From Candidatus Hydrothermarchaeales archaeon (GTDB taxonomy: Archaea; Hydrothermarchaeota; Hydrothermarchaeia; Hydrothermarchaeales; JAZGAD01), in assembly GCA_036444275.1 (NCBI GenBank), contig JAZGAD010000048.1, forward strand, positions 18,542-82,541: a DNA stretch of 64,000 nucleotides, in the 5' to 3' direction. Positions within the stretch are counted from its first letter, which is position 1, and each line of letters opens with the position of its first letter. The translations under genes and the position numbers were made by a program. Of this stretch, positions 1-64,000 are shown one piece after another. Below the pieces are notes generated by a model, which had not been told where the DNA came from, ran no database searches, and saw nothing but the letters and a program-made list of their open reading frames with translations.

Positions 1-2
1 TG

Positions 3-170
3 TCACCAAGTAGAGCCCAAGTTGTGCATGACCTGACGAGCGACCTCCTCTATGACAACATATTCCTATGGCGCTTGGAGAAGCCGAGAGATCCAAACCT
101 CTTCGCCCGCCTAGCCTTTAAAGAAGGTACATTTACCCTACCGGGGACAGCGAACGTCACGCAGAGTTAG
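3..170 (+). CDS. 3' end of an unidentified CDS entering from the left edge
   Basis: Open frame SPSRAQVVHDLTSDLLYDNIFLWRLEK...TQS* from the window edge to TAG at 168-170; no recognisable motif. Confidence 0.35.
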   Translation, partial: SPSRAQVVHDLTSDLLYDNIFLWRLEKPRDPNLFARLAFKEGTFTLPGTANVTQS

Positions 171-334
171 GATGTAGTAGTCGTACCTAACTTAGACTCT
201 ACCCTCTTGCTGCATCTTCCATTAGGGAGAAACACCTTCCCGTAATTCATGATAGAGTTACGTGCAACGTAGCAAAAGAAAGGGCATATTAGGCTTTATT
301 AGGCGTTATAAGAGTTTTAATAATTATTATTAAT

Positions 335-352
335 GACAAAATTTATAAATGG
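335..352 (+). promoter_or_regulatory. Putative archaeal BRE/TATA promoter of the fpo operon
   Basis: AAAATTTATAAAT about 25-30 nt upstream of the fpoA ATG, in an AT-rich intergenic stretch. Confidence 0.55.
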
Positions 353-373
353 GTTTCACCCTCCGGTGTTCAT

Positions 374-754
374 ATGACTATTTACGAATATTACATACCA
401 GTAGCCATATTCATAATTGTTGGATTGCTTTTCCCGATTGCTGCGATGGTGTCCTCCTGGCTTTTTAGAGTCAAAAATCCCTATCCTGAGAAGCTCACGA
501 CCTTTGAATGCGGTGAGATACCAATTGGCAATGCACAGATCCAATTCGACATACAGTATTACATGTTCGCAATCCTCTTCGTAGTGTTTGACATAGAGAC
601 TGTCTTCCTCTATCCATGGGCGCTGGTATTCCCAGAACTCGGGATGCTAGCTGTGCTCGAGATGATCCTTTTCATCGCTATCTTAGCACTCGGCTTGATA
701 TACGCCTGGAAAAAGGGAGTCCTAGAATGGATGCCCCTTACCTGGAGGGATTAA
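374..754 (+). CDS. fpoA: F420H2 dehydrogenase / complex I subunit A
   Basis: K.TTFECG loop, YYMFAILFVVFDIE and YAWKKGVLEW motifs; 3 TM; first gene of the operon. Confidence 0.95.
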   Translation: MTIYEYYIPVAIFIIVGLLFPIAAMVSSWLFRVKNPYPEKLTTFECGEIPIGNAQIQFDIQYYMFAILFVVFDIETVFLYPWALVFPELGMLAVLEMILFIAILALGLIYAWKKGVLEWMPLTWRD

Positions 755-1282
755 ATGAAGGTTCCAGTGGCCTTTGCAAAAAAAGACGACCTCTTGAAGA
801 TCGCAGAAGACGAAGATAAGAGGTCCGCTGTCGTAGAAAGCATGAAAAACGGCAGGGACTACCTTATCAGGTGGGGGCGTAAATCATCATTATGGGGGTA
901 TGCCTTCGGCCTCGCCTGCTGTTCAGTAGAGATGATATGTTTTGGAGCAGCGAGGTGGGACGCTGACAGGTTCGGCGTGATCTTCAGAGGCTCCCCTAGG
1001 CAGTCAGACCTCATGATCGTGGGGGGCACTGTAACCAAGATGATGGCACCCCGCATAAGGCGTTTGTACCATCAGATGGCAGAGCCCAGGTGGGTAATCG
1101 CCACTGGAGAATGCGCCATAACAGGCGGCCCGTTTTGGGATTCCTACAGCATCGTAATGGGCACAGATAAAATAATCCCAGTAGACGTTGTTATCCCGGG
1201 TTGCCCAGCTAATCCAGATGCGCTTTTCGACGGCATAATAAAATTGCAGAAGAAGATAATGGAAGGGGACGCTGGAAGGTGA
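755..1282 (+). CDS. fpoB: F420H2 dehydrogenase / complex I subunit B (N2 cluster)
   Basis: [18 protein letters not shown] and [10 protein letters not shown] motifs. Confidence 0.95.
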
Positions 1283-2955
1283 ATGAGGTAATAGATGCGC
1301 TGAAGATGCGCTTTAAGGAGGATATCCTCCATATATATGAGCAAAGAGAGAAGAGGATAGTTGCTGCCGTAAAGAAAGCAAGCATATTAGATGTCTGCAG
1401 GTATCTAAAAGAAGAGCTGGATTTTGATCATCTCTCCACCATTGCAGCTGTTGACCGCTCAAGGCTCGTCTCTGGTATAGACCACGATGGAAGCATGATG
1501 TATCGCAAGGATTTCGAGGTCACCTATCATATCTGGTCCTATTCCAGGCATACGATAGTCGAGTTGAAAACCATTATACCATGGAATTCCCCAAAGCTGC
1601 CTTCAGTTACTCCAATATGGAGGTCTGCGAACTGGCATGAGCGGGAGCATTATGATTTGATGGGCATAGTATTTGAGGGGCATCCGAATCTGCGGAGGAT
1701 CCTATTACCACAGAACTGGAAGGGCCATCCGCTGAGAAAGAACTATAAACTTGCTGAGAGCTCCTGGTTTCTAGAGAAAGATGAAGCTGAGTCAGAGGGA
1801 AGTGAACTCGATGAGCAGGTGCCTTATTTCGAGCTTGATGATAAACTAGCAGATAAAGTGAAAGAGGCGCAGGTCTCGGAGATGATAGTCAGATGCGGTC
1901 CAGTGCATCCCGGCATACATGGGCCTTGGCTGATAAACCTTAAACTTGACGGCGAGATCATAGTCGATGTTGATATTCAAATCGGCTACATACATAGGGG
2001 GCTGGAAAAGATTGCCGAGAACAGGACTTACCAGCAGTATCTGCCGGTTTCTGATAGGTACTGCTGGCTTACAGCGATATCGAATAATCTCTCCTATGTG
2101 CTTGCAGTCGAGGACTTAATGGATATTAAGCCGACTGAGAGGGCAGAGTATATCAGGGTGATCGTGCTGGAGCTCAACCGGCTCGCGAGCCACCTGATAT
2201 GGCTGGGTGCAATGGGCATAGATCTAGGCAACATCTCAGGGCTCATCTATCCCTTCAGAGAACGGGAATGGATGCTCGATCTCTTGGAGATGGCCTCGGG
2301 TAACAGGATGAACTACAACTTCGGAAGGTTCGGGGGAGTACTCTTCGACTTGGATGAGAAATTCATAAAAAAGGCGAAGAAGACCATGGAGATCTTCATG
2401 CCGAGGCTGCAGGAATATGCGGACTTCTTCAGCGGCAGTAGGATATGGAGGGCTAGGACGCAGGGTGTAGGTGAACTAACAGCAAAGGATGCAAAAAATC
2501 TGGGTGTCACAGGGCCGATGCTCAGAGCTACTGGTGTAAAGGCTGACACGAGGAAAGACGATCCTTATGCTACCTATGAAGAGATCGACTTCGAGATTCC
2601 AACGAGGAAGGATGGCGATGCATTTGCAATGTATGAGGTAAGGATGGAAGAGATGAGGATAAGCACAGAGATAATTGACCAAGCCCTAGATAACCTCCCA
2701 AATGGCCCTTACCAGGAGGAAGTAGGAAGGGTTGAACCCAGTGGAGAGGCCCTCAGTAGGATAGAGGAGCCGAGGGGGGAGATCGCAACATACTTGGTCG
2801 GCGACGGTAGCGACAAGCCGTATAGGCTTAAGGTCCGGGCAGCAGAGTTTGTTAATATATCAGCGCTGCCCCACCTCGTGCGGGGATTTAAGATCCCTGA
2901 TTTAATAGCAATCATAGGAGGCATGGACCCATGTCTTGGGGGGATAGACAGGTAA
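1279..2955 (+). CDS. fpoCD: Fused subunit C/D of Fpo/complex I
   Basis: Nuo[27 protein letters not shown] followed by Nuo[26 protein letters not shown] and C-terminal DPCLGGIDR; no complete NiFe CxxC pairs. Confidence 0.93.
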
Positions 2956-2989
2956 GTAGGAGATAGGCGAGGCGAGGTTAGGAGGAAAA

Positions 2990-4117
2990 ATGGGACTTTA
3001 TGCTGAGGACATGGATCGGCTCTACCATGGGAGAACCGCATTTATCCAGCTAGTCGTGGCTGCTGCTACGATGGTTGTAGCTCTCGTTGGCGCCTCTTTG
3101 CTTGTAAGCTATATCGGGAGCCTTGCCCCTCCCTGGTTTTGGGATAATCCCTGGATCAGAGGCATTATAGGAGCGATTTTGTGGGCAGCGATCGCCGGTG
3201 TAGGCGGTCTGTACTTAACATGGCTTGAAAGAAAGGTGATGGCGAGGATCCAAGTAAGATACGGGCCGAATAGATGGGGAAAATACGGGCTCCTGCAACC
3301 GTTTGCAGACGCCATTAAATTACTGACAAAAGAAGATGTGATACTGGATGCAGCGGACAAAGCGGTCTTCAGAGCTGCGCCTATCGTTGCCTTTGCGCCT
3401 GCATTTCTAGCATTTGCAGCTGTCCCTGTTACCGCGGAGCTCATTGTTTCTAGAACTGATATAGGTATCTTATTCATAATCGCCGTGAGTTCTCTAACTC
3501 CTATAGGCGCTATCATGGCTGGATGGGGGCCAAATAATAAATGGAACCTCATAGGAGGGATGCGCTTCGCAGCCCAAATGATAAGCTACGAGGTGCCGAT
3601 GGTACTGGCGATCATAGGCCCGATAGCCCTTGCACGATCCCTTAACGGCGTAACGATAGTCATGGCACAGGCTGGCTACTGGTTTGGATTTATCCCAAAG
3701 TGGTATGTCTTCCTCCAGCCCCTGGGCTTTCTCATATTCCTCATAGCGTTCATGGCAGAAACCTGCAGGATACCCTTTGATCTTCCAGAGGCCGAAAATG
3801 AATTGGTCGGTGGCTGGATAACCGAGTACAGCGGCATGAAGTTTGTCATGCTCCTCCTCGTCGAATACGTTCATTTAATCGCCGGCGGCGCCTTGGTTGT
3901 GGTGTTGTTCCTAGGGGGCTGGCAGGGGCCATTCTTGCCTCCTCTGGCTTGGTTTATGATAAAGTTGCTAGCTGTGATTTTCTTCATGATGCTGGTTAGG
4001 GCAACGCACTTCAGGACGAGGATAGATCAACTCCTTGCTTTGGGCTGGAAAGTACTCCTTCCACTAGCACTTCTCAACATAGGCATAACAGGAATTATAT
4101 TGGCATTGACGGTGTAG
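2990..4117 (+). CDS. fpoH: F420H2 dehydrogenase / complex I subunit H
   Basis: ERKVMARIQVRYGPN, QPFADAIKLLTKE, PFDLPEAENEL and TEYSG motifs; extra hydrophobic N-terminal segment. Confidence 0.95.
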   Translation: MGLYAEDMDRLYHGRTAFIQLVVAAATMVVALVGASLLVSYIGSLAPPWFWDNPWIRGIIGAILWAAIAGVGGLYLTWLERKVMARIQVRYGPNRWGKYGLLQPFADAIKLLTKEDVILDAADKAVFRAAPIVAFAPAFLAFAAVPVTAELIVSRTDIGILFIIAVSSLTPIGAIMAGWGPNNKWNLIGGMRFAAQMISYEVPMVLAIIGPIALARSLNGVTIVMAQAGYWFGFIPKWYVFLQPLGFLIFLIAFMAETCRIPFDLPEAENELVGGWITEYSGMKFVMLLLVEYVHLIAGGALVVVLFLGGWQGPFLPPLAWFMIKLLAVIFFMMLVRATHFRTRIDQLLALGWKVLLPLALLNIGITGIILALTV

Positions 4118-4120
4118 GAA

Positions 4121-5797
4121 ATGGTATTAAAACCCACGATAATAGGATTCAAGCACCTCTTTAGAAGACCGGTGACGATACAGTATCCCTTCGAGAAACT
4201 GAAGGTCTCAGAGAAATACAGAGGCGTACCAGCTGTGAATCCAGATGCATGCACTGCTTGCGGTAGGTGCATAGAAGTATGCCCCAATGACTGTACCATA
4301 CTTGTAGATTGGGAGGGTGGCCAGAGAAAGGGAAACCAGGTGCCGAATTTGTATACCTCACGCTGCATGTTCTGCGGCCTATGCGTTGAGGTCTGTCCCA
4401 CTGGAGCACGAGTGAGTACGCGGGAATATGAGTTGGCGGAGTATACGCGAGAAGAATCCCTCTGGAGTCCTGAGCGTATGCTACCTCTCGTTATAGATAG
4501 AACCGTATCACCTATCGTTAAGGCACCAGAAATAAACGAGGATGAATGTGTAAACTGCTTGGAATGCAAGCGGATCTGCCCTGAAGATGCGATTTCGAAT
4601 ATCGATAAAGGTGACAAGAGGACGCTCGTGATAGACTATGATAAATGCACCTTCTGCGGGAAATGCATAGACATATGCCCGCCTCAAGCATTGAGATATG
4701 CGGAGAAAGAGATTAAAGAGGGCATGAAGCTCGAGTGGAAGAAGAAGATACCGGTTAAGGACATAGAAGTCAAAAATTACTTCGAGCTGCTAAATAAGAA
4801 GGTGATAGAGTCCAACTGGTGCTCCCACTGCACTGCATGCATAGTGGCATGCCCAGTCGAGAGGATAAAGGGAAAAGACGTGGAGATATACGAGGACGAG
4901 AGTATTGAGTGCAGCGACTGCAGTCTCTGTGTTCGTTCTTGCCCAAGATATGACTACGAGAATCCAAATGGTCTAGGCGATTATCTAGAGGTATTCTCAG
5001 CTGGCTCAAAGAGGTTCGTAGGCCAAGATGGAGCTATGGTAACAGAGCTACTAACGAGTGCGATGGAGATGGGCATCATAGACACAGCTATCGTGGTTTC
5101 TGGAGACAAGCACTGGCACCCGGTGCTTAGGATTGCGCACACACCTGAGGAAGTAACCGCTGGTTTGAAGACCAAGTATGCCCTGGCTGACGTTCTCTCT
5201 ATTTTGAAGCTTGCTGACAGTCAGACTAGAAAGGGTATTGGAATTGTGGGTACGCCGTGCCAGATAGAGGGCTTTAGGAGGCATGCCGAGAAGACCAAAT
5301 TCTTCACATCAAAAGTAAAGCTGGTTGTAGGCATCTTCTGCTTTGAGAATTTCTATTACAAGAGGTTCTACGAGGACTTTCTAGGCGGACACGGCATAGT
5401 TGCAAAGGATATAGAGAGGGCTGACATGAAGAAAGGCGTGCTCACCGTGGATACAAAAGACGGGAAGATATACGAGTTCAAGGTCGCCGAGTTCGAGCAC
5501 TATGCACTGCAGGGCTGCATGATCTGCCAGCACTTCATCAACATGACCGCTGACATTTCTGTGGGTGGAAGCGGATCCGAAATGGGTTTCAGTAGCGTAT
5601 TCGTCAGGAGGGAAAACGTGACGCCCATAATAGAGTACATGAGAGAAAAGGGTTATATCGAAGAAGCTGGGGAAGAACAGATGGAGAAGGTTTTGAAGGT
5701 GAATAATTTTATGTGCAGGTTTAAGATTAAGAAGCATCCGATTGAGCCCTATCTAGAGGCAAGAGGTAAAGCAGGAGTCGTTGCAGATGGCAGCTGA
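4121..5797 (+). CDS. fpoI: FpoI-polyferredoxin-FpoF(FrhB-like) fusion protein
   Basis: N-terminal VTIQYP and CTACGRC/CMFCGLC (NuoI); four further CxxCxxCxxxCP motifs; C-terminal FrhB domain (GQDGAMVT, VGTPCQ, GIFC.ENF, GCMIC, ADISVG). Confidence 0.9.
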   Translation: MVLKPTIIGFKHLFRRPVTIQYPFEKLKVSEKYRGVPAVNPDACTACGRCIEVCPNDCTILVDWEGGQRKGNQVPNLYTSRCMFCGLCVEVCPTGARVSTREYELAEYTREESLWSPERMLPLVIDRTVSPIVKAPEINEDECVNCLECKRICPEDAISNIDKGDKRTLVIDYDKCTFCGKCIDICPPQALRYAEKEIKEGMKLEWKKKIPVKDIEVKNYFELLNKKVIESNWCSHCTACIVACPVERIKGKDVEIYEDESIECSDCSLCVRSCPRYDYENPNGLGDYLEVFSAGSKRFVGQDGAMVTELLTSAMEMGIIDTAIVVSGDKHWHPVLRIAHTPEEVTAGLKTKYALADVLSILKLADSQTRKGIGIVGTPCQIEGFRRHAEKTKFFTSKVKLVVGIFCFENFYYKRFYEDFLGGHGIVAKDIERADMKKGVLTVDTKDGKIYEFKVAEFEHYALQGCMICQHFINMTADISVGGSGSEMGFSSVFVRRENVTPIIEYMREKGYIEEAGEEQMEKVLKVNNFMCRFKIKKHPIEPYLEARGKAGVVADGS

Positions 5798-6281
5798 TTT
5801 AGCAGTATTTTTAATAATAGCTCTGATTACGATAGTTGCATCTGTTTTAGTTCTAGAATCCAAAGAGATATTCCATGCCGCATTATTTTTGGCCTTATCC
5901 TTCATTGGCGTAGCCGGATTATTTGTACTCCTCGGGGCTGAATTCCTAGCTGCTATCCAGGTTTTGATCTATGCAGGGGCTGTGATTATACTGGTCTTAT
6001 TTGCAATCGTACTGACGAAGAGGGACAAGGTAGGAGCGGGACTGGAAGAGCATGACAGCAGCTTGTTGAGGTTCGTAATAGCTGCGGCGTTTGTATTCCT
6101 ACTGGCGCTGCCCATTGCAAGTGTCGCCTGGCCTACCCACATGGTGGTTGAGTTTTCTACAGCCGCAATAGGGATTTCGATGTTCACAGAGTATGTTATC
6201 CCGTTTGAGATAATATCATTGGTATTGCTAGCTGCTTTGATCGGCGCGGTTTTTCTTGCGAAGAGGGAGGATGCATCGTGA
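5787..6281 (+). CDS. fpoJ: Fpo/complex I subunit J
   Basis: AEFLAAIQVLIYAGAV and PFEIISLVLLAALIGA motifs. Confidence 0.93.
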   Translation: MAADLAVFLIIALITIVASVLVLESKEIFHAALFLALSFIGVAGLFVLLGAEFLAAIQVLIYAGAVIILVLFAIVLTKRDKVGAGLEEHDSSLLRFVIAAAFVFLLALPIASVAWPTHMVVEFSTAAIGISMFTEYVIPFEIISLVLLAALIGAVFLAKREDAS

Positions 6282-6586
6282 TTCCACTCCTCTATTACTT
6301 GCTCCTATCGACCGTTCTCTTTGGAATCGGAGCCTACGGGGTCATGACGAAGAGAAACGCAGTACGCGTGCTGATGGCGATCGAGATAATGATGAGTGCA
6401 GCGACGATAAACCTCGTGGCCTTCTCGGCGTATATGCCACACTTAAATATATCTGGACAGATATTCGCATTGTTCGTAATAGCAATTGCTGCAGCTGAAA
6501 GCTGTATTGGACTAGCGATATACATCCAGCTGTTCCGTGTCTACGGCACTATTGATGTTAGAGAGATGAGTACCCTGAAGTGGTAA
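6278..6586 (+). CDS. fpoK: Fpo/complex I subunit K
   Basis: LFGIG.YG, AIEIM and IAAAE..IGLA motifs. Confidence 0.94.
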   Translation: MIPLLYYLLLSTVLFGIGAYGVMTKRNAVRVLMAIEIMMSAATINLVAFSAYMPHLNISGQIFALFVIAIAAAESCIGLAIYIQLFRVYGTIDVREMSTLKW

Positions 6587-6600
6587 TAGGAAGGTTTGAC

Positions 6601-6699
6601 ATGCCTGAAGCTGAAGTGATACATTCGCTAAGACCGTTTACCCCACTGCAACTAGCGCATACAGCTGTTAAAGAGTTCTTGCACATCGGAGGATTATGA
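6601..6699 (+). pseudogene. 32-aa minigene: first and last residues of an MrpD-type gene joined by an internal deletion
   Basis: MPEAEVIHSLRP+FTPLQLAHTAVKEFLHIGGL* matches the N-terminus (MVAEVVQSIRP) and C-terminus (YTPFRLTHAAVRQFLHMPALF) of the 500-aa subunit at 19730..21232; purine-rich RBS upstream; ATGA overlap with the next gene. Confidence 0.75.
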
Positions 6700-7100
6700 T
6701 GAGAAAGATAAGAAAGAAATTGGCTACAACAAATGTTGCAAAAAAAATCTTTGCCATTGCCCTGGTATTTATCTTTATTTCAATCTTACTCTCTCCTGCA
6801 TGGGCGGTCAGCTCCTCAACTTCAGAGCTTAAAAAGTCTCATGGAGAAGGCGGTGTTCAGGAACCTGAAGGTGTTATGAAGCATGGAGAAGCTGTAGCTG
6901 TAGAAAGGAAAGCTGAAGTCCACGAGGAACGCGATCATGAGGTAGCAGATCATGAACACGAGGCGGCTCACGAAGAGCCCTGGTGGAGATTTCGTGGATT
7001 TGAAGCCGTTTTTGCGGTCTTCGCCTGCCTTTATTTCTTTTTGGCGGTGAAGGGGCTACCCTTGATACTGGAAGACAAATCGATGGGCAGGAGACATTAG
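6696..7100 (+). CDS. Small membrane protein with His/Glu-rich loop (mrp-operon-type accessory protein)
   Basis: Signal/TM segment, HEERDHEVADHEHEAAHEE linker, PWW..RGFEAVFAVFAC TM; closely spaced with neighbours. Confidence 0.8.
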   Translation: MMRKIRKKLATTNVAKKIFAIALVFIFISILLSPAWAVSSSTSELKKSHGEGGVQEPEGVMKHGEAVAVERKAEVHEERDHEVADHEHEAAHEEPWWRFRGFEAVFAVFACLYFFLAVKGLPLILEDKSMGRRH

Positions 7101-7103
7101 TAG

Positions 7104-9311
7104 ATGGATACCATAATCCTCCCGGCACTGATATATATTATAGGTGCGTGCTTGATCCCCTTTTTGAAGGGGAAGACCAAGAAGGCTTTCCTAGTCTTAG
7201 TACCTTTGATAGTCCTAGTAGAGGTACTCTTGATTAAGGCGCCTATGACTGGGTGGCGTTTTTCCTATCTAGATTTCACTATCACCCTATTCTACGCCGA
7301 TAGATTGAGCATGTTGATGGGGTACATATTCAGCATCATAGGCTTCCTGTGTATCCTCTACTCCCTCCATGTCGAAGATGATCAACATCACGTCTTCACC
7401 TTCCTCTATGTGGGCGCCGCATTGGGCGTCGTATATGCCGGGGACTTCTTCTCCTTCCTGGTGTTCTGGGAAATAATGGCCATCACCGGTGCCGGGATCA
7501 TATGGGTAAAGAGGGACGAAAAGGCGGTAAAGGCCGGGTTTAGATACGTGATGATGCACGTCATAGGTGGGGCCGTGCTGATGGCGGGCATACTGGTGCA
7601 CTATGCTTCTACCGGTTCCATCGTCATGGGTCCAGTGGAGTCGGGTATAGCAGCGGCTTTGATCCTCTTTGGAATCGGCTTGAATGCGGCATTCATCCCG
7701 ATCCACACATGGCTGCCTGATGGCTATCCCTCTGCCCCTCTCACTGGGAGCATCTTCCTCTGCGTATTCACCACCAAGAGCGCGGTCTATGCCCTCGCTA
7801 GAACATCTCACGGCCCATCCATGTTCGTCGCTTATATGGGGGGTTTGATGGCGGTATACGGCGTGACCTTTGCGTTGATGCAGGGCAATGCAAGGAAGTT
7901 GTTGTCCTACCACGTCATCAGCCAGGTGGGCTACATGGTGGCGGCCGTGGGCATAGGAACCGCCATCGGTGTAAATGGCGCCTTCTTCCATGTCTTCAAT
8001 CACATCCTCTACAAGTCCCTCCTCTTCATGTGCATAGGCGCCGTCATCTACCGCACGGGCATAGAAGATCTCAAAGAGCTCGGCGGACTCGCGAGAAAGA
8101 TGCCGATAACGACTCTAACTGCCATCGTCGCAGCGGCCTCCATTTCCGGTGTGCCCTTCTTCAATGGTTTTGCGAGCAAGGGTCTGATATTCGAGGGCGC
8201 CCACAACATACACGGTCTTTACATACTCCTGGAGATAGCGGCAGTGGGCACCTTCCTATCCTTCTGCAAATTCATCTACTTCGGGTTCTTGAGGAAGAGG
8301 GATGTAGAGCTCGATGTCAGCGATCCTCCTTTGCATATGTCCCTCTCCATGGCGATAACAGCCTTCATGTGCTTTTTCATCGGCGTCTATCCCCCGTTGG
8401 TAGCTACTATATTGCCATTCGAGACGCCCTTCCACTATTACGGGTTGGGACACCTCTTTGGCGCATTCCTCCTCCTGGGAACCACAGCGGTGATCTTCTG
8501 GAAAGGGAAGAATCTATTCGCGCCCCACAAGTGGGTGATTCGCGATTTTGATCGTATCTATAGAAGGGCCGCCACCGGCTTCTTCTGGTTATGCAATGTC
8601 CCGGGGGTTAAGATAGACAGGATGATAAACAGGGGCTACGAGGGCGGCAGCAGAAAGCTGATGACGGTCGCCATACCAGCGACGGAATTCGACAGGGTGA
8701 TAGACAATGCCTATGTGGGCACGGGTAAGAGGCTGGTTGAGACAGCTGCGCCCGCTACGGAATTTGACAGGATGATAGACAAGGGATATATTAAAACCGG
8801 TGAGAAGCTTGTGGATGCAGTTGGTCCCCCCGCTACGGAATTTGATAAGATGATAGACAAGGGATACGTAGAGACCGGCGAGAAGTTTGTGGATAGCATC
8901 GGCCGTGGTAAGGTGAGATACGAGCCTGGAGAGTCTGAATTTTTCGACGTGAAAAGTGAGGAGGAGTTTCGGTTGTTTGGGAGATACTCTGTTACCATTC
9001 CTAGTTTTGGGGAAAGGATGCCTTTGAAGAAGAGCGAGGGGATCTTCTTTGAGTTCACTAATCATGTAGCCGCATTTGACCTGAAGGTCATCGATGGGGT
9101 TGTAAATCTATGTGGCATGGGTGTCTGGGGCATTTCAAAGATATCGGATATATTCGATATAAGAGTTGTCGATGGTACTGTGAATGGCATCGCTGATGCA
9201 CTTCGTGTGTTCGGGAGCAAGCTGCGGAAACCCGAGACAGGGATAATACATGACTATGCAAGTGCAGTGATAATGGGAGTAATCGCTTTGGGGATAGTAA
9301 TACTAACCTAG
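7104..9311 (+). CDS. Chimeric antiporter-like subunit in the fpoL position: MrpD-type core, tandem helix repeats, NuoL/FpoL C-terminal tail
   Basis: FLVFWEIMA, GLNAAFIPIHTWLPDGYP, FTTKSAVY, HILYKSLLF, GFASK; tail FD.KVIDGVVN...LRKPETGIIHDYA plus final TM, typical of NuoL. Confidence 0.85.
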   Translation: MDTIILPALIYIIGACLIPFLKGKTKKAFLVLVPLIVLVEVLLIKAPMTGWRFSYLDFTITLFYADRLSMLMGYIFSIIGFLCILYSLHVEDDQHHVFTFLYVGAALGVVYAGDFFSFLVFWEIMAITGAGIIWVKRDEKAVKAGFRYVMMHVIGGAVLMAGILVHYASTGSIVMGPVESGIAAALILFGIGLNAAFIPIHTWLPDGYPSAPLTGSIFLCVFTTKSAVYALARTSHGPSMFVAYMGGLMAVYGVTFALMQGNARKLLSYHVISQVGYMVAAVGIGTAIGVNGAFFHVFNHILYKSLLFMCIGAVIYRTGIEDLKELGGLARKMPITTLTAIVAAASISGVPFFNGFASKGLIFEGAHNIHGLYILLEIAAVGTFLSFCKFIYFGFLRKRDVELDVSDPPLHMSLSMAITAFMCFFIGVYPPLVATILPFETPFHYYGLGHLFGAFLLLGTTAVIFWKGKNLFAPHKWVIRDFDRIYRRAATGFFWLCNVPGVKIDRMINRGYEGGSRKLMTVAIPATEFDRVIDNAYVGTGKRLVETAAPATEFDRMIDKGYIKTGEKLVDAVGPPATEFDKMIDKGYVETGEKFVDSIGRGKVRYEPGESEFFDVKSEEEFRLFGRYSVTIPSFGERMPLKKSEGIFFEFTNHVAAFDLKVIDGVVNLCGMGVWGISKISDIFDIRVVDGTVNGIADALRVFGSKLRKPETGIIHDYASAVIMGVIALGIVILT
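8601..8903 (+). repeat. Four tandem 75-78 bp (25-26 aa) coding repeats, consensus PATEFDRMIDKGYVxTGEKLV
   Basis: Units start at 8601, 8676, 8751 and 8829; visible in both DNA and protein. Confidence 0.9.
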
Positions 9312-9327
9312 ATGAAGGAGGAATAAT

Positions 9328-10800
9328 ATGTTTCCTATACTGTCTGCGATGATTTTGTTGCCCTTGGTGGGCGCATGTGTAGGCTACCTTATAGGTAGAA
9401 AGAATGTGAGGACTGCGAAGTTTTTTGATGTAGCAATAATGCTTTTGACCTTTCTAATATCAGTCATAGCATATACACTGATTGACTTTTCAAAGCCTGG
9501 GTATCACCTCTTGGAGAGCATGCCCTGGGCGAGCTCCCTGGGCGTATCCTACACCCTAGGCGTAGACGGCATTAGCTATCCCTTGGTGCTACTCACTACC
9601 TTTATCTCTATACTCGCGATGGCCTCGTCGTGGCATATAACCGATAGGACGAACACGCATTATGCACTGTTGCTCCTGTTGGAGGCAGCCCTCTTAGGCG
9701 TCTTTGTATCGCTGGATCTCTTCCTATTCTTCATCTTTTGGGAGGTCGTCTTGGTGCCGATGTATTTCTTAATAGGGATCTGGGGCGGACCAAGGAGGGA
9801 GTACGCAGCTATAAAATTCTTTATATATACGCACCTCGGAGGGCTTTTTGTCTTGCTTTCAATCATAGCCTTATATTTCAATACAATCCCACACACTTTC
9901 AGCATGATCGAGATAGCGAAGGTTGCGCCTGGATTCTCGCAAAGTTTCCAGACCATTGTGTTCGCTGCCTTGTTCTTCGGTTTTGCGATAAAGCTCCCGA
10001 TTTTTCCCTTCCATACATGGCTGCCGGACGCCCACGTAGAGGCACCTACTGCAGGAAGCATACACCTCGCGGCACTTCTCCTAAAGATGGGTGGCTACGG
10101 CTTAATACGCATTGGAGTTATGATGGTACCAGACGGTGCTAGAGCTCTCGCTCCAGTCATGATTTTGTTGGCTGTGATAAGCGCCTTCTACGCAGCATTC
10201 TGCGCTATGGCGCAAAAAGACCTCAAGAAGATGATCGCCTATTCCAGTGTAAGCCACATGGGCTACGCCCTCCTGGGTATAGCTACATTCAACATCATAG
10301 GTATAACGGGCTCGATCTATGAGATGGTGGCACATGGATTAATAACAGGGATGCTTTTCTTCCTGTCAGGCATCATCCACGACCACGTCGGCTCGAGGAA
10401 CATAGAGGATATAATAGGTTTCGGGAAAAAGACGCCGAAGATTACGTTTGCAATCGTCATAGGGTTCTTCGGTGCTTTCGGTCTGCCCGGCCTAGCCGGA
10501 TTTGTAGCCGAGTTCATGATATTTGTCGGCGCCTTTGAGGCATTCAGGTTTATAGCAATAATAGTGGTCTTCTCGATTCTCTTCACAGCGGGATACTTCC
10601 TCTGGACGCTGCAGAGACTCGCCTTTAGGACGCCGCTTCCAACACTTAAGGAGCACATCGAAGACCTGGAGTTCTGGACCGAGCTGGTACCTATCGCTAT
10701 GACAATATTCCTTATAATCCTGCTTGGAATCTACCCCGCACCACTGCTGAACATGATGGACACCTCGGTTAAAGCCCTGGTCGCTGTTCTTGGGGGATAG
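9328..10800 (+). CDS. fpoM: Fpo/complex I subunit M
   Basis: FFIFWE, IWGG..REYAAIKF, KLPIFPFHTWLPDAHVEAPT, LLKMG and GFVAEF motifs. Confidence 0.95.
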   Translation: MFPILSAMILLPLVGACVGYLIGRKNVRTAKFFDVAIMLLTFLISVIAYTLIDFSKPGYHLLESMPWASSLGVSYTLGVDGISYPLVLLTTFISILAMASSWHITDRTNTHYALLLLLEAALLGVFVSLDLFLFFIFWEVVLVPMYFLIGIWGGPRREYAAIKFFIYTHLGGLFVLLSIIALYFNTIPHTFSMIEIAKVAPGFSQSFQTIVFAALFFGFAIKLPIFPFHTWLPDAHVEAPTAGSIHLAALLLKMGGYGLIRIGVMMVPDGARALAPVMILLAVISAFYAAFCAMAQKDLKKMIAYSSVSHMGYALLGIATFNIIGITGSIYEMVAHGLITGMLFFLSGIIHDHVGSRNIEDIIGFGKKTPKITFAIVIGFFGAFGLPGLAGFVAEFMIFVGAFEAFRFIAIIVVFSILFTAGYFLWTLQRLAFRTPLPTLKEHIEDLEFWTELVPIAMTIFLIILLGIYPAPLLNMMDTSVKALVAVLGG

Positions 10801-10802
10801 GC

Positions 10803-12230
10803 ATGAATTACCTTCTAGTAGCTCCAGAACTTATCCTCGCTTCTTTTGGCATAGTAGTACTACTCCTAGATCTATTCATAAAGGAAAAGAAACTGCTGAC
10901 CTACTGGACCCTGGCTGGATTACTGACAACTCTTTTAGCGGTGTTCTACCTGCTCGGTTCCAGTGGCTTGATCTGGAACGGTATATTGATTATAGACTCG
11001 TTTTCCCTGTTCTTCAAGATCGTCTTCCTTGTTGTCGCCATCCTCGTGACCCTCGCGTCTGCAACATACATCCAAGACGGCGATCTAGGAGAATATTTCA
11101 CGCTTATCATCTTTTCTACTCTGGGGATGATGTTTGTCGCCTCCTCAGGGGAGCTGATCACCCTCTTCGTATCCCTCGAGCTCGCCACCGTGCCGACCTA
11201 TGCCTTGGTGGGCTTCTTCAAGAAGGATCCTCACTCAAGCGAGGCTGCCATAAAATACTTCATCATCGGCGCACTCTCATCTGCGATAATCGTCTTCGGC
11301 ATGAGCCTAATCTATGGTGTAACCGGCTCAACGTACCTCTACGAGATCTCTGCTGCACTAAGAGAACCGGCGGTACAAGGCATGTACAACCCGGTCTTGC
11401 TTCTTGGGACTATCCTGCTGGTCGCTGGTTTTGCTTTTGAGATTGCTGCCGTGCCCTTCCACATGTGGGTCCCGGATACATACCAAGGAGCTCCGACCAC
11501 AATCACGATTTTCATGGCAGCCCAGGCAGAGGCAATGGGGTTTGCAGCGATTTTCAGGCTCTTTGGAGTCGCACTTGGGCCATTACAGCTCAACTGGCAG
11601 TCCCTCTTCATGGTTCTTGCCGTGATGACGCTGCTCCTCGGCAACCTTGTGCCACTAGTGCAGACGAGTGTGAAGCGTTTGCTGGCCTATTCCTGCATCG
11701 GGCATGCTGGCTACATTCTGATTGGCTTAGCGGTTGCCACACCCCTCGGATTCACTGGCGGGATGTTCCATGTTTTAACATATGCATTTATGAAGGGCGG
11801 GGCTTTCCTCGTTGTAACCATGGTCTCCTACACCCTCCTCGTGGACGACATCGATGATTACGCTGGACTGAGAGATAAGGCACCGCTTACAGCGTTTTGC
11901 ATGCTCATATTCCTTCTTTCGCTCGCTGGAGTCCCACCGCTAGCTGGTTTCTGGAGCAAATTCATTATATTCTCAGCCGCAATAGAGGGGGGCGTAGCAT
12001 GGCTTGCCGTATTGGGAGTTATAACAAGTGCTATATCCCTATACTACTATGCGAGGATCATAAAAGCTATGTACCTCACCCCTACCGAGAAAATGGAGAG
12101 GATTAAGGAGCCGAAGCCCCTGCTTCTTGCCATGCTGATCGCACTAGCAGGCACTATTTTAATCGGGCTGTATCCCGAGCCTATATTGAAGTTCGTGTCA
12201 AGTGCAGTACAGAGCCTGCTCTTCTATTAA
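10803..12230 (+). CDS. fpoN: Fpo/complex I subunit N
   Basis: LFVSLEL, SSEAAIKYF, AAVPFHMWVPDTYQGAPT, KRLLAYS and GVPPLAGFWSK motifs; last gene of the operon. Confidence 0.93.
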   Translation: MNYLLVAPELILASFGIVVLLLDLFIKEKKLLTYWTLAGLLTTLLAVFYLLGSSGLIWNGILIIDSFSLFFKIVFLVVAILVTLASATYIQDGDLGEYFTLIIFSTLGMMFVASSGELITLFVSLELATVPTYALVGFFKKDPHSSEAAIKYFIIGALSSAIIVFGMSLIYGVTGSTYLYEISAALREPAVQGMYNPVLLLGTILLVAGFAFEIAAVPFHMWVPDTYQGAPTTITIFMAAQAEAMGFAAIFRLFGVALGPLQLNWQSLFMVLAVMTLLLGNLVPLVQTSVKRLLAYSCIGHAGYILIGLAVATPLGFTGGMFHVLTYAFMKGGAFLVVTMVSYTLLVDDIDDYAGLRDKAPLTAFCMLIFLLSLAGVPPLAGFWSKFIIFSAAIEGGVAWLAVLGVITSAISLYYYARIIKAMYLTPTEKMERIKEPKPLLLAMLIALAGTILIGLYPEPILKFVSSAVQSLLFY

Positions 12231-12342
12231 TTTGCCTACTCCACTCACTAACTTTGTATATCACCACACCACCATAGGAATCCAAGAATACGTTTGAGAC
12301 CCCATACCTATCGAAGTAATTATGCGCATAATCCGGGGTTGT
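12116..12342 (+). repeat. Copy 1 of a degenerate direct duplication (fpoN 3' end plus 3' end of the GT gene) flanking acr3
   Basis: gcccctgcttcttgccatgctgatcgcacta... and ctttgtatatcaccacaccaccataggaatccaagaatacgtttgagacc... both recur at 13602..13778. Confidence 0.9.
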
Positions 12343-12481
12343 AATAATAGAAATTCGCGGACAGTTGTTATACTAACAGTTAAATCTCCGTGACATGTAA
12401 GTTGATTGACATGTCAGGCAATGATGGTAACGGCTAAATACAAAGCCTTTCCTCAGTGTATTTAAAGAATGGGTGGAACAT

Positions 12482-13576
12482 ATGAGTGGTAAATATTCGC
12501 TGGGGGTTTTCGAGAGATACCTTACTGTTTGGGTGCTCTTGATGATGGCCCTGGGAACCATCATAGGCTTAGTGTTCCCGAGTGCCATTGCCATTCTTTC
12601 ATCGTTTCAGATTGCCCAGGTCTCCATACCGATAGCGGTTGTCCTTTTCTTTATGATCTACCCCATGATGGTCCAGATAGATTTTTCAAAGGTGAAGGAT
12701 GCTGGTAAGAGGCCCAAACCCCTTTCCCTGACCTTATTCATCAACTGGGCCGTAAAGCCCTTCTCGATGGCAGCCATCGCCTGGCTTTTCTTTAAAGTAA
12801 TATACTCTGGAGTCATATCGGCAGAGACAGCCACGGAGTATTTCGCAGGCGCGGTTCTCCTTGGCGCGGCTCCATGCACTGCCATGGTCTTCGTTTGGAC
12901 ACACCTGGCAAAAGGGAACCTCAACTACACCTTGATACAAGTTTCGGCGAACGACCTCGTCCTCCTGGTACTCTACGCGCCTATCGTCGGTTTCCTGCTG
13001 AAGCTCGGCTCGGTCATCGTGCCCTATAAAACAGTGTTTTACTCCGTGCTCATCTACGTGGGCATACCTCTCGTCGCGGGCTATCTATCTCGGACGTGGG
13101 TCCTTAAGAACAAGGGGGTGCACTGGCTTGAGAACGTGTTCCTCAAAGCCCTTCACAACGTGACGATCGCTGGACTCCTGGTAACCCTCGTGCTTATCTT
13201 TATGTTCCAGGGAAAGACAATTGTCGAGCACCCCCAAGATATCTTTCTTATCGCGATTCCTTTGGCTTTGCAGACTTTTCTCATATTTTCTCTTGGCTAT
13301 ACGATGGCGAGGCGTCTGTGCATCAGATACCAAGATGCGGCGCCGGCCGCCCTAGTGGGAGCAAGCAATTTCTTCGAACTCGCAGTAGCCACGGCGCTTG
13401 TGCTCTTCGGCTTAGACTCGGGTGCCACTCTCGTGACGGTTGTAGGTGTTCTCGTCGAGGTGCCCATCATGCTGGCACTCGTGAGCATATGCCTCAGGAC
13501 TCAATACTTATTCCAGGACGAGTGTTTCTATTCCGAAGAAAAATCAAGGAGCTGGTGGGGATGTTTGAGAGGATAG
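12482..13576 (+). CDS. acr3: Acr3 family arsenite efflux transporter
   Basis: FERYLTVWV, MIYPMM, NWAVKPFSM, APCTAMVFVW, GASNFFELAVA and GVLVEVP motifs. Confidence 0.95.
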   Translation: MSGKYSLGVFERYLTVWVLLMMALGTIIGLVFPSAIAILSSFQIAQVSIPIAVVLFFMIYPMMVQIDFSKVKDAGKRPKPLSLTLFINWAVKPFSMAAIAWLFFKVIYSGVISAETATEYFAGAVLLGAAPCTAMVFVWTHLAKGNLNYTLIQVSANDLVLLVLYAPIVGFLLKLGSVIVPYKTVFYSVLIYVGIPLVAGYLSRTWVLKNKGVHWLENVFLKALHNVTIAGLLVTLVLIFMFQGKTIVEHPQDIFLIAIPLALQTFLIFSLGYTMARRLCIRYQDAAPAALVGASNFFELAVATALVLFGLDSGATLVTVVGVLVEVPIMLALVSICLRTQYLFQDECFYSEEKSRSWWGCLRG

Positions 13577-13600
13577 TTGTCGCCCATTGACCTTTGGTGA
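13561..13600 (+). pseudogene. Possible 5' remnant of a universal stress protein gene
   Basis: ATG TTT GAG AGG ATA GTT GTC GCC (C) ATT GAC reads MFERIVVA/ID, like the UspA N-terminus; cut off at the start of the duplicated flank. Confidence 0.4.
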
Positions 13601-13601
13601 G

Positions 13602-13778
13602 GCCCTTGCTTCTTGTCCTGCTGATCGCACTAAAAGGCACGATTTTCTATTAACAAACATCTGCCTACCCCACTAATCACTAACTGACTTTGTATATCAC
13701 CACACCACCATAGGAATCCAAGAATACGTTTGAGACCTCATACTTATCGAAGTAATTATGCGCATAATCAGGGGTTGT
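13602..13778 (+). repeat. Copy 2 of the acr3-flanking direct duplication
   Basis: Contains a deleted copy of the fpoN 3' end followed by the intact 3' end of the GT gene. Confidence 0.9.
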
Positions 13779-15698
13779 GAATTCATAGGAGTCTATCAGG
13801 ATATGCGTTATATCCTCATCTTCGATTATTCTGTCAGCGTCTGATGGTTTGCTTGGTATTGGGTATGTCGGTCTCTGTGCAAAGAAATTTATCTGCCTGA
13901 ATGACTGGGTCATAATCCTCGAATTCTCAGGGGTGTTTTCTCTCAGCCAATGGCCAGCGTCTTCCAGCAGTATGTACTTTGGGCATGCATAATACTCTAT
14001 AGAGTTGGTCGCAATTACAATCTGGCTCAATACACCGATTAATAAAACTAAAGCTACGAGTCTATTCTCCGTAAGGCTATCGAGGAATCTCATTCCCAGA
14101 TAGATTACTGGGAAAAACGCAGCTAATATGTATCTTTCAACCTTAATCGGCCACATAACAACTGGCAGAATCGTTAATACTAACAGAAGGACGTATAGGT
14201 TATTATCAGTCCCAACTTTTCCCTTTTTAAATTTAAACTCTCTCAGGATCTCTAAAATGGCTAGAACGAGGAATAAATGTAAAGGCCAGGTGTTAAAGGA
14301 GGGGCGAGCGATAGCGAGAAACTCTCCTATATTTACGCTGATATGCGATAGGTAGCGAGTCGAGTGTTCCACAAGAGGCGTTCCATGATTCAAAAGGGAC
14401 CACACACTCCAAGGAAGCATAATTAATATGCCGGTTATTAGCGACAAAGCAAGGGGTTTTTCTCTTTTGACTAAACCATGGAAAATAATGGGCAGTATAT
14501 ACAGTAGTGCAATATACTTTGTCATAAAGGCGAGCGCCATAAAAACCCCTAAAACAAGATACGCATGTCGAGATGCTTGCCTATTATGATGGTGAATGTC
14601 TTCATAGATTAGGTAGCAGATCATTACAAACATTAAGACGGGTATATCTCTCAGGACATATACAGAGGATTTGTAGATCAAAGGGATAGAGAAGAACAAC
14701 AGGGACCCGATAAAGGCATATTGGGGGCTGATTTTTTTGTTAAGTATGAAATAGACGGTTAACACTAAAACAGTAGCTATTAGTACTGTAAGGAGGTATA
14801 TTCCCTTCTCACCGACCACGCCCAACATGACCGCCAGAAGTATGGGGAATACTGGTGCAACATCCCCCGGGGCGCTGTTGAAACTGTATTCCCTGTTATT
14901 GACTAAAGAGGATCCAAGAGAGGCGTATAGCCCACCATCGTAACTGAGTCCGCATTTGAAGGAAAATGGAACCAATAGAGAAAAAGTCAGGAGCGCTAAA
15001 AGCAGCGGATATAGTATCTTCAAGGGCAATATCGAATCTAACACTGCAGATATGGATTTTTTTCTTATGATAAGCACAAGAAAAATGGAGATTACCGTGA
15101 AAAAGAATATTAAGCCACGTAATATCTTAAACATGACCTCATGCTGCTTGGATTGATACTCTATAAATCCCTCGGAATCCATTGAGGATCTATAGAATTG
15201 GGATGCCTTCCCGTAGTACCTGTATGCATTTAGATAATCCTTCTTCTGGTAGGATTTCTCCCCGAGTTCAGCGTATATAAAGGCTATTCTGCCCCTATAA
15301 TGCCTAGCCGCCTTTGTGTACCCCATACGTCTATAGATGGGGAGCGCCTCAAGGTAGTACTCTACTGCACTTAAGTCATCTCCGCTTTTCCGTTTCTCCT
15401 GAGCTAGTTCCACATATATATGGGCTACTATATCTCGGTAATGTAAAGCCTGGCCTAGAGCATTCGTTTCCTCGTATGCAGCTGCTGCCTTGTTGAAGTC
15501 CTCTATCGCACCCAGCTTATCCCCAGTTTCATATTTCATCTGAGCTGAGCTAACATAGTCTTCTGCCTCATTTGGAAACGCCCAAGAAACTTCTAGCGTC
15601 AGAAAACAAAACAATGTGAAAAGCAGCAAGACCAAGGTTTTATGGGCTAGCCTATTTTCTTCCATCACAATCCCCTTCGACCTCAGTATTGCTGGCAT
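13680..15698 (-). CDS. TPR-domain / GT-C (PMT/ArnT-like) membrane glycosyltransferase
   Basis: Signal peptide, TPR-like helical repeats (A..Y..A..Y), then multi-TM domain with SYDGGLY, APVFP, RDIP, AFMTKY, ERYIL and WLRENTP motifs. Confidence 0.8.
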   Translation of the reverse strand: MPAILRSKGIVMEENRLAHKTLVLLLFTLFCFLTLEVSWAFPNEAEDYVSSAQMKYETGDKLGAIEDFNKAAAAYEETNALGQALHYRDIVAHIYVELAQEKRKSGDDLSAVEYYLEALPIYRRMGYTKAARHYRGRIAFIYAELGEKSYQKKDYLNAYRYYGKASQFYRSSMDSEGFIEYQSKQHEVMFKILRGLIFFFTVISIFLVLIIRKKSISAVLDSILPLKILYPLLLALLTFSLLVPFSFKCGLSYDGGLYASLGSSLVNNREYSFNSAPGDVAPVFPILLAVMLGVVGEKGIYLLTVLIATVLVLTVYFILNKKISPQYAFIGSLLFFSIPLIYKSSVYVLRDIPVLMFVMICYLIYEDIHHHNRQASRHAYLVLGVFMALAFMTKYIALLYILPIIFHGLVKREKPLALSLITGILIMLPWSVWSLLNHGTPLVEHSTRYLSHISVNIGEFLAIARPSFNTWPLHLFLVLAILEILREFKFKKGKVGTDNNLYVLLLVLTILPVVMWPIKVERYILAAFFPVIYLGMRFLDSLTENRLVALVLLIGVLSQIVIATNSIEYYACPKYILLEDAGHWLRENTPENSRIMTQSFRQINFFAQRPTYPIPSKPSDADRIIEDEDITHILIDSYEFTTPDYAHNYFDKYEVSNVFLDSYGGVVIYKVS

Positions 15699-15909
15699 CG
15701 TATATAAACGCTAGAACCAATAGCAGTACAGTAAAAAGATCAAGTAAAGTCATGGGTTGAATTACGACTCACAACCAGGACAGAGCATAGGATTTAATGC
15801 TGTAAGATCAAGTAAATCAAATCACAAATCTTAACTATTAATAATGGTATAATTAAGTTTTTATAGTGCCATCAAATATCGCTACTAAAAGAGCATTTGG
15901 GGGCATACC

Positions 15910-16038
15910 GTGGACCAAAGGACAATTTATACCCTGGACAAGAGGATAGTTTTTGTTATAGGGATACTGACGGCGATATTCTTAGCGGGTAGAGCTATAC
16001 GAATAAAAATGTACACCGACCTAAAGAAGAAGCTGTGA
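15910..16038 (+). CDS. Possible small single-TM protein (42 aa)
   Basis: GTG...TGA frame VDQRTIYTLDKRIVFVIGILTAIFLAGRAIRIKMYTDLKKKL; one TM, basic C-terminus. Confidence 0.35.
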   Translation: MDQRTIYTLDKRIVFVIGILTAIFLAGRAIRIKMYTDLKKKL

Positions 16039-16518
16039 TTAATGCATGTGTTTGTGGCTTTCGTGCTCTCTAAATCCATAGACCATCAGTAGTAGAGAGA
16101 TGACAATCATTATGAGGAACCTGCTGAATCCTACTATCGTGGGCTCGTGATAGTGGGCAACGGCAGGCATTAGGGAGATAACGATTGCCCCTGCTGCAAA
16201 TATCCCGATTGTAAGGATATATCTTGATGTTTCATATTTCGTCTCTTTGCCATGCTTCATTTTTTTAATGTTCTTTATGTACTGCACTAGGTATGCTATA
16301 GCTAGGAAAGCAAACAACCAAAAGAACCAGTATACGAAAGGCGCCCCATGTTCTTCCTCATGCACTTCTCCTTCTCCATGTCCTACCTCTCCAACTTCCT
16401 GCACCTCTACCCCACGGGTGGGCTCGGTTTTAGCCGCTTCACTGGCACTCGCTGTTGCAAACAATCCTACAAATAAGATCACATATATACCAGCGAGTAT
16501 CAACATCTGTCTTTTCAT
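16039..16518 (-). CDS. Membrane protein with signal/TM, His/Glu-rich linker and 3 TM
   Basis: Start MKRQMLIL after AGGTGA RBS (not 16704); GEVGHGEGEVHEEEHG; C-terminal HESHKHMH. Confidence 0.75.
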   Translation of the reverse strand: MKRQMLILAGIYVILFVGLFATASASEAAKTEPTRGVEVQEVGEVGHGEGEVHEEEHGAPFVYWFFWLFAFLAIAYLVQYIKNIKKMKHGKETKYETSRYILTIGIFAAGAIVISLMPAVAHYHEPTIVGFSRFLIMIVISLLLMVYGFREHESHKHMH

Positions 16519-16526
16519 AGCATCAC

Positions 16527-16817
16527 CTAGAATATGCACTCCTTGTGCTCTTTCTTTGTCAGAGTGTATGTCGCTGTGAAGAACAGGACAGCAACGACGA
16601 CTTCTATTATGTGTCTGAATGCATCCATCGGTTCTGGGAAAAACCCTACTAACCCTATGAAGTCTGAGAGTAGCATTAACGTAGCGCTGGCTAAAGCCAT
16701 ACACGTTAGGAACCAGAAACCACTGTGCTCTGTTCTCCGATAGACTCTAACCGCTAGGTATGTTGTAAAGGCAAAATATAGCGCCCCAGCCAGCCCGAAG
16801 ATTACGTGCAGCTCCAT
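16527..16817 (-). CDS. Small 3-TM protein with conserved His
   Basis: MELH start, three hydrophobic helices, FRHIIE; resembles the adjacent 101-aa gene. Confidence 0.75.
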   Translation of the reverse strand: MELHVIFGLAGALYFAFTTYLAVRVYRRTEHSGFWFLTCMALASATLMLLSDFIGLVGFFPEPMDAFRHIIEVVVAVLFFTATYTLTKKEHKECIF

Positions 16818-17123
16818 CTATGACTCCTCCTTTGGGCAGCATGTATCCAAGAACTTCACCGATAGGTAACAGCTTAGAGAAAAGGATATGCCCGCTAATG
16901 CGTAGAGGCCATGCTCCAATAATAGCCAAGAACTGTTCGCGTAAAGATCCCCCAAGATCTCGGTCATTCGCCCCATTAATATTGCTATAAGCCCGCCTGC
17001 ATAGAATAACCCGCGTTTTTCATATCTCTTGCTGCCTGCGATAGTCAGGAAGGCAAACGAAAACAATAGGAATATTGCCGCGATGCCAGCAGATGCCAAA
17101 TCCCATATCAGGTGCAACTCCAT
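16818..17123 (-). CDS. Small 3-TM protein with conserved His
   Basis: MELH start, GGTGG RBS, LLEHGL in helix 3. Confidence 0.75.
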   Translation of the reverse strand: MELHLIWDLASAGIAAIFLLFSFAFLTIAGSKRYEKRGLFYAGGLIAILMGRMTEILGDLYANSSWLLLEHGLYALAGISFSLSCYLSVKFLDTCCPKEES

Positions 17124-17236
17124 GTTATGTTACCACCTTTTGCCTTTCCTCATATCTAACTGTATTTAATATTTTCTCTATTCTTATTCTTATTCTTTCT
17201 TATCTTCCTTCCTCTTTCCCTTTCGTTATTCCTTTT

Positions 17237-19711
17237 TCACATCGTACCTAGTGCTGTTAGCAGGTATATGGTAAGCATGGTTGCCATTATGATAACTGCA
17301 ATACTAATACCACTGATATTCGGTGTCTCATACAACAACTTACGGCTTTTTTGCTCAAATTCCGCTGCTCTATTCTGGAAGCCCGGTATCTCCTCCTCTC
17401 CAAAGAGTAGATCAAAGGGATATGAAAGCATTGCATATGGATATTTGGCCACCGTGATTACGTCCTCACCTATTTCCCTGAAGAAATCCTCTGCATTCTG
17501 GTCGAATATCGAGACCGGCTCCCTAAGGTACTTGAATCTTACTTTCACCCCCAGAATCCTGTCCTGTATGTCCTTTGGTAGGCTTGAAACCTTGATGAAT
17601 TCTTTACCTCTCTTTATGTATAAATCATCTATGCTATCAAACCTTGTCATGGGTGACTTCGCTATCTCAATAAACTTTCTACCGCGCTTTATATACAAGT
17701 ATAACATGCCAGACTTTCCAGGTGGACCGACTGCATCCACAAGCTTCTCACCGGTTTTAACGTATCCCTTGTCTATCATCCTGTCAAATTCCGTAGCGGG
17801 CGCAGCAGCCTCAACCAGCCTCTTACCCGTGCCCACATAGGCCTCATCTATCACTCTATCGAATTCCGTAGCAGGCACAGCTACCCTCATCATCTTCCTA
17901 CCCGAGCCCACATAGGCATTATCTATAACCCTGTCGAAACTCGTAAACGGACCCATGCAAAGCCCTACCAAGGCACCGGCAGTCCGGCCATACCAATAAT
18001 CAACCCCCAACCAACTCGGCAAGTGGATGTGGAACCAACCCTGCTTTATCCCAAGGGCATAGACAAGAGCACCTATAAACAAGCTGACGCCAATACCTAA
18101 GAGGCTATGCACAGTCCACACGTCTATATAGGCCAACTCCTCTACGAAGACCCCGCCATAGGTATAGGCAGAGGCAGCGGGAATCAAGAAACGGTCAACC
18201 AAGAGATTCGGCAACACACCCAAGAGGAGTATCACAGAGGCAAGGCCGCCCATAGCAATCTTCATAGGCAAGGGAGCATCCCTAACCTCGCCGAAACGCT
18301 CATCCTTCTTACCCAGGAACGTGAACGTAACCAGCTTAATAAACGAGGCAGCAGTACCGCCGCCCGTGACTACAAATATGAGTTCAGCGAGATGCAGGGA
18401 ATTCATGCCAAGCAGGGGAATCACCACGCTAGAGGCCTCCTTAGCCTCGATGATAGCATCATGCAGGATAGTCTTACTCGCATAGCCATTGAAACCAGGC
18501 ACACCAACAATACCAGCGGCTGCAATCACCATGACCAAAAACGTGAAAGGCATATCCCTCCACAGGCCGCCCAACTTATACATGTTAAGCTCTTTGGTAC
18601 GATAATAGACAGCGCCGACGCCAAGGAACAACAAGGCCTTAAACAAGGCATGGTTAATGATGTGGTAGACACCACCAGCAAAGCCAATCACACCCCCATA
18701 GCCGAGGTAGGCGCCAACGCCAATACCCATGAGTATGTATCCCATCTGGCTTATACTATGATACGCCAGCATACGCTTAGAATTCTCCTGCAACAAGGCC
18801 ATGCAGACAGCAAAAAACATAGTCACAATACCAATCCAGATCATCCAATAACCAATAACAGACGTAGCATCCCAAGCACCACTAAGAGAAAACGCCCCAA
18901 TGCTAGGCGTGAACATCATGTTCACCACCCTAACAATACCATAGGCACCGGCCTTAATCATGACGCCAGAGAGCAAGGCACTAGCAGGCGAAGGAGCAAC
19001 AGGGTGCGCCTCAGGCAGCCAAATGTGCACAGGAAACATACCAGCCTTCACGCCAAAGCCCAGTACCATCAACCCAGCTATCGCATACCTCCACGAGCCT
19101 AGGAAAGCCAATTCCTCTGCCAAAGGAACAAGAGCGAGAGAACCAGTATAGATATAGATTAGTACAATGCCAAACAAGAGCGAGAGGCCACCCCCAATCC
19201 CCATGAACAAGTATTTCCTACCGGCACGCATAGCCGCAGGCGTCTCAGTGTGTACAACTAGGACCCAGGAGCTCAGGGTAAGCAGCTCAAAAAAGATGAA
19301 CAAACTGAAGAGGTCACCAGTCAACAGGACGCCAAGGTCAGCGGCGAGAGTAAGCACAAAGAAGGCGTAGTACCTATCCCTAGCGTGTTCATGCGTCATA
19401 TAACTGATAGAATAGACCGCTACAAGAAGCCAGACAAAAGAAGTGACCAGGGCAAAGAGGAAGCCAGTGCCGTCAACCCAGAAGCCAATGCCAAAGATCA
19501 TGAGGCTCCCCAAGTCGTACCCGACGACACCGCCGCCACTTATAACGGGGTACATAGAGGCAACAAGGACGAACGAAGCGAGGCAGATGGCTACGGCAAG
19601 GGCATCTCTAAGGCGTTCGGAACGCCTGCCCAGTGGATACAAAAACAAAGACCCCAACAAAGGCACAAACACAGCCAAAGCTGGCGTTATTGATATTTCC
19701 ATGGGTGTCAT
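17237..19711 (-). CDS. MrpA/NuoL-like large antiporter subunit with repeat-extended C-terminal helix
   Basis: FIFFELL, GFGVKAGMFPVHIWLPEAHPVAP, VMIKAG, HALFKALLF, GYASK; C-terminal PATEFDR repeats and terminal TM. Confidence 0.9.
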   Translation of the reverse strand: MTPMEISITPALAVFVPLLGSLFLYPLGRRSERLRDALAVAICLASFVLVASMYPVISGGGVVGYDLGSLMIFGIGFWVDGTGFLFALVTSFVWLLVAVYSISYMTHEHARDRYYAFFVLTLAADLGVLLTGDLFSLFIFFELLTLSSWVLVVHTETPAAMRAGRKYLFMGIGGGLSLLFGIVLIYIYTGSLALVPLAEELAFLGSWRYAIAGLMVLGFGVKAGMFPVHIWLPEAHPVAPSPASALLSGVMIKAGAYGIVRVVNMMFTPSIGAFSLSGAWDATSVIGYWMIWIGIVTMFFAVCMALLQENSKRMLAYHSISQMGYILMGIGVGAYLGYGGVIGFAGGVYHIINHALFKALLFLGVGAVYYRTKELNMYKLGGLWRDMPFTFLVMVIAAAGIVGVPGFNGYASKTILHDAIIEAKEASSVVIPLLGMNSLHLAELIFVVTGGGTAASFIKLVTFTFLGKKDERFGEVRDAPLPMKIAMGGLASVILLLGVLPNLLVDRFLIPAASAYTYGGVFVEELAYIDVWTVHSLLGIGVSLFIGALVYALGIKQGWFHIHLPSWLGVDYWYGRTAGALVGLCMGPFTSFDRVIDNAYVGSGRKMMRVAVPATEFDRVIDEAYVGTGKRLVEAAAPATEFDRMIDKGYVKTGEKLVDAVGPPGKSGMLYLYIKRGRKFIEIAKSPMTRFDSIDDLYIKRGKEFIKVSSLPKDIQDRILGVKVRFKYLREPVSIFDQNAEDFFREIGEDVITVAKYPYAMLSYPFDLLFGEEEIPGFQNRAAEFEQKSRKLLYETPNISGISIAVIIMATMLTIYLLTALGTM
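17722..17875 (-). repeat. About 155 bp near-identical to 8676..8830 in inverted orientation
   Basis: Reverse complement contains cctatgtgggcacgggtaagaggctggttgag and cccgctacggaatttgacaggatgatagacaagggata, identical to the fpoL-slot gene. Confidence 0.92.
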
Positions 19712-19729
19712 ACTCTATCTATGCTCCTA

Positions 19730-21232
19730 CTAGAATAGTGCAGGCATATGTAGAAATTGTCTAACAGCTGCATGAGTTAATCTGAATGGCGTATACGGCA
19801 CGTTTACAAAAATCCCGAGAGCTATTGTAGCTATTGCTAATACAACTGCAGGCAATATTAATCTTATTGGTGCTTCATCATATTCTGTTATTCCGTCATC
19901 AGGCTCTTCAAAGAAGCCATTGTAGATAATGGGGAGATAATACCCAGCATTCAGAAACGCACTGATCAATATCACGATTACGAAGATAGGGTGCCCTGCC
20001 TCAAGGGACCCTATAGCAATAAACCACTTTGTTATGAAGCCCGTTAGGGGCGGGAAGCCTATTACCCCCAATGCACAGATGGAAAAGGTCATCATTGTTA
20101 TGGGCATACGTTTTCCGAGGCCGCGCATCTCGCTTATATTCTTTTTTCCGGTATGCACAAACATCGCACCTGCAATGAAGAATAGCCCACTCTTCATGAT
20201 AGCCTGGTGAACTATGTGTATTATACCGCCAGTTAGGCCGTTTGGGCTTAATAGCGCTACCCCCAAGACGACGTAGGAGAGCTGACTCACAGTCGAATAC
20301 GCAAGCCTCAACTTCAGATTATTTTGTCTAAACGCGTATATTGAAGCCACGAGTATCGTTATCGTTGCAACATAGGCGAGGATTATACCGAGGCCGAGCT
20401 CGCGCATGAGGTCCACACCAAATATATTATACACTACCCTAACGATCCCAAATACCCCTGCCTCTACTACTGCAAGAAGAGCGTTAGCCGGTGTAGGCGC
20501 AACCATAGATGTGGGGAGCCACCCATGCAGGGGCATTATCGCTGACTTGACGCCGAAACCCATTATATACACCAAGAAAAGCAGACGCAGTGTATTCACC
20601 GGGGCAGTGCCTGCCAGTATGCCTGTCTGGGACAGCGTTACAGTGCCGGCCAACACATATGTCATGGCCATAGCACCTAAAACAGTTACCCCCCCGAATA
20701 ATACATACATCAAGTATTTTCTACCAGCGCGCATCGCCTCTTCTGTCTCATGGTGTATTATCAATGGATAGACACTTATTGACAACATTTCGTAGAATAT
20801 GAACAAAGTGAACATGTTGCCGGCATAGGCTATGCCATTAGCCGCTGCAATAGACATTGCAAATGCCGCATAAAACCTAGTCTGGTTTCGCTCACGCATA
20901 CTCCTCATGTACCCTATTGTGTAGATCGCCAAGAGGATCCACATAGAGGAGGACAAGAACGCGAAGAACTGCCCAAGAGCATCTACCCTGAACTCCAGTG
21001 TAAGCATCGGGGAAATCCTAATTAGATTGGACTTATATTCTATTATGGTACCCTGCAAAGTAGGCGGCAGCAGTGACGCAACAACCCAGAATATGGATAA
21101 CGCCGCACCCATAGTCCAGAATTCTCGTAGGTTTTTGCGCTTTTCGCCTGACAGCAATATTAGGAAAGCACAGATGATGGCTCCCAGCGGAGCCAACGCA
21201 GGTCTAATAGACTGGACTACTTCAGCTACCAA
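19730..21232 (-). CDS. mrpD: MrpD-type antiporter subunit (third)
   Basis: NLREFWT, LFIFYEML, GFGVKSAIMPLHGWLP, LAYSTVSQL and GFITKW motifs. Confidence 0.9.
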   Translation of the reverse strand: MVAEVVQSIRPALAPLGAIICAFLILLSGEKRKNLREFWTMGAALSIFWVVASLLPPTLQGTIIEYKSNLIRISPMLTLEFRVDALGQFFAFLSSSMWILLAIYTIGYMRSMRERNQTRFYAAFAMSIAAANGIAYAGNMFTLFIFYEMLSISVYPLIIHHETEEAMRAGRKYLMYVLFGGVTVLGAMAMTYVLAGTVTLSQTGILAGTAPVNTLRLLFLVYIMGFGVKSAIMPLHGWLPTSMVAPTPANALLAVVEAGVFGIVRVVYNIFGVDLMRELGLGIILAYVATITILVASIYAFRQNNLKLRLAYSTVSQLSYVVLGVALLSPNGLTGGIIHIVHQAIMKSGLFFIAGAMFVHTGKKNISEMRGLGKRMPITMMTFSICALGVIGFPPLTGFITKWFIAIGSLEAGHPIFVIVILISAFLNAGYYLPIIYNGFFEEPDDGITEYDEAPIRLILPAVVLAIATIALGIFVNVPYTPFRLTHAAVRQFLHMPALF

Positions 21233-21246
21233 TTCATCACCTCAAA

Positions 21247-22725
21247 TCAAAGCCCCAACAACTCTGCAGCAGGGTGTATCAAAGCCAAGGGGATATTCGG
21301 GAGGATTCCAAACAACAATACGCCTAGTGCCAGCAGGAGTATTGGGATCAGCATTACAAGGGGTGCCTCATCTATCTCTATTTCCTCGTGCGCCTCCCCG
21401 AAGTACGCCCCTATGATGATCGGCATGTAGTACACGGCATTCATCATACTGCTGATTAGTAGGACCGCAACGAAGACTGCGAGTACCGTGCTGCCCGCAT
21501 CCATCGCTCCTAGGAGCAGGTACCACTTGCTTATGAATCCAGCTAGTGGTGGAAAACCAATCATAGAGAGCGCGGATATCGAAAATGCAAGCATGGTAAG
21601 GGGCATCTTTCTACCAATACCTTTGAAGTCATCTATATGCGTCATCCCTGTCTTGAATATCAGAGCCCCTGCGCAGAGGAAGAGGGCATCCTTCATCAAC
21701 ACATGGTTGAAGAGGTGGAGTATGCTTCCCTCTAGGCCTCGTTTAGTGAGGAACATTGATCCCAAGATTACGTATCCAATTTGGCTTATGGAGGAATATG
21801 CTAGCATACGCTTAAGCACCTTCTGCGATATCGCCACGGCTGAGCCAAGGATTATGCCCATGCCGGCGAGTATAGCTACTGGCACAGCGATGTTCATCTG
21901 GCGGATCAGTTCGATGCCGAATATGTTGTACACCGTCCTGATGATCCCGAATGCACCTGCCTTTATCATCACCCCTGAAAGCAATGCACTGCACGGCGCG
22001 GGAGCGACAGGATGCGCATCAGGCAACCAGATGTGCATCGGGAACATCCCCGCCTTTGTTCCGAACCCGATTATGTAGCACACGAATATTATATATGTTA
22101 TGGTGCCCTGATACTCCAAGAGCCCCAACCTATTCAGGTCCAGTACATCTGCTTGTATATATGTCATGACCACAGCGAAGAGCAAGAAGAGGCCGCCCCC
22201 AATACCCATGTATAAGTACTTCTTTCCAGCAGTCATAGCCTCCTCGGTCTCCTCGTGTATAACAAGTACCCACGATGCTAGGGCGAGAACCTCGAAGTGC
22301 ACGTAAAGGGTGAAGAGGTTCTTCGCGAAGACGACGCCGAGCATGGCGTGGAGGGTCAGGATTAGGAAGGCATAGTACCTATTCTTAGCATGCTGAGGCT
22401 CCATATATGCTATGGAATATATCGTCGCGAGAAGCCAGGCGAATGCACCGACAATGCCGACTACCAGCCCAAAGGGATCAGCCATGTACTCGATGGCGAT
22501 AGGGGAGATCGTGGACGGTAGGACAATAAACTCTGGTACAATGCCCTGCAACACCCGCGGGATCAGAGCCAAGAGCGCCAGAAAGGAGATTGCAGCAGTA
22601 ACCACTGCTAACTTGTTCCTCAGACTCTCAGACCGCTTTCCAGCGAAATAAATTGGCACCGCCATGAAGGCCGGCAACCAAACTGCTATAACGGGCAATA
22701 TAGAACTTCCAGTGCTGAATGTCAT
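21247..22725 (-). CDS. mrpD: MrpD-type antiporter subunit (second)
   Basis: GFGTKAGMFPMHIWLPDAHP, VMIKAG, LKRMLAYSS and GFISKW motifs. Confidence 0.9.
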   Translation of the reverse strand: MTFSTGSSILPVIAVWLPAFMAVPIYFAGKRSESLRNKLAVVTAAISFLALLALIPRVLQGIVPEFIVLPSTISPIAIEYMADPFGLVVGIVGAFAWLLATIYSIAYMEPQHAKNRYYAFLILTLHAMLGVVFAKNLFTLYVHFEVLALASWVLVIHEETEEAMTAGKKYLYMGIGGGLFLLFAVVMTYIQADVLDLNRLGLLEYQGTITYIIFVCYIIGFGTKAGMFPMHIWLPDAHPVAPAPCSALLSGVMIKAGAFGIIRTVYNIFGIELIRQMNIAVPVAILAGMGIILGSAVAISQKVLKRMLAYSSISQIGYVILGSMFLTKRGLEGSILHLFNHVLMKDALFLCAGALIFKTGMTHIDDFKGIGRKMPLTMLAFSISALSMIGFPPLAGFISKWYLLLGAMDAGSTVLAVFVAVLLISSMMNAVYYMPIIIGAYFGEAHEEIEIDEAPLVMLIPILLLALGVLLFGILPNIPLALIHPAAELLGL

Positions 22726-22769
22726 GCAGCCACCCTTCTAGTTTCTACGCAACCATGGGTAAGCCGTTC

Positions 22770-22790
22770 TACTTACTTATAACTTTCTAT
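22770..22790 (-). promoter_or_regulatory. Putative internal BRE/TATA promoter inside the mrp operon
   Basis: Reverse strand AGAAAGTTATAAGTA within a 140-bp AT-rich gap upstream of 22725. Confidence 0.45.
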
Positions 22791-22865
22791 TCGTCTTGTT
22801 AATCACTCCTAAGTGATGACCTAATATTTATTATTAATTATTATAATTTTAGATTTTAGGATGAA

Positions 22866-24356
22866 CTAGAGGCCAAGTAATCTAACTGCGGGCCTGATCA
22901 TGGACAAGGGTCTGCTAGCGAATATTCCGAAGGCTATGCTTGCAAGCGCTAAAATAATAGTGGGTACCAGCATGCTTATCGGTGCCTCGTCTACTTTGAT
23001 CCCCTCTTCGATGTGGCCGAAGTATATATGGTTTATTACCCTGAAGAAGTATACAGCATTAAGCAGGCTGCTGGCCAGTATAACAAATACAAATGCTAGG
23101 TTTCCCGCCTCCAAGCTTCCGAGGACCAGGAACCATTTGCTCATGAAACCTGCTAGAGGTGGTATGCCGACCATTGCGAGAGCTGCCACTGAAAAAGCTC
23201 CCATCGTTAAAGGCATCTTCCGCCCAAGCCCGCCGTAATCCCTTATATCTCTTATACCTGTCTTATAAATTACGGCGCCGGCAGCTAGGAACATGGCAGT
23301 CTTCATAACAGAGTGATTGATTAGGTGAAAGATCCCACCAGTTAAGCCGCTTTCAGTAATCAATGTTGCACCCAGGATGATATAGCCGATCTGGCTTACA
23401 CTCGAATATGCCAGTAGCCGCATCACATCATTTTGCGCTATCGCGAATAAAGAACCCATGATTATTGCCGTGGCAGCGAGGAGAGCCAGTATAGTATCGA
23501 TATGTGTTAGCGAAACGAAGGATATACCAAATATGGAGTAAAAAAGCCTTATGAGGACATACGCACAGACCTCTATCTTTATACCCGAGGACAATGCATT
23601 CACTGGAGCGGGCGCATGCGTATAGGCATCTGGCATCCATATATGCAGTGGGAACAATGCAGCTTTTAAACTGAATCCAACGACAAGAAAGCCAAGCGCC
23701 CCGGCAACTATAGTCGGGTAGATAAGTCTCGCCGTCTTCAGCCTTATCGCTAGGTCAGCCATGTTAAGCGTGCCGGTAATCATGTAAAGCAGGCCTATGC
23801 CGATCAACACGAAGGTCGAGGCAATTGCAGCCATGTAGAGGTACCTGAAGCTAGCTTCAAACTGGCCCTCCTCACCCTTTTTCCCAGCGATCGGAACCAG
23901 TGCATACGACGATAATGACATGATCTCTAGGAAGACGAAGAGGTTGAAGATATCCCCTGTAACGACCATCCCGGTGAGACCAGCCAGCAACAACATGACT
24001 AGGGCGTAGTATATGCCAATGTTCCTCTCTTCGATTCCCTTCTCGGCGTATCTAGCAGAGTATATGACTATAAGTAGCCCCACGCCGGCAATCATCAAGG
24101 CCATTAACGCCCCGAGGTAGTCTATAGATATCTCTATACCCCACGGCGGCTGCCAGTTGCCTACGTGATAATGTATGGTACCTGTTGCTAGCACCCTGAG
24201 TGCGATATTTACAGCCATATAACAGGACATGAGCATTGCGGAGACTGCTGTGAGTACGCATAATTTTTTTTTCCGCAGTGCAAGTACTGGTATGAGATAC
24301 GCCCCTATCAAGGGGGTAACCACAATCAGCACTGGAAAATGAGAAGATATGCCCAT
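22866..24356 (-). CDS. mrpD: MrpD/MbhH antiporter subunit (first)
   Basis: GNWQPPWGI, TGDIFNLFVFLEI, LKAALFPLHIWMPDAY and GFMSKW motifs. Confidence 0.92.
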   Translation of the reverse strand: MGISSHFPVLIVVTPLIGAYLIPVLALRKKKLCVLTAVSAMLMSCYMAVNIALRVLATGTIHYHVGNWQPPWGIEISIDYLGALMALMIAGVGLLIVIYSARYAEKGIEERNIGIYYALVMLLLAGLTGMVVTGDIFNLFVFLEIMSLSSYALVPIAGKKGEEGQFEASFRYLYMAAIASTFVLIGIGLLYMITGTLNMADLAIRLKTARLIYPTIVAGALGFLVVGFSLKAALFPLHIWMPDAYTHAPAPVNALSSGIKIEVCAYVLIRLFYSIFGISFVSLTHIDTILALLAATAIIMGSLFAIAQNDVMRLLAYSSVSQIGYIILGATLITESGLTGGIFHLINHSVMKTAMFLAAGAVIYKTGIRDIRDYGGLGRKMPLTMGAFSVAALAMVGIPPLAGFMSKWFLVLGSLEAGNLAFVFVILASSLLNAVYFFRVINHIYFGHIEEGIKVDEAPISMLVPTIILALASIAFGIFASRPLSMIRPAVRLLGL

Positions 24357-24368
24357 CTGCCCCCTCCC

Positions 24369-24728
24369 TTAGCGCTTCCTGATCTCCCTGATCTTATCTG
24401 CATCTAGGGTCCCATATTGATCATACAGCTTCACTATGAGGCCCAGCGCAAAGGCTGTGACGCTGACTGCGACGACTATCGCTGTTAGTATGAGTGCTTG
24501 TGGCAGGGGATTTACATAAATAGGGTTCTCAACGCCGGGTATTACGATTGGTGCTATGCCGCCACGGACGCTTCCCATGGATATAAAGAAGAGGAAGACA
24601 GAGGTATCCATGATATTCATTCCGATGATCTTTTTTATCAGGTTCCTCTTGGTGATCACGGTGTATAGTCCTATTAAGAAGAGCGTTGACGAGATGAGGT
24701 AGTTGTATTGGAAGAATAGCGGCGTCAT
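24369..24728 (-). CDS. mrpC: MrpC/MbhG subunit
   Basis: NLIKKIIG and NPLPQALILTAIVV motifs. Confidence 0.93.
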   Translation of the reverse strand: MTPLFFQYNYLISSTLFLIGLYTVITKRNLIKKIIGMNIMDTSVFLFFISMGSVRGGIAPIVIPGVENPIYVNPLPQALILTAIVVAVSVTAFALGLIVKLYDQYGTLDADKIREIRKR

Positions 24729-25151
24729 TTACTCATATTCCTCCGCTATTGTGTAAAAGAGCGTCTTCCCAGTGCTCGCGACCTTGAAGCCTATTACCAC
24801 GTTAATCGCTAGGATTATACCGCCGCTGAAAAGCTTTCCAGGGCTCCCTATTGGTATACCTACAATCTTATTTGCAAGGAAAGTGCCCCCCAAGACAATG
24901 CCTACTAGACCTATCAATGCATAGAAAAAAGTAGAGCTCTCAAGAACAGTAGACAATAGATGGTTGGCTCTTCTACGCCCTTCGTCTAAGCCGAACACCA
25001 CGGCGAGTAATATCATGCTCGCCCCTATTACAGCACCCCCTTGGAAACCGCCTCCAGGGGTTAGGTGTCCATGGAAAATGATGTACAGCCCATACATCTG
25101 TATGAAGGGAATCATTAACCTAGCCGTCGTCTTAATGATGAGATCTTCCAT
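24729..25151 (-). CDS. mrpB: MrpB/MbhF subunit
   Basis: HGHLTPGGGFQGG motif; likely start MEDLII. Confidence 0.92.
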   Translation of the reverse strand: MEDLIIKTTARLMIPFIQMYGLYIIFHGHLTPGGGFQGGAVIGASMILLAVVFGLDEGRRRANHLLSTVLESSTFFYALIGLVGIVLGGTFLANKIVGIPIGSPGKLFSGGIILAINVVIGFKVASTGKTLFYTIAEEYE

Positions 25152-25443
25152 CTTTTTCCTCCTGCAATGCGAGAATAGAGATAACGCCAAGGGCAGCTGT
25201 ATAGAGCACAGTGGCCTCGCCTAGAGTGTCGTAAGCTCGATAGTCAGCGATTATGCTGGCAACGATGTTCAGCGCCCCTGTCTCCTCCACGTTTTTCGTT
25301 ACGTATCTCGGTACAACATGGGTGTATGCTGGTGCGTTGGGATCACCGAATCTAGGCATCTCAGCGACTAGGGAGACGAGGATGTAGCCTATTAACAACA
25401 CGAAGACTAGAGCTACAAGCCTCCTCCCACCTATCCTCTTCAT
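25132..25443 (-). CDS. MbhE-like subunit (split MrpA C-terminal part)
   Basis: TGALNIVASIIADYRAYDTLGEATV motif. Confidence 0.9.
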   Translation of the reverse strand: MKRIGGRRLVALVFVLLIGYILVSLVAEMPRFGDPNAPAYTHVVPRYVTKNVEETGALNIVASIIADYRAYDTLGEATVLYTAALGVISILALQEEKDGRSHH

Positions 25444-25685
25444 TCCTCCTCCCACCTCGTGGTCTTACTTATCGTTGCTACAAAGAGCATCGTCGTGATA
25501 CCAGCTCCAACCGCTGCCTCGGTTATGGCTACATCGGGTGCATTCAGTTGCTGCCATATAATCGACATGACCATGCTATATGCAGAGAAAATCACCGTCG
25601 CTGCGAGCAGGTCCTTTGTGCGTATGACCTCTATGGCGCATACTACGAGGAAGAATAGAAATATCAGGTCTAGAATCCATATCAT
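25440..25685 (-). CDS. MbhD/DUF4040-like subunit
   Basis: LNAPDVAITEAAVGAG motif. Confidence 0.9.
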   Translation of the reverse strand: MIWILDLIFLFFLVVCAIEVIRTKDLLAATVIFSAYSMVMSIIWQQLNAPDVAITEAAVGAGITTMLFVATISKTTRWEEE

Positions 25686-26008
25686 CTCTTCACCCCCTTG
25701 TACTCGTCGACCACGCTTCCCTCCCATAGCTCCACGCCGCTTACATAGGCGGCTTTAGCTATAGCGTGCGCCGTAGTGGGGTTTACCCATACAATGAAGA
25801 CTATAATCAGAAGGATCTTGAAGCTAGTAAAAGATAAACCGGAATAAATAGCAAGGCCTAGGAATATGGAGATAGCACCGAGGGTATCGCATTTTGTCGT
25901 TGCGTGCATCCTCGTGTATACGTCTGGAAACCTTAAGAGGCCTATGGTGCCGATTACGAAGAAGAATACCCCCATCAGTAATAATGCTAGAACGACGATG
26001 TCGATCAT
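25682..26008 (-). CDS. mrpG: MrpG subunit
   Basis: GLLRFPDVYTRMHATTK and NPTTAHAIAKA motifs. Confidence 0.93.
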   Translation of the reverse strand: MIDIVVLALLLMGVFFFVIGTIGLLRFPDVYTRMHATTKCDTLGAISIFLGLAIYSGLSFTSFKILLIIVFIVWVNPTTAHAIAKAAYVSGVELWEGSVVDEYKGVKR

Positions 26009-26277
26009 CCTGTCACCTTCCCTGTTTCCAAATATTTCGATATGGTTATAGCTGATAGGAAGTTGATCAAGGCATAGACGATGGCAACGTCTATGTAGAG
26101 GGGATGACCGTATATGAATGCGAATAGCACTAGGATAACCAGGGTCTTGGTGCCGATGACGTTTATCGCGATAAGCCTATCCGGCAAAGATGGGCCTTTT
26201 ACACCCCTATAGAGACAGAGGAAGCTCGTGAAGCCGAGTATTATGCCTATTGCCACGAAGACCGTAGCAGGAATCAT
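26005..26277 (-). CDS. mrpF: MrpF subunit
   Basis: GPSLPDRLIA and YIDVAIVYALINF motifs. Confidence 0.92.
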   Translation of the reverse strand: MIPATVFVAIGIILGFTSFLCLYRGVKGPSLPDRLIAINVIGTKTLVILVLFAFIYGHPLYIDVAIVYALINFLSAITISKYLETGKVTG

Positions 26278-26789
26278 TCCATCGCCTCCAGCTTTTCCAG
26301 TCTGTCCTTCATATGCCACTTCTTCACGCCTTCAGCGGCTTCTGTCGTCAGTGCATGCACATAGTAGGTGTTATTTATGAGGTCTACAGTTAGAGTACCT
26401 GGAGTGAGGGTGATGGAGTTCGCAAGCGTAACCTTGGTGATGTCCTTGCGGAGTTTCGTCTCGAATTTCACTATACCCGGAGATATCGGCATCTTTGGGT
26501 CTAGCACGATGCGTGCAACCTGGATGTTGGCCTTTATTATCTCAAATATAAAGTGGGCTACATAGCTAAAAAGAAATAATGCAAGAACTTTCGGTCTTGG
26601 AAGCTTCTCTCCCCTCTGCACGAGAAGGTCACGGGAAAACGTAGCTATAAGCAGGGCAGAGAGGATGCCAACGAAGACGTGTTGCAGGTCAATGGTGGAT
26701 GAGACGAACATCCAGAATAAAAACAGGATAGCAGATGCGATCAGGATATCGCTATTATCTCTTATACCTTTACTTCTTAATCTTACCAC
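26274..26789 (-). CDS. mrpE: MrpE subunit
   Basis: ANIQVA, ISPGIV and LANSITLTPGT motifs. Confidence 0.93.
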   Translation of the reverse strand: MVRLRSKGIRDNSDILIASAILFLFWMFVSSTIDLQHVFVGILSALLIATFSRDLLVQRGEKLPRPKVLALFLFSYVAHFIFEIIKANIQVARIVLDPKMPISPGIVKFETKLRKDITKVTLANSITLTPGTLTVDLINNTYYVHALTTEAAEGVKKWHMKDRLEKLEAME

Positions 26790-26810
26790 AATACGGCCTC
26801 ACATTATTGC

Positions 26811-27635
26811 TTAGTAGTCGACTCCGATTTTAGGCCTGGATTTTGGCTTGGGTTTCGACTCATCTCTAGGGAGACTCGCCAGCTCTGCCATCTTCAGTTT
26901 ATACGTGCGTGAAAGGCTCACAGCAAACGGCAGCAGTACTGTAGCCAGCACTACATGGAAGATATCTTGGAGTGCATGGGTCATGATGTACGCGGCAGCA
27001 AGCCTCTCGATGTCTACATACCTGCCAATCATGATGTCGATTGTTAGCAGGGAAACCAGGATGGAGACCAACGGTACGTGCACCGACAGGAAAGGATCGA
27101 CTATCTCGCGGGTTTTACGAAGCAGAATTGCAACAAGGATTACTGTTGGAATTGAAGTGAGATACAAAAAGGGGCCCTCGACCCGTACATCCCAAGGTGA
27201 CTCAGCCATACTTGCCATAATTATTATGAGGGTACTCGTAGCAGCGAGAGCTATCATACCTATCTCCGTCGATATCGCATCACTATCATCGCCTATTTGT
27301 TCGCTGCTGAATTCTTTAACCCCGAGATAGAGGAATATCAATGCAAGAGGAGCAGCGATCATATGCATGTAGTGGAAGAAGTCATGGATGAAGGGCTCAG
27401 CAGAGAAATGCTCGCCTGCCTCGCCCAAGCCTATGAGGCCAATGTAGAATATCGCCCACAACATCGCCTGCCATGAAAATTTTGTGTCCTTCAGCATGGT
27501 GTATATGATCACAATGGCTGCAATACTCGCTAAAAACAGGAAGGTCGCAGCATAGATATGGACATAGAGTTCCATCATGCCGTGGTGCCCAATCGTCTGA
27601 CCTATCAACATTCCAGCTTCATCAAAATAAACCAT
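26811..27635 (-). CDS. Polytopic membrane protein rich in intramembrane His, first gene of the mrp operon
   Basis: About 7 TM; VHIY, GEAGEHF, HDFFHYMHM and THALQDIFH; 21 bp upstream of mrpE. Confidence 0.75.
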   Translation of the reverse strand: MVYFDEAGMLIGQTIGHHGMMELYVHIYAATFLFLASIAAIVIIYTMLKDTKFSWQAMLWAIFYIGLIGLGEAGEHFSAEPFIHDFFHYMHMIAAPLALIFLYLGVKEFSSEQIGDDSDAISTEIGMIALAATSTLIIIMASMAESPWDVRVEGPFLYLTSIPTVILVAILLRKTREIVDPFLSVHVPLVSILVSLLTIDIMIGRYVDIERLAAAYIMTHALQDIFHVVLATVLLPFAVSLSRTYKLKMAELASLPRDESKPKPKSRPKIGVDY

Positions 27636-27773
27636 TCTCTTACCTCTCTATCCCAAGCATTTTTTACATATTTATATTTTTTGAATTATGTCGCAAAGCC
27701 GAAATTATAGATTACTGAATTATTGAAACCCAATCAAAGTAAGGTTTAAATCTCGTATTGCCTTAATAAGCGT

Positions 27774-29816
27774 ATGGTCTTCAGCATCTCGTGCGATAAC
27801 GGCACGCTGAAGATGTTCGATAAGGTGGAGAGGAAGGTCGTCCGGTTTGGGGTGGAAGGCTGGGAGTTTACTGATAAGAGCTATTGGTTCCGCTTCCCGG
27901 TGGATGAGACATTTTCAGGTAGGTGTAAGAAGGTAGAATATGATACCCATCTCACTTACATCCGAAGGAAGGAAGACTACGAGCTCCTAGTGCACGTGAG
28001 GAATGGTGTCAAGCGTTCGCTACCGAAGGATAAGTACATCATCGAGATTGATGCCCATTTCAAGATCTACCTCTATGTATACTCTACCATACGCGTGGAG
28101 TGTGACAAGGAGGCTAATGTATCCCTCTCCTTCGATCCTAAGGCCCAGTTAATTTTCGGGGTTAGGTCCTACCGCCGCCGCCCAGAAGCAACGATCAGGA
28201 CTACTAAGGATATCGAGGGCATCGCTAGGGCTATATCTCTGCTGTCATCCTCCATCAAAGTGGCTAGCCCAGAGAGAAGTTATCCCACACTACGGGGCCA
28301 CCCACCTCTTATTGAGTTTTCTGGCGAGCCTTCTACAGATATTGAGAAATTGGAGAGCGGGGTGGAGATCTTCTTGCCCATGAAGCTTGCCTATCTCTAC
28401 GTGGCTTCGCCACTAGCATATTACCTGCTAGCAGACATAAGGTTCGGGGAGCCCAGGATCACCTGTAACAATGGCTTCCAGTACCCACTATCCAAGTTAC
28501 CGAGGTTCGAGGACGAGGTCAACCAGACCCTTCAGAAGGTGTTCTTCTTAGACTGCCTGGTGAGGAATGCCGGACTGTACAAGCCAGATCTATACGAACT
28601 TAAAGCCTTGAAAGGACTAGATTTGGATATAAAGGAACTTTATTCCATGAGCATCCAGGAGCAACTACCCATATACATGGGCATCCCAATAGACAAGCTC
28701 AAGCCCTTTATGCCTACTTGGCACCTCGCCTCTTACGTTAACCCAGATATGGATAACGCTAAGGCCTTGCCATTCTTGCTTAACAACCTATCCACTATCT
28801 ATTTGGCTCGCTCTAGGAAGATTTCTCCAAGGGATGTGTCTAAGCTAAGCTTTAACGAACTCTTCAGAGGCAATGTGATAAGGGAGATAGAGGAGAAGAC
28901 TATAGCAAAACCGGTGCTGAAGGAAGCCCAGAGCCATCTATGGCTGGCTCCAGAGAAGCCTATAGACGTGGCCAAGATGAATCCCGATGCCGTTTATAAT
29001 CAACTTAACTTTGAACATGACAAAGGGAGGATAAGAGTTGCCTTAGTGCTGAACGACGAGGAGATGCTGCGGGAAAAAGACACGGTACAGAACATTTATG
29101 CTCAGCGAAAGGACATCCCTCTGGATGTTGAGATATTTGACTTCTTGCAAAAAGATGAATTGGCAGGTATCTTTGAGGAGGGATACGACCTAGTACACTA
29201 CATCGGGCACTGTGATGAAAGGGGGCTCCAATGCGCAGATGGCTTTCTCAAAATCAAGGAAATCCAAAAGAACAATACACCTGCCTTCTTCCTCAATGCT
29301 TGCAAAAGCTACGAGGAGGGAATGGACCTGGTTAGTAGTGGCTCTGTCGGCGGAGTTGTAACCCTCTACTACGTGCCCAATGAACAGGCTTTAAAAATTG
29401 GATACACCTTCTCCATATTGCTGACCCTTGGCTTCCCTATAGAAAAGGCGATCAGTTTATCAAAAATGGGGAGCTTGAGCGGTAGAGATTATCTGGTATT
29501 GGGAGATGGGAATTATTGCCTCATGCAAAATCCCCGACTAAATACCGTATTTTTATTCGAAATAAGCAGTACAAAACAGGGCAGATTCCGATTACTTGAA
29601 AAGAACTGTGGATACCAAATAGGCGGATATTTTTACTCTGATCTCGATAAGAAGTGCTACCTTTTTTATAACGAGGCTAAATCGGAACTCAGCCGCTCAG
29701 AACTCTTAAAGCTACTAGAAAAGACGAAGACCAGTGTTCCCGTTATATACGAGGACAAACTCTTTTTCTCTGAAGAAATTTCTGATATATTTAAAAATAA
29801 AAAGAAGGGAGGATGA
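27774..29816 (+). CDS. Caspase/CHAT-like (clan CD) protease-domain protein
   Basis: DLVHYIGH and FFLNAC match the CHAT His/Cys dyad pattern; SPERSYPTLRGHPP motif recalled from an uncharacterised haloarchaeal family. Confidence 0.75.
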   Translation: MVFSISCDNGTLKMFDKVERKVVRFGVEGWEFTDKSYWFRFPVDETFSGRCKKVEYDTHLTYIRRKEDYELLVHVRNGVKRSLPKDKYIIEIDAHFKIYLYVYSTIRVECDKEANVSLSFDPKAQLIFGVRSYRRRPEATIRTTKDIEGIARAISLLSSSIKVASPERSYPTLRGHPPLIEFSGEPSTDIEKLESGVEIFLPMKLAYLYVASPLAYYLLADIRFGEPRITCNNGFQYPLSKLPRFEDEVNQTLQKVFFLDCLVRNAGLYKPDLYELKALKGLDLDIKELYSMSIQEQLPIYMGIPIDKLKPFMPTWHLASYVNPDMDNAKALPFLLNNLSTIYLARSRKISPRDVSKLSFNELFRGNVIREIEEKTIAKPVLKEAQSHLWLAPEKPIDVAKMNPDAVYNQLNFEHDKGRIRVALVLNDEEMLREKDTVQNIYAQRKDIPLDVEIFDFLQKDELAGIFEEGYDLVHYIGHCDERGLQCADGFLKIKEIQKNNTPAFFLNACKSYEEGMDLVSSGSVGGVVTLYYVPNEQALKIGYTFSILLTLGFPIEKAISLSKMGSLSGRDYLVLGDGNYCLMQNPRLNTVFLFEISSTKQGRFRLLEKNCGYQIGGYFYSDLDKKCYLFYNEAKSELSRSELLKLLEKTKTSVPVIYEDKLFFSEEISDIFKNKKKGG

Positions 29817-29825
29817 CTCCCCCCT

Positions 29826-29945
29826 CTAAGGCCCATAGCTACCGCCGCCAGCAGCTACGATGCCGCTGAGTACCGTCAGAGTTGTAACTATTACAACTGG
29901 CAACATCGGCCTTGACAGGACAAAATCCGAAATTTTTTGCCTCAT
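29826..29945 (-). CDS. 39-aa signal-peptide-like precursor MRQKISDFVLSRPMLPVVIVTTLTVLSGIVAAGGGSYGP
   Basis: Perfect AGGAGGTGA RBS 5 nt before the ATG, TATA-like TTTAAAATA upstream, TAG stop; convergent with the protease gene. Confidence 0.85.
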   Translation of the reverse strand: MRQKISDFVLSRPMLPVVIVTTLTVLSGIVAAGGGSYGP

Positions 29946-30139
29946 GCTTCTCACCTCCTTTGCGTTTGAGGTGAGGTAGGGAAGCCCTACTATTTTAAAT
30001 TCGGGAAATCCGTAAAAAATTATAACCCTCTATAAAATCAAAATATTACTTAAAAACTAGCTAAACCTTGAATGAGCGTATATTAGAATGTATATTTAAA
30101 TAATAATGAGATATTATGCCCCCAAAGAATATTACGTCC

Positions 30140-30325
30140 CTAACTTGCCCTCTGTTGATAACTTCTGAGCATATCGTCGATGGTATTTGCTACCTCTTTG
30201 AAGTCGAGTTCCTTGCTTAAATGCTCGTCGGCTTTTGCATACTCAAAACTCCTCTTCTTATCCTCTGGATCAGACCTCACGGGAAAAATTCTTGAAAGAT
30301 TAAAATAAGGGCACCCCTCCCCCAT
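30140..30325 (-). CDS. Small hypothetical protein
   Basis: 61-aa charged helical ORF between the peptide gene and the regulator; start uncertain. Confidence 0.4.
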   Translation of the reverse strand: MGEGCPYFNLSRIFPVRSDPEDKKRSFEYAKADEHLSKELDFKEVANTIDDMLRSYQQRAS

Positions 30326-30465
30326 CGGAAGGGTTCCCCCCTATCCGGAGGGTCCATAACCCCCTTATCCTCATCCTTTATTATATTTTGGTAATCCGGA
30401 AAAAACTCAAAATAGCTTAAAAATTGATAAAAAGCTTTATATGCGATTAAAACATAATTTGAGAT

Positions 30466-30846
30466 ATGGGTATCGAAGAAACTGTGCGATCAATAAAAGG
30501 GCGCTTCAAAGAGGATACTATAGTGGATTTTGTGCAATTGACTAAACTATTTGGAGAGCCTAGGTACCAGTTGCTCATAAAGAAGGCCCTGGATCTAGAG
30601 TCACGGATCTTGATTTCAGCAGCAAAGAATAGAGAGCTCTACCAGGACGTGATGAACTGGGCCGATAAAAAGGGGAAAGTAAAGAAATCAACCTTATCTG
30701 ACCGAAAGCACTACCTCGTTGAACTCGGCCTTATCTCTGAAGAAGCTGAAAAGAAAGATGGAGGGAGGGGACGCCCCAGGAAGCGCCTCTGCATGACCGA
30801 GGGGAATAGACAGCGGTTTGAAGAGTTATTCGGCGAACCTCTTTGA
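30466..30846 (+). CDS. TbsP-like winged-HTH transcription regulator (C-terminal domain only)
   Basis: LISAAKNRELYQDVMNWA..KSTLSDRK..L.ELGLI..E..GRPRKRL resembles the haloarchaeal TbsP/DUF5821 C-terminal HTH; TTTATAT TATA upstream. Confidence 0.7.
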   Translation: MGIEETVRSIKGRFKEDTIVDFVQLTKLFGEPRYQLLIKKALDLESRILISAAKNRELYQDVMNWADKKGKVKKSTLSDRKHYLVELGLISEEAEKKDGGRGRPRKRLCMTEGNRQRFEELFGEPL

Positions 30847-30869
30847 ATGCTGGATTATAGTAACGAAGA

Positions 30870-30944
30870 TGCCCCGGTCGGGATTCGAACCCGAGTCACA
30901 GCCTCGAAAGGGCCGCATGATTGGCCGAGCTACACTACCGGGGC
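30870..30944 (-). tRNA. tRNA-Glu(TTC)
   Basis: Reverse strand GCCCCGG...CGGCC-CT-TTC-GA-GGCTG...GGTTCGAATCC...CCGGGGCA cloverleaf. Confidence 0.96.
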
Positions 30945-31088
30945 TTCAACTATTATAATTGAAGGCGTTTTATTTATTTTTGGGCTTCCCTGGAGTTATC
31001 TGAGCTGACAAAAAAAAGGCAAATGCCTTCCTATCGTCTATAATCCTATCTATCTACCATCTAAAGTCTATCGTATGTTAGTAGAATG

Positions 31089-31161
31089 TGCAGCCGCCGG
31101 GATTTGAACCCGAGTTGGGAGCTTGGAAGGCTCCAGTCCTAGCCAGCTAGACCACGGCTGC
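31089..31161 (-). tRNA. tRNA-Gly(TCC)
   Basis: Reverse strand GCAGCCG...GGAGC-CT-TCC-AA-GCTCC...GGTTCAAATCC...CGGCTGCA. Confidence 0.96.
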
Positions 31162-31180
31162 GCTCTACACAGATAGATTA

Positions 31181-32407
31181 TTAGCTAGACCTCTGTTTGA
31201 CTAATTCTTCAGCCAACATAGGTAAAAAGGCACCCACATCAGTCACTATACCTAAGGCTTGAGCTGTGCCTCTATCCGTCAGCTTTGTAACCGTGGCAGG
31301 ATTTATATCCACGCATATGGTCTTCACATGGGAGGGTAGAATGTTTCCCACAGCTATGGAATGGAGCATAGTGGAGAACATGAGTGTAAGTTCCACGTCC
31401 TTCAAATTCCTCCGCATTTCCCTCTGGGCTTCAACAACATCGGTTATCACCTCAGGCAAAGGTCCATCATCGCGAATGGAGCCAGCTAGGACGAAAGGAA
31501 TCCCCTTCTGAATACACTCGTACATAACGCCACCTTTCAATTTTCCATCTTGGATAAGGTTCTTTATTGAGCCTGCCCGCATAATCTCGTTTATAGCATA
31601 CAGATGATTCCTGTGTCCCCTTTCAGTGGGTCTACCTGTCTCTATATTGAGCCCAAGCGATGTGCCATAGAGCTGACTCTCCACATCATGCACTGCTAGG
31701 GCGTTGCCAGCGAAGAGGACATCCACAAAGCCCTTCCGTACCATGGTTGCTAGCGCCTCTGAAGCACCGGTATGCACTACTGCGGGCCCAGAGACCACAA
31801 GGACCTTCTTCCCCCTATTTTTAACCCCATAGACTTCCTTGGCAATCTGGCTAACAAGGGACTGCGTAGGCTTCTCAGAGGAAACAGAACTGCGCATGAA
31901 CTCGAAGACTGTGTAGCCGCGGGGCCTAGCCGGCGGCTCTATCCTGATTCCCTTGCTACCAACTACAACGAGATCCCCCTTTTTAATGTCACTTATGGGC
32001 TTGCACCTGGCCTCTCCTTTCTCCCTGTTGACCGCTATTACCTTATCCATCTCCATGTTACGAACCTGAGCCCAGTTCCCATCTAAGTAAACGTAAGTTG
32101 GATGATTCGTAGTTGAATAGAAATTCTGAGGCAGCGCCCTATCCTTTGGAGCCCCCAGTAACTCCAATGCCTCTACTTCAGGTATAGTAGCTCCAAGCTT
32201 ATGAAGATCCCCCAAAATCTCGTCCAAATGCTCTCTATTCTTCCCTTTAACCAATATCCGAGTATATGAGTGCTCGTCTTTCTTCTTCCCTATTTCAAAC
32301 TGAAGCACCTCAAACTCGCCACCTAGGTCCATGATAGTATCGAAGACCTTGGGCAGGACAAAGGAGTCTATGATATGCCCCCTCAACTCTACCTCTTTGA
32401 CTTCCAT
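31181..32407 (-). CDS. TIGR00300/LOR-SDH family protein (archaeal ornithine cyclodeaminase type)
   Basis: LRGHIIDS, FYSTTNH, VSSEKP, GNALAVHD, LAGSIRDDGPLP and CVDINP motifs. Confidence 0.9.
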   Translation of the reverse strand: MEVKEVELRGHIIDSFVLPKVFDTIMDLGGEFEVLQFEIGKKKDEHSYTRILVKGKNREHLDEILGDLHKLGATIPEVEALELLGAPKDRALPQNFYSTTNHPTYVYLDGNWAQVRNMEMDKVIAVNREKGEARCKPISDIKKGDLVVVGSKGIRIEPPARPRGYTVFEFMRSSVSSEKPTQSLVSQIAKEVYGVKNRGKKVLVVSGPAVVHTGASEALATMVRKGFVDVLFAGNALAVHDVESQLYGTSLGLNIETGRPTERGHRNHLYAINEIMRAGSIKNLIQDGKLKGGVMYECIQKGIPFVLAGSIRDDGPLPEVITDVVEAQREMRRNLKDVELTLMFSTMLHSIAVGNILPSHVKTICVDINPATVTKLTDRGTAQALGIVTDVGAFLPMLAEELVKQRSS

Positions 32408-32555
32408 GGTATCGTCTTAATGGACTAATAAATATAAATCTATGGAATTTGAAAATTCATTCCTAGCTACTTTCCTCTGAATCTCTTCTCTCTGCCCTCA
32501 ACTTTAAGTCACTGCCTTACGCATTAGTGGTAGAACCATCATAAGAGGCTGGAAG

Positions 32556-32978
32556 ATGCCTGTAGAGATATCAGCTGGAGCAATAGTATTCAGACGTCAG
32601 GAAAAGAAAATAAATTATCTACTTTTGCACTATGAGTCAGGCCACTGGGATTTCGCTAAGGGCAATGTCGAGAGGGGGGAGGAAGCAAAGGAAACTGTGC
32701 TCAGAGAGATAGAAGAGGAGACTGGTATAAAGGACGCTAGGTTCATCGAAGGTTTCAAGGAGGAGATAAGCTACTTTTATAAGAGGGCGGGAAAGACCAT
32801 TTACAAGAAGGTAATCTTCTTTCTTGCGGAGACTCTGACCGAGAGGGTCGAGTTATCATATGAGCATATTGACTATGGCTGGCTTGGCTACGAGGAGGCA
32901 TTAGAAAGATTGACTTATAAGAATGCGAAAGAAGTGCTGAAGAAGGCTGACGCTTTTCTAAGCTCGCACCCTGCTTAG
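32556..32978 (+). CDS. NUDIX hydrolase, Ap4A hydrolase-like
   Basis: GHWDFAKG..E.GE.....LREIEEETG Nudix box; LSYEH. Confidence 0.9.
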   Translation: MPVEISAGAIVFRRQEKKINYLLLHYESGHWDFAKGNVERGEEAKETVLREIEEETGIKDARFIEGFKEEISYFYKRAGKTIYKKVIFFLAETLTERVELSYEHIDYGWLGYEEALERLTYKNAKEVLKKADAFLSSHPA

Positions 32979-33847
32979 CCTATCATCGTGCCTATTCCCT
33001 CATCAGTGAATAGCTCCAGTAAAATAGCATGCTTCGCCCTTCCATCCAGGATATGTGCCTTTCCCACGCCCCTCTGGACAGCATCAGCGCACGCCCTCAC
33101 TTTAGGCATCATGGAGCCCTTAATTATCCCTTTCCCTAATAGCTCCTCTACTTGACTGATCTTCAGCCCCCGTATGAGGGTATCCTTTTTCTCTAGGTCT
33201 TCCATCACACCTGGTACGTCTGTTAAGATGATGAGCTTCTTTGCTCCTAAAGCTACCGCTATCTCTCCTGCGACTGTATCTGCATTGAGGTTCAAACTAG
33301 TTCCGTCTTTACCCCATCCTATGGAGGATATAACCGGGATATAACCCTGAGAGGTTAGTATCTCTATGATCCCTGGATTTACCTCCGATACCTCTCCTAC
33401 TAGACCTAAATCTACTTCCTTCTCCACCCCACCGCTTACTACCTTCTGCAGAGGCTTCTTCACAGCAACTATAAGCCTGCCGTCTTTACCTGAGAGGCCG
33501 ACTGCATTGCAGCCGAGGGCGTTTATCATGGAGACTATATCTGTATTTATCTTCCCTACCAAGACCATCTTAGCGATATCTAGGGTCTCCTCATCGGTTA
33601 TCCTCAAGCCCTCTATGAACTCGGGCTTCTTACCCATTTTCTCCATAGCCTTAGTGATCTCAGGCCCGCCGCCGTGCACGATAACAGGCTTCATGCCTAT
33701 ATAACGGAGCAGGATAGTATCTTTCACCGTCCACCGCTTAGCCTCCTCGTCCAGCATAGCATGCCCGCCATACTTTATCACCACGTAGGCGCCCTGGAAC
33801 TCCTCTATGTAGGGTAGTGCCTCAGCTAAAACCTCAGCTCGATTCAT
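32975..33847 (-). CDS. argB: Acetylglutamate kinase
   Basis: EALPYI, VIKYGGHAM, VHGGGPEI, NLNAD and ELFTDEGIGTM motifs. Confidence 0.97.
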   Translation of the reverse strand: MNRAEVLAEALPYIEEFQGAYVVIKYGGHAMLDEEAKRWTVKDTILLRYIGMKPVIVHGGGPEITKAMEKMGKKPEFIEGLRITDEETLDIAKMVLVGKINTDIVSMINALGCNAVGLSGKDGRLIVAVKKPLQKVVSGGVEKEVDLGLVGEVSEVNPGIIEILTSQGYIPVISSIGWGKDGTSLNLNADTVAGEIAVALGAKKLIILTDVPGVMEDLEKKDTLIRGLKISQVEELLGKGIIKGSMMPKVRACADAVQRGVGKAHILDGRAKHAILLELFTDEGIGTMIG

Positions 33848-33909
33848 ACTACCAAATCTCCATGTTGCATTTAAAAGGCTTTCGAGTTCAATCCTGGTAA
33901 TTACAATAA

Positions 33910-35106
33910 CTAAGTAGAGTATTCAGCATTTATCCTCACGTATTCAGGACTTAAGTCGCAGCCGTATGCAGTGGCTGTTTCCATGCCAGAATGAAGGTCC
34001 ACTACAACCTTGATCTCCTTAGCCTTCATAATATCCTTAGCCTTTTTCAATTCAATTTCCCCTCCAGCCGTGGCCTTGCCTTTGTCTATGAGGTTTATCC
34101 TGCCATTCTCTGACTCAAAGTGCAGGCTTATTTCCTCTGGGTCGAAGTCTGCTCCAGAGTATCCGATAGCTGCTATTATCCGCCCCCAGTTTGGGTCCTC
34201 CCCAAAGAAGGCTGTCTTCACAAGGTTAGAACTAGCGATCGCCTTGGCCGCTTTAACTGCATCCTCTTTTCTTCCAGCATTTCTCACCTCTATCTCTAAG
34301 AACTTGGTAGCGCCTTCTCCATCCTTTGCCATAAGCCTTGCCAACTCCCTTGTTACGAAGTTCAAAGCCTCTTGAAAGTTCTCGTCTATCTCTCTATTAC
34401 CAGCTCTGCCGTTTGCAAGAAGAATGGCCATATCGTTGGTACTTGTATCACCGTCGATGACAGTCATGTTGAAACTCTGCTTCACTGCTTCACCGAACAC
34501 CTCGTCTATTCTATCTCCGGGGATTGCGGCATTAGTGGTAACGAAACAGAGCATGGTGGCATGTTTCAAATCGGGAGCGATCATACCCGCACCCTTTGCT
34601 ATGCCCCCTATTTCAACCTCTTCCCCTGTACTAAGTTTTGTTTTAACAGAGACCATCTTTGGAGATTTATCAGTAGTCATTAGAGCCCTAGCAGCTGCGA
34701 GGGATGCTTCTTTCGTAGAGTTTAAATCAACCGCTACTATCCCCTGCGCTATAGCATCCATGTCCAGCCTTCTCCCAATTATCCCTGTGGAAGCAGTCAA
34801 TAAACTCGCAGGCTTAAGTCCAAGCTTCGTTGCCGCAAGCTCACACATCCTTTGTGCGTCTCTGATTCCTACCTCGCCAGTGTAGGCATTGGCATTTCCA
34901 GAGCTAGCTACGATTGCACGTATGTCGCCATTCTCAAAATGCTCTTTAGAGACTGTAAGAGGGGCAGCTTTCACCCTATTCGAAGTAACCATGAGCGAAC
35001 AATTGGCCTTATCCTCGCTTAGTACTAGTGCAACTCCATAGCTCCCTTCTCTCGAGCCGCCTGCTCTAAAGCCGGGACAGCATACACCTTTTTCTGTGAG
35101 TTTCAT
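33910..35106 (-). CDS. argJ: Ornithine acetyltransferase
   Basis: GNANAYTG, ASTGIIG, MTTD, KGAGMIAP, DGDTSTND, DGEGATK and DPNWGRI motifs. Confidence 0.97.
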   Translation of the reverse strand: MKLTEKGVCCPGFRAGGSREGSYGVALVLSEDKANCSLMVTSNRVKAAPLTVSKEHFENGDIRAIVASSGNANAYTGEVGIRDAQRMCELAATKLGLKPASLLTASTGIIGRRLDMDAIAQGIVAVDLNSTKEASLAAARALMTTDKSPKMVSVKTKLSTGEEVEIGGIAKGAGMIAPDLKHATMLCFVTTNAAIPGDRIDEVFGEAVKQSFNMTVIDGDTSTNDMAILLANGRAGNREIDENFQEALNFVTRELARLMAKDGEGATKFLEIEVRNAGRKEDAVKAAKAIASSNLVKTAFFGEDPNWGRIIAAIGYSGADFDPEEISLHFESENGRINLIDKGKATAGGEIELKKAKDIMKAKEIKVVVDLHSGMETATAYGCDLSPEYVRINAEYST

Positions 35107-35241
35107 AACCTAACCTTTTATAACCCTCTTAGAAAAGGCTTTTGATTCACTTCTCGCAGAGCCCCCCCCCCCAAAGATTAGAGCCATACAAATACAAATC
35201 GAAAAAATTAATATAATCGTTAACTATAGAAGCTTTACCTG

Positions 35242-35496
35242 ATGATAATCGAATACATACAAGCCGCTCTAGAAAAAGCGAAGTACGAAATGATTGAGGA
35301 TGAAGAGCCATTTTATGGAGAAGTGCCTGGATTGGAGGGTGTCTGGGCTACGGGGAAAACCCTCGAAGACTGCCGAAAGAACCTTGGAGAAGTAATCGAA
35401 GGGTGGATAATCATCCGATTAAGAAAAGGCCTACCAATCCCAGTAATCAGTCGTCACAAGATAGAGGTGCCAGAGGAGCTGGCTGCAGTTGACTAA
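35242..35496 (+). CDS. hicB: HicB family antitoxin
   Basis: YGEVPGLEGVWATGKTLEDC..NL.EVIEGW motif. Confidence 0.9.
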   Translation: MIIEYIQAALEKAKYEMIEDEEPFYGEVPGLEGVWATGKTLEDCRKNLGEVIEGWIIIRLRKGLPIPVISRHKIEVPEELAAVD

Positions 35497-35710
35497 ACTC
35501 AAACCAGTTGCTTGGAAGGAGCTGGTCAAACGCTTAAAAGAACTGGGTTTTGAAGGTCCATATCAAGGAGGAAGACATCCTTTCATGGTGAAAGGGAACC
35601 TTGTCTTAACCATTCCTAATCCCCATAAAAAACCTATTGGCACTGATCTTCTCTCAAGGATTTTAAAACAGGGCAGAATCAGTAGGAAGGAATGGCTGAG
35701 AGAGAAGTGA
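35489..35710 (+). CDS. hicA: HicA family toxin
   Basis: LGFEGPYQGGRHPFM and TIPNPH motifs; overlaps hicB. Confidence 0.9.
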   Translation: MTKLKPVAWKELVKRLKELGFEGPYQGGRHPFMVKGNLVLTIPNPHKKPIGTDLLSRILKQGRISRKEWLREK

Positions 35711-35997
35711 CCTTGCTTTCATAATCGCATATCTCTCAGTAGAAATTAGAAAATATACTCTAACCCCGCTCTAACCCTCAATGATTGGACACCCACATTA
35801 GAAAGAGACTTTATGATTATGAACTTATTTGGACTGTTCTTGAAATGATGCGAAAGATGGAAGGGTTTATATGGAAGACTTTACGAATGAACGCCGAAAA
35901 ATAAGACTCTGGACTCTATAGGACTATTTCAACTTGATTATAGATTACAGTAGTTACAGTAGTAAATAGAATAAAAGTAAGCGGTAGTGAATAGATT

Positions 35998-38217
35998 ATG
36001 AGCGGTATAGGAGTCTTTCTTTGCAAGTGCGGTGGAAACCTGGGTCTAAACTTTAAGAAGATCGCAAAGGACATCGAAAAAGAGGAGGTAAAGGTAGTTG
36101 AGATTGTGGATCTCCTCTGCGCCGAGAAAGGACTGCCGCATCTAACGCAACACATACGCTGGAGTGATGAGAGGAAGCTTGATAGGGTTGTGATAGCGGC
36201 GTGCTCCCGGAAGAGGGATTTGTTCGTGCGCGTGCTAGAAGCCCATGATCTCGGGGAGGACTCCCTTGACCTAGTGAATATTCGCGAGGCCTGCGCATGG
36301 CTCCATGAAGACAAAAAAGCTGCCACTGAAAAAGCACGTTTAATGATAAGAAACGCCCTGCCGCGGGAAGGATATTTTCCAGAGACCATAAAAGTCGAGT
36401 CAGATCCAGGTGTTGTAGTGTTAGGGGGCTTGGAGGGGATACGCATAGCCGAGGAACTCCTTAAGTTAGGGGCCGTACCCCATGTAGTTACCGAGAGCTA
36501 TTTCAAGAAGGACTGCAGCTTATGTCTGGATTCCCAGCTCTGCAAACCCAACCATCGCCAGTGTCTGTATGACCTCCCGGAAGTTAAGACTTATCAAAGT
36601 TCAAAGTTCGTCGATATCTCAGGGCGTCTAGGCGACTTTTCTGTGCGCATAGAGCGGGATAAAAGCATAGACATGGGGGCCTGCGTAGAATGCAATAAAT
36701 GCATAGAAGCCTGCCCAAAAAAAGCGATAACATCCCCCTCAGATGGAGTAGGTCATGTCTACATTATTGATTCAGAGAAGTGCGATGAATGCGGAGCCTG
36801 CTCCAAAGTCTGCCCCACGAAGGCTATAACCCTAGAAAACGTAGAGGAGGTCATTAAAGCCGGGCACGTGATATCCTTTTCAGATTTACCTCCAAGGGAA
36901 GGCGTCTATCTCTGCTCTGGCGATGGAGTCAATGCATATGAAGAGGCACTGGCAGCCGCTATGGAAATATGCATGCACATGAGTGGTATGTATAAGGAAA
37001 AGGTCATTGATGCTAAGCCTGAGCTCTGCGCTAATTTCAATATAAAGGATAAGAAGTTCGACATAGAGGGCTGCACGCTTTGCTTAGATGCTTGTTCCTA
37101 TGGCAGCCTCTCCTCGGGTGATCTAGACGAATTCTCATGCCAGTATTGCGGCGCATGTATAGGAGCATGCCCCCAAGGCGTTACCAGGTGGATGGACTGC
37201 CCCCAAGCTGATATTCTCAATGAGATGGAAACCCTCTCGGAAGCTAAGCTCAGCCCAAAGGTACTGGCCTTCCACTGCTCTGAGTGCGGGGAGACAATGA
37301 TAAACACTGCGGGAGCTAACGGTGCTAGGTATCCGCCGGTTCTATCTATAGGGGTAAAGTGTTTGGGCAGCATCTCAGATATCCTCTTGCTGCGGGCTAT
37401 TGACCTCGGTTACGATGGAGTGATTCTCTCCGGCTGCATTTCTGGAAAGTGCGCCCATGGAAATGGCGTCAAAATAGCTGCCAAGAACATCGCATTTGTC
37501 AATAAGCTGCTCGTCCTCCTCGGTCTTCAAAAACGAGTGAAGATTATTCACAGCGACGTGGAAGACCCAGAGAAGTTCGCTAACAGCGTGAAGAGCTTCT
37601 ACGATAAGCTTAAACCCTTGCCGTCAACTCTGAAGAAGAAGCCCGTTGAGTTGGATACAAAGGAGATGACCAAGCGGCAGGCCCTTATTGCTCTCATTCA
37701 GGGGTTAACAGGGAAGATAGGTGTATCATCAGGGATCATAAAGGGCGATTTTTCCTTCGGCGACCTCCAGATAGATGAGAGGAAATGCACCCTCTGTTCT
37801 GCCTGCGCGATCCAGTGCTCAACTGGGGCATTGGAAACCTCGGATATGCCTAGGACCGATGGATGGGTTCCTGAGATAAAATTCACCCACGCGTACTGCA
37901 CTGCCTGCGGCATCTGCGGAGATATCTGCCCTGAAAAGGCCATTCATATTAACAAATTACTGGATATAAAGCGCTTCATCGAGATATCAGAGGAAGAGCT
38001 TAAGATAGAGTTGATAAAGTGCGAGCGCTGCGGGAGGCCCATAATGGCTGCTACTGCTTATAGTAGAATCTCCGGCGACCTAAGAGGTAAAGAGCTTGGC
38101 CTTCCAAAACTCTGCAGGGACTGCAGGGACAGGGTCAATATAGCAGAACTCCTCGGCTTAGACGTGGATGATGATAGCTTCAGGGTAATTGAGCAGGGTA
38201 AGAAGGTTGACGAATAA
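35998..38217 (+). CDS. HdrA-N / polyferredoxin / MvhD(FlpD)-domain Fe-S protein
   Basis: GVFLCKCG, IAACS and VNIREACAW (HdrA N-domain); several CxxCxxCxxxCP motifs; LAFHC..C, VKCLG and GYDGV..SGC..GKC.H (MvhD). Confidence 0.85.
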   Translation: MSGIGVFLCKCGGNLGLNFKKIAKDIEKEEVKVVEIVDLLCAEKGLPHLTQHIRWSDERKLDRVVIAACSRKRDLFVRVLEAHDLGEDSLDLVNIREACAWLHEDKKAATEKARLMIRNALPREGYFPETIKVESDPGVVVLGGLEGIRIAEELLKLGAVPHVVTESYFKKDCSLCLDSQLCKPNHRQCLYDLPEVKTYQSSKFVDISGRLGDFSVRIERDKSIDMGACVECNKCIEACPKKAITSPSDGVGHVYIIDSEKCDECGACSKVCPTKAITLENVEEVIKAGHVISFSDLPPREGVYLCSGDGVNAYEEALAAAMEICMHMSGMYKEKVIDAKPELCANFNIKDKKFDIEGCTLCLDACSYGSLSSGDLDEFSCQYCGACIGACPQGVTRWMDCPQADILNEMETLSEAKLSPKVLAFHCSECGETMINTAGANGARYPPVLSIGVKCLGSISDILLLRAIDLGYDGVILSGCISGKCAHGNGVKIAAKNIAFVNKLLVLLGLQKRVKIIHSDVEDPEKFANSVKSFYDKLKPLPSTLKKKPVELDTKEMTKRQALIALIQGLTGKIGVSSGIIKGDFSFGDLQIDERKCTLCSACAIQCSTGALETSDMPRTDGWVPEIKFTHAYCTACGICGDICPEKAIHINKLLDIKRFIEISEEELKIELIKCERCGRPIMAATAYSRISGDLRGKELGLPKLCRDCRDRVNIAELLGLDVDDDSFRVIEQGKKVDE

Positions 38218-38338
38218 TTTTGAATTTGATTTGATTGAATTTATTTATGCTAGCTAAGGTACAAACCAAAAAATTTGTAAATGCTAATTAAAGGGTAGAT
38301 TTTCCTATCAGTGTTGCATTTGGCATACGATGGTTTAA

Positions 38339-38560
38339 GATGAAATCAAACTATTCGAGGTAAAGCTTTCAATCTTTAGGGTTACTGATAAAGGTGGTGT
38401 GTGGGAAAATAGTTTAGCCTGCTCCATAGACAGCATTGAAACACCTCAAGATATCACAGGCGCCACGCATAAGAAGACAGATGCGTTGGACGACTACTTC
38501 ATAATAGTCGACGAATGGCCGCAGGAAAAAATCAAACTCACATTGACCTATACAAGATAA
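38339..38560 (+). pseudogene. Start-less 3' fragment paralogous to 42271..42564 and 49965..50465
   Basis: LSIFRVTDKGGVWENSLACSIDSIETPQDITGATHKKTDALDDYFIIVDEWPQEKIKLTLTYTR*, preceded by an in-frame TAA. Confidence 0.8.
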
Positions 38561-38595
38561 ATATGGAAAGTTCTACGAAGGTGCCCGAGTACCTT

Positions 38596-40170
38596 TTAAA
38601 AGTTAATCGTCTCAGTGGCCATGTCCACGGGAGGAGATTTCCCTGTTTGTTCCCATGCATTGTAAACCTTCTCTCCCGCATTGAAGTAGTCCCAAGGGTT
38701 ATCAATGTTTTCGTCTCTTAGGAACTCTACGAATTCCTTGGACGTGCTCTGGTACTTCAACGTTACCTTAACAGAAGTTGCCCCCACTGGAATCTCATAC
38801 TCTGTAACGTCCCAATTCTGGCCATCCGCATATTCGGCTCCTCTTATGTAGGCCATTGCAGCTTCGTATTCTGCATTCGTAAAACCCCTCGGGGGAATCC
38901 GGTTGTCTTTGTAGACGTAGTTGTTCAAGGCAAAGTGGAAGGAAGGGCCATCGGAATATCCAGGCACGTCCTTTGTGCCCGGCTTGGCTTCGTATACCTT
39001 TATCCCCTCGTCGTACGTGAGTTCACCAGTACGGATGTCATATCCCCCAGACTCCAAGATAACATTCCCCTGGGAGTCGTAGAATACTACGTTTAGCCAC
39101 ATCCTCCTCCCCTCGGGATAACCGGTTGGCAACTTGTGTCCCGCTAGGTTTGTGACCTTCACCCTCAGCTTTCCATCGCTGGCCGATAAGTCTAGGGCTG
39201 CGGCGCTCTGCAGCATATCTATCGCTAGGGCTTTGGTTCGTTTGAGAGCTGCCAACGTCTCTTCGTCAAAATCATACATGAGTGCTAAGACATCCGGCAT
39301 CCAAGCATTACCCCCGACGAACTCGTGTTTGTATATATCGTCCCGTAGCTTGACATTACTGGAATAACAGGCGTATCCCTCTACAGGGAGCATATGGCAG
39401 TCTTGACACTCTATACCTTCTCTAGCGAAGGCGCTGTATTTCCACTCACTGTAGGTCGTCTCCACAGGGGTAGTTAGATCATATACCGGGTTCAATATGT
39501 CGTGGCAGGTCCCACATAATTCGGATTTCGTGTGAAACTCTGAGTACAATGTTTTGTGCGGGGCATTCGTGTCGTTATATGGGCCGCGTCTCACGTATTC
39601 TGGTGATACTACATATTGGGAGTTCGCATGGACCTCGACATCTGGTTTAGATAATAATCTGCCGTCGGCGGATAAGGGGTCGACCAGCCTGTGGCAGAAG
39701 TCACATGATACTCCTTCTCCGAGGTCCTCCGATGTTAATGCAGAGCCATCAACGGGCTCTGATCTCCCCTCCAGCCAGCCTGTTGGTGTATGGCATCTGA
39801 GACAGTAATCCCCTACCTCAACTACGCCTTCAAGGTCCCTGTTCGAGATTGCATTCAAAGCTAAGAAGAGAGGGTCCCTTGCAGCGTGCCGCATCAGGCT
39901 ACCTTTCCAAGTATCATATGGAGAGTAATCCGCATAGCCTCCATGGCACGCAGCGCACGTACTATACGAAATTATCGACTGCGAGATATCACGGGGCTGT
40001 GTCCCCGGCAGGAACACCGGACTCGTGTGCTCTGGTTCCTCGACAGCAACAGGGTGAAAAATTTCCTCAACTGTAGCAGCAGGCCTCCTGAATACGCCGC
40101 TTCCCATCACTATTATTACAGCTGCCGATATTACTAACGCCGCTATTACGCCCAATACCCTCTTATTCAT
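38596..40170 (-). CDS. Membrane-anchored pentaheme c-type cytochrome (c554-like domain)
   Basis: CAACH, CLRCH, CDFCH, CGTCH, CQDCH; GHKLPTGYPEGRRMWL; N-terminal TM. Confidence 0.9.
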   Translation of the reverse strand: MNKRVLGVIAALVISAAVIIVMGSGVFRRPAATVEEIFHPVAVEEPEHTSPVFLPGTQPRDISQSIISYSTCAACHGGYADYSPYDTWKGSLMRHAARDPLFLALNAISNRDLEGVVEVGDYCLRCHTPTGWLEGRSEPVDGSALTSEDLGEGVSCDFCHRLVDPLSADGRLLSKPDVEVHANSQYVVSPEYVRRGPYNDTNAPHKTLYSEFHTKSELCGTCHDILNPVYDLTTPVETTYSEWKYSAFAREGIECQDCHMLPVEGYACYSSNVKLRDDIYKHEFVGGNAWMPDVLALMYDFDEETLAALKRTKALAIDMLQSAAALDLSASDGKLRVKVTNLAGHKLPTGYPEGRRMWLNVVFYDSQGNVILESGGYDIRTGELTYDEGIKVYEAKPGTKDVPGYSDGPSFHFALNNYVYKDNRIPPRGFTNAEYEAAMAYIRGAEYADGQNWDVTEYEIPVGATSVKVTLKYQSTSKEFVEFLRDENIDNPWDYFNAGEKVYNAWEQTGKSPPVDMATETINF

Positions 40171-40488
40171 TCCTACCTCCCTTCTCTCCCTGTTCTATAG
40201 CTAATAATGCGTAATACTATGACGCATAGTACCCCCATAATAGGTCAAACTTAAATTAACTTAAATCTTTTTCTTCTATGTACCTGAATTTCGGACTATA
40301 AAAGCGTTACGCTCTCCAATTTTTCATGGATCTCTCTGGCCTCAATCTCCGGGACCGAACACCACAATAAAACTGTCGTTAGATTTTTATACTCAGAAAA
40401 TCAGGTTAAATCAGGTTAATACATGCAAAAGGTTTGCGTACGTATCCCTAGAAACATTAATTATTGAATAGTAAGAATAAGAAAGAGA

Positions 40489-40812
40489 ATGAATATGAAC
40501 TGGAATATGCTTCTATTAATTGCTGGAATGCTTCTAATCTCAGGCTGCATAGGCCAAAGTGGAGAGAGCAAAATCGAACAGGTAAGCACGCCAGCACCAA
40601 CCTCTATAGATGCCAAGCCGATACTTGAGAAGAAATGCTCTGTCTGCCACAGCTTGGACAGGATACGATCAAAGAGGAAGACCTACAGCGGATGGGAAAC
40701 GACAGTAAAACGAATGCTGGACGTCAAGGGAGCTAGAGAGCGGGCTGGAATAACAGACGAAGAAGCAAAGACTATCATTGAATATCTAGCAACTACATAC
40801 CCAAGTGAATAA
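40489..40812 (+). CDS. Monoheme cytochrome c lipoprotein
   Basis: Lipobox LISGC, CSVCH, W..TVKRM (possible axial Met). Confidence 0.85.
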   Translation: MNMNWNMLLLIAGMLLISGCIGQSGESKIEQVSTPAPTSIDAKPILEKKCSVCHSLDRIRSKRKTYSGWETTVKRMLDVKGARERAGITDEEAKTIIEYLATTYPSE

Positions 40813-40818
40813 TGAACT

Positions 40819-40971
40819 TTATTCCTTTTTCTCGCGTCGCTTCTCTCCTCGCCCGAGTAATACGAAGAAGGGCAACATAATCAAAAAAACAATAACCAGG
40901 AATAGTATGATGCCCGAGCCGAAAAACAATACATATCCTGGGAGAGCGCCCACGACTGCATACACCCTCAT
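40819..40971 (-). CDS. Possible small membrane protein (may be frameshifted from the ATG at 41053)
   Basis: MRVYAVVGALPGYVLFFGSGIILFLVIVFLIMLPFFVLLGRGEKRREKKE*: hydrophobic core with basic tail. Confidence 0.4.
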   Translation of the reverse strand: MRVYAVVGALPGYVLFFGSGIILFLVIVFLIMLPFFVLLGRGEKRREKKE

Positions 40972-41065
40972 CCAAAAGCTCTTCAACAAGCGGGAGGCCC
41001 TCTGAAGTCTCCCCCTTGAAATTCATCTCCATATTCTCTTCAGTCTTCTCCATACTCCAACCTCC

Positions 41066-41167
41066 TTATTTCTTCTCAAATTCAGTAGCACCGCACTCAG
41101 GACACTTCTTGGGTCTGCACCTAGTATCTTTCTCATAGCCGCATCCAGAACACTTCCATACAGCCAT
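41066..41167 (-). CDS. 33-aa rubredoxin-like/zinc-ribbon protein MAVWKCSGCGYEKDTRCRPKKCPECGATEFEKK
   Basis: WKCxxCGY and CPxCG motifs; GGAGGTGG RBS; too short for the ORF track. Confidence 0.85.
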   Translation of the reverse strand: MAVWKCSGCGYEKDTRCRPKKCPECGATEFEKK

Positions 41168-41313
41168 CTTTCCACCTCCAATTATCTATTCCTAATCCTA
41201 TCCTAATCTAATAATTTGGGTAAATAAAGAAACTAAAACTTCAGCCTTAGTCGCTTACCCTCTTTTTCCATTATCCAACAATAGTATATGCCTTATCTCC
41301 AACTATTGTATTT

Positions 41314-41345
41314 TTCCTTCAACTATTCAACGTAATTTTTCTATA
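41314..41345 (+). repeat. 32-bp direct repeat, left copy
   Basis: ttccttcaactattcaacgtaatttttctata; one mismatch to 42151..42182. Confidence 0.9.
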
Positions 41346-41465
41346 TCTATAGTCTTTCAAGACGAAGGACAATACATTGTCAGACCATTCGGAGATACTG
41401 ATCAGTTCTATACCTTCAACTTGTAAACGTTAAAGTTTTAAAATAATACAAATATTATATGTAAT

Positions 41466-41699
41466 ATGAAGTTGAAAATCAATTGGGATCATAAGCGCTG
41501 CAAGCATTGCTTGGAAAGGATGTGGCTCCGCGGAATATCGGTACAAGACGTGAGAGAAAGCATTTTGAAAGGAAAGAAGGTGAGACAAAAAGAGACCAAG
41601 CTAATAGAAGCCTTCTACAAATATTATAGTGTCGTTTACGATGAAAAAAATTTCAAGAAAATAAGGAAAATTTACCCTGTGACTGTAAAGCTATGGTGA
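41466..41699 (+). CDS. DUF4258/RelE-like putative toxin
   Basis: H..ERM..RGIS..DV.E.I..G motif, ending YPVTV; very basic. Confidence 0.7.
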   Translation: MKLKINWDHKRCKHCLERMWLRGISVQDVRESILKGKKVRQKETKLIEAFYKYYSVVYDEKNFKKIRKIYPVTVKLW

Positions 41700-41704
41700 T
41701 GTAA

Positions 41705-42052
41705 ATGGAAGAAGTTCTACCCTACAACTGCACCTGCGGCGGTACTTTGAAGAAATCCCATTGTGAAATAGAGTTCTTTGGGATAGATTTTGGGCTTAAA
41801 GAATGCGAAATCTGCACCTCCTGCGGCTCAGAATACCTATCCGAAGAAACTATGAAAAAAATTGAGAAAGAGATAAAGGCCAGAAAAATCTTTGGGCTGG
41901 AAAGGAATGTAAAAGTCTCAAGATCTGGAAATTCGCTGGTAATACGCATTCCAAAAGAGATTGCTGAATTCATGAACTTGAAAAAAGACGCACTGCTAAG
42001 ACTCTTCCCAGTAGAAAGCAAAAGACTTGAGATTGAAGTTCTGACCGACTGA
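41705..42052 (+). CDS. Zn-finger (YgiT/MqsA-like) + AbrB/MazE putative antitoxin
   Basis: CTCGG...CTSCG, followed by KVSRSGNSLVIRIPKEIA. Confidence 0.8.
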   Translation: MEEVLPYNCTCGGTLKKSHCEIEFFGIDFGLKECEICTSCGSEYLSEETMKKIEKEIKARKIFGLERNVKVSRSGNSLVIRIPKEIAEFMNLKKDALLRLFPVESKRLEIEVLTD

Positions 42053-42150
42053 AATCATGTTGGAGAATCTAACTTCCACTGTCAGTTCCCTCAAGTATCG
42101 GCGTGGTCAATACTTCTGCAAGAAGTAAGGAAAATCAGTAGGTTCTATTC

Positions 42151-42182
42151 TTCCTTCAACTATTCAACGTAATTGTTCTATA
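42151..42182 (+). repeat. 32-bp direct repeat, right copy
   Basis: ttccttcaactattcaacgtaattgttctata. Confidence 0.9.
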
Positions 42183-42270
42183 ATTGGTGATACCATAAGT
42201 CTCATTATGGAAAAATTATACACCAAAAAATAGTTACTTGAGGAGATAAATGTAAGATTAGAGGGTTGAG

Positions 42271-42564
42271 ATGAATCATTATGATACAATCCAGATCGGA
42301 GATGCACGTGTATACTTTGAATTTGACCTTGAAGGCCCGAGTGGGGGTTGCTCCCCAATTTCGTCATGGGAGTTGTCGATCTTTAAGGCAACGGACACGG
42401 GCGGAGTATTCGAGGGCAGTGCACTATACACTATGGACAACATTGAAACACCCCAGGATATAACAAGCGACGTGCACAAGAAGACGGATGCTTTGGACGA
42501 GTACAGCATAGTAGTTGAGGAGTGGCCTGTGGATAGGATCAAACTCACATTGGCAAGGAGATAA
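42271..42564 (+). CDS. N-terminally shortened paralog of the 49965 lipoprotein (possibly a pseudogene)
   Basis: IQIG.A.VY.EFD, QDIT..VH..T.ALD.Y.I.VEEW....LTL shared with the 49965 protein; no signal peptide. Confidence 0.65.
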   Translation: MNHYDTIQIGDARVYFEFDLEGPSGGCSPISSWELSIFKATDTGGVFEGSALYTMDNIETPQDITSDVHKKTDALDEYSIVVEEWPVDRIKLTLARR

Positions 42565-42614
42565 TCATTAATATAAGGAAGTAAGAATCAGCTCAACAAT
42601 TACTATAAAAGGAG

Positions 42615-43037
42615 GTGAGAAATTTGGTATTCTCAATAGTAGAGGGGATTATTGCAGGCATTGTCGCAACGGTTGTAATGACAATACCGATGATGATAAT
42701 GGCTGCGAAGGGCAAGATGGAGATCAGCCCTCCGAAGATGCTGGCATCGAAGCTTGGGCTAGAGAAAGCGTGGATGGGAGTTCATTTCCTAGTAGGGATA
42801 GTATTCGCAGTGCTCTACGTGGTGATTTCGAATGCATTAGCTCTGGGAACGCACCCTATCGTTTATCCAACGATATACGCTGTTGCAGTTCCTTGGCTGA
42901 TACTGATGGTTGTGATGTTGCCCATGAATAACCTAGGACTATTCGGACTACAGAAATCAAAGACTATACCGGTAATGACATTCGCGATGCACGTACTATA
43001 CGGCCTTGCTATGGGTGCATCCTTGGCATTCCTCTGA
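42615..43037 (+). CDS. 4-TM membrane protein, DUF6789/DUF1440-like
   Basis: AGIVATVVMT, W.GVHFLVG, MLPM..LGLFG and MHVLYG; GGAGG RBS. Confidence 0.8.
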   Translation: MRNLVFSIVEGIIAGIVATVVMTIPMMIMAAKGKMEISPPKMLASKLGLEKAWMGVHFLVGIVFAVLYVVISNALALGTHPIVYPTIYAVAVPWLILMVVMLPMNNLGLFGLQKSKTIPVMTFAMHVLYGLAMGASLAFL

Positions 43038-43039
43038 GA

Positions 43040-43416
43040 AGCGCAGGAAGATACCTGACAACCGGACCCGGCGGGGACCCAAACGCAAGCACCCGAGATA
43101 CAGACCTTCTCTAGAGTTAAGATATGGGCATCTGGTGAAGAAGAAAAAGAAGAATCGTGTAGTCTCAATCACATACACTCCCGTATTCGGCGATCTTAAG
43201 GAAGATGAGATCTCAGCCTCTCGTGCGGAGAGGGGGAACCTGAGCATACAGATGACCAACGGCAGGATGGCCTGTAAGACCCTATGCCTCTCCAAAACAT
43301 TCCAAGACCACAAATGGGCGCAGAGCTTCAACGATGCAGTCCATAACTTTGCCAAGCATCATAAAAACCTCAGGTTGCTCAAACCAGACGGAATAAGTCG
43401 GAATACAAAAGTTTAA
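43040..43416 (+). mobile_element. Degenerate IS1-family transposase C-terminal remnant
   Basis: LRYGHLVKKKKKNRVV...VFG...ISASRAERGNLSIQMTNGRMACKTLCLSK...HNFAKHHKNLR resembles the IS1 pattern ISTS.IER.NLTIR..RRL.RKT..FSK...YNF..H..LR. Confidence 0.7.
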
Positions 43417-43449
43417 AAGTGGATTACCTTTAGCTGTTACACGAAGGTT

Positions 43450-45180
43450 ATGGCAAGCGCAGATTTAATTTTACTTCACGCACCAAGTGTCTATGATTTT
43501 CGAAAACATTCGATAATGTATGGCCCGGTTAGCGATTTGGTTCCTTCTGAGCCAATTTTTGAGATGTATCCTGTCGGTTTTACAGCTATTGCAGAGTATT
43601 TAAAACGGCATGGTTATTCGGTGCGGATAATTAATCTCGCGGCTTTGATGCTTAGAGATCAAAGATTTAATGCGGAAAAGAAAATAGAATCTCTTGACCC
43701 AAGTATCTTCGGCATTGACCTGCATTGGCTGGTCCATGCTCACGGAAGCATTGAAATTGCCAAGATTGTGAAGAAATACCACCCTGATATCCCTGTTGTT
43801 TTTGGCGGTTTTTCTGCCACTTATTTTTACAAAGAGTTGATTCAGTATCCAGAAGTAGATTTTGTGATTAGAGGTGATTCAGCAGAAGAGCCGATGCATC
43901 AATTAATAGAATGTGTTATCGCAAAGCGTTTGCCTACGTCAGTTCCAAATCTTGTCTGGAAGAATAATGGAGAAGTCCACGAAAACCCCTTCACTTATAT
44001 ACCCACTGATATTAATGACCTTGTCTTAGACAATACGCATATTATTGGATCCGTGCTTAAATATCGGGATTTGATGGGGCATCTTCCCTTTGTAGATTGG
44101 CTGAATTATCCCATTGTCCCTGTGTTTACCTGTCGAGGTTGCATTCGGAATTGTGTTACCTGCGGGGGATCGGCAACTGCCTCTAAAAATTTCTATAATA
44201 GAGATGAACCCGCTTTTCGTGACCCAGAGATTTTAGTAGAAGATATGAGAAAGATCCAGAAGATTATTAAGGGCCCTATCTTTGTTGTGGGGGACATCAG
44301 ACATGTAGGGAATGACTATGTTGATCGCTTCTTTTCCGCTGCTAAAAAGAGCGGGATTACCAATCAGGTTATTATTGAATTCTTTACACCCCCTCATGCT
44401 GATTTTCTTAAAAGGTTGCGTGATGTTTTCCCCCATTACATTGTGGAAATCTCTATAGAATCCCACGATGAGGAAGTGCGGAAAGCCTTTGGAAGAAACT
44501 ACTCCAATAAAGCCCTAGAAGATAGTATAGCTCATGCTTTGAAGTACAACTGCGAGAGATTTGACCTGTATTTCATGACCGGCTTACCCAAACAGACACC
44601 CCAGTCTGTTCTGGATTCCATAGAATACTGCAGATATCTTTATAAAAAATTTAATGGCGACAAACGAATAATGCCGTTTATCTCGCCCCTTGCACCTTTC
44701 TTGGATTGCGGGAGTATGGTTTTCCAAGAACCAGAAAAATATGGCTACCGCTTATTTTATCAGACATTAGAAGAGCACCGGCAGGCTTTACTCCAGCCAA
44801 GCTGGAAGTATATTCTTAACTACGAGACTGAGTGGATGACTAGGGACCAAATAGTGAAAAGCACTTACCAGGCTGCCCTAGAGTTAAACCGGCTTAAAGT
44901 TGAGTATGGAGTTATAGATAGGAAAGTAGCTGAGCAGACCGAAGCAAGAATTTTAAAAGCTATAGAAGTAATGGGGAAGATAGATAGAATTGTAGCTCTT
45001 GATCTTGGTGGCAGCGAGCTGCAAGAAAAAATGCAGAAGCTGAGGTCAGAATTGGAGACTGCTAGCGTTTCTAGTATTCATGACAAGAGGGAAATGAAAT
45101 TACCCACCAATTTTTTAAATTTCAGAATATCTGGTTTTATTGCTCTAATCTTCAATAAGTTATGTCGGCGCTCTCTTTAG
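43450..45180 (+). CDS. B12-binding radical SAM protein (TIGR04190-like)
   Basis: DLILLHAPSVYDFR, FEMYPVGF, GIDLHWLVHAHG, RGCIRNCVTCGGS and SPLAPFLD motifs. Confidence 0.9.
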   Translation: MASADLILLHAPSVYDFRKHSIMYGPVSDLVPSEPIFEMYPVGFTAIAEYLKRHGYSVRIINLAALMLRDQRFNAEKKIESLDPSIFGIDLHWLVHAHGSIEIAKIVKKYHPDIPVVFGGFSATYFYKELIQYPEVDFVIRGDSAEEPMHQLIECVIAKRLPTSVPNLVWKNNGEVHENPFTYIPTDINDLVLDNTHIIGSVLKYRDLMGHLPFVDWLNYPIVPVFTCRGCIRNCVTCGGSATASKNFYNRDEPAFRDPEILVEDMRKIQKIIKGPIFVVGDIRHVGNDYVDRFFSAAKKSGITNQVIIEFFTPPHADFLKRLRDVFPHYIVEISIESHDEEVRKAFGRNYSNKALEDSIAHALKYNCERFDLYFMTGLPKQTPQSVLDSIEYCRYLYKKFNGDKRIMPFISPLAPFLDCGSMVFQEPEKYGYRLFYQTLEEHRQALLQPSWKYILNYETEWMTRDQIVKSTYQAALELNRLKVEYGVIDRKVAEQTEARILKAIEVMGKIDRIVALDLGGSELQEKMQKLRSELETASVSSIHDKREMKLPTNFLNFRISGFIALIFNKLCRRSL

Positions 45181-45454
45181 AAGCCGGCACGGCCTTTAGG
45201 TTTTATCGAACTAGATGGTGTGGTCCCGTAACTCGCTGCGATAGTTAATAGAAAATGCATTCTACTCCAACTTCAGTCAGTGAGCTAAATTATAATATTC
45301 AACTTCAACAAGTCACTCAACCCATTTATGCATTGATTTCCATAGTTGTGAGGGGGCAAGGAATTTTCAAGCAAATAGTTTGAAGCAATAAAGGCGTGCA
45401 AGATTATTGGCACATACCCCAAAGCTTAAACGACCCATCCTATCATGACGGGCG

Positions 45455-46213
45455 CTAAATAGACTTTAATAAGTCGTATTCCTCTAGATTTTCCTCTTGT
45501 AGGTTTTTTATCTTTTCCAGAAACATTACCCTAATAACATCCTCGTCCCCCTTCGCCCTTATTATGTTGGTGCAGAGTTCGCGCTTCTTTTCATTCTTCT
45601 CAAGTTCGTCCACTTCTTTTAGTGCCTCTAATACTTCACCGAATTCCTCGTCTGTTACATACGCTTGTATACTGATATTCCCAAAGTACATTGCGCTCTT
45701 CTCAAGCTCGTCTTCATCCAACTCTGATAGTCTTTTGATCCTCTTGCCTCGCTCTTCGCTTACCCTGAATCCCCTGTCGATGCACTTGTAGCCCCGCCCC
45801 CTTATCGGCGATATATCCTCAAACTCCGAAGATACAACAACGTTTTCTGGGAACATGCGGCAGTGCAGGGGGCGGACAGAGTAAATCACGCATTTCTCTC
45901 CTTCTAAAAATTCGCAGGGGAACGTGAGCCCTATCGAGGGAATGAACATAGTTGTATATGGTATCCGGTTCCACATTATGTCGCAGTATTCCTCAAATAA
46001 ATCAGAGAGGCTTATGCCAAGGTGCTTTGATATTCTAGCCATATCACCAATGGTTAGCTCAAGGGGCATCCCTTTGTCTGTGCAGCATCTGACACAGCCC
46101 TTGAGGCACATGAATTCGTCCTCGCTCCCCCGTAGCTGGTGCGTCTCGCGGACATGGACCTCGCGTTCCTTCTTCTTCAGTCTCACTCCACAGTAGGGAC
46201 ACGGCCTTTTCAA
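45455..46213 (-). CDS. YkgJ/CxxCxxCC cysteine-cluster protein with N-terminal C2H2 finger
   Basis: CPYC...H...H; CLKGCVRCC; PCEFL...CVIYSVRPLHCRMFP. Confidence 0.85.
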   Translation of the reverse strand: MKRPCPYCGVRLKKKEREVHVRETHQLRGSEDEFMCLKGCVRCCTDKGMPLELTIGDMARISKHLGISLSDLFEEYCDIMWNRIPYTTMFIPSIGLTFPCEFLEGEKCVIYSVRPLHCRMFPENVVVSSEFEDISPIRGRGYKCIDRGFRVSEERGKRIKRLSELDEDELEKSAMYFGNISIQAYVTDEEFGEVLEALKEVDELEKNEKKRELCTNIIRAKGDEDVIRVMFLEKIKNLQEENLEEYDLLKSI

Positions 46214-46224
46214 ACGATACCTCC

Positions 46225-46257
46225 TTTTGGAATATTTTTGGAATATTTTTGGAATAT
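46225..46257. repeat. 3x tandem 11-mer TTTTGGAATAT in a divergent promoter region
   Basis: ttttggaatat-ttttggaatat-ttttggaatat. Confidence 0.8.
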
Positions 46258-46446
46258 CAATAGAATGTATATATGTATAGTTATAGTTGGTTTATTTTTA
46301 TTATGCTAAAATGCCTTAAATCTTCTATTATTAATCATAGCAAATCAAATTTATTAAATTAACTTTAAATCAAAAACTTTATATATATCCACCCTGATAA
46401 AGCTACGCCTAAGAATGATTAAAGATAGACGGAGGTGAGTGAGGTT

Positions 46447-49236
46447 ATGCTGAATATGAAGAGACGTGCATTTATGAAACTAGCGGCAGCTACCACTGCG
46501 GCAGCTGCACTTGGTCCCAGACTCGTCGGCGCAAAGATTGAGCCAAAGTTCCCACAAGGGCATTCTGGTTCTGCGCCTGACCCAGTTGCTGAGAACGTCA
46601 AGATAGTACGCACTGTATGTCTTGGGTGCCACGGTGGCTGTGGCCTACAATGCAAAGTTGTAAACGGCGAACTCGTTAAGATCGATGGAAACCCCTACCA
46701 GCCGAACTGCTACGACTACACAGCAAAAGGCGACATAGTTGTACCTGGGGACCTAGACGCTGGTCCTGGCGGCAAGGATGTAGGTTCTGTATGTCCGAAA
46801 GGCGCAGCAGGTATATACACCCTCTATAATCCGAGGAGACTGAAGCACCCTGTAAGGAGGGTTGGTAAGAGAGGATCCAGGAAGTGGAAGCGCATTACCT
46901 GGGAAACGGCGGTCGACGATATAGTGGACGGAGGCAACCTCTTTGGCGACGGCCACGTTGATGGCATAAAGGCGCTGATGAGCGACGACCCCATAGACGC
47001 CAAGGATTCTGACTACATGGATGAAGCTCCCTCAGGGGGATACGGACCGAAGAGGAACCTATTTACGCAGATGATCGGGAGAGACGAGAACAAGGCGATG
47101 TCAGGACGGTTCATCAAGGATATCGGCTCGAAGAACAAACACGGCCACACGAGTATCTGTGAGACTTCGAACAAGGTAGCCCACGAGTTCATGCAAGGAG
47201 GGTGCTGCCCGAGCATTGACTGGGAGAACTGCACATATGCCTTATTGGCAGGTGCAAACGTCTATGATGCAACATTCGCGGCCCAAAACCAAGCGAGGCT
47301 TGTATCAAAATGGTTCCTTCGAAGACCAGGGACAAAGCTCGTTTACGTTGGACCAAGACAGAATAAGGCAGCAGGCCTTGCCGGAGAATGGGTACCTATC
47401 AAGGCTGCGACAGATAGCGGCTTTGCTTTAGGTATAACAAGGTACATCATAGAGAACAATCTCTACAAAGCAGACTACATCTCAAGGCCGAACAAGGATG
47501 CTGCAACTGCAGCAGGATACAAGACCTGGACTGATCTTACATACCTTGTGAGCGAGACCGAGCCAAAGACCTACAAAATGACGGGCGAGGACCACACAGT
47601 ATCTGCAGGCGGCACGCAGGTAGCTGCTGCAACCGTAACAGGTACTGCTGATCTAGAGGCATCTATACCAGGATACCAGACTGTCTTCACAATGCTCAAG
47701 AACAGGGTAATGGAGCACACTTTGGATTGGTACGATGACTTCTGCGGTATCGAGAGAGGCACCATAGCGAGGATAGCAAGTGAGTATGCAAATGCAGCGA
47801 GACCTGCGATATTCCAATACAGGGGACCATGCCAGCACGCTCATGGTGTATACAATGCCATGGCGCTATGGACCATTGATGTTCTGCTTGATAGGTGGTA
47901 TAGAAAAGGCGGGCATACAATGGGCGGCGGTGGATACCATGGACATGCACATGAAGCAGTGAAGCCTAAGAAGGCTAGCGGCGTGATGATTGACAGGAAG
48001 AAGGCAGAGTACAAGGGCAAGAAGGCGAAGCCGACAAGGCCATGGTTCAAATTTGCGACCCATGGAGCGCAGCAGGAATACTATGGTGGACAGGCAATAG
48101 GCTATCCCTACAAGACCAAGGTCTTGTGGTACGGTGGGAGAGCTAACCCAATCTACACGATGCCTAGACCTCAACCAGTTGCAGAGACCCACAAGAAGAT
48201 ACCGCTGATTGTCATGATGGATCCCTTCATGAACGAGACATCTATGCGCTCAGACTATGTACTGCCAGATGCAACGTATTTCCAGGCATTCGGCTCGATG
48301 CACGGCCATAATGAAGTGTTGACAAAAAATGACGGTATAAGGGTGCCAGTTGTAGGAAGCTTCGACGAACACCACAACTACCGACCTATAGACCCAGACA
48401 CCAGAGAAATAGACGACATATTCATCATGCTGGCGAAAAAGCTCGGCCTACCGAATTTCGGAAAAGGCGGACTTGGCGAGCATGACCTGGACAACGGATG
48501 GGAGTTCTGGAACGACTACTACAGCAACGAAGACTACAAAGGTGGGCTAAGCGGAGATAACCTGACGCTTGCTGGAAAATTCGCAAACCCAGCCAACAAG
48601 TACAAGGGAGACTATGTTGCCAAAGTGCCGAGCAAGTTGATCCACTGCTACATAAGCGACTGGGCAGCCAAGAAGAACTCGCTCTCCGACAAGTACTACG
48701 AGGGACTGCCGAGTGCGAGAAAGCAGTACGATGGCGCTGGCAACGACATACCTGATCAGGCAGACAAGTATCCGTTTGTGATAGGCACCTGTAAGGCGAT
48801 GCAGCATACACAGGGTAGAACTGGGCAGAACCTATGGCTGATGTCCCTTGAGCCTGAGAATCCGATGATGCTGAACCCGGCTGATGGAAAGACGCTCGGC
48901 GTACAGACAGGAAGCTGGGTCAAGGTAGTTGGACAGTCAGAAGACTATGAGCTCAAGGTGAAAGTGACGTTGACAGAGCGCGTAAGGCCTGGCTATGTGG
49001 AGATACCACACGGCTGGGGACACAAAGAACTTGGTGCTACGGATATAGAGATAGACGGGCATGAAGGCGGTGGAATCAAAGGAGATGCACGCATAGCTGC
49101 TGGATGGCAGATGAACTGGCTAACAGGGCACGACCCAGCGCAGTCAGGCGACATAGCGACGATAGCATGCGTAACAGACCCAGTGGGCGGAAGCAGTGTG
49201 ACCTATGCACACAGAGTGAGAATTGAGAGGATATAG
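46447..49236 (+). CDS. Tat-exported molybdopterin oxidoreductase catalytic subunit, TtrA/SrdA/archaeal arsenate reductase clade
   Basis: KRRAFMK twin-Arg; CLGCHGGC-x~50-CPKG; GHTSICE (putative Mo ligand); D.FMNETS..SDYVLPD; C-terminal dinucleotide-binding barrel (HGWGH). Confidence 0.88.
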   Translation: MLNMKRRAFMKLAAATTAAAALGPRLVGAKIEPKFPQGHSGSAPDPVAENVKIVRTVCLGCHGGCGLQCKVVNGELVKIDGNPYQPNCYDYTAKGDIVVPGDLDAGPGGKDVGSVCPKGAAGIYTLYNPRRLKHPVRRVGKRGSRKWKRITWETAVDDIVDGGNLFGDGHVDGIKALMSDDPIDAKDSDYMDEAPSGGYGPKRNLFTQMIGRDENKAMSGRFIKDIGSKNKHGHTSICETSNKVAHEFMQGGCCPSIDWENCTYALLAGANVYDATFAAQNQARLVSKWFLRRPGTKLVYVGPRQNKAAGLAGEWVPIKAATDSGFALGITRYIIENNLYKADYISRPNKDAATAAGYKTWTDLTYLVSETEPKTYKMTGEDHTVSAGGTQVAAATVTGTADLEASIPGYQTVFTMLKNRVMEHTLDWYDDFCGIERGTIARIASEYANAARPAIFQYRGPCQHAHGVYNAMALWTIDVLLDRWYRKGGHTMGGGGYHGHAHEAVKPKKASGVMIDRKKAEYKGKKAKPTRPWFKFATHGAQQEYYGGQAIGYPYKTKVLWYGGRANPIYTMPRPQPVAETHKKIPLIVMMDPFMNETSMRSDYVLPDATYFQAFGSMHGHNEVLTKNDGIRVPVVGSFDEHHNYRPIDPDTREIDDIFIMLAKKLGLPNFGKGGLGEHDLDNGWEFWNDYYSNEDYKGGLSGDNLTLAGKFANPANKYKGDYVAKVPSKLIHCYISDWAAKKNSLSDKYYEGLPSARKQYDGAGNDIPDQADKYPFVIGTCKAMQHTQGRTGQNLWLMSLEPENPMMLNPADGKTLGVQTGSWVKVVGQSEDYELKVKVTLTERVRPGYVEIPHGWGHKELGATDIEIDGHEGGGIKGDARIAAGWQMNWLTGHDPAQSGDIATIACVTDPVGGSSVTYAHRVRIERI

Positions 49237-49247
49237 GAGGTTGAAAG

Positions 49248-49871
49248 ATGGCACAAAAAGTACCGGAATATAGGGAACGTGGAGACTCGGATGTAATACC
49301 TCCAATACAGATAGCGCCCGGAGACAAGTACCAGTTGACACTATGGGTTGACCTAGAGCACTGCACTGGATGCAAAGCGTGCACTATCCAATGCAAAGCA
49401 GAGAACAACACACCGCTCGGCGTGGACTACAATCGCGTAATCTACGTGGAGACAGGGAAGTACCCAAAGAATAAGATGTACTTTGTCCCGATGCCGTGCA
49501 TGCACTGCGGCAAGCCGCCATGTAAGGCTGCATGCCCAGTTAATGCCATATCCAAGAGAGACAAGGATGGCGTTGTACAATTCGACACCGACAAGTGTAT
49601 TGGATGCAGGTACTGTATATGGGCATGTCCCTTTGGAGCACCGCAGTTCAATGCCGAGAAGAAGGTAGCCGAGAAGTGCACACTATGCACCCATCGCACT
49701 ACAGATGCAGATGGAGACCTCACTGGACTTAAGCCTGCCTGCGTAGACACCTGTATAGGCAGGGCGAGGTTCTTCGGTGACATGGGCTCCCTAGCTAACG
49801 TAAAGAAAAACAAGAGAGCGATGAGAGTAGGCGAAGGCGTCGCACCGAGTGTCCTGTATACACCACCATAA
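49248..49871 (+). CDS. Four-cluster Fe-S subunit (TtrB/DmsB/NrfC family)
   Basis: CTGCKACTIQC, CMHCGKPPCKAACP, CIGCRYCIWACP and KCTLC...PACVDTC. Confidence 0.93.
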   Translation: MAQKVPEYRERGDSDVIPPIQIAPGDKYQLTLWVDLEHCTGCKACTIQCKAENNTPLGVDYNRVIYVETGKYPKNKMYFVPMPCMHCGKPPCKAACPVNAISKRDKDGVVQFDTDKCIGCRYCIWACPFGAPQFNAEKKVAEKCTLCTHRTTDADGDLTGLKPACVDTCIGRARFFGDMGSLANVKKNKRAMRVGEGVAPSVLYTPP

Positions 49872-49918
49872 GGAGAGAACTTCTCTCCTTTCTTCTTTTT
49901 TATTTTTATTTTATTCTT
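49870..49918 (+). terminator. Inverted repeat plus T-rich terminator
   Basis: AAGGAGAGAA-C-TTCTCTCCTT followed by long T runs. Confidence 0.75.
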
Positions 49919-49964
49919 GTTCTCAATATTTTTAAGTGGAATTGCCTATTTATTTGAGGAGACT

Positions 49965-50465
49965 ATGAAACATATCATTTTGATAGTTGTATCTCTATTA
50001 GTAATTGGAGGATGCATAAGTGGAGGGGAAGTAGTAGAGACACCCACGCCAAAGACCGATCATGTTGCTACACCTCACCCAGCTGCAACAGCTTTACCTG
50101 ATATTAATACTTCCACACGGGTGCAGGTCATAGAGCCAAGCCTCGTTATTCCTAAATTTGAAGGCAGCAAGACAATTGAATTAAGCCATCTAGAGCCTGT
50201 TCAAATAGGCGGCGCATTGATATACCTCGACTTTGACCCTAAGGACTGCAGTTGCCGCTGGACCTGGGACCTGAGGGTCCTTAGACCCTTGGAGGATGGA
50301 TGGGTATACGAGGGCGAGGTGAGCTACGTTGCAGAGAATGTAGAGCCGTATCAAGACATAACAGATGCTATTCATAGGGAAACAAACGCACTAGATAACT
50401 ACATTATAATAGTAGAGGAGTGGAGCGAAAACAAGCTCAACCTCACCCTCACCTATGAAAGCTGA
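49965..50465 (+). CDS. Lipoprotein of unknown function (full-length member of a three-copy family)
   Basis: MKHII...VIGGC lipobox, Thr/Pro linker, CSC motif; GAGGAG RBS. Confidence 0.8.
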   Translation: MKHIILIVVSLLVIGGCISGGEVVETPTPKTDHVATPHPAATALPDINTSTRVQVIEPSLVIPKFEGSKTIELSHLEPVQIGGALIYLDFDPKDCSCRWTWDLRVLRPLEDGWVYEGEVSYVAENVEPYQDITDAIHRETNALDNYIIIVEEWSENKLNLTLTYES

Positions 50466-50584
50466 CTGTTCTTATTTTTCAGATTTAAACATCACTGGTT
50501 TCTAAAACCATAGTACATCCTTCCATACTCTTCTAACTCTGATCTAATTGTCACTTGTAGCGTTATTTTCAACCTCTATTTATA

Positions 50585-50633
50585 TATCATGAAAAACCAT
50601 GATAAACTTTAAATATCACGAATAACTATGATA
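50585..50633. promoter_or_regulatory. Two tandem palindromic operators, TATCAYG-N6-YATGATA
   Basis: TATCATG-AAAAAC-CATGATA (50585) and TATCACG-AATAAC-TATGATA (50614) flank TTTAAATA. Confidence 0.65.
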
Positions 50634-50657
50634 AATTGTTGCTGGAGGGAATAACCC

Positions 50658-50756
50658 ATGCTGCAAAAGCATATCACAAGACATCAATCCAAGATAGCGT
50701 ATTCAGAGACGCCAGTAGTAGGGAACAGGAAAGTAGATAATAGGCACAAAAATTGA
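50658..50756 (+). CDS. 32-aa leader ORF MLQKHITRHQSKIAYSETPVVGNRKVDNRHKN
   Basis: GGAGG RBS; its TGA overlaps the TTG start of the rSAM gene. Confidence 0.45.
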   Translation: MLQKHITRHQSKIAYSETPVVGNRKVDNRHKN

Positions 50757-51799
50757 ATATTACTCAACTTGTCGAACCATATAGTAGGTGGAGATGGAAG
50801 CGCATCTTCAATGCGCTCCATAGAGACATCTCGAAAAGCGGAGAGGTACCTCCACCATCCAAGATCACTTTCGAGTTAACAGATAGATGCAACCTAAACT
50901 GTCGAATGTGTTTTAGAGAAAAGAAACGTAACGAATTAAGCCCCAAAGAGATAAAAAAGGTCCTCGACAACATAGGGCCTATTAAGGAGATAAGCCTAAT
51001 CGGAGGGGAAATATTCATCAGGAACGACATCTTCGAGATACTGGACTTACTGAATGGAATTAGCATCGTCTTCCATACAAATGGCACCCTGCTGGACGAA
51101 GAGAAGATAGATAAGTTGCGTGGATACAAATTCAGGAGAATTGGCTTTTCTATAGACGGCATGCGATCACTCAACAATAAGATCAGGGGGTCGGACTCAG
51201 CCTTCGAGAGAACCGTGTGGGCCATCAGGTCGATGAATGGTTTCCCGACGGCAGTAAACACCGTGGTTATGAAAGATAACTTAGACCAGTTAGGTGGTGT
51301 CCTAGACCTCGCAAGCAACCTGAATGCGAGAGAATACAGGATAGAACCCGAGATGTTCAGCACAGCGGAAGATGTGAGAGTCTCGGAAGAGATATTGGGC
51401 ACAGGGCACTGCATCGCCACCAAGATCAAGAAGAGCGACGCCTACGATTACCCCTTACAAAGATTCCAGGAGATAAAGGCAGGGTTGAAGAGACAAGCGG
51501 CAAATAACGGGATAAAATTCACCGTCGCCCCGAGGGTAGCAGACATCGATGAGGAGGAATTCTTCTCTGGCCGCATACGAGAAAAGAAGCTATTCTGCAA
51601 GCACCTGCTCGTCCCCAGGATCGACCCCAATGGTAATGTCATATTCTGCCACCTGATTAGAAAGAGGTTCGGCAACCTGCTGGATACGCCTTTAAAGGAG
51701 ATATGGAATTCTACAGAGCTCAGAGAAATCAGGATAAAATTGCTGGAGAACAATTTATTGCCACTCTGCAAGCGTTGCTGCAGGCTACGGAGTATATAA
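50753..51799 (+). CDS. Radical SAM protein with SPASM/Twitch domain
   Basis: CNLNCRMC, GGE, TNGTLL, SIDG; C-terminal C...GNVIFC..FGNL....L.EIW...CKRCC. Confidence 0.9.
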   Translation: MNITQLVEPYSRWRWKRIFNALHRDISKSGEVPPPSKITFELTDRCNLNCRMCFREKKRNELSPKEIKKVLDNIGPIKEISLIGGEIFIRNDIFEILDLLNGISIVFHTNGTLLDEEKIDKLRGYKFRRIGFSIDGMRSLNNKIRGSDSAFERTVWAIRSMNGFPTAVNTVVMKDNLDQLGGVLDLASNLNAREYRIEPEMFSTAEDVRVSEEILGTGHCIATKIKKSDAYDYPLQRFQEIKAGLKRQAANNGIKFTVAPRVADIDEEEFFSGRIREKKLFCKHLLVPRIDPNGNVIFCHLIRKRFGNLLDTPLKEIWNSTELREIRIKLLENNLLPLCKRCCRLRSI

Positions 51800-51964
51800 T
51801 CTAATTCAGCCTAGGGCTTTGCCTACTCTACCAACAAGCATAATAGCAATAGTGGGGAAGGTATTAGTAGGGCTGTTAATGCATTAACCTGCGCGTAGTA
51901 CTACCAGCAATGGAGCATCTAAATTTTTATATACTACAAAAACATTAGCGGTGGTGGTGTAAAA

Positions 51965-52660
51965 ATGGCGAGAGCACATCGAAAGCGGAGTATTGACGAG
52001 ATTTTAGAGCTAGCGGAGAGTAGGGCACAGACATACAAGTTTCTTGCAGCCCTCTACTCCTACGAGCCTCTACCTACGATAGCTAAAAGCATCAAAGACA
52101 AGAGCTTTTTAGACGGCATCTCAGGGGATAGCAAGGGATTTAAGCTCCTGAAGAAATTTGTCGAGGACTCTCAGGGAAACGATAACCTCCTGGAAGACCT
52201 AGAGGTAGAGCACACAGCACTGTTCGTGATCCCGAAGTTCGTAAGGGGCAGGCCATACGAATCATTTTATCTGGATCCAGAGCAGAAGGTCGGGGCCAGG
52301 ATAACTATAGCCGTAAGCGAATTCTATAAGAGAGCTGGTGCAGAGTTTACTTCTGCAATTGACGAGCTCGCTGACTATATTGCCATCGAATTAGAATTCA
52401 TGCATTTCCTGTGCACCAAGGAGAAAGAAGCATGGCAGGCATCTGATAAAGATAAGGCTCTTGGATATCTCTATTTTGAGAGGATCTTCCTTAAAGAGCA
52501 CCTTAGGAGATGGTACAGGGAGTTCTGCGATGATATATACAAGGACGCTACCTCCGACTTCTTTAGGGGTGCTTCAAAGATAACGCGGGAATACTTAGAT
52601 ATCGAGAATAAGGATATAGCGGGGCTAGTATATTCAGCTGAATACTTCAAGGAGAGGTGA
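51965..52660 (+). CDS. TorD/DmsD family molybdoenzyme chaperone
   Basis: PYESFY, ELADYIAIELEFMHFL and FL.EHL..W motifs. Confidence 0.9.
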   Translation: MARAHRKRSIDEILELAESRAQTYKFLAALYSYEPLPTIAKSIKDKSFLDGISGDSKGFKLLKKFVEDSQGNDNLLEDLEVEHTALFVIPKFVRGRPYESFYLDPEQKVGARITIAVSEFYKRAGAEFTSAIDELADYIAIELEFMHFLCTKEKEAWQASDKDKALGYLYFERIFLKEHLRRWYREFCDDIYKDATSDFFRGASKITREYLDIENKDIAGLVYSAEYFKER

Positions 52661-52666
52661 GGTGAA

Positions 52667-53566
52667 ATGGTGTTGGAGAACCTAGATTCCCTTGTAGAGG
52701 AATTAAAAGAAGATGGCTTCTCAAGTATAGATATAGATGGAATATTAGAAGCCCTAAGGGTTGTTTACACTGGTCAAGAGGATACTAAAGGCATAGGCGT
52801 TCCAAAGGTTGATATCGAGGACCTCTATAAAACCAAGTTGGATATCCTATTGCAGAAGGCTCTTGTTTACACAGTACCCCATACAGGTGCTTGGGATTAT
52901 GGGTATAGATGCACTGACAATGGGAATGCAATAGGAGCAGATCTTGCAAAGAGATATATAGAGGAAAATGATGCTGCCTTAAGGAGACTTTTAGATAAAT
53001 ACCCTAAGAAGCTTTTATCATGGTGGATTGAGAATTCATTTGCCAAGACTGATTCAGGGCACTTGACTTCTCGTGCTGCAGAGCTGAGCTTCAAATACGT
53101 AGTGAAGGAACTCATCAAAGCCCTGGATGTACTGGAGATATGCGAGGGGCTAAGAAGGAAACTCGTCACCCTTGGTATAGGGGTAGAGACATACGAGAAG
53201 GATATAACAGTATTTCCGCCAGGATTTGCTGATTTCATGACTGGATATACAGTCAGTTTAAAGGAAGAGACCAATACATACGGTGTATTTACAACCCTCA
53301 AAGACTTCGCGGACCGCAGGATAACACAGAGGGACGACCTTGTAGAGACGCTTTCGAAATACGGATACAACGAAGAAAAGCTTATAGAGCTATTGAATGC
53401 GATGAGCGAGCTCGGTCTTACAACCCCTTATACTAATTATTCCATAGAGGAAAACGCTGGGGAAGAGCCATACAAGGTGCTGGACTATCAAGGATATATT
53501 GGCTACATAGAGGAGATGTTCGCAGTTCCATTCAAGGAATCTCTTATGGAAGAAATAGCACAGTAG
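52667..53566 (+). CDS. Hypothetical acidic protein
   Basis: 299-aa ORF, GAGGTGA RBS, co-oriented and abutting neighbours. Confidence 0.75.
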   Translation: MVLENLDSLVEELKEDGFSSIDIDGILEALRVVYTGQEDTKGIGVPKVDIEDLYKTKLDILLQKALVYTVPHTGAWDYGYRCTDNGNAIGADLAKRYIEENDAALRRLLDKYPKKLLSWWIENSFAKTDSGHLTSRAAELSFKYVVKELIKALDVLEICEGLRRKLVTLGIGVETYEKDITVFPPGFADFMTGYTVSLKEETNTYGVFTTLKDFADRRITQRDDLVETLSKYGYNEEKLIELLNAMSELGLTTPYTNYSIEENAGEEPYKVLDYQGYIGYIEEMFAVPFKESLMEEIAQ

Positions 53567-54316
53567 GTGACGAGCATGGCGGAAAAACGTAGGAAGTACA
53601 TAGGAGTATTAATGGGGGATTCAGAGGTCGGTCCAATAAAGGAGCCACAGTTAATCGTGAGATGGGGGCAGTTTATAGTGAGATATGGGGGCGTGCTAAA
53701 ATCAAAATATCTAGGTCATGCGGTGAACGGTTACTTGGAGAACGGTGGACAAAAGTGCTATGTGGTAAATATGGGGAATGGAGGAATAGAGGACTATATA
53801 GAGGTTCTAGATGCCCTAGATGCAGAGGGCATAGCATATGTGGCTGCTCCAGGGATAACGGACCCAGATATACAGGAGGTATTATTGGAGCACTGCGAGA
53901 AGCATGTGAATATGATAGCAATACTCGACCTGCCAGAGGAGTTTGAAAAGGGGGAAGAAGATAAGGATATGGATATAGAAGAGGTCCTGCCTGTGTCGAG
54001 AGCATCGGATTACCGTCTCTGCTTCTATCCATGGCTATTGGTAAGGGATTACAATGTAGGCGAACTCTATGTACCGCCGAGTGGGCATGCTATGGGCGTT
54101 ATGGTTAGGAATGCTATCAAGCAGCGCACTCTGAATCCTGAGCTCCAGAGAAGCGAGGAGAGCAAGGTCGAAGGGACTATAAAGGCGAAATATAACATAG
54201 AGGGCGAACTCTTGGAACACCTAGCATCTAATGATGTTAAGGTAATAAGCTACGACAATGACCTAGGGATAGGCATCTATCCTAAGAAGGAAAATGAGCA
54301 AGCTAATACTGCCTAG
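53567..54316 (+). CDS. Truncated contractile tail-sheath-like protein
   Basis: GP..EPQLI..W.QF...YG, YLGHAV.GY.ENGG.KCYVV, APGITD, L.EHCE, AILD, YPWL.V.D and VPPSGH motifs. Confidence 0.75.
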   Translation: MTSMAEKRRKYIGVLMGDSEVGPIKEPQLIVRWGQFIVRYGGVLKSKYLGHAVNGYLENGGQKCYVVNMGNGGIEDYIEVLDALDAEGIAYVAAPGITDPDIQEVLLEHCEKHVNMIAILDLPEEFEKGEEDKDMDIEEVLPVSRASDYRLCFYPWLLVRDYNVGELYVPPSGHAMGVMVRNAIKQRTLNPELQRSEESKVEGTIKAKYNIEGELLEHLASNDVKVISYDNDLGIGIYPKKENEQANTA

Positions 54317-54852
54317 TGTATGGATGAGCGTAATACTTCTACTTCTCTTTCTTCAAATGTTCCGACGTTTTCAGCCTCTAGGTCATCCATTATGAAAAAC
54401 GAGCCGTCAGGAGTTTTCATGATCAGGGTATACGAGATGAGGGTTCTGCCTATTGTCTTGTAAATCACATCTACCCCTATGCCTAGGTTTTCTTCTTCAG
54501 CGCTGAAGATCACTACACTACCGGCTGGGCTTTCAGCAAGATCATAGGGAGAGAAATGTAATGAGGGCATTGTTATATTCCTATCCACACTCGTGAGTTG
54601 GATCTCTCCACCCGGATAGTCGAAGCCCCCTTCTTTATACCTCTCCACGAACTGATAAAACCCTGATTGAATATAGTCAGACCTGCCATCACCATCTATA
54701 TCATAGCCTGGAAGTCCGCCTCCCTTAACTCGGATTACGCCGAGCTCACTCCAAGCCGACTTATCTGCAGTTCGAACTTCATTAAATATTAGGTAACCCC
54801 CAATGAGGACTAGAACTGTAACAGCAAATATTAAAGGCTTCTTCATCTGCAT
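54313..54852 (-). CDS. Membrane-anchored hypothetical protein with a DxDGDG motif
   Basis: N-terminal TM; YDIDGDGRSD. Confidence 0.7.
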   Translation of the reverse strand: MQMKKPLIFAVTVLVLIGGYLIFNEVRTADKSAWSELGVIRVKGGGLPGYDIDGDGRSDYIQSGFYQFVERYKEGGFDYPGGEIQLTSVDRNITMPSLHFSPYDLAESPAGSVVIFSAEEENLGIGVDVIYKTIGRTLISYTLIMKTPDGSFFIMDDLEAENVGTFEEREVEVLRSSIH

Positions 54853-54901
54853 CCCCCTATCCTGCTAAAAGGTTATATAATTTTTCATTTAAGTACATTT
54901 A

Positions 54902-55525
54902 ATGGTCCTAAATACTAGGCTAAAGCCATGGAAGATCTCTGTAATCTTATTGTTCTCCGCTATTATGGTGTTCAGCTATACTCAATACCAAGGGCAACGC
55001 CAAGCCTTCCTAGAGACAAGAGCAGGGGATTTGAACTTTGAATTCAAAAAAACGCAGGTACAGGACAGCGAGATGCCAGATATAAAGATTTTTTGGTATA
55101 CAGATGCAGTGTTGATGGATATCCCTATATTAATAACTAATCCAAGGGGCAGAGTTGTAAAGCTGGAGGACGCAGATTTCGAGATTTTCATCTGGGGAAA
55201 GCTCATAGAGCGTAGGAGGATAAAGGGGTTGGAGATAGCGAGAAATAAGACCCTCCTGTTGGAAGACATCAAAATAGAGTCAGACGACTTTGATTGGATC
55301 CTAGCCCAAGCAGGTGCTGCTGCCGAACGCCCAGAGGATGCGACCATAGCTCTGAGGATAGATGTCTATTCTTATTATCCTGTTAAGATAGGGGATATAA
55401 AGCTAGTGAGATCGAAAATAGGGCCTACTAGGATTGAGGGAGATGTATATGTGCGCTTTTTAATGGGCGGGAAAACAATAGACGAAGCTGCTAGACAATT
55501 TGTGCCCTCGGAGCCTGCATCCTGA
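54902..55525 (+). CDS. Membrane-anchored hypothetical protein (LEA_2-like)
   Basis: N-terminal TM, ITNP motif, beta-rich. Confidence 0.65.
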   Translation: MVLNTRLKPWKISVILLFSAIMVFSYTQYQGQRQAFLETRAGDLNFEFKKTQVQDSEMPDIKIFWYTDAVLMDIPILITNPRGRVVKLEDADFEIFIWGKLIERRRIKGLEIARNKTLLLEDIKIESDDFDWILAQAGAAAERPEDATIALRIDVYSYYPVKIGDIKLVRSKIGPTRIEGDVYVRFLMGGKTIDEAARQFVPSEPAS

Positions 55526-55834
55526 CTCAAAAAAGGCCTCTTTAAGCACATGCGCATCTACAAATAATGCATAATCGGGTTGCCGTCCATTATTCTCAAA
55601 AAGAAAAGTGCATTCAGGGTATTATCTCGGCTGAAAAACACGCATTTAAAACATAAGATTTATATATCATTAAGATAAGTACCTAGAGACATCAGTATAA
55701 CTATATTGGTGGTGAGTGAGTGAGGTATGATGCTGTTGCTGTGTCAGTATGTCTAGCTTCTGATAGATTTGCATTACTATCGCTACCATATATCATAGCA
55801 CCCGGTATCCAAAGGGGATAAGGAGGAGATCGAG

Positions 55835-56617
55835 ATGACTAATGGTGAAGAAGCGGGAAAAGCGGGAGGAATAAGATCTTCTAAATTAAAGCTTGCCATA
55901 ATAGTTGTAGTGGCAATAGCAATAAGCGGTGTGGGGGGAATGGAGTTTATGGAATATATGAGCAGGGACGCCACATGCGGCGCGATTTGCCACAATCACC
56001 AACCATTCTATGATAAATACCAGGGGACAGTACATCAGACGGCAGAAGTAGCGTGCGTGGGGTGCCATGAGCGGCCTGGTGCAGTGGGCTTCGTTAAGAA
56101 TCAGATAGTAAACAGTGGAAACATGTTCAAATACTATATCCTCAGGGGAAAGTACAAGAAGGATTTCGCTGTTATTATGGCAGGGACCCCCCGTGAGAGA
56201 TACATACCTCCGATGGAAACATGTACCAGAGATGGATGTCACGATGAAAGCAGATTCGTGAAGAAAGGGGTGACGCGAGGGTATGATTTCGTGGTAGCTG
56301 CTGAAGTCGGACAGCTCGTGAACGAAGAGACAAACGAGAGGAATACAGAGGGCATATTGGCTTTCCACCAGCTCCATATCCAGAGTCCAACAGAAGAATG
56401 GACAGCTGAGCCCACATGTAACGACTGCCATGGAAATGTCATGTTTGATGAGTACTTCTATGAAGACAAGGCATACCTAGATGTAGAGGATGCTGCAACC
56501 TCTGGGCCATTTCCATTGAGAGGGGGTATATATGGCGGAACACTGCAGAGGATCCCAGCTACTGTGTGCCTGGACTGCCATGACGGCGAGAGAGCCCCAG
56601 CGATCTATGGAGAATAA
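55835..56617 (+). CDS. NapC/NirT-like membrane-anchored multiheme cytochrome c
   Basis: TM followed by CGAICH, H..VACVGCH, CTRDGCH, CNDCH and CLDCH. Confidence 0.85.
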   Translation: MTNGEEAGKAGGIRSSKLKLAIIVVVAIAISGVGGMEFMEYMSRDATCGAICHNHQPFYDKYQGTVHQTAEVACVGCHERPGAVGFVKNQIVNSGNMFKYYILRGKYKKDFAVIMAGTPRERYIPPMETCTRDGCHDESRFVKKGVTRGYDFVVAAEVGQLVNEETNERNTEGILAFHQLHIQSPTEEWTAEPTCNDCHGNVMFDEYFYEDKAYLDVEDAATSGPFPLRGGIYGGTLQRIPATVCLDCHDGERAPAIYGE

Positions 56618-56651
56618 GGTGGGCCATTCCCAGGGTAGTTAAACTCAGAAA

Positions 56652-56697
56652 CCTCGGGTTGCTATCAACTCGAGGCCCCACATCTTTTTGATTTTTT
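56652..56697 (+). terminator. Hairpin plus T-tract terminator
   Basis: CCTCGGGTTG-CTAT-CAACTCGAGG followed by TTTTTGATTTTTT. Confidence 0.6.
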
Positions 56698-56805
56698 AAT
56701 TTGCCAGATTATGATATATACCCCTGCATCTGGACTCGCTAAGTCTGGAACTGAAACTGCAACCATAACCAAAAAAGTTTAAATCAAAATTCACTATTAC
56801 AAGCT

Positions 56806-57351
56806 ATGAGCTTGCTTATAGGCCAGAAGCATGCGAGAGCGTGGTTCGACTTTTTGTCCCATATATACGACCGAATCAACCCCATGATCTATACAGAGGG
56901 GATGCGTAGAGCACTATTGGAGGAGGTGGAAGACGGCAGGGTACTAGATGTTGGAGTTGGCACTGGCTACACTACAAAGCACTTGGCAAATGCAGTGGGC
57001 ATAGACCTGAATAAAAATATGCTTCGAACTGCAAAGGATAACTATAGGGGCGTTTTAGTCCTTGGAGACGCTGCAAATCCGCCCTTCAAGGATGGGAGCT
57101 TCAGCACGGTGATCAGTGCTGGCTCTCTATACTATTTCCCATCGCCGGAGGATGCAGTTAAGCAGTTCCATGATTTGCTCAGGGACGAGGGGGTATTACT
57201 GACGATAACGCCCAGCTGGCGGGCACTCAAGATATTCGTGCATATCTTCAGCAAAAGGGATATGGAAAATCTTTTTAAATCCGCTGGATTCAAGCTTGAG
57301 GAGATAGAGAACATGCGGAGGATAGCGTATTTCTGCAAGGGCAGGAAATAA
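56806..57351 (+). CDS. Class I SAM-dependent methyltransferase (UbiE/MenG-like)
   Basis: VLDVGVGTG, GIDL...ML and GDA..PPF.DGSF motifs. Confidence 0.88.
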   Translation: MSLLIGQKHARAWFDFLSHIYDRINPMIYTEGMRRALLEEVEDGRVLDVGVGTGYTTKHLANAVGIDLNKNMLRTAKDNYRGVLVLGDAANPPFKDGSFSTVISAGSLYYFPSPEDAVKQFHDLLRDEGVLLTITPSWRALKIFVHIFSKRDMENLFKSAGFKLEEIENMRRIAYFCKGRK

Positions 57352-57457
57352 GAATCGGATGGTATAAGATTTTTTATAAGTTAGATGAATTGTTTGAAGG
57401 TAGTGAGCAATAAGGGGCCCCTATTAGTTTGATCGCGAATCCTCGATATCCGCCAAA

Positions 57458-57946
57458 TCAGCTCAAATTCAGCTCTTTTGCGACCCCGTCCTCTAGCCAG
57501 TACTTGATCCTCTTCATCTTGATTTTCACGAAATACCTCGTCCAGGGAAAGATGCTATAATATATGTGTGGGTGTCTGTGATAGGTTTTCGCGAACTTGA
57601 ACATCCTAAAGTCAAAGTACATCTCTGATTTTTCTACCAGAGCCCTTCTCAGATTCTTGAAGTGCTTCAGCAAAGCGAGTAAACCTGTCTCCATCGTTAG
57701 GATTTCGCCCCAAACTATGAATCCCCTACCATTCTTCTTCATGTGTTCCAGGTTTGCGAAGCAGACATTCCTATTTGCAAGCATGTTCTTTATCCTCCTA
57801 GTGCCACCGGCAGGCGTCACCCAGAAGACGTCGCCGCCTAGATAATACCAATTCATGGGCGTCATATGCGGCGTGCCATCGCTGGTGGCGAATACTATTG
57901 GGTTCTGGATCTCTGAGAACATCTTACCCAGCTCTTCAGGGATCAC
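57458..57946 (-). CDS. Pyridoxamine 5'-phosphate oxidase-like (flavin split-barrel) protein
   Basis: FATSDGTPH.TP, RRIKNM.AN.NVC motifs. Confidence 0.7.
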   Translation of the reverse strand: MIPEELGKMFSEIQNPIVFATSDGTPHMTPMNWYYLGGDVFWVTPAGGTRRIKNMLANRNVCFANLEHMKKNGRGFIVWGEILTMETGLLALLKHFKNLRRALVEKSEMYFDFRMFKFAKTYHRHPHIYYSIFPWTRYFVKIKMKRIKYWLEDGVAKELNLS

Positions 57947-58281
57947 CTCCTATTCCACCTCCTCACGATCTTTTCTGGGTATTCCTCTACGTCGAAAGAG
58001 AACGTCCAGAAAATCTTGTTCGGTGCTAGTTCATAGCCGTCGCCTTCAAGCTTCTTAGCTAACACGCCCTGGACCTGTGCCATCTCTGATTTTTCACTGA
58101 ACCATTCATTTGCAAAAACCAAGCATACGCCGCCCTCTGGAAGATTTTCCCCCGTTATCTTGATTGAATCTTTTGAGACTTCGAAGTCCACGATGTCAAT
58201 ATTCGGCTTACTACCATTGACAGAAGCCAGAAAGCCGACCTCGAACTTCTTGGAATAGTCTACAAAATCCTCTGGGAGCAT
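57943..58281 (-). CDS. Small split-barrel-like hypothetical protein
   Basis: GFLASVNGSKPNI, VCLVF, QVQG; overlaps the next gene. Confidence 0.6.
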   Translation of the reverse strand: MLPEDFVDYSKKFEVGFLASVNGSKPNIDIVDFEVSKDSIKITGENLPEGGVCLVFANEWFSEKSEMAQVQGVLAKKLEGDGYELAPNKIFWTFSFDVEEYPEKIVRRWNRR

Positions 58282-58442
58282 AGTATAGTTGGGGATTCTG
58301 AAGAAACTTTATAAACTTAACGTCCCCAATGCTTGTGGACGATCTTTTCTATGTCCTCCTCTTTTATTCCTTTCTTTTTGGCGAATTCAGCGCCCCCACC
58401 CCCACAAGAGCTTCAAAGGCCTCCAGAGTAGATGGGAGGATA

Positions 58443-58943
58443 TCACAAACCCATAGCGTGCCGCAATAGATCAGTCATTTTTTTAACATCTTTTAATGGA
58501 TGCAGCACAGGTATTTCTATATCAGCGGCTCTGAAATTATCAGGCGAAAGCGTGGATATGCATAAGGTATTAGAAAGCTTTTTAACGTCGCTAGGGCGTC
58601 TCGCCGCAAAGATCTTGGGCATCTCTTTTTTAGGATTGCCTTCTACTAGTATTATATCCAGTTCCTGTACAGCTAAAAACTGCAGTGCCTCCTCGAATCT
58701 AGAGCCATTTATCCTCTTTATCACAGCCACCTCACGAGGCGCGGCTACTACAACGATCTTTGCACCAGCCTCTGCATGCCTCCAGCTGTCTTTTTCAGCA
58801 GTGTCTATCGAGAACCCCTCTTCGTGTATCTGCTTTATTGTGCCAACTCTATAGCCGCGGGCACTCAACTCCTTAGTAAGCGCCTCGACTGTCGTAGTTT
58901 TCCCTGATTCCCTTCCGGCTCCTATAACCGCTGCGATCTTCAT
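58443..58943 (-). CDS. mobB: Molybdopterin-guanine dinucleotide biosynthesis protein B
   Basis: SGKTT, GYRVGTIK, D..EKDSWRH..AGA and DIILVEG motifs. Confidence 0.9.
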   Translation of the reverse strand: MKIAAVIGAGRESGKTTTVEALTKELSARGYRVGTIKQIHEEGFSIDTAEKDSWRHAEAGAKIVVVAAPREVAVIKRINGSRFEEALQFLAVQELDIILVEGNPKKEMPKIFAARRPSDVKKLSNTLCISTLSPDNFRAADIEIPVLHPLKDVKKMTDLLRHAMGL

Positions 58944-59043
58944 GTCTAAGGCATTGCGCTAGTGGTATATATCTTTATCTTTATCTCCCTCTTCCTCCCT
59001 CCAAGCTAGAATCACATTGAGCTAGAGCTAGCTGTGATAATTC

Positions 59044-59454
59044 TCACCGGACTATTATCTCCCCGTCCTTCGCTATTGCCACCTCTAACCTCGTCAATAC
59101 CTCTCTACCCCTAACTCTCTTCTTGGCTTTCTCTTGAATGATACTAGCTAAGGATGTGAAGTTATGGGAAACTCTAATGCCCTCTGAGTCTGCCCTGTGG
59201 TATATTTCCTTTACACTGTCATTTAGATCAGACCCGGGCTCTATACTAAGCCAGATAGGAGCCTCTATCATCTTCAACATGTCTAAGGTATTCCTCGCCC
59301 GCTCTATATTCCCGCGTGCCACCTTCTCAGTGGCCGAGATATTCGCCCTACTCGTACCAAGCATTCTCGCTATCTCGGTCTGGGAATGGCCCTCTTTCCT
59401 AAGCCTCAGAATCTGGATCTGCCTCTCTGTGAGGAAGGATTCCCTTCTCGCCAT
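59044..59454 (-). CDS. tfx: Tfx family DNA-binding protein
   Basis: SFLTERQ..IL.LR..G.SQ.EIA..LGTSRANIS..E..A..NIERA.NT. Confidence 0.9.
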   Translation of the reverse strand: MARRESFLTERQIQILRLRKEGHSQTEIARMLGTSRANISATEKVARGNIERARNTLDMLKMIEAPIWLSIEPGSDLNDSVKEIYHRADSEGIRVSHNFTSLASIIQEKAKKRVRGREVLTRLEVAIAKDGEIIVR

Positions 59455-59610
59455 TTTATGTAGATTTGAGTCAAAGGGATATATGGTTTTTTTGATTTAC
59501 TTCCCTCATACTGCTTTCCAAGGGTATCTATCCTTACAGAAATTTTAAATTAGAGGAAAACGAATTACAGGTGCGCCCAGCTGATGCTGAGATGATAGGA
59601 GAGATGAAGA

Positions 59611-59685
59611 GGGCCCGTAGCTTAGTTTGGTTAGAGCGCCCGGCTCATAACCGGGCGGCCGTGGGTTCAAATCCCCCCGGGCCCA
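59611..59685 (+). tRNA. tRNA-Ile2(CAT), agmatidine type
   Basis: GGGCCCG acceptor stem, CCCGG-CT-CAT-AA-CCGGG arm, GGTTCAAATCC; acceptor fits archaeal Ile2 rather than initiator Met. Confidence 0.88.
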
Positions 59686-59855
59686 TATCTCAACACCTTC
59701 TAGTTAAGTTTTTGCTTCTTGCTAAATCAAAACAACCATGGAGTCTTGGAAGAAAGGGATATACTGGACTATACACTATCTACTATGGATTAACTACCTA
59801 GACCATTGAAATCGGAATTTATTTATATTGCCTTTGCCTTAACGAGAATTAAGAC

Positions 59856-60239
59856 ATGTCTAAGATACTAATCGTCGATGATGAGCCGGACGTAGCTGAT
59901 CTCCTAGCCACGGTTTTGAAGAAGGAGGGCTACGAGGTTAAGGAGTGCCATAGCGGCCGAGAAGCATTGGAGGAGATAGATAAAGAAAAGCCTGATCTAG
60001 TGCTCTTAGATGTTATGATGCCAGAGCTGGATGGCTGGGAGGTATGCAAGCGCCTTAAAGAGAGCGAAAAGACTAAGGACTTACTCGTTGCTATGCTCAC
60101 CGTTAAGAGCAGCTACAAGGATATGGTTAAGAGCCTAAAGGACGCCGGAGCCAACTGGCATATCTCGAAGCCCATACGCAGAGACGAATTCGTGAAGACC
60201 GTGGGGTGGCTCCTCTCCAAAGGACGTGCCTCCAAATGA
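59856..60239 (+). CDS. Stand-alone response regulator receiver domain
   Basis: ILIVDDE, DLVLLDVMMP.LDG, MLT and SKP motifs. Confidence 0.93.
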   Translation: MSKILIVDDEPDVADLLATVLKKEGYEVKECHSGREALEEIDKEKPDLVLLDVMMPELDGWEVCKRLKESEKTKDLLVAMLTVKSSYKDMVKSLKDAGANWHISKPIRRDEFVKTVGWLLSKGRASK

Positions 60240-60319
60240 AGACCGATAGATACCAAGGAACCTTACACTCTAGCGGCTTCCTTATAGATTAGATTAATAG
60301 ATGAGACTATTCAAGGGAT

Positions 60320-61792
60320 ATGATGTCTTCTTTCAATTCGAGAAAAGGCAGGCGTAAAGTAAGAGTCGCATGTGGAATCACGCTTCTTTTGCTAGTTTTA
60401 CTGCTCCCGCCAATATATGCTAAGCCACAGCCGAGAGTGGAATGGACCCTGAAAACGAGTGACGATGTCACGGGCGTTGCTATTTCCCCTGATGGAAACT
60501 ATGTAGCTGCCGTCTCTAAGGATGGCTACGTATACATGGCAAATCATACCGGGGATACGGTATGGAAGGTAAAACTCGACTACCCTGCACTCAGCGTTGC
60601 TATATCCTCCAAGGGAGAGTTCGTTGCTGCCGGAGACGAATTCATGGTGCACTTATTCAATAAGACAGGAGGTAGGCTGTGGGATGAAGGAAGACTTATA
60701 GGGGACTACGTAAGAGGAATTGCTATCTCAGCTCGAGGCGAACGCATAGCCGCTGGGTCCGCTAATCGCATGGTTTATCTTTTTAATAATTCAGGCCACA
60801 AGAAATGGAGGTATAACACGGATTCAGCAGTGCAGGGCGTGGGGATATCCTCTAACGGTGAGTATGTGGCAGCTGGCACGTCGATAGGCAATATCTACCT
60901 CATAAAAGATGGTGAGTTGGTATGGCAGGGTAGCATTGGCAGATTTGTAACCGACATGGCCTTGTCTGGGCAGAAGGCGTTGATCGGCTCTAGGTTCGTC
61001 ATTGCCATGGCGGACGGAGATGCAGCATGGAAGTATTATCCTAACTATGAGGTACTGGGCATTGGAGTCTCATGGGCAGAGGGAAAAGTCGCAGTTGGTA
61101 CCGAAGACGGCACAGTATATGTCCTGGATAAGGATGGGAAAGATATTTGGAAATATAAGGCAGACGCAAGTGTTGCAGACGCTGCCATCTCTGATGACGA
61201 AAAGATAGCTATTGGATTCGGTAGGAAAGTCCTCTTAATTTCTCCGCCTGACCAAACTCCGCCTGAGGTACGGATTAGTAGTCCTGAGAACAACAGCAAA
61301 ATCTCTGGAGTGGTCTCGATAAACGCTACCATCAACGAGGAGCTAGATATCCTTCAAGTGTTGATAGATAACAACTTTGCGTGCGCCTCTCTGCCCTGCA
61401 ACTGGGATACGAGTGCCTCTCCTACCGGCAAACATATCATAACTGTGCGGGGCGTGGACAAGAGCGAGAACGTGGGCGAAGAAAGCGTAGTGGTGACAGT
61501 CGCAAGGGTAAAACTGCCTTCTGTTGAAGAAGTGCAAAAGAAAATCGAGAACATAACAGAAACGCCTTTTGTTGAAGAACTGCAAGAGAAAATTGCGAAT
61601 ATAACCGAGAAGGTGAACATATCTATTGGGGAAAACTACTCAGAGGTTTTGCTTCCTGTCATCAAGAAGAAGCGGAGGATCGAGTTCGAATACTCTCTCC
61701 TTTGGGTGTTAGCAGCGGTTTTGATAGTTGGTATATACCTTAAAATAAAAACACGGAAGAAAGGAAAGGGCTATCGGTGGAAACGACGGTGA
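60320..61792 (+). CDS. Surface protein: WD40/PQQ-like beta-propeller, Ig-like domain, C-terminal TM anchor
   Basis: Repeated VAIS.DG.YVAAG..D..VY...G...W; DQTPPEV.I.SP, WDT...G.H.ITV...D..NV; C-terminal TM with basic tail. Confidence 0.85.
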   Translation: MMSSFNSRKGRRKVRVACGITLLLLVLLLPPIYAKPQPRVEWTLKTSDDVTGVAISPDGNYVAAVSKDGYVYMANHTGDTVWKVKLDYPALSVAISSKGEFVAAGDEFMVHLFNKTGGRLWDEGRLIGDYVRGIAISARGERIAAGSANRMVYLFNNSGHKKWRYNTDSAVQGVGISSNGEYVAAGTSIGNIYLIKDGELVWQGSIGRFVTDMALSGQKALIGSRFVIAMADGDAAWKYYPNYEVLGIGVSWAEGKVAVGTEDGTVYVLDKDGKDIWKYKADASVADAAISDDEKIAIGFGRKVLLISPPDQTPPEVRISSPENNSKISGVVSINATINEELDILQVLIDNNFACASLPCNWDTSASPTGKHIITVRGVDKSENVGEESVVVTVARVKLPSVEEVQKKIENITETPFVEELQEKIANITEKVNISIGENYSEVLLPVIKKKRRIEFEYSLLWVLAAVLIVGIYLKIKTRKKGKGYRWKRR

Positions 61793-61968
61793 TTTACTTA
61801 GGTATGCATATGCCTTTCACGAGTCCTTAAATTAAATTCTCAACTAATCTGGCCAAATACCATAGATTCTTATAAGAATTTTCTGTTTTTTTGATGAAGG
61901 CACTCCGCATATCGATTTCCAAATCCCATGCTTCACCCTTCAACATCCTAGACTCAAGTGATTCAACT

Positions 61969-62292
61969 TCATAGGATTTCTTCCAAGTCGTTCAATAGAA
62001 TAATAACCCGCTTCCCTTTCTTTGTCAGGGAGTAGGAAACGCCTGGCGGTCTCAAGTGCAGTATTTTTCGTTTGATTAATTCGAGTTCCTCTAGTTCCCG
62101 CAACCTCCTAGCGAAGGTCTCCCTACTCTCCACGAAGTTCTGATTCAGAATCTTATTGTGCCTCGCCTCCCCTACCGTGTCTAGGAATCTAAGTATCTCC
62201 ACGCTGCCAACTTTGAAGAAATTTCTAAATACAGACACAGAAAGGTCCTCCAGAACAATATATCCGGGAATAGTAAAAGTTATAAAGAACAA
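61969..62292 (-). CDS. HxlR family winged-helix regulator
   Basis: TFARRLRELEEL.LI.R....PP.VSYSLT.KG; start uncertain. Confidence 0.8.
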   Translation of the reverse strand: MFFITFTIPGYIVLEDLSVSVFRNFFKVGSVEILRFLDTVGEARHNKILNQNFVESRETFARRLRELEELELIKRKILHLRPPGVSYSLTKKGKRVIILLNDLEEIL

Positions 62293-62450
62293 GCTTGATT
62301 AATCGTACCTATAACTATCAATTGTATGGTTAAAGTGGGAGCGTAAAAGCAAGGAGAGGGACTAGATGGCCAAAAAGAAAACTATTATCCCCGGTGGGGG
62401 GAGCTTAGGAGAGATAAAAAAACTAGTAGAAGGTTCAGGGGTGGAGGAAG

Positions 62451-62579
62451 ATGAAAAAGATCCTCCTTTCTACAGGGATCACTACTCTGGATTCCCTCTT
62501 AGATATGATCAAACTAGGAGACAACATCGTCTGGCACGTTCCATCCCTGACCTGCCATAAAGGTGACGGGTGTGGCTGA
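62451..62579 (+). pseudogene. Truncated N-terminus of a RecA/KaiC-like ATPase-fold protein
   Basis: MKKILLSTGITTLDSLLDMIKLGDNIVW after a GGAGG RBS, ending after 42 aa. Confidence 0.55.
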
Positions 62580-64000
62580 AACTAAGCTTTTGATTATAGA
62601 CGACGACCAGGGAACACGGGAGACCCTACTCGATATACTCTCAGAGAAGGGCTACAACGTTGCCACAGCCAGTACGGGACGTGAAGCTATTGATAAGGCA
62701 AAGAAGACGACCTTCAATGCCGCCCTGATTGATATTAAGCTCCTGGACATGGATGGGGCAGAGCTTTTAAGGAAATTCAAAAAAGGCTATCCAGAGATGG
62801 TGTGCATTATCATCACCGGGCATGCCACCATCAAAAACGCGATTGATGCCTTAAAGGACGGCGCCAACGGATACTTCATTAAGCCACTGGTCATTGAGGA
62901 AGTGATCCACCGGTTGGAGGAGGCGTTAGATAAACAGCGCCTAGAACGGGAGCGAAAGCAAATGGGGGGGGAGCTAAGAAAGAGCGAGAAGCAACTGGAA
63001 CAAAAGGTCAAAGAAAGGACCCGAGAATTAAAGACTGCCAACACAGAACTGCTCCTTTTGAAGCGAATTAACGAGATGCTAAATAGAGGGACACCATTGG
63101 AGGAGGTGTTTCAGACAATCGTAGATGGGCTGGCACAGGTATTTGGCTACGACCTCACTGCAATACACATCCTAGACGAAGAGAAAAAACACTTAGTACT
63201 CAAGGCCTATTATGCGCCTTCTAAAATAGCCAAAAAAATCGATGCTGTGATGGGAGTAAAAGCCAGAGACCTCGTAATCCCGCTCTACAAGGGGGGCATC
63301 CTGAATAAGATTGTTAAAAAGAAGAAGGCAGCGATCACCCCAAATATCTCTTGGGTGGTTAGGAGTTATACAGACAAGAAAGCCCTGCAGGCACTCGCTC
63401 CAGCTATAGTCAAGCTCTCCGGGGTGAAATGGGGGATGGGAGTGCCCCTCATAGTCGACGACGAAGTGACTGGAGTGATAGGATGCGGCAGGAAGAAAGA
63501 ACTGACAGAAGAAGACGCTGATAGACTTGCCCTCTTCAGGAATGAAGTGTCATTAGCAATTAAGAATGCTCAACTGGACAAGGAATTGCAAAAAAGGGCC
63601 GGGGAATTATCTGAGTTGAAGGAGTTCAACGAGGACATAGTTCAGCGGATGGACGAAGGCATAATGATGCTGGACCCAGAAGGATACATAACATTCGCCA
63701 ACCCCAGGTGCGAGAGAATGCTCGGATACTCAAGAGACGAACTCGTAGGAAAGCCCTGGACCAAACTACTCGCAAAAGACTACGCCAAAAAAGCGAACAC
63801 TGAAGCAACTAAGTGGATCAAGGGGGAGAAGACCAGATTCGAATGCGCCTTAACCTCAGACTATGGAATCGAAATACCCGTCATGATAAGCGCCACCCCC
63901 TTCCAGGAGGACGAAAGCGTCACGAGCATCCTGTTAGTCCTCGTCGACATAACAGAGAGCAAAGCAAGGGAGACGAAGATCAAAGAAGAGATGCTCAAAT
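62572..64000 (+). CDS. Receiver-GAF-PAS signalling protein, truncated by the window end
   Basis: GTG start after AGGTGA; LLIIDDD, LIDIKL.DMDG, ITGH, IKP; GAF (GVPL); PAS (EGIMMLD.EG.ITFAN..ERMLGYS.DELVG); open to 64000. Confidence 0.9.
   Translation, partial: MAETKLLIIDDDQGTRETLLDILSEKGYNVATASTGREAIDKAKKTTFNAALIDIKLLDMDGAELLRKFKKGYPEMVCIIITGHATIKNAIDALKDGANGYFIKPLVIEEVIHRLEEALDKQRLERERKQMGGELRKSEKQLEQKVKERTRELKTANTELLLLKRINEMLNRGTPLEEVFQTIVDGLAQVFGYDLTAIHILDEEKKHLVLKAYYAPSKIAKKIDAVMGVKARDLVIPLYKGGILNKIVKKKKAAITPNISWVVRSYTDKKALQALAPAIVKLSGVKWGMGVPLIVDDEVTGVIGCGRKKELTEEDADRLALFRNEVSLAIKNAQLDKELQKRAGELSELKEFNEDIVQRMDEGIMMLDPEGYITFANPRCERMLGYSRDELVGKPWTKLLAKDYAKKANTEATKWIKGEKTRFECALTSDYGIEIPVMISATPFQEDESVTSILLVLVDITESKARETKIKEEMLK

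Follow-up and report, generated by a model that had tools for sequence, protein, structure and literature searches.

The length of the lateral helix has been read as a record of the number of pumps per complex, and to our knowledge no other element physically holds the pump subunits of complex I-type machines in one piece. The original paper behind the precedent of insertions in this helix is reportedly that of Chadwick et al. from 2018. In published complexes, an extra pump subunit corresponds to about 26 aa of added lateral helix, according to PMC9040806. The same source places the extra sequence of Nitrospira '2M' NuoL and 'Ca. Manganitrophaceae' Complex_I_3 MrpD2 inside the amphipathic lateral helix at the C-terminus of the distal pump, and it describes extra pump subunits and an MrpD-like protein in the NuoL role for these lineages. 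The rhizobial 'green' complex I is portrayed there with two MrpD-like subunits in place of NuoL and, according to this source, with no helix insertion.

The DNA analyzed in this study (the window) is a stretch of 64,000 nt from Candidatus Hydrothermarchaeales archaeon (GCA_036444275.1, contig JAZGAD010000048.1, forward strand 18,542-82,541). It contains an fpo operon and an mrp-like operon with the following features (positions are those of the window):

374-6586, forward strand: fpoA, B, fused CD, H, fused I-F, J and K, coding for the redox portion and the proximal membrane portion of an F420H2-dehydrogenase-type complex (Pfam per ORF)
6601-6699, forward strand: relic of an MrpD-like gene, 33 codons (matches to contig C21)
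6696-7100, forward strand: small membrane protein of 134 aa, His/Glu-rich in its middle part (no Pfam family)
7104-9311, forward strand: 735-aa antiporter-like subunit in FpoL position, with an MrpD/MbhH-type core, then a lengthened lateral-helix region and the last TM helix (PF00361)
9328-10800, forward strand: fpoM (PF00361; TIGR01972 / TIGR01770 models passed for the fpoM/fpoN pair)
10803-12230, forward strand: fpoN (PF00361; TIGR models as for fpoM)
17237-19711, reverse strand: MbhH/MrpA-like subunit of 824 aa carrying the shared array, with an 'A-type' tail that ends in one TM helix
19730-24356, reverse strand: three MrpD-like genes of 500, 492 and 496 aa (PF00361)
24369-27635, reverse strand: genes for MrpC, MnhB, MbhE-like, MrpG, MrpF and MrpE (Pfam), plus one for a polytopic membrane protein of 274 aa

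Among the genes at 374-6586, the NCBIfam NuoI model was passed, and the ferredoxin part of FpoI is followed by fused FrhB_FdhB N and C domains (Pfam), with the NCBIfam FpoF model at 160.4 versus a cut-off of 475. The 735-aa gene lies between fpoK and fpoM. Its product matched PF00361 (Proton_antipo_M) with 153.8 bits against a gathering score of 21.5 (192.9 bits for the 824-aa protein), and the core passed the MrpD-type equivalog NF009310 (PRK12668) of NCBIfam with 609.1 bits versus 564, residues 3-532 aligning with profile positions 5-537 of 584. The models for FpoL (NF040617; 130.8 versus a cut-off of 1050) and NuoL (TIGR01974; 127.1 versus 407.5) stayed below their thresholds. No match to PF00662 was obtained for the 735-aa protein at E ≤ 0.001, and this N-terminal domain was found in the 824-aa protein. 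In a quick tree, the clade of the 735-aa core was separate from the phylum's canonical FpoL, and Foldseek matched the core to MrpA, NuoL and MbhH. For both cores, sequence and fold agreed best with bacterial MrpA (PDB 6z16, 7qru) and with MbhH / MbsH' of archaeal MBH / MBS (6cfw, 6u8y). Judged by its sequence, the core of the 735-aa subunit is of the MrpD/MbhH type and no true FpoL or NuoL. The tail units and the final TM helix align with FpoL of other genomes (query 179-265), in agreement with hydropathy and AF2, the lateral helix being modelled at low confidence. The subunit is similar to the Nitrospira and 'Ca. Manganitrophaceae' proteins in this role. The locus also resembles the rhizobial 'green' complex I as portrayed in PMC9040806: an MrpD-type core occupies the FpoL position and an MrpD-like gene follows fpoK in relatives and, as a relic, in the window.

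The 824-aa protein did not reach the cut-off of any NCBIfam MrpA model. Unlike in bacterial MrpA, no fused MrpB-like C-terminal domain was found in it; a repeat-bearing stretch of 240 aa is followed by a single TM helix. E, F, G, B, C and D genes were all detected in the mrp-like operon by Pfam, in an archaeal Mbh-like order. Unlike Mrp, MBH and MBS systems with one MrpD-like gene, this operon has three, for which the best NCBIfam models were of MrpD type, all scoring under their cut-offs. The 274-aa polytopic membrane protein heading the operon is without family. Small conserved membrane proteins are encoded beside each of the two genes for subunits with the extended lateral-helix region (strap). 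Homologues of the 134-aa protein are found upstream of the orthologous core gene in the related genomes G030 and G019, i.e. conserved just 5' of this core type. The 134-aa protein and a 221-aa ORF that ends the mrp-like operon are both His/Glu-rich ahead of a TM helix; their BLASTP comparison was not significant (E = 0.22).

The straps of both subunits contain tandem repeats:

8547-8600, forward strand: first canonical lateral-helix unit (FDRIY...; alignment with relatives; AF2 helix 480-498)
8601-8906, forward strand: four tandem 25-26-aa units (xIDRMINRGY / PATEFDRVIDNAY / PATEFDRMIDKGY / PATEFDKMIDKGY; repeat scans, HMM, AF2)
8601-8675, forward strand: repeat unit 1, aa 500-524
8676-8750, forward strand: repeat unit 2, aa 525-549
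8751-8828, forward strand: repeat unit 3, aa 550-575
8829-8906, forward strand: repeat unit 4, aa 576-601
8907-9074, forward strand: non-repeat linker of ~56 aa, mostly coil by prediction (AF2 coil 599-643, pLDDT 27-33)
9075-9239, forward strand: canonical double lateral-helix unit (FDLKVIDG... / FDIRVVDG...RKPETG), aligning with FpoL of the phylum's other genomes
9240-9308, forward strand: final TM helix, TM16 equivalent (hydropathy 717-735; AF2 helix 714-734)
17723-17950, reverse strand: three clear repeat units of the 824-aa protein, aa 588-663
17588-17698, reverse strand: two degenerate further units of the 824-aa protein, aa 672-708 (repeat HMM 10 and 12 bits)

In the 735-aa protein, the array follows the last TM helix of the core and precedes the final TM helix, in the lateral-helix region, where a first-pass annotation of this DNA had placed it. 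The four tandem units claimed in that annotation are present at 8601-8906 and exceeded every shuffle: within aa 496-606, self-identity reached 23 (lag 25) and 25 (lag 26), compared with a maximum of 17 in 5000 shuffles across lags 15-39. Pairs of units have 7 to 19/25 identical residues. At the DNA level, Tandem Repeats Finder reported the two youngest units (8751-8894, period 78, 1.8 copies, 86% matches). The claimed precedent of ~26 aa per subunit agrees with the array period of 25-26 aa, which equals the increment given in PMC9040806. A 26-aa duplication had also been proposed for the tail, and the pair FDLKVIDGVVN / FDIRVVDGTVN is indeed present (aa 658 and 684, lag 26, 7/11 identical), but its lag count was reached by 48% of whole-region shuffles and is not significant. 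Since 127/150 listed homologues align from at or before tail unit one through tail unit two, the pair represents the canonical two-unit lateral helix, ordinary for the family and not particular to the 735-aa protein. The ~56-aa linker is kept in proteins with an L-type tail. No Pfam or NCBIfam family was found in the C-terminal 266 aa, and the ESM Atlas (query aa 476-645) returned nothing at 0.9 or above and no TM-score > 0.30.

These data establish the four units of 25-26 aa and the ~56-aa linker as a tandem expansion in the lateral-helix strap of the distal antiporter-like Fpo-type subunit. The location in the distal pump's C-terminal amphipathic lateral helix is as in '2M' NuoL and 'Ca. Manganitrophaceae' MrpD2, according to PMC9040806, but those have a single ~26-aa insertion instead of four tandem units and a 56-aa linker.

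AF2 modelled the core of the 735-aa protein with pLDDT above 90 and the array as helices at 503-547, 552-572 and 577-598 with pLDDT 41-57. Over the array region, pLDDT was 27-57 in the 735-aa and 33-53 in the 824-aa protein, and the two independent runs, both helical, weakly support a helical array at low confidence. The mean hydrophobic moment of the array was 0.377 versus 0.234 in shuffles. In a check for amphipathic helices, the repeats were therefore predicted to be helical, with low confidence, and moderately amphipathic. Proline and glycine occur at each unit boundary of the sequence. A beta-hairpin reading of the 'Y-I-K-x-G-E-x-F-V' half-unit was also considered; both AF2 runs give helices there at low confidence. 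The strap of the 735-aa protein has ~246 aa without TM helices and that of the 824-aa protein 240 aa; the range in nine measured array proteins was 191-290 aa. Array-less relatives have straps of 77-130 aa where the final helix was located by scan, and three further array-less proteins in the same scan gave 27, 44 and 155 aa. The excess over the usual strap arising from the four units and the 56-aa linker amounts to about 120-170 residues. When aa 476-606 (alignment A1) were modelled in complex with the MrpD-like protein of 500 aa (A3), the score was 0.00, a 'no answer' that weighs neither way.

The similar array that had been noted in the 824-aa subunit was found with three clear and two degenerate units and 84% nt identity to the array of the 735-aa gene. 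When the two genes were compared by blastn, the array alone was matched (84.2% over 215 nt, most of 17723-17950), and the proteins have 33% identity over 715 columns. Between the paralogues, units 2-3 differ in 3/52 residues, and the two array genes have an exact word of 44 nt in common. Divergence was dS 0.52 and dN 0.16 for array versus array and dS 0.81 and dN 0.135 for unit 3 versus unit 4, and dN/dS of the array was ~0.17-0.31. The array peptide has evidently been under purifying selection, and the comparison of the two genes demonstrates, at the sequence level, that the array was exchanged between the paralogues after their divergence. All four combinations of core type and tail type exist and mark the array as a recombination point through which, by sequence, core and tail types were shuffled. 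Unlike in '2M' and 'Ca. Manganitrophaceae', the module in the window is common to, and exchanged between, two complexes, and its host is an archaeal Fpo-type complex.

Array matches were found in 7/38 genomes of the phylum, namely this genome (G000) and all six of f9, a sister family within Hydrothermarchaeales. These contain 8, 4, 0, 5, 8, 6 and 6 PF00361 matches, most other genomes having three, so that the arrays are confined to lineages with enlarged sets of antiporter-like genes. A genome scan with the narrow array alignment matched Hydrothermarchaeales only. The fpo operons of relatives contain MrpD-like genes, directly 3' of fpoK in G031, G032, G033 and two operons of G019. The order in G019 is K-D-L'-M-N, with four pumps and an array-less L' (strap 77-86 aa); this operon is nearer to the rhizobial 'green' complex I, as portrayed in PMC9040806, than the window is. 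G030 has L*-M-N-D-orf-L' on one strand. Unit counts obtained by HMM for proteins with an L-type tail, all preceding M-N, were 2 (G032, G033), 4 (window) and 6 (G031), several of the proteins being cut by contig ends.

The only pump genes of the window's fpo operon are the 735-aa gene, fpoM and fpoN, plus the relic of 33 codons; unlike in '2M' and 'Ca. Manganitrophaceae', there is no extra pump gene in this operon. The relic fuses the first 12 codons of a D gene, with the frame preserved, to its final 20 codons and the stop codon, which overlaps the start codon of the 134-aa gene. It represents a 1422-nt in-frame deletion, as window 6532-6635 matches C21 51-154 (103/104) and window 6633-6668 matches C21 1577-1612 (35/36). 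Contig C21 carries a full D-gene copy, whose closest company in a quick tree is formed by the D genes adjacent to fpoK.

In two metagenomic homologues, significant arrays occupy this position, with periods of 25 aa (P0059) and 28 aa (L062). The former belongs to the 25-26-aa FD..ID..Y sequence family, whereas the latter is of an unrelated 28-aa type. Another locus (L065) has three D genes and a 994-aa strap subunit, the repeat signal of which equals but does not exceed the best of 1000 shuffles, and the same shuffle scan found no repeat signal in L064 and L077. In nine 1-D operons with a single strap subunit of 700-717 aa, the stretch is 67-120 aa. The unit motif is conserved across an archaeal family and in distant metagenomic proteins. 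Four DNA data sets with small shares of the sequence (0.09-0.19) represent contigs of relatives and not the source sample; none of the sequencing runs listed was an RNA data set containing the sequence.

Taken as a whole, we consider it somewhat more probable than the opposite that the expanded strap, with its array exchanged between paralogues, lengthens the pump clamp without acting as a strict per-subunit ruler. Each unit would form an amphipathic helix with its own cap, a proline followed by a T-x-x-D capping box and a glycine at the end, and the units together would form a segmented surface strap, giving a longer clamp between the distal pump and the C-terminal anchor helix. The origin of the array module probably lies in multi-MrpD Mrp/Mbh-type modules, in their strap subunit, from which the distal subunit of Fpo would have acquired it. 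This Fpo subunit may ancestrally have been paired with one more MrpD-like protein (K-D-orf-L'-M-N). The array may let the strap span, or hold slack over, more than the canonical two neighbours, with no strict assignment of one unit to one subunit. In the Fpo subunit, the array might simply have been carried along when the tail was swapped. It is also conceivable, though doubtful, that lateral-helix arrays are a recurrent device that chains at least four pumps in Mrp/Mbh/Fpo machines and swaps anchoring tails, with Fpo here recruiting MrpD-like subunits from C21 or the mrp-like operon under the 246-aa strap. The arrays would then be recombination hot spots, and therefore the tail of the distal pump would be swappable and complex membership re-wired.

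The first-pass annotation had gone further, to a giant Fpo-Mrp assembly with several extra antiporter subunits, perhaps common to both operons. Taken as a strict ruler, this would mean one unit per extra pump and D subunits common to Fpo and the mrp-like module in a chain of up to ~eight pumps, which we regard as improbable. This proposal draws on the match between the period and the published increment (PMC9040806), on the 8 antiporter-like genes of the genome, on the ~5 kb distance between operons that share the array, and on the D-type and L'-type genes embedded in relatives' fpo operons. By our own geometry, seven residues-per-turn repeats would also fit the 25-residue period, and one helix face would therefore be kept from unit to unit. 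However, pump and unit counts differ within the operons: three pump genes and a relic face a strap of 246 aa in fpo, and three D genes one of 240 aa in the mrp-like operon, so that both straps are ~3x what 26 aa per subunit would need. Nor does repeat number track subunit number, with counts of 2-6 at the same tail kind and a four-pump G019 operon that manages without an array; unlike in '2M' and 'Ca. Manganitrophaceae', the number of units varies and differs from that of the extra pump genes. One linear chain has no need for two equally long strap proteins, and the boundary prolines and glycines speak against one continuous helix. Subunits common to Fpo and Mrp and a giant Fpo-Mrp assembly are speculation. 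A length beyond any ruler need would suit a docking or tethering arm, a surface helical hairpin or solenoid that binds a partner, a second complex or lipids, e.g. in side-by-side Fpo-Mrp or dimers, and spans no extra pumps. The nearly identical peptide on two different complexes, purifying selection on the sequence itself and the small conserved membrane proteins beside each strap gene fit such an arm, which we nevertheless deem unlikely: no partner was found, Atlas and family searches with the array were empty, and descent and position in the lateral helix favour a strap. That the units are functionless slack, products of replication slippage or recombination in a permissive linker, seems quite improbable in view of the dN/dS values, the wide conservation of the unit motif and the recurrence of arrays of different sequence at the same place, although close relatives differ in unit number, contigs of related genomes break inside arrays and the structure models have low confidence there. 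These contig breaks and the exact 44-nt word could also point to a chimera of the two paralogues at the array or core-tail joint of this metagenome-assembled genome. This is hardly credible, as one contig of 82.5 kb holds both genes in full, other data sets yield full-length proteins (747 and 771 aa) built in the same way, and in a ~91%-identical relative a contig connects units 3-4 with this tail.

Such arrays were not described in the literature searched, including PMC6759336, PMC9012536 and PMC11291895, although supplements (such as Fig. S2 of PMC9040806) may show further insertions. The window hints at a new, repeat-built strap variant of the known lateral-helix insertions and at unusually large pumping assemblies. 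The strap is 3-4x the usual length and built of repeats; it is found in both a redox-driven complex and an antiporter-like module and has been combined with different anchor tails by shuffling. Should the array clamp no extra subunits, strap length could not be used for simply counting subunits. In the opposite case, these machines would be among the largest pump chains proposed, and ion-to-electron ratios at the thermodynamic limit would be affected.

The 735-aa antiporter-like protein encoded at the FpoL position of the fpo operon (7104–9311, + strand) contains, as the first-pass annotation had reported, four tandem units of 25, 25, 26 and 26 residues (aa 500–601, nt 8601–8906). These units have 7–19 of 25 residues in common in pairwise comparisons, and the self-identity of the array (23 at lag 25 and 25 at lag 26) exceeded the maximum of 17 obtained in 5000 shuffles. 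The two youngest units are detectable at the DNA level too. According to hydropathy, the array lies in a TM-free stretch of 246 aa (aa 467–712), hereafter the strap, that separates the last core helix from the final one. Its N-terminal neighbor is the customary first lateral-helix unit (FDRIY..., aa 482–499); on its C-terminal side a linker of ~56 aa leads to two canonical units (FDLKVIDG... and FDIRVVDG...RKPETG), after which the last helix follows. The canonical pair had been noted as a further duplication; the pattern is genuine (7/11 identical at lag 26) but not novel, as the phylum's canonical FpoL proteins have the same pair, and in 127 of 150 homologues among the matches listed the alignment, in our reading, spans the first through the second unit. 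The similar array proposed for the 824-aa MbhH/MrpA-like subunit (17237–19711, − strand) was recovered at the corresponding position, with three units clear and two degenerate. We conclude that the lateral-helix region is genuinely extended by tandem repeats, an unusual feature.

Every unit opens with a proline and a T-x-x-D capping box and closes with a glycine, so that the array would form a series of helices of ~20 residues, each with its own caps, instead of a single rod. The mean hydrophobic moment over the repeat region of the 735-aa protein was 0.377 compared to 0.234 in shuffles. In two AF2 runs, the cores of both proteins were predicted with pLDDT above 90, and the repeat-region helices with low confidence (pLDDT 27–57). 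The models place helices at residues 503–547, 552–572, 577–598, 644–680 and 685–708 of the 735-aa protein, with coil at 599–643, and at residues 570–635, 641–660, 662–684 and 692–709 of the 824-aa protein.

A word-based search with aa 470–735 against 5.8 billion proteins returned 6 proteins, and an exhaustive search of 1.84 billion representatives 494 matches. Among the best 150 of these 494, the canonical tail alone was matched in 138 (one of them spurious), and the best stretch began before query residue 150 in 12, among them the query, a borderline row (start 148) and one matching the canonical first unit only. A scan of 185,579 species genomes detected the array motif in Hydrothermarchaeales only (4 loci in 3 genomes), and within the phylum arrays occur in 7/38 genomes, namely the source genome and all six of the sister family f9. 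No description of such arrays was found in the searchable literature. The nearest published case is the insertion in the complexes of Nitrospira and ‘Ca. Manganitrophaceae’ (PMC9040806), which is a single one of 26 aa, in contrast to the four tandem units of the 735-aa protein.

Both array-bearing proteins deviate from textbook FpoL and MrpA. The core of the 735-aa protein passes the curated MrpD-type model NF009310 (609 bits vs 564), falls below the cut-offs of the FpoL (131 vs 1050) and NuoL (127 vs 407.5) models, and gave no PF00662 match in the domain search. Its closest solved structures are MbsH’, MbhH and MrpD; Foldseek ranked MrpA, NdhF, NuoL and MbhH chains. The 824-aa core is nearest to MbhH and MrpA, but unlike MrpA the protein has no fused MrpB-like domain. 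In a quick tree with SH-aLRT support only, the 735-aa core grouped with the array-less 578–586-aa “L-prime” subunits of genome G019, and this clade was sister to the 824-aa clade, apart from the canonical FpoL clade.

The source genome (1.49 Mb, 81% complete) carries both genes on one contig, C48, in the following surroundings.

Operons and neighboring genes of the window
+ strand: fpo-type operon with A, B, fused CD, H, I-F fusion, J, K, 134-aa orphan, 735-aa antiporter-like gene, M, N
− strand, convergent, ~5 kb beyond the fpo operon: mrp-like operon with a 274-aa membrane protein, E, F, G, MbhE-like, MnhB, C, three MrpD-like genes (496, 492, 500 aa), the 824-aa strap-bearing subunit, two small membrane proteins
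4121–5797: 558-aa fusion of FpoI (NuoI-type 2x[4Fe-4S]), extra ferredoxin domains and an FpoF/FrhB-type F420 module
6696–7100: the 134-aa small membrane protein directly 5’ of the L-prime-type core gene
16039–17123, − strand: the two small membrane proteins (101 and 221 aa) downstream of the 824-aa gene
26811–27635, − strand: the 274-aa polytopic membrane protein, without family, at the head of the mrp-like operon and at the same place in G031 and G032
35998–40170 and 46435–49871, downstream: HdrA/MvhD-like 739-aa iron-sulfur protein, 524-aa multihaem cytochrome c, molybdopterin oxidoreductase with 4Fe-4S partner

The I-F fusion is retained at full length in family f9 (61–67% identity). At its position G019 has only ORFs of 141 and 189 aa, whose similarity is confined to the FpoI part; a literature text search found no paper describing the fusion. 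Small membrane proteins like that at 6696–7100 precede L-prime-type core genes in 3/3 cases with visible upstream sequence (also locus L031, 5446–5751, and L060, 4711–4950); they combine a signal-like helix, a His/Glu-rich part, a “PWW/PWE” motif and a C-terminal helix, and belong to no known family. The downstream iron-sulfur, cytochrome c and molybdopterin proteins could serve as electron partners for the membrane complexes.

A 33-codon ORF (6601–6699), absent from the first-pass annotation, separates fpoK from the 134-aa gene. It is an in-frame junction of the two ends of an MrpD-like gene, 12 codons from its start and 20 from its end together with the stop codon. The full gene (L041, 1–1640) stands at the start of another contig of the assembly, C21, where the 17 terminal codons of an fpoK-like frame precede it and the remaining neighborhood differs. 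Window positions 6532–6635 match C21 51–154 (103/104 identical) and 6633–6668 match 1577–1612 (35/36 identical); the two matches overlap by 3 nt in the window, and the gene has lost 1422 nt at that point. The intact and deleted copies may come from a single genome or from two strains that share the bin. In the quick tree the C21 gene grouped with the K-adjacent MrpD-like (D) genes of f9 and G019, which together with the relic points to an ancestral K-D-orf-L-prime-M-N operon.

Such genes lie directly 3’ of fpoK in G031, G032 and G033, with a second one next in G033. The genes of G030 run L*-M-N-D-orf-L-prime on a single strand, and the G019 operons read K-D-orf-L-prime-M-N and K-D-L-prime with a single M/N-like gene behind it. 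Fpo with additional MrpD-like subunits is therefore common in this archaeal order, and since both G019 L-prime proteins are array-less (straps of 77–86 aa), a single extra pump needs no array. In G031, the mrp-like operon has an IS66-family transposase directly after its second MrpD-like gene (L034, 9971–11335, contig C23), and another contig (L035) holds a 78-aa MrpD fragment with stop codons.

The 735-aa and 824-aa proteins are 33% identical over 715 columns, whereas their genes align at the DNA level in the array only (84.2%, 215 nt). Between the arrays, dS was 0.52 and dN 0.16 over 78 codons; between units 3 and 4, 0.81 and 0.135. From this it follows that the module was transferred between the paralogues once they had diverged, and that selection has maintained the peptide since. 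When cores (residues 1–440) and tails (the final 100 residues) were typed separately, all four combinations of core and tail were found.

Core and tail combinations
L-prime core, L-type tail: 735-aa protein, P0003, P0004
L-prime core, A-type tail: P0006, G030 718-aa protein
A-type core, L-type tail: P0005, P0007
A-type core, A-type tail: 824-aa protein

The cores of the homologues P0004 and P0006 are almost the same and their tails different, which, with the four combinations, marks the array as a recombination point. Tail type tracks the neighbors: L-type tails are followed by fpoM-fpoN wherever downstream sequence is visible (window, G030, G031, G032, G033), and A-type tails by the 101-aa membrane protein in 5/8 genes with visible downstream sequence. 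This protein is a possible anchor partner of the A-type tail. A docking arm is a conceivable if rather unlikely role for the array. That the repeats are neutral slack is quite improbable for a peptide under purifying selection. Contigs of related genomes often terminate within arrays. An assembly artefact is very improbable.

The first-pass annotation had tentatively read the units as a ruler, perhaps within a giant Fpo-Mrp machine. Operon and unit counts support neither a strict ruler nor such a fused machine, which we consider improbable, marginally less so than neutral slack. In the fpo operon, where only M and N lie downstream, the strap measures 246 aa, and in the mrp-like operon, with three D genes, 240 aa; measured against 26 aa per subunit, both exceed the required length roughly threefold. 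Unit counts by HMM in L-type-tail proteins ranged from 2 (G032, G033) to 6 (G031, cut by the contig end), with 4 in the 735-aa protein. Unit number therefore changes independently of subunit number, which in part refutes a ruler on the terms named beforehand, but the association of arrays with enlarged pump sets still holds: the seven array genomes have 8, 4, 0, 5, 8, 6 and 6 PF00361 matches and most others 3, with G018 and G019 (7) and G014 (6) being array-less and rich in matches.

Metagenomic homologues were found with P0059. In the nine operons of the common E-F-G-MbhE-MnhB-C-D-A type that have one D and a single strap subunit of 700–717 aa, the stretch is 67–120 aa by scan, and both such subunits tested lacked a repeat signal. 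Much longer strap subunits measured 864–1296 aa when complete, and two more are truncated at 886 and 894 aa where their contigs end. L062 (1–2682) and P0059, metagenomic MrpA/MbhH-like proteins of 864–894 aa, have other tandem arrays at the same place, the former with a strong 28-aa period (98 identities vs a shuffle maximum of 37; five 28-aa units) and the latter with a strong 25-aa period (70 vs 35; FD..ID..Y units). L064 and L077 showed no periodicity in the shuffle test. L065, the sole long form with readable context, reads MnhB-C-D-D-(three regulator genes)-D-A(994) and thus has three D genes, like the mrp-like operon of the window; its periodicity only equals the best of 1000 shuffles, and it is a single supporting data point, not a trend.

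The most likely role of the array, in our moderately confident view, is to provide enlarged pump modules with a longer strap built in segments. Our results show a repeat extension that is shared and recombined between the Fpo-type complex and the mrp-like module, in lineages where MrpD-like subunits have multiplied.

Follow-up and report, generated by a model that had tools for sequence, protein, structure and literature searches.

What does an archaeon do with a large caspase-like protease, a micropeptide of 39 residues and a winged-helix protein that are encoded side by side? The locus that raises this question lies in the window, the whole 64,000-nucleotide stretch of DNA analyzed here from a Candidatus Hydrothermarchaeales archaeon (contig JAZGAD010000048.1, positions 18,542 to 82,541). 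A preliminary description of the locus, made from the sequence, proposed a signalling system in which a heptapeptide is exported, released by cleavage and sensed or processed by the protease, which in turn controls the regulator. The gene set is present across distant archaea and looks like an undescribed peptide-sensing switch. Literature searches found no paper describing a protease/micropeptide/regulator module of this kind.

Arrangement of the locus

The protease and micropeptide genes are convergent, with 9 bp (29817-29825) between their stop codons, and the winged-helix gene is divergent from the micropeptide open reading frame (ORF) (Table 1). The elements first reported for the convergent pair are all present in the sequence: the 680-aa protein with its His/Cys dyad, the adjoining 39-aa ORF and, with the latter, a strong ribosome-binding site (presumably a match to the 3' end of 16S rRNA), a basic start, a hydrophobic core, V-A-A and the tail GGGSYGP. 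The micropeptide reads, in order, MRQKISDFVLSRP, MLPVVIVTTLTVL, SGIVAA and GGGSYGP. By eye its layout suggests a signal sequence: R2, K4 and R12 are basic, a 13-mer is hydrophobic and V-A-A precedes G33. Its Kyte-Doolittle 19-mer maximum is 2.21. An alternative upstream GTG start at 29954 gives a micropeptide of 42 aa.

A spacer of 520 nt separates the micropeptide ORF from the winged-helix gene and holds a 61-aa ORF, which went unmentioned in the preliminary description. This ORF resembles part of receiver proteins of about 125 aa in 31 of 41 related genomes (full-length examples exist), and a search across the remaining protease loci did not find it there. It is probably a gene remnant that lies outside the conserved module.

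Table 1. Features of the protease/micropeptide locus, by position in the window
Feature	Positions	Strand	Remarks
Protease gene	27774..29816	+	ORF, 680 aa
E167-RSYPTLRGHPP-178 motif	28272..28307	+	Conserved wall of the predicted peptide pocket
Catalytic His motif HYIGHC	29196..29213	+	His479 = 29208-29210
Catalytic Cys motif FFLNAC	29286..29303	+	Cys510 = 29301-29303
Micropeptide gene, putative DUF7503 superfamily, 39 aa	29826..29945	-	Stop 29826-29828, ATG 29943-29945
Micropeptide tail GGGSYGP	codons 29829-29849	-	C-terminal end of the 39-aa ORF
Shine-Dalgarno-type site GGAGGTGA	29951..29958	-	5 nt before the micropeptide ATG, read from the sequence
61-aa ORF, C-terminal half of a CheY-like receiver domain	30140..30325	-	From related genomes
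Winged-helix gene (HTH_TbsP_C), 126 aa	30466..30846	+	Pfam PF23336; candidate output or target of the module

The protease

The 680-aa protein is a cysteine protease of clan CD (separase/gingipain/CHAT-like) with a conserved His/Cys dyad. As in other members of the clan, the His and then the Cys each follow a hydrophobic beta strand. An AF2 model of the protein (pLDDT 78) has the caspase-hemoglobinase alpha/beta fold, with Foldseek probabilities of 0.93-1.00 against separase, gingipain R, SAVED-CHAT and caspases. The best matches are separase (5u1t_A, 3.3e-5), gingipain R (1cvr, 1.5e-4) and SAVED-CHAT (8tl0, 6.8e-4); the gingipain R structures 1cvr and 4ief match at 1.5-1.8e-4, and sequence identity to the separase/gingipain-type matches is 8-13%. 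The motifs HYIGHC and FFLNAC are invariant in 30 sequences, and among 137 family representatives the catalytic His is present in 134 and the Cys in 135.

A Pfam search (hmmscan, E <= 1) placed no family over its cut-off, Peptidase_C25 alone appearing (E 0.077; 12.7 bits, cut-off 23), and gave no match to the CHAT domain (PF12770). The protease is therefore filed as clan CD and CHAT-like rather than as a member of Pfam CHAT. Homologs are named "CHAT domain-containing protein" in some databases. Besides its catalytic part, the protein has an N-terminal region specific to archaea, about 410 aa long, and a beta domain at the C-terminal end. Residues 1-410 match no Pfam family and, in the fold search, no structural relative beyond the protease's own family. 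A hydrophobicity scan suggests a cytoplasmic protein, with no signal peptide or membrane segment and no hydrophobic 19-mer above 1.27.

Conservation of the convergent Gly-Pro frame

A convergent frame ending in Gly-Pro-stop adjoins the protease gene in 76 of 80 usable homologous loci, which span Hydrothermarchaeota, Methanocellales and Halobacteria. When the frame is defined as convergent, at least 20 codons long, ending in Gly-Pro-stop and located -80 to +450 nt from the protease stop, it is found in 72 of the 80 loci as against 60 of 15,244 comparable stops (0.39%) elsewhere in the same loci. Four further loci, recognized on inspection, have a frame just outside these limits or one missed by the stop estimate; the other four (L004, L005, L007 and L024) have none, and some Hydrothermarchaeota protease paralogs likewise lack it. 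The micropeptide ORF is far beyond chance. Since the Gly (GGN), Pro (CCN) and stop (TAA/TAG/TGA) codons vary synonymously across loci, conservation is of the protein reading, not of a DNA motif. The haloarchaeal loci (glyA-protease-peptide-tbsP) are syntenic by descent and thus do not amount to 65 independent observations. The protease/peptide pairing is seen in three lineages far apart from one another, and again among paralogs.

Trios of this kind with peptides that end in GP do exist in haloarchaea, as the preliminary description had it. It had also said that the proposal would be undermined if the dyad were not conserved or if protease homologs were not consistently accompanied by peptide and regulator; neither is the case, and scanning of the flanks finds the peptide in 76/80 loci and the regulator in 68/81.

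Relationship to DUF7503

From its architecture and the position of its gene, we read the micropeptide as belonging, in diverged form, to the DUF7503 superfamily. It shares with Pfam DUF7503 (PF24335) an N-terminal Pro motif, a hydrophobic run, small residues, a variable tail and the final GP; unlike the members, it falls below the family cut-off (27 bits), with no match to the model at E <= 10. Homologs of the micropeptide lie between, L075 scoring 26.3 bits and L015 and L035 about 12-13 bits. Three residues, P13, G38 and P39, are invariant in alignments A2 and A3 (P16, G41 and P42 in the joint A3 numbering). The A3 profile retrieves 1025 proteins, mostly carrying PF24335, and a GP end is present in 118 of the 120 matches listed, a figure that is biased because the profile itself ends in GP. 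A set of 118 DUF7503 sequences shows a conserved leader, a variable uncharged stretch from -9 to -3 (the most variable positions in the family) and the invariant GP, with a tail rich in Gly, Ala, Ser and Thr. Neither DUF7503 nor DUF7504 (PF24336) has a described function.

Genes of the DUF7503 type and of the window type are both convergent to proteases of the same family. A paralogous protease adjoins all eight DUF7503 genes sampled, and of the 21 DUF7503 matches that exceed the Pfam cut-off in five haloarchaeal genomes, 20 are convergent to, and at most 81 nt from, a protease-family match.

Predicted docking of the micropeptide tail

Co-folding predicts that the protease binds the micropeptide tail, with an ipSAE of 0.83 for the pair and 0.00 for the best of three controls (unrelated proteins). 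According to the co-fold tool, 58 of 80 solved complexes attain this mark, as do 2 of 110 mismatched pairs; these counts are a rough guide here, our own alignments having been supplied. One pair was modelled; the runs share at least 61% of contacts, and the pLDDT of the peptide is low (41-43). Only residues 31-39 of the micropeptide are placed confidently. The predicted contacts are at protease residues 40-41, 58-60, 91, 93, 97, 114, 133, 167 and 170-173, and at 268-271, 589-593, 609, 615, 617-623 and 631, with the lowest expected error for 167 and 170-173 against peptide residues 37-39. They exclude His479 and Cys510 and so define a non-catalytic pocket. Of the two fates proposed at first for the peptide, being sensed by the protease thus fits better than being processed by it, as far as the model can be relied upon.

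The residues predicted to touch G38 and P39 are conserved among the 137 representatives (P171 in 127, T172 in 94, L173 in 102 and K97 in 90), and those flanking them are invariant or nearly so (R174 in 137 and G617 in 136). The pocket motif is conserved as well, with P177 in 132, P178 in 134 and R168 in 129 of the 137. Residues touching the variable tail are themselves variable, and the mean frequency of the top residue is 0.36 at contact positions versus 0.44 in the whole protein. The invariant GP in the supplied alignment may have driven the placement in the docking.

The regulator and other neighbouring genes

The winged-helix protein of the window matches Pfam HTH_TbsP_C (PF23336) over residues 8-116 (52 bits, cut-off 27.1). 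It falls far short of the NCBIfam TbsP equivalog NF047393 (36 bits, cut-off 300), and a Pfam search of its 126 aa gave no match to TbsP_N (PF19138). By these profile scores it is a TbsP C-terminal domain only and not a TbsP ortholog; the "TbsP-like regulator" of the preliminary description is thus borne out in its divergent position and its HTH_TbsP_C domain, but the likeness ends with that domain. TbsP of Haloferax volcanii (HVO_2861) has both PF19138 and PF23336, of which the window protein shares the latter. The haloarchaeal neighbours are true TbsP (418 bits against the cut-off of 300). TbsP of H. volcanii influences adhesion, motility and cell shape (PMC11023807); the available text of that paper makes no mention of this protease, the word "protease" occurring in it once.

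Of 81 loci, 68 have a TbsP-type gene downstream of the protease, 67 of them with both genes on the same strand. The Methanocellales loci have none, and the third component is therefore not universal; a gene for the KaiC-fold protein DUF7504 is linked in 21 of the 28 places without TbsP. The TbsP-linked haloarchaeal copy has glyA upstream and RNase P and proteasome subunit genes downstream in many genera. The survey of neighbouring genes found no conserved peptide importer or exporter near the protease loci, no modification enzyme conserved across lineages and, in the neighbourhoods examined, no CRISPR or CBASS genes.

A proposed peptide-sensing switch

The explanation that we favour, which may as readily be wrong as right, is that the archaeal module is a cognate pair of peptide ligand and receptor protease, with the neighbouring regulator as its likely output. 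The window would hold one copy of this module, consisting of a cytoplasmic caspase-like protease and a micro-protein of about 40 aa whose leader is conserved and whose short, uncharged tail varies but always ends in Gly-Pro-COOH. The archaea-specific N-terminal and C-terminal domains of the protease would form a peptide pocket whose ligand is the last 7-9 residues of the micro-protein. The invariant Gly-Pro end would be held by the invariant ERSYPTLRGHPP loop, K97 and G617, while variable pocket residues would read the variable tail, giving each paralogous protease a private peptide. Far from His479 and Cys510 in the primary sequence, the pocket would, when occupied, switch the protease on or off; we infer that peptide binding regulates catalysis. 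The protease would then act on the protein encoded next door, a TbsP-type regulator in the window and in one haloarchaeal clade, and the KaiC-fold DUF7504 protein in other haloarchaeal paralogs. That the neighbour is the substrate is suggested by analogy with Csx29-Csx30 and similar pairs, in which the substrate of a protease is encoded beside it.

The two partners could meet in either of two ways. Within the proposed switch, direct binding inside the cell is the more probable; export, cleavage by signal peptidase and re-uptake is a possible but weaker candidate. At least for those micropeptides that lack a hydrophobic core, binding must take place inside the cell. For the hydrophobic forms, the positive-inside rule puts the tail outside the cell and the protease has no export signal, so either an uninserted micro-protein or re-uptake is needed, and no re-uptake route is encoded nearby.

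Alternative explanations

A secreted pheromone, as first proposed, is rather unlikely. In that scheme a Sec pre-peptide would be cleaved and a GP peptide of 7-9 residues re-imported to gate the protease and so control the TbsP-type regulator; equally doubtful is the further proposal that the peptide accumulates with cell density and serves archaeal quorum or kin recognition, the paralogs being "pherotypes". Judged by eye, the hydrophobic forms do follow an n/h/c order, with basic residues first, then about 12-13 hydrophobic residues and then small ones; in the window V-A-A precedes GGGSYGP, and 101 of 118 DUF7503 sequences have A/V at -12 and A at -10, followed by the variable uncharged 9-mer. 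The nine confidently docked residues match the predicted mature peptide. In haloarchaeal genomes the protease is present in one to ten copies, and every copy has a variable peptide of its own, a pattern that resembles the Rap-Phr paralog families. Universal export is argued against by the 47 of 76 linked peptides (40 of the form ..STY[GS]GP and seven of the form ..SPYTGP) that have no hydrophobic core but retain the conserved N-terminal motif and the tail. No transporter is conserved among the neighbours, which are instead glyA and RNase P and proteasome subunit genes. Moreover, translation of a chain of 39-44 aa ends before the signal leaves the ribosome, and to our knowledge SecA is missing from archaea. 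The traits influenced by TbsP (PMC11023807) are also under an unidentified quorum signal in H. volcanii (PMC12240190). However, the Haloferax disk-forming signal is reported there to resist proteinase K and to be extractable with ethyl acetate, which points away from GP peptides as that signal.

Unlikely, too, is a RiPP-like precursor from which the protease would remove the leader, or whose variable core it would ligate or cyclise, the product acting elsewhere (e.g. as an antimicrobial or cofactor). RiPP precursors usually combine a conserved leader with a hypervariable C-terminal core, as here, and some clan-CD enzymes, such as legumains, are peptide ligases or cyclases. An Arg at -8, directly before the 7-residue tail, in 32 of the 40 ..STY[GS]GP forms would suit an Arg-specific clan-CD enzyme (gingipain R and separase are the best fold matches), although the hydrophobic forms have no basic residue ahead of the tail. 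In 19 of 81 loci a YcaO gene comes after tbsP, but no modification enzyme is conserved across lineages, and the Gly/Ala/Ser/Thr-rich tail offers few residues of the kind usually modified. The RiPP recognition element usually binds the conserved leader and not the variable core, whereas the predicted docking places the tail on the protease, apart from the catalytic dyad.

It is quite unlikely that the genes form a conflict system, i.e. a defence or addiction module with the protease as a dormant effector, the micro-protein as its inhibitor, membrane tether or trigger, and paralogs that diversify under conflict. Caspase-like and CHAT proteases are frequent defence effectors, and SAVED-CHAT is among the fold matches. 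The protease is multi-copy (133 of 151 genomes have 1-10 matches each) and patchy among the relatives of the window (3 of 41 genomes, its own included), some copies are decayed by internal stops beside surviving DUF7503 genes, and one homolog (P0073) is annotated on a plasmid. Against this stand the stable housekeeping neighbourhood of the TbsP-linked copy over many haloarchaeal genera, which is untypical of defence islands, and third genes that are regulator-like (wHTH, KaiC-fold) rather than nucleases or pore formers.

Highly improbable is a cis-regulatory arrest, in which Gly-Pro-stop would slow termination and a ribosome 9 bp from the protease stop would modulate the overlapping transcript 3' ends, so that translation of the ORF and not its product would matter: bacterial nascent chains ending in Pro terminate poorly, several arrest peptides (SecM, TnaC) end in ..GP or ..PP and in most loci the two stops overlap or lie very near each other (commonly -3 to +10 nt apart), but no gene follows the micropeptide ORF on the strand that encodes it, conservation of the N-terminal motif and leader extends far past the roughly 10 residues nearest the peptidyl-transferase centre, variability is highest in the residues just ahead of GP (known arrest motifs show the opposite), the tail is predicted to dock confidently on the protease, and the ORF is kept 1.46 kb (L009) and 470 nt (L056) from the protease.

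Significance and comparison with known systems

That protease/DUF7503 pairs are archaea-wide, gene-encoded peptide signals with protease receptors is a claim we regard as doubtful. If it were true, these pairs would give Archaea a first peptide-based system for signalling between cells (quorum or kin), and each paralog would be a private channel set by the 7-9 variable residues before the invariant Gly-Pro. The TbsP-coupled channel, to which the window's copy belongs, would feed population or self information into a haloarchaeal regulator controlling adhesion, motility and the shape of the cell.

In the RRNPP systems (Rap-Phr, PlcR-PapR, NprR-NprX and AimR-AimP) the precursor gene lies beside the receptor gene, the C-terminal 5-10 residues are active and a genome has multiple paralogous pairs. 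The archaeal genes are alike in that a short precursor gene adjoins the gene of a cytoplasmic receptor, the C-terminal end is the proposed active part, and single genomes carry multiple paralogous receptor-peptide pairs with variable peptides. They differ in that the receptor joins a clan-CD protease to a sensor region that is new, and has no TPR (Pfam and NCBIfam searches gave no TPR family, and no TPR structure is among the fold matches). The genes are convergent and not co-directional, no Opp-type importer is linked, many peptides are without a signal sequence, all peptides end in an invariant Gly-Pro, and the system belongs to archaea. Because the receptor lacks the TPR fold, the analogy drawn in the preliminary description holds at the level of logic only.

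SAVED-CHAT and TPR-CHAT/Csx29 with Csx30, ligand-gated systems of prokaryotic immunity, likewise have a clan-CD protease fused to a sensor and a probable substrate next door. The sensor here is neither SAVED nor TPR, the Pfam CHAT model is unmatched, and the proposed ligand is a gene-encoded peptide rather than a cyclic nucleotide or an RNA-bound Cas complex. Separase with securin and gingipain R with its pro-domain are also large multi-domain clan-CD enzymes, each restrained by a separate polypeptide. Securin and the gingipain pro-domain sit in the active site as pseudo-substrates, whereas the tail of the micropeptide, a partner of only about 40 aa, is predicted to dock in a distinct pocket.

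Gene organization around the protease

The protease gene in the window (G+C content, 46.5%) is followed by a convergent micropeptide gene, whose ATG is preceded by GGAGGTGA at a spacing of 5 nt, and by a gene for an HTH protein. The preliminary description had read these genes as a trio of a protease with an HYIGH/LNAC dyad, a secreted micropeptide and a TbsP-like regulator. The two protease motifs, the convergent 39-aa frame at 9 bp and the ribosome-binding site all stand, but the regulator has only the HTH_TbsP_C domain: it lacks the TbsP N-terminal domain (TbsP_N) and reaches 36 bits against the cut-off of 300 for the NCBIfam TbsP equivalog.

The 61-aa frame between the micropeptide and HTH genes is probably a truncated receiver remnant. 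Its full-length relatives are about 125 aa long and multi-copy in related genomes, and it is absent from the other protease loci examined. Upstream of the protease is a run of six small, strongly hydrophobic ORFs, which resemble by eye the subunits of a multi-subunit cation/proton antiporter, and a multi-pass membrane protein without a Pfam family is encoded between them and the protease. Neither is conserved beside protease homologs in the fetched loci.

Features of the protease region in the window
Feature	Position	Strand	Description
Six hydrophobic ORFs	24729-26789	-	short, very hydrophobic, in a row
Membrane protein	26811-27635	-	274 aa, multi-pass
Protease	27774..29816	+	680 aa, motifs HYIGHC and FFLNAC
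Micropeptide ORF MRQKISDFVLSRPMLPVVIVTTLTVLSGIVAAGGGSYGP	29826..29945	-	convergent, 9 bp past the protease stop; 39 aa from ATG, 42 aa from upstream GTG
61-aa ORF	30140..30325	-	C-terminal half of a CheY-like receiver; between small ORF and HTH gene
HTH protein	30466..30846	+	126 aa; Pfam HTH_TbsP_C, 52 bits vs cut-off 27.1
tRNA-Glu(TTC)	30870-30944	-	directly after the HTH gene
tRNA-Gly(TCC)	31088-31161	-	after the HTH gene and tRNA-Glu

Conservation of the micropeptide gene

Conservation was assessed in 80 loci fetched around protease homologs plus the window's own locus; 80 were usable after L006, which ends inside the protease gene, was dropped. In 72 of the 80 loci, the stretch between -80 and +450 nt of the protease stop has a convergent open frame that spans at least 20 codons and ends in Gly-Pro-stop. 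For comparison, these loci contain 15,244 other stops preceded by a frame of that length, and 60 of them (0.39%) follow Gly-Pro. Inspection added four loci, giving 76 of 80: L012 and L039 (in both of which the estimate of the protease stop was off), L056 (frame 470 nt from the protease) and L009 (1.46 kb from it, beyond an inserted gene). No Gly-Pro frame was found in L004, L005, L007 or L024 by this search and inspection. The expectation in the preliminary description that short frames ending in Gly-Pro flank the protease homologs was thus borne out, and the similar haloarchaeal trios that it mentioned do exist, with the protease, the Gly-Pro frame and tbsP in many Halobacteria genera.

The Gly (GGA, GGC, GGG, GGT), Pro (CCA, CCC, CCG, CCT) and stop (TAA, TAG, TGA) codons vary between loci, indicating selection for the encoded protein sequence. 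Represented among the loci are Hydrothermarchaeota, Methanocellales and many Halobacteria genera. The names of protein homologs suggest that the window's own organism belongs to the Hydrothermarchaeota or is closely related to them. The haloarchaeal loci share synteny (glyA upstream, RNase P and proteasome genes downstream) and are therefore not independent of one another; clearly independent lineages number about three, plus paralogs.

The gene inserted in the Methanocellales locus L009 (6042-7475, +) encodes 477 aa with ferredoxin domains and DUF3422, and the micropeptide gene beyond it is intact. The peptide-less Hydrothermarchaeota loci L004 and L007 have, 3' of the protease, short ORFs whose translations are nearly the same on the two strands and which look by eye like readings through a structured RNA gene. 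L023 (Natronorubrum) has two Gly-Pro frames, a short convergent one (6104-6175, -) ending ..GVTIYSGP and a longer one on the protease strand (6511-6657, +) ending ..NRVSTYSGP, suggesting that the micropeptide gene was inverted or duplicated locally.

Micropeptide forms and kinship with DUF7503

The micropeptides fall into three forms with a common Gly-Pro end. A hydrophobic core is present in 26 of 76 (and weaker in three more), a group that includes the window, Methanocellales, Halorussus and Haladaptatus. Forty lack the core and end ..[VI][ST][STI]Y[GS]GP (the Natrialbaceae form), with Arg at -8 in 32 of them, and seven, likewise coreless, end ..SPYTGP or ..SAYTGP. An N-terminal basic/aromatic motif is kept, as MRxKIRQWF in the hydrophobic form and MGVRxxRLWW in the STY[GS]GP form.

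A feature search led to the Pfam family DUF7503 (PF24335). The window peptide does not match the DUF7503 model; its homolog in locus L075 reaches 26.3 bits against a cut-off of 27. Strong matches number 2 to 13 in each of five haloarchaeal genomes. All eight DUF7503 places fetched adjoin a gene whose product, at about 690-750 aa, shares 31-35% identity with the window protease, and six of the eight micro-proteins there end in Gly-Pro. Across the five genomes, 20 of the 21 DUF7503 genes over the cut-off are convergent with a protease-family gene and at most 81 nt from its 3' end (19 within 60 nt), the other lying 2.7 kb from a protease; three sub-threshold matches also sit at protease 3' ends. 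Thus, the window pair is one member of a general two-gene module. DUF7503 matches were seen in Haloferax volcanii, and they are over the cut-off in one control genome.

A joint profile of micropeptides and DUF7503 members, which itself ends in Gly-Pro, retrieves 1025 small proteins, most with PF24335; among the 120 matches listed, 118 end in Gly-Pro. These 118 have a conserved leader, E(H/N)P(R/K)M.GVLFT..LLL(S/T)QAG.(A/V).A, and seven variable, uncharged positions (-9 to -3) rich in Gly, Ala, Ser and Thr, followed by the invariant Gly-Pro. Many micropeptide homologs are named 'DUF7503 family protein' or 'hypothetical protein' at NCBI.

The protease family

No Pfam or NCBIfam family matches the protease at cut-off, the sole hint being Peptidase_C25 (E 0.077). 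The solved structures closest to an AlphaFold2 model built from a 30-sequence alignment (mean pLDDT 78) are separase (5u1t_A, 3.3e-5) and gingipain R (1cvr, 1.5e-4), followed by the SAVED-CHAT filament (8tl0, 6.8e-4) and caspases; judged by this model, the fold relatives are all members of clan CD. The catalytic dyad, initially read as intact in the window, is conserved: none of the 30 sequences departs from His479 or Cys510, and the wider family, sampled by 137 representatives, has the His in 134 and the Cys in 135. The protein is taken to be cytoplasmic, since it shows neither a hydrophobic segment (19-mer maximum, 1.27) nor an N-terminus resembling a signal peptide. Residues 1-410 match no Pfam family and no structural relative beyond the archaeal protease family. 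No function has been described for this family, and Pfam lacks a model of its sensor half.

The family comprises 726 clusters at 50% identity (E <= 0.001). Of 151 Halobacteria genomes sampled, 133 contain it, often in more than one copy (one to ten matches apiece), and it is patchy among the relatives of the window (three of 41 genomes, its own counted). A scan of the genome collection with the single protease sequence gave no relative; the protease alignment gave 354, and because the best 80 of the 354 were used as loci, these are biased to window-like proteases, that is, to the TbsP-linked haloarchaeal clade. A quick, unrooted tree of 41 rows (two of which, L025 and L071, are mis-picked frames to be disregarded) has three clades: the haloarchaeal TbsP-linked proteases, those of Hydrothermarchaeota and Methanocellales, and the haloarchaeal DUF7503/DUF7504 paralogs. 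In G043, the genome behind L035, several paralogs (contig 1 near 914724, 1706081 and 2285413) are split or have internal stops, which points to paralog turnover; a DUF7503 gene still adjoins the decayed protease in at least one case.

The third gene

Downstream of the protease, 68 of 81 loci have a homolog of the window HTH gene, 67 of them on the protease strand, so the proposed regulator is indeed linked to the protease homologs as a TbsP-type gene. Hydrothermarchaeota are represented among them by the window, L012 and L015, the gene being on the opposite strand in L015. In Halobacteria the neighbour is full-length TbsP (418 bits; cut-off 300). The four Methanocellales loci and the Hydrothermarchaeota loci L004-L007 have housekeeping neighbours only and no HTH gene. 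L006 and L068 are too short for its presence to be judged.

Where TbsP linkage is lacking in the five genomes, a DUF7504 (PF24336) gene adjoins the protease in 21 of 28 places: upstream on the same strand in 15, divergent in one, and downstream beyond the small gene in five, which is exactly the position of TbsP. The DUF7504 model (pLDDT 90) has a KaiC CI/RecA fold (4tlb_E, 4.2e-8); a phmmer comparison with PDB sequences gave nothing meaningful. Homology between DUF7504 and TbsP was ruled out (hhalign of 17 DUF7504 against 58 TbsP rows, probability 0.2%). DUF7504 is over its cut-off in Haloferax volcanii.

In locus L090, the DUF7504 gene beside a protease paralog (38-817, +) has an N-terminal HalOD1 domain (halobacterial output domain 1; E 1.8e-10), which connects the third component with signal-transduction architectures. 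In 19 of 81 loci (L013:7372-9207, +, and 18 more), among them Halorussus, Halomicrococcus, Haladaptatus and others, the gene after tbsP encodes a YcaO-domain protein of 611 aa. Synteny alone may account for this adjacency; a link to peptide modification is possible.

Predicted docking of the peptide tail

Co-folding of the protease and the micro-protein gave a score of 0.83 against 0.00 for the best of three controls. This passes the tool's mark. Among solved complexes 58 of 80 attain that mark, and among mismatched pairs 2 of 110; these counts are a rough guide here, where alignments of our own were supplied. The runs share at least 61% of contacts, and the partner pLDDT is at least 41, leaving the micro-protein's own fold uncertain. 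To our knowledge no comparable complex has been solved, so it seems unlikely that the predictor passed by reproducing a memorised structure.

Confident placement is limited to peptide residues 31-39 (AAGGGSYGP). Their predicted contacts are in the N-terminal beta sandwich (40-41, 58-60, 91, 93, 97, 114, 133), the loop 167-173, residues 268-271 and the C-terminal beta domain (589-593, 609, 615, 617-623, 631), with the catalytic residues outside them. The lowest-error pairs place G38/P39 on 170-173, 97 and 618, and G35-Y37 on 60, 93 and 617-621. On the G38/P39 side the protease is conserved among the 137 sequences (P171 in 127, T172 in 94, L173 in 102, K97 in 90), and alongside lie R174 (137/137) and G617 (136/137). 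The residues on the G35-Y37 side are among the most variable of the protease in the same alignment. Such predicted contacts, invariant to invariant and variable to variable, form the pattern that a cognate receptor-ligand family should have.

Proposed mechanism and alternatives

That the two proteins are a cognate peptide ligand and receptor protease is the reading we adopt, at about even odds. By analogy with other prokaryotic caspase-like proteases, the Gly-Pro-terminated tail would fill the sensor pocket and gate the protease, whose likely target would be the protein encoded next door (TbsP-type here, DUF7504 elsewhere). The rival explanations are that the micro-protein has a processing or RiPP-like role, that the pair forms a conflict module, or that the small frame is a termination-stall element.

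Where ligand and receptor would meet is a separate question. The hydrophobic forms look like Sec pre-peptides, and their predicted mature part coincides with the docked nonamer; this layout favours a loop of export and re-uptake, the preliminary description having proposed export and cleavage to a heptapeptide pheromone that is sensed or processed by the protease. An encounter within the cell is favoured, in those lineages at least, by the 47 of 76 micropeptides without a hydrophobic core, the conserved N-terminal motif, the very short chain and the neighbourhoods of the fetched loci, in which no transporter is linked to the protease.

If the tail-pocket pairing is real, it would be a new gating of a caspase-like protease by a gene-encoded peptide, a concrete upstream input for TbsP and a tractable archaeal candidate for peptide signalling. 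The constant partner of the protease, a micro-protein family, has no name beyond its DUF number. The hypothesis is directly testable in model haloarchaea.

Relation to known systems

The regulator TbsP has a strong phenotype in Haloferax volcanii (PMC11023807, available text). Glucose is the only input named there, and no connection is drawn between TbsP and these neighbours; on that text, the named parts carry no known mechanism beyond TbsP genetics in this species. Supplementary tables aside, no paper was found on DUF7503; of DUF7504, DUF5821, PF24335 and PF24336, any mention was confined to the TbsP paper; and no paper was found linking CHAT-like proteases to haloarchaea. A looser literature search, judged on titles and abstracts, likewise gave nothing relevant. 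The proteomics and transcriptomics supplements of PMC12240190, PMC13464002 and PMC11023807 could contain entries for these genes.

Recent papers call archaeal cell-cell signalling barely characterised and place the shape and motility of Haloferax volcanii under the control of a quorum signal (PMC12240190 and PMC13464002, available parts). The disk-forming signal of Haloferax is resistant to proteinase K and reportedly extractable with ethyl acetate (PMC12240190, available parts), both of which argue against the peptides being that signal, and the identification was rejected as unsupported.

The logic of the module resembles that of RRNPP systems and of ligand-gated CHAT proteases. It has no match to the TPR of RRNPP nor to SAVED or CHAT models, and membership of either group therefore fails on its defining features. 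The module is rated as new at the system level and as built on a known protease clan.
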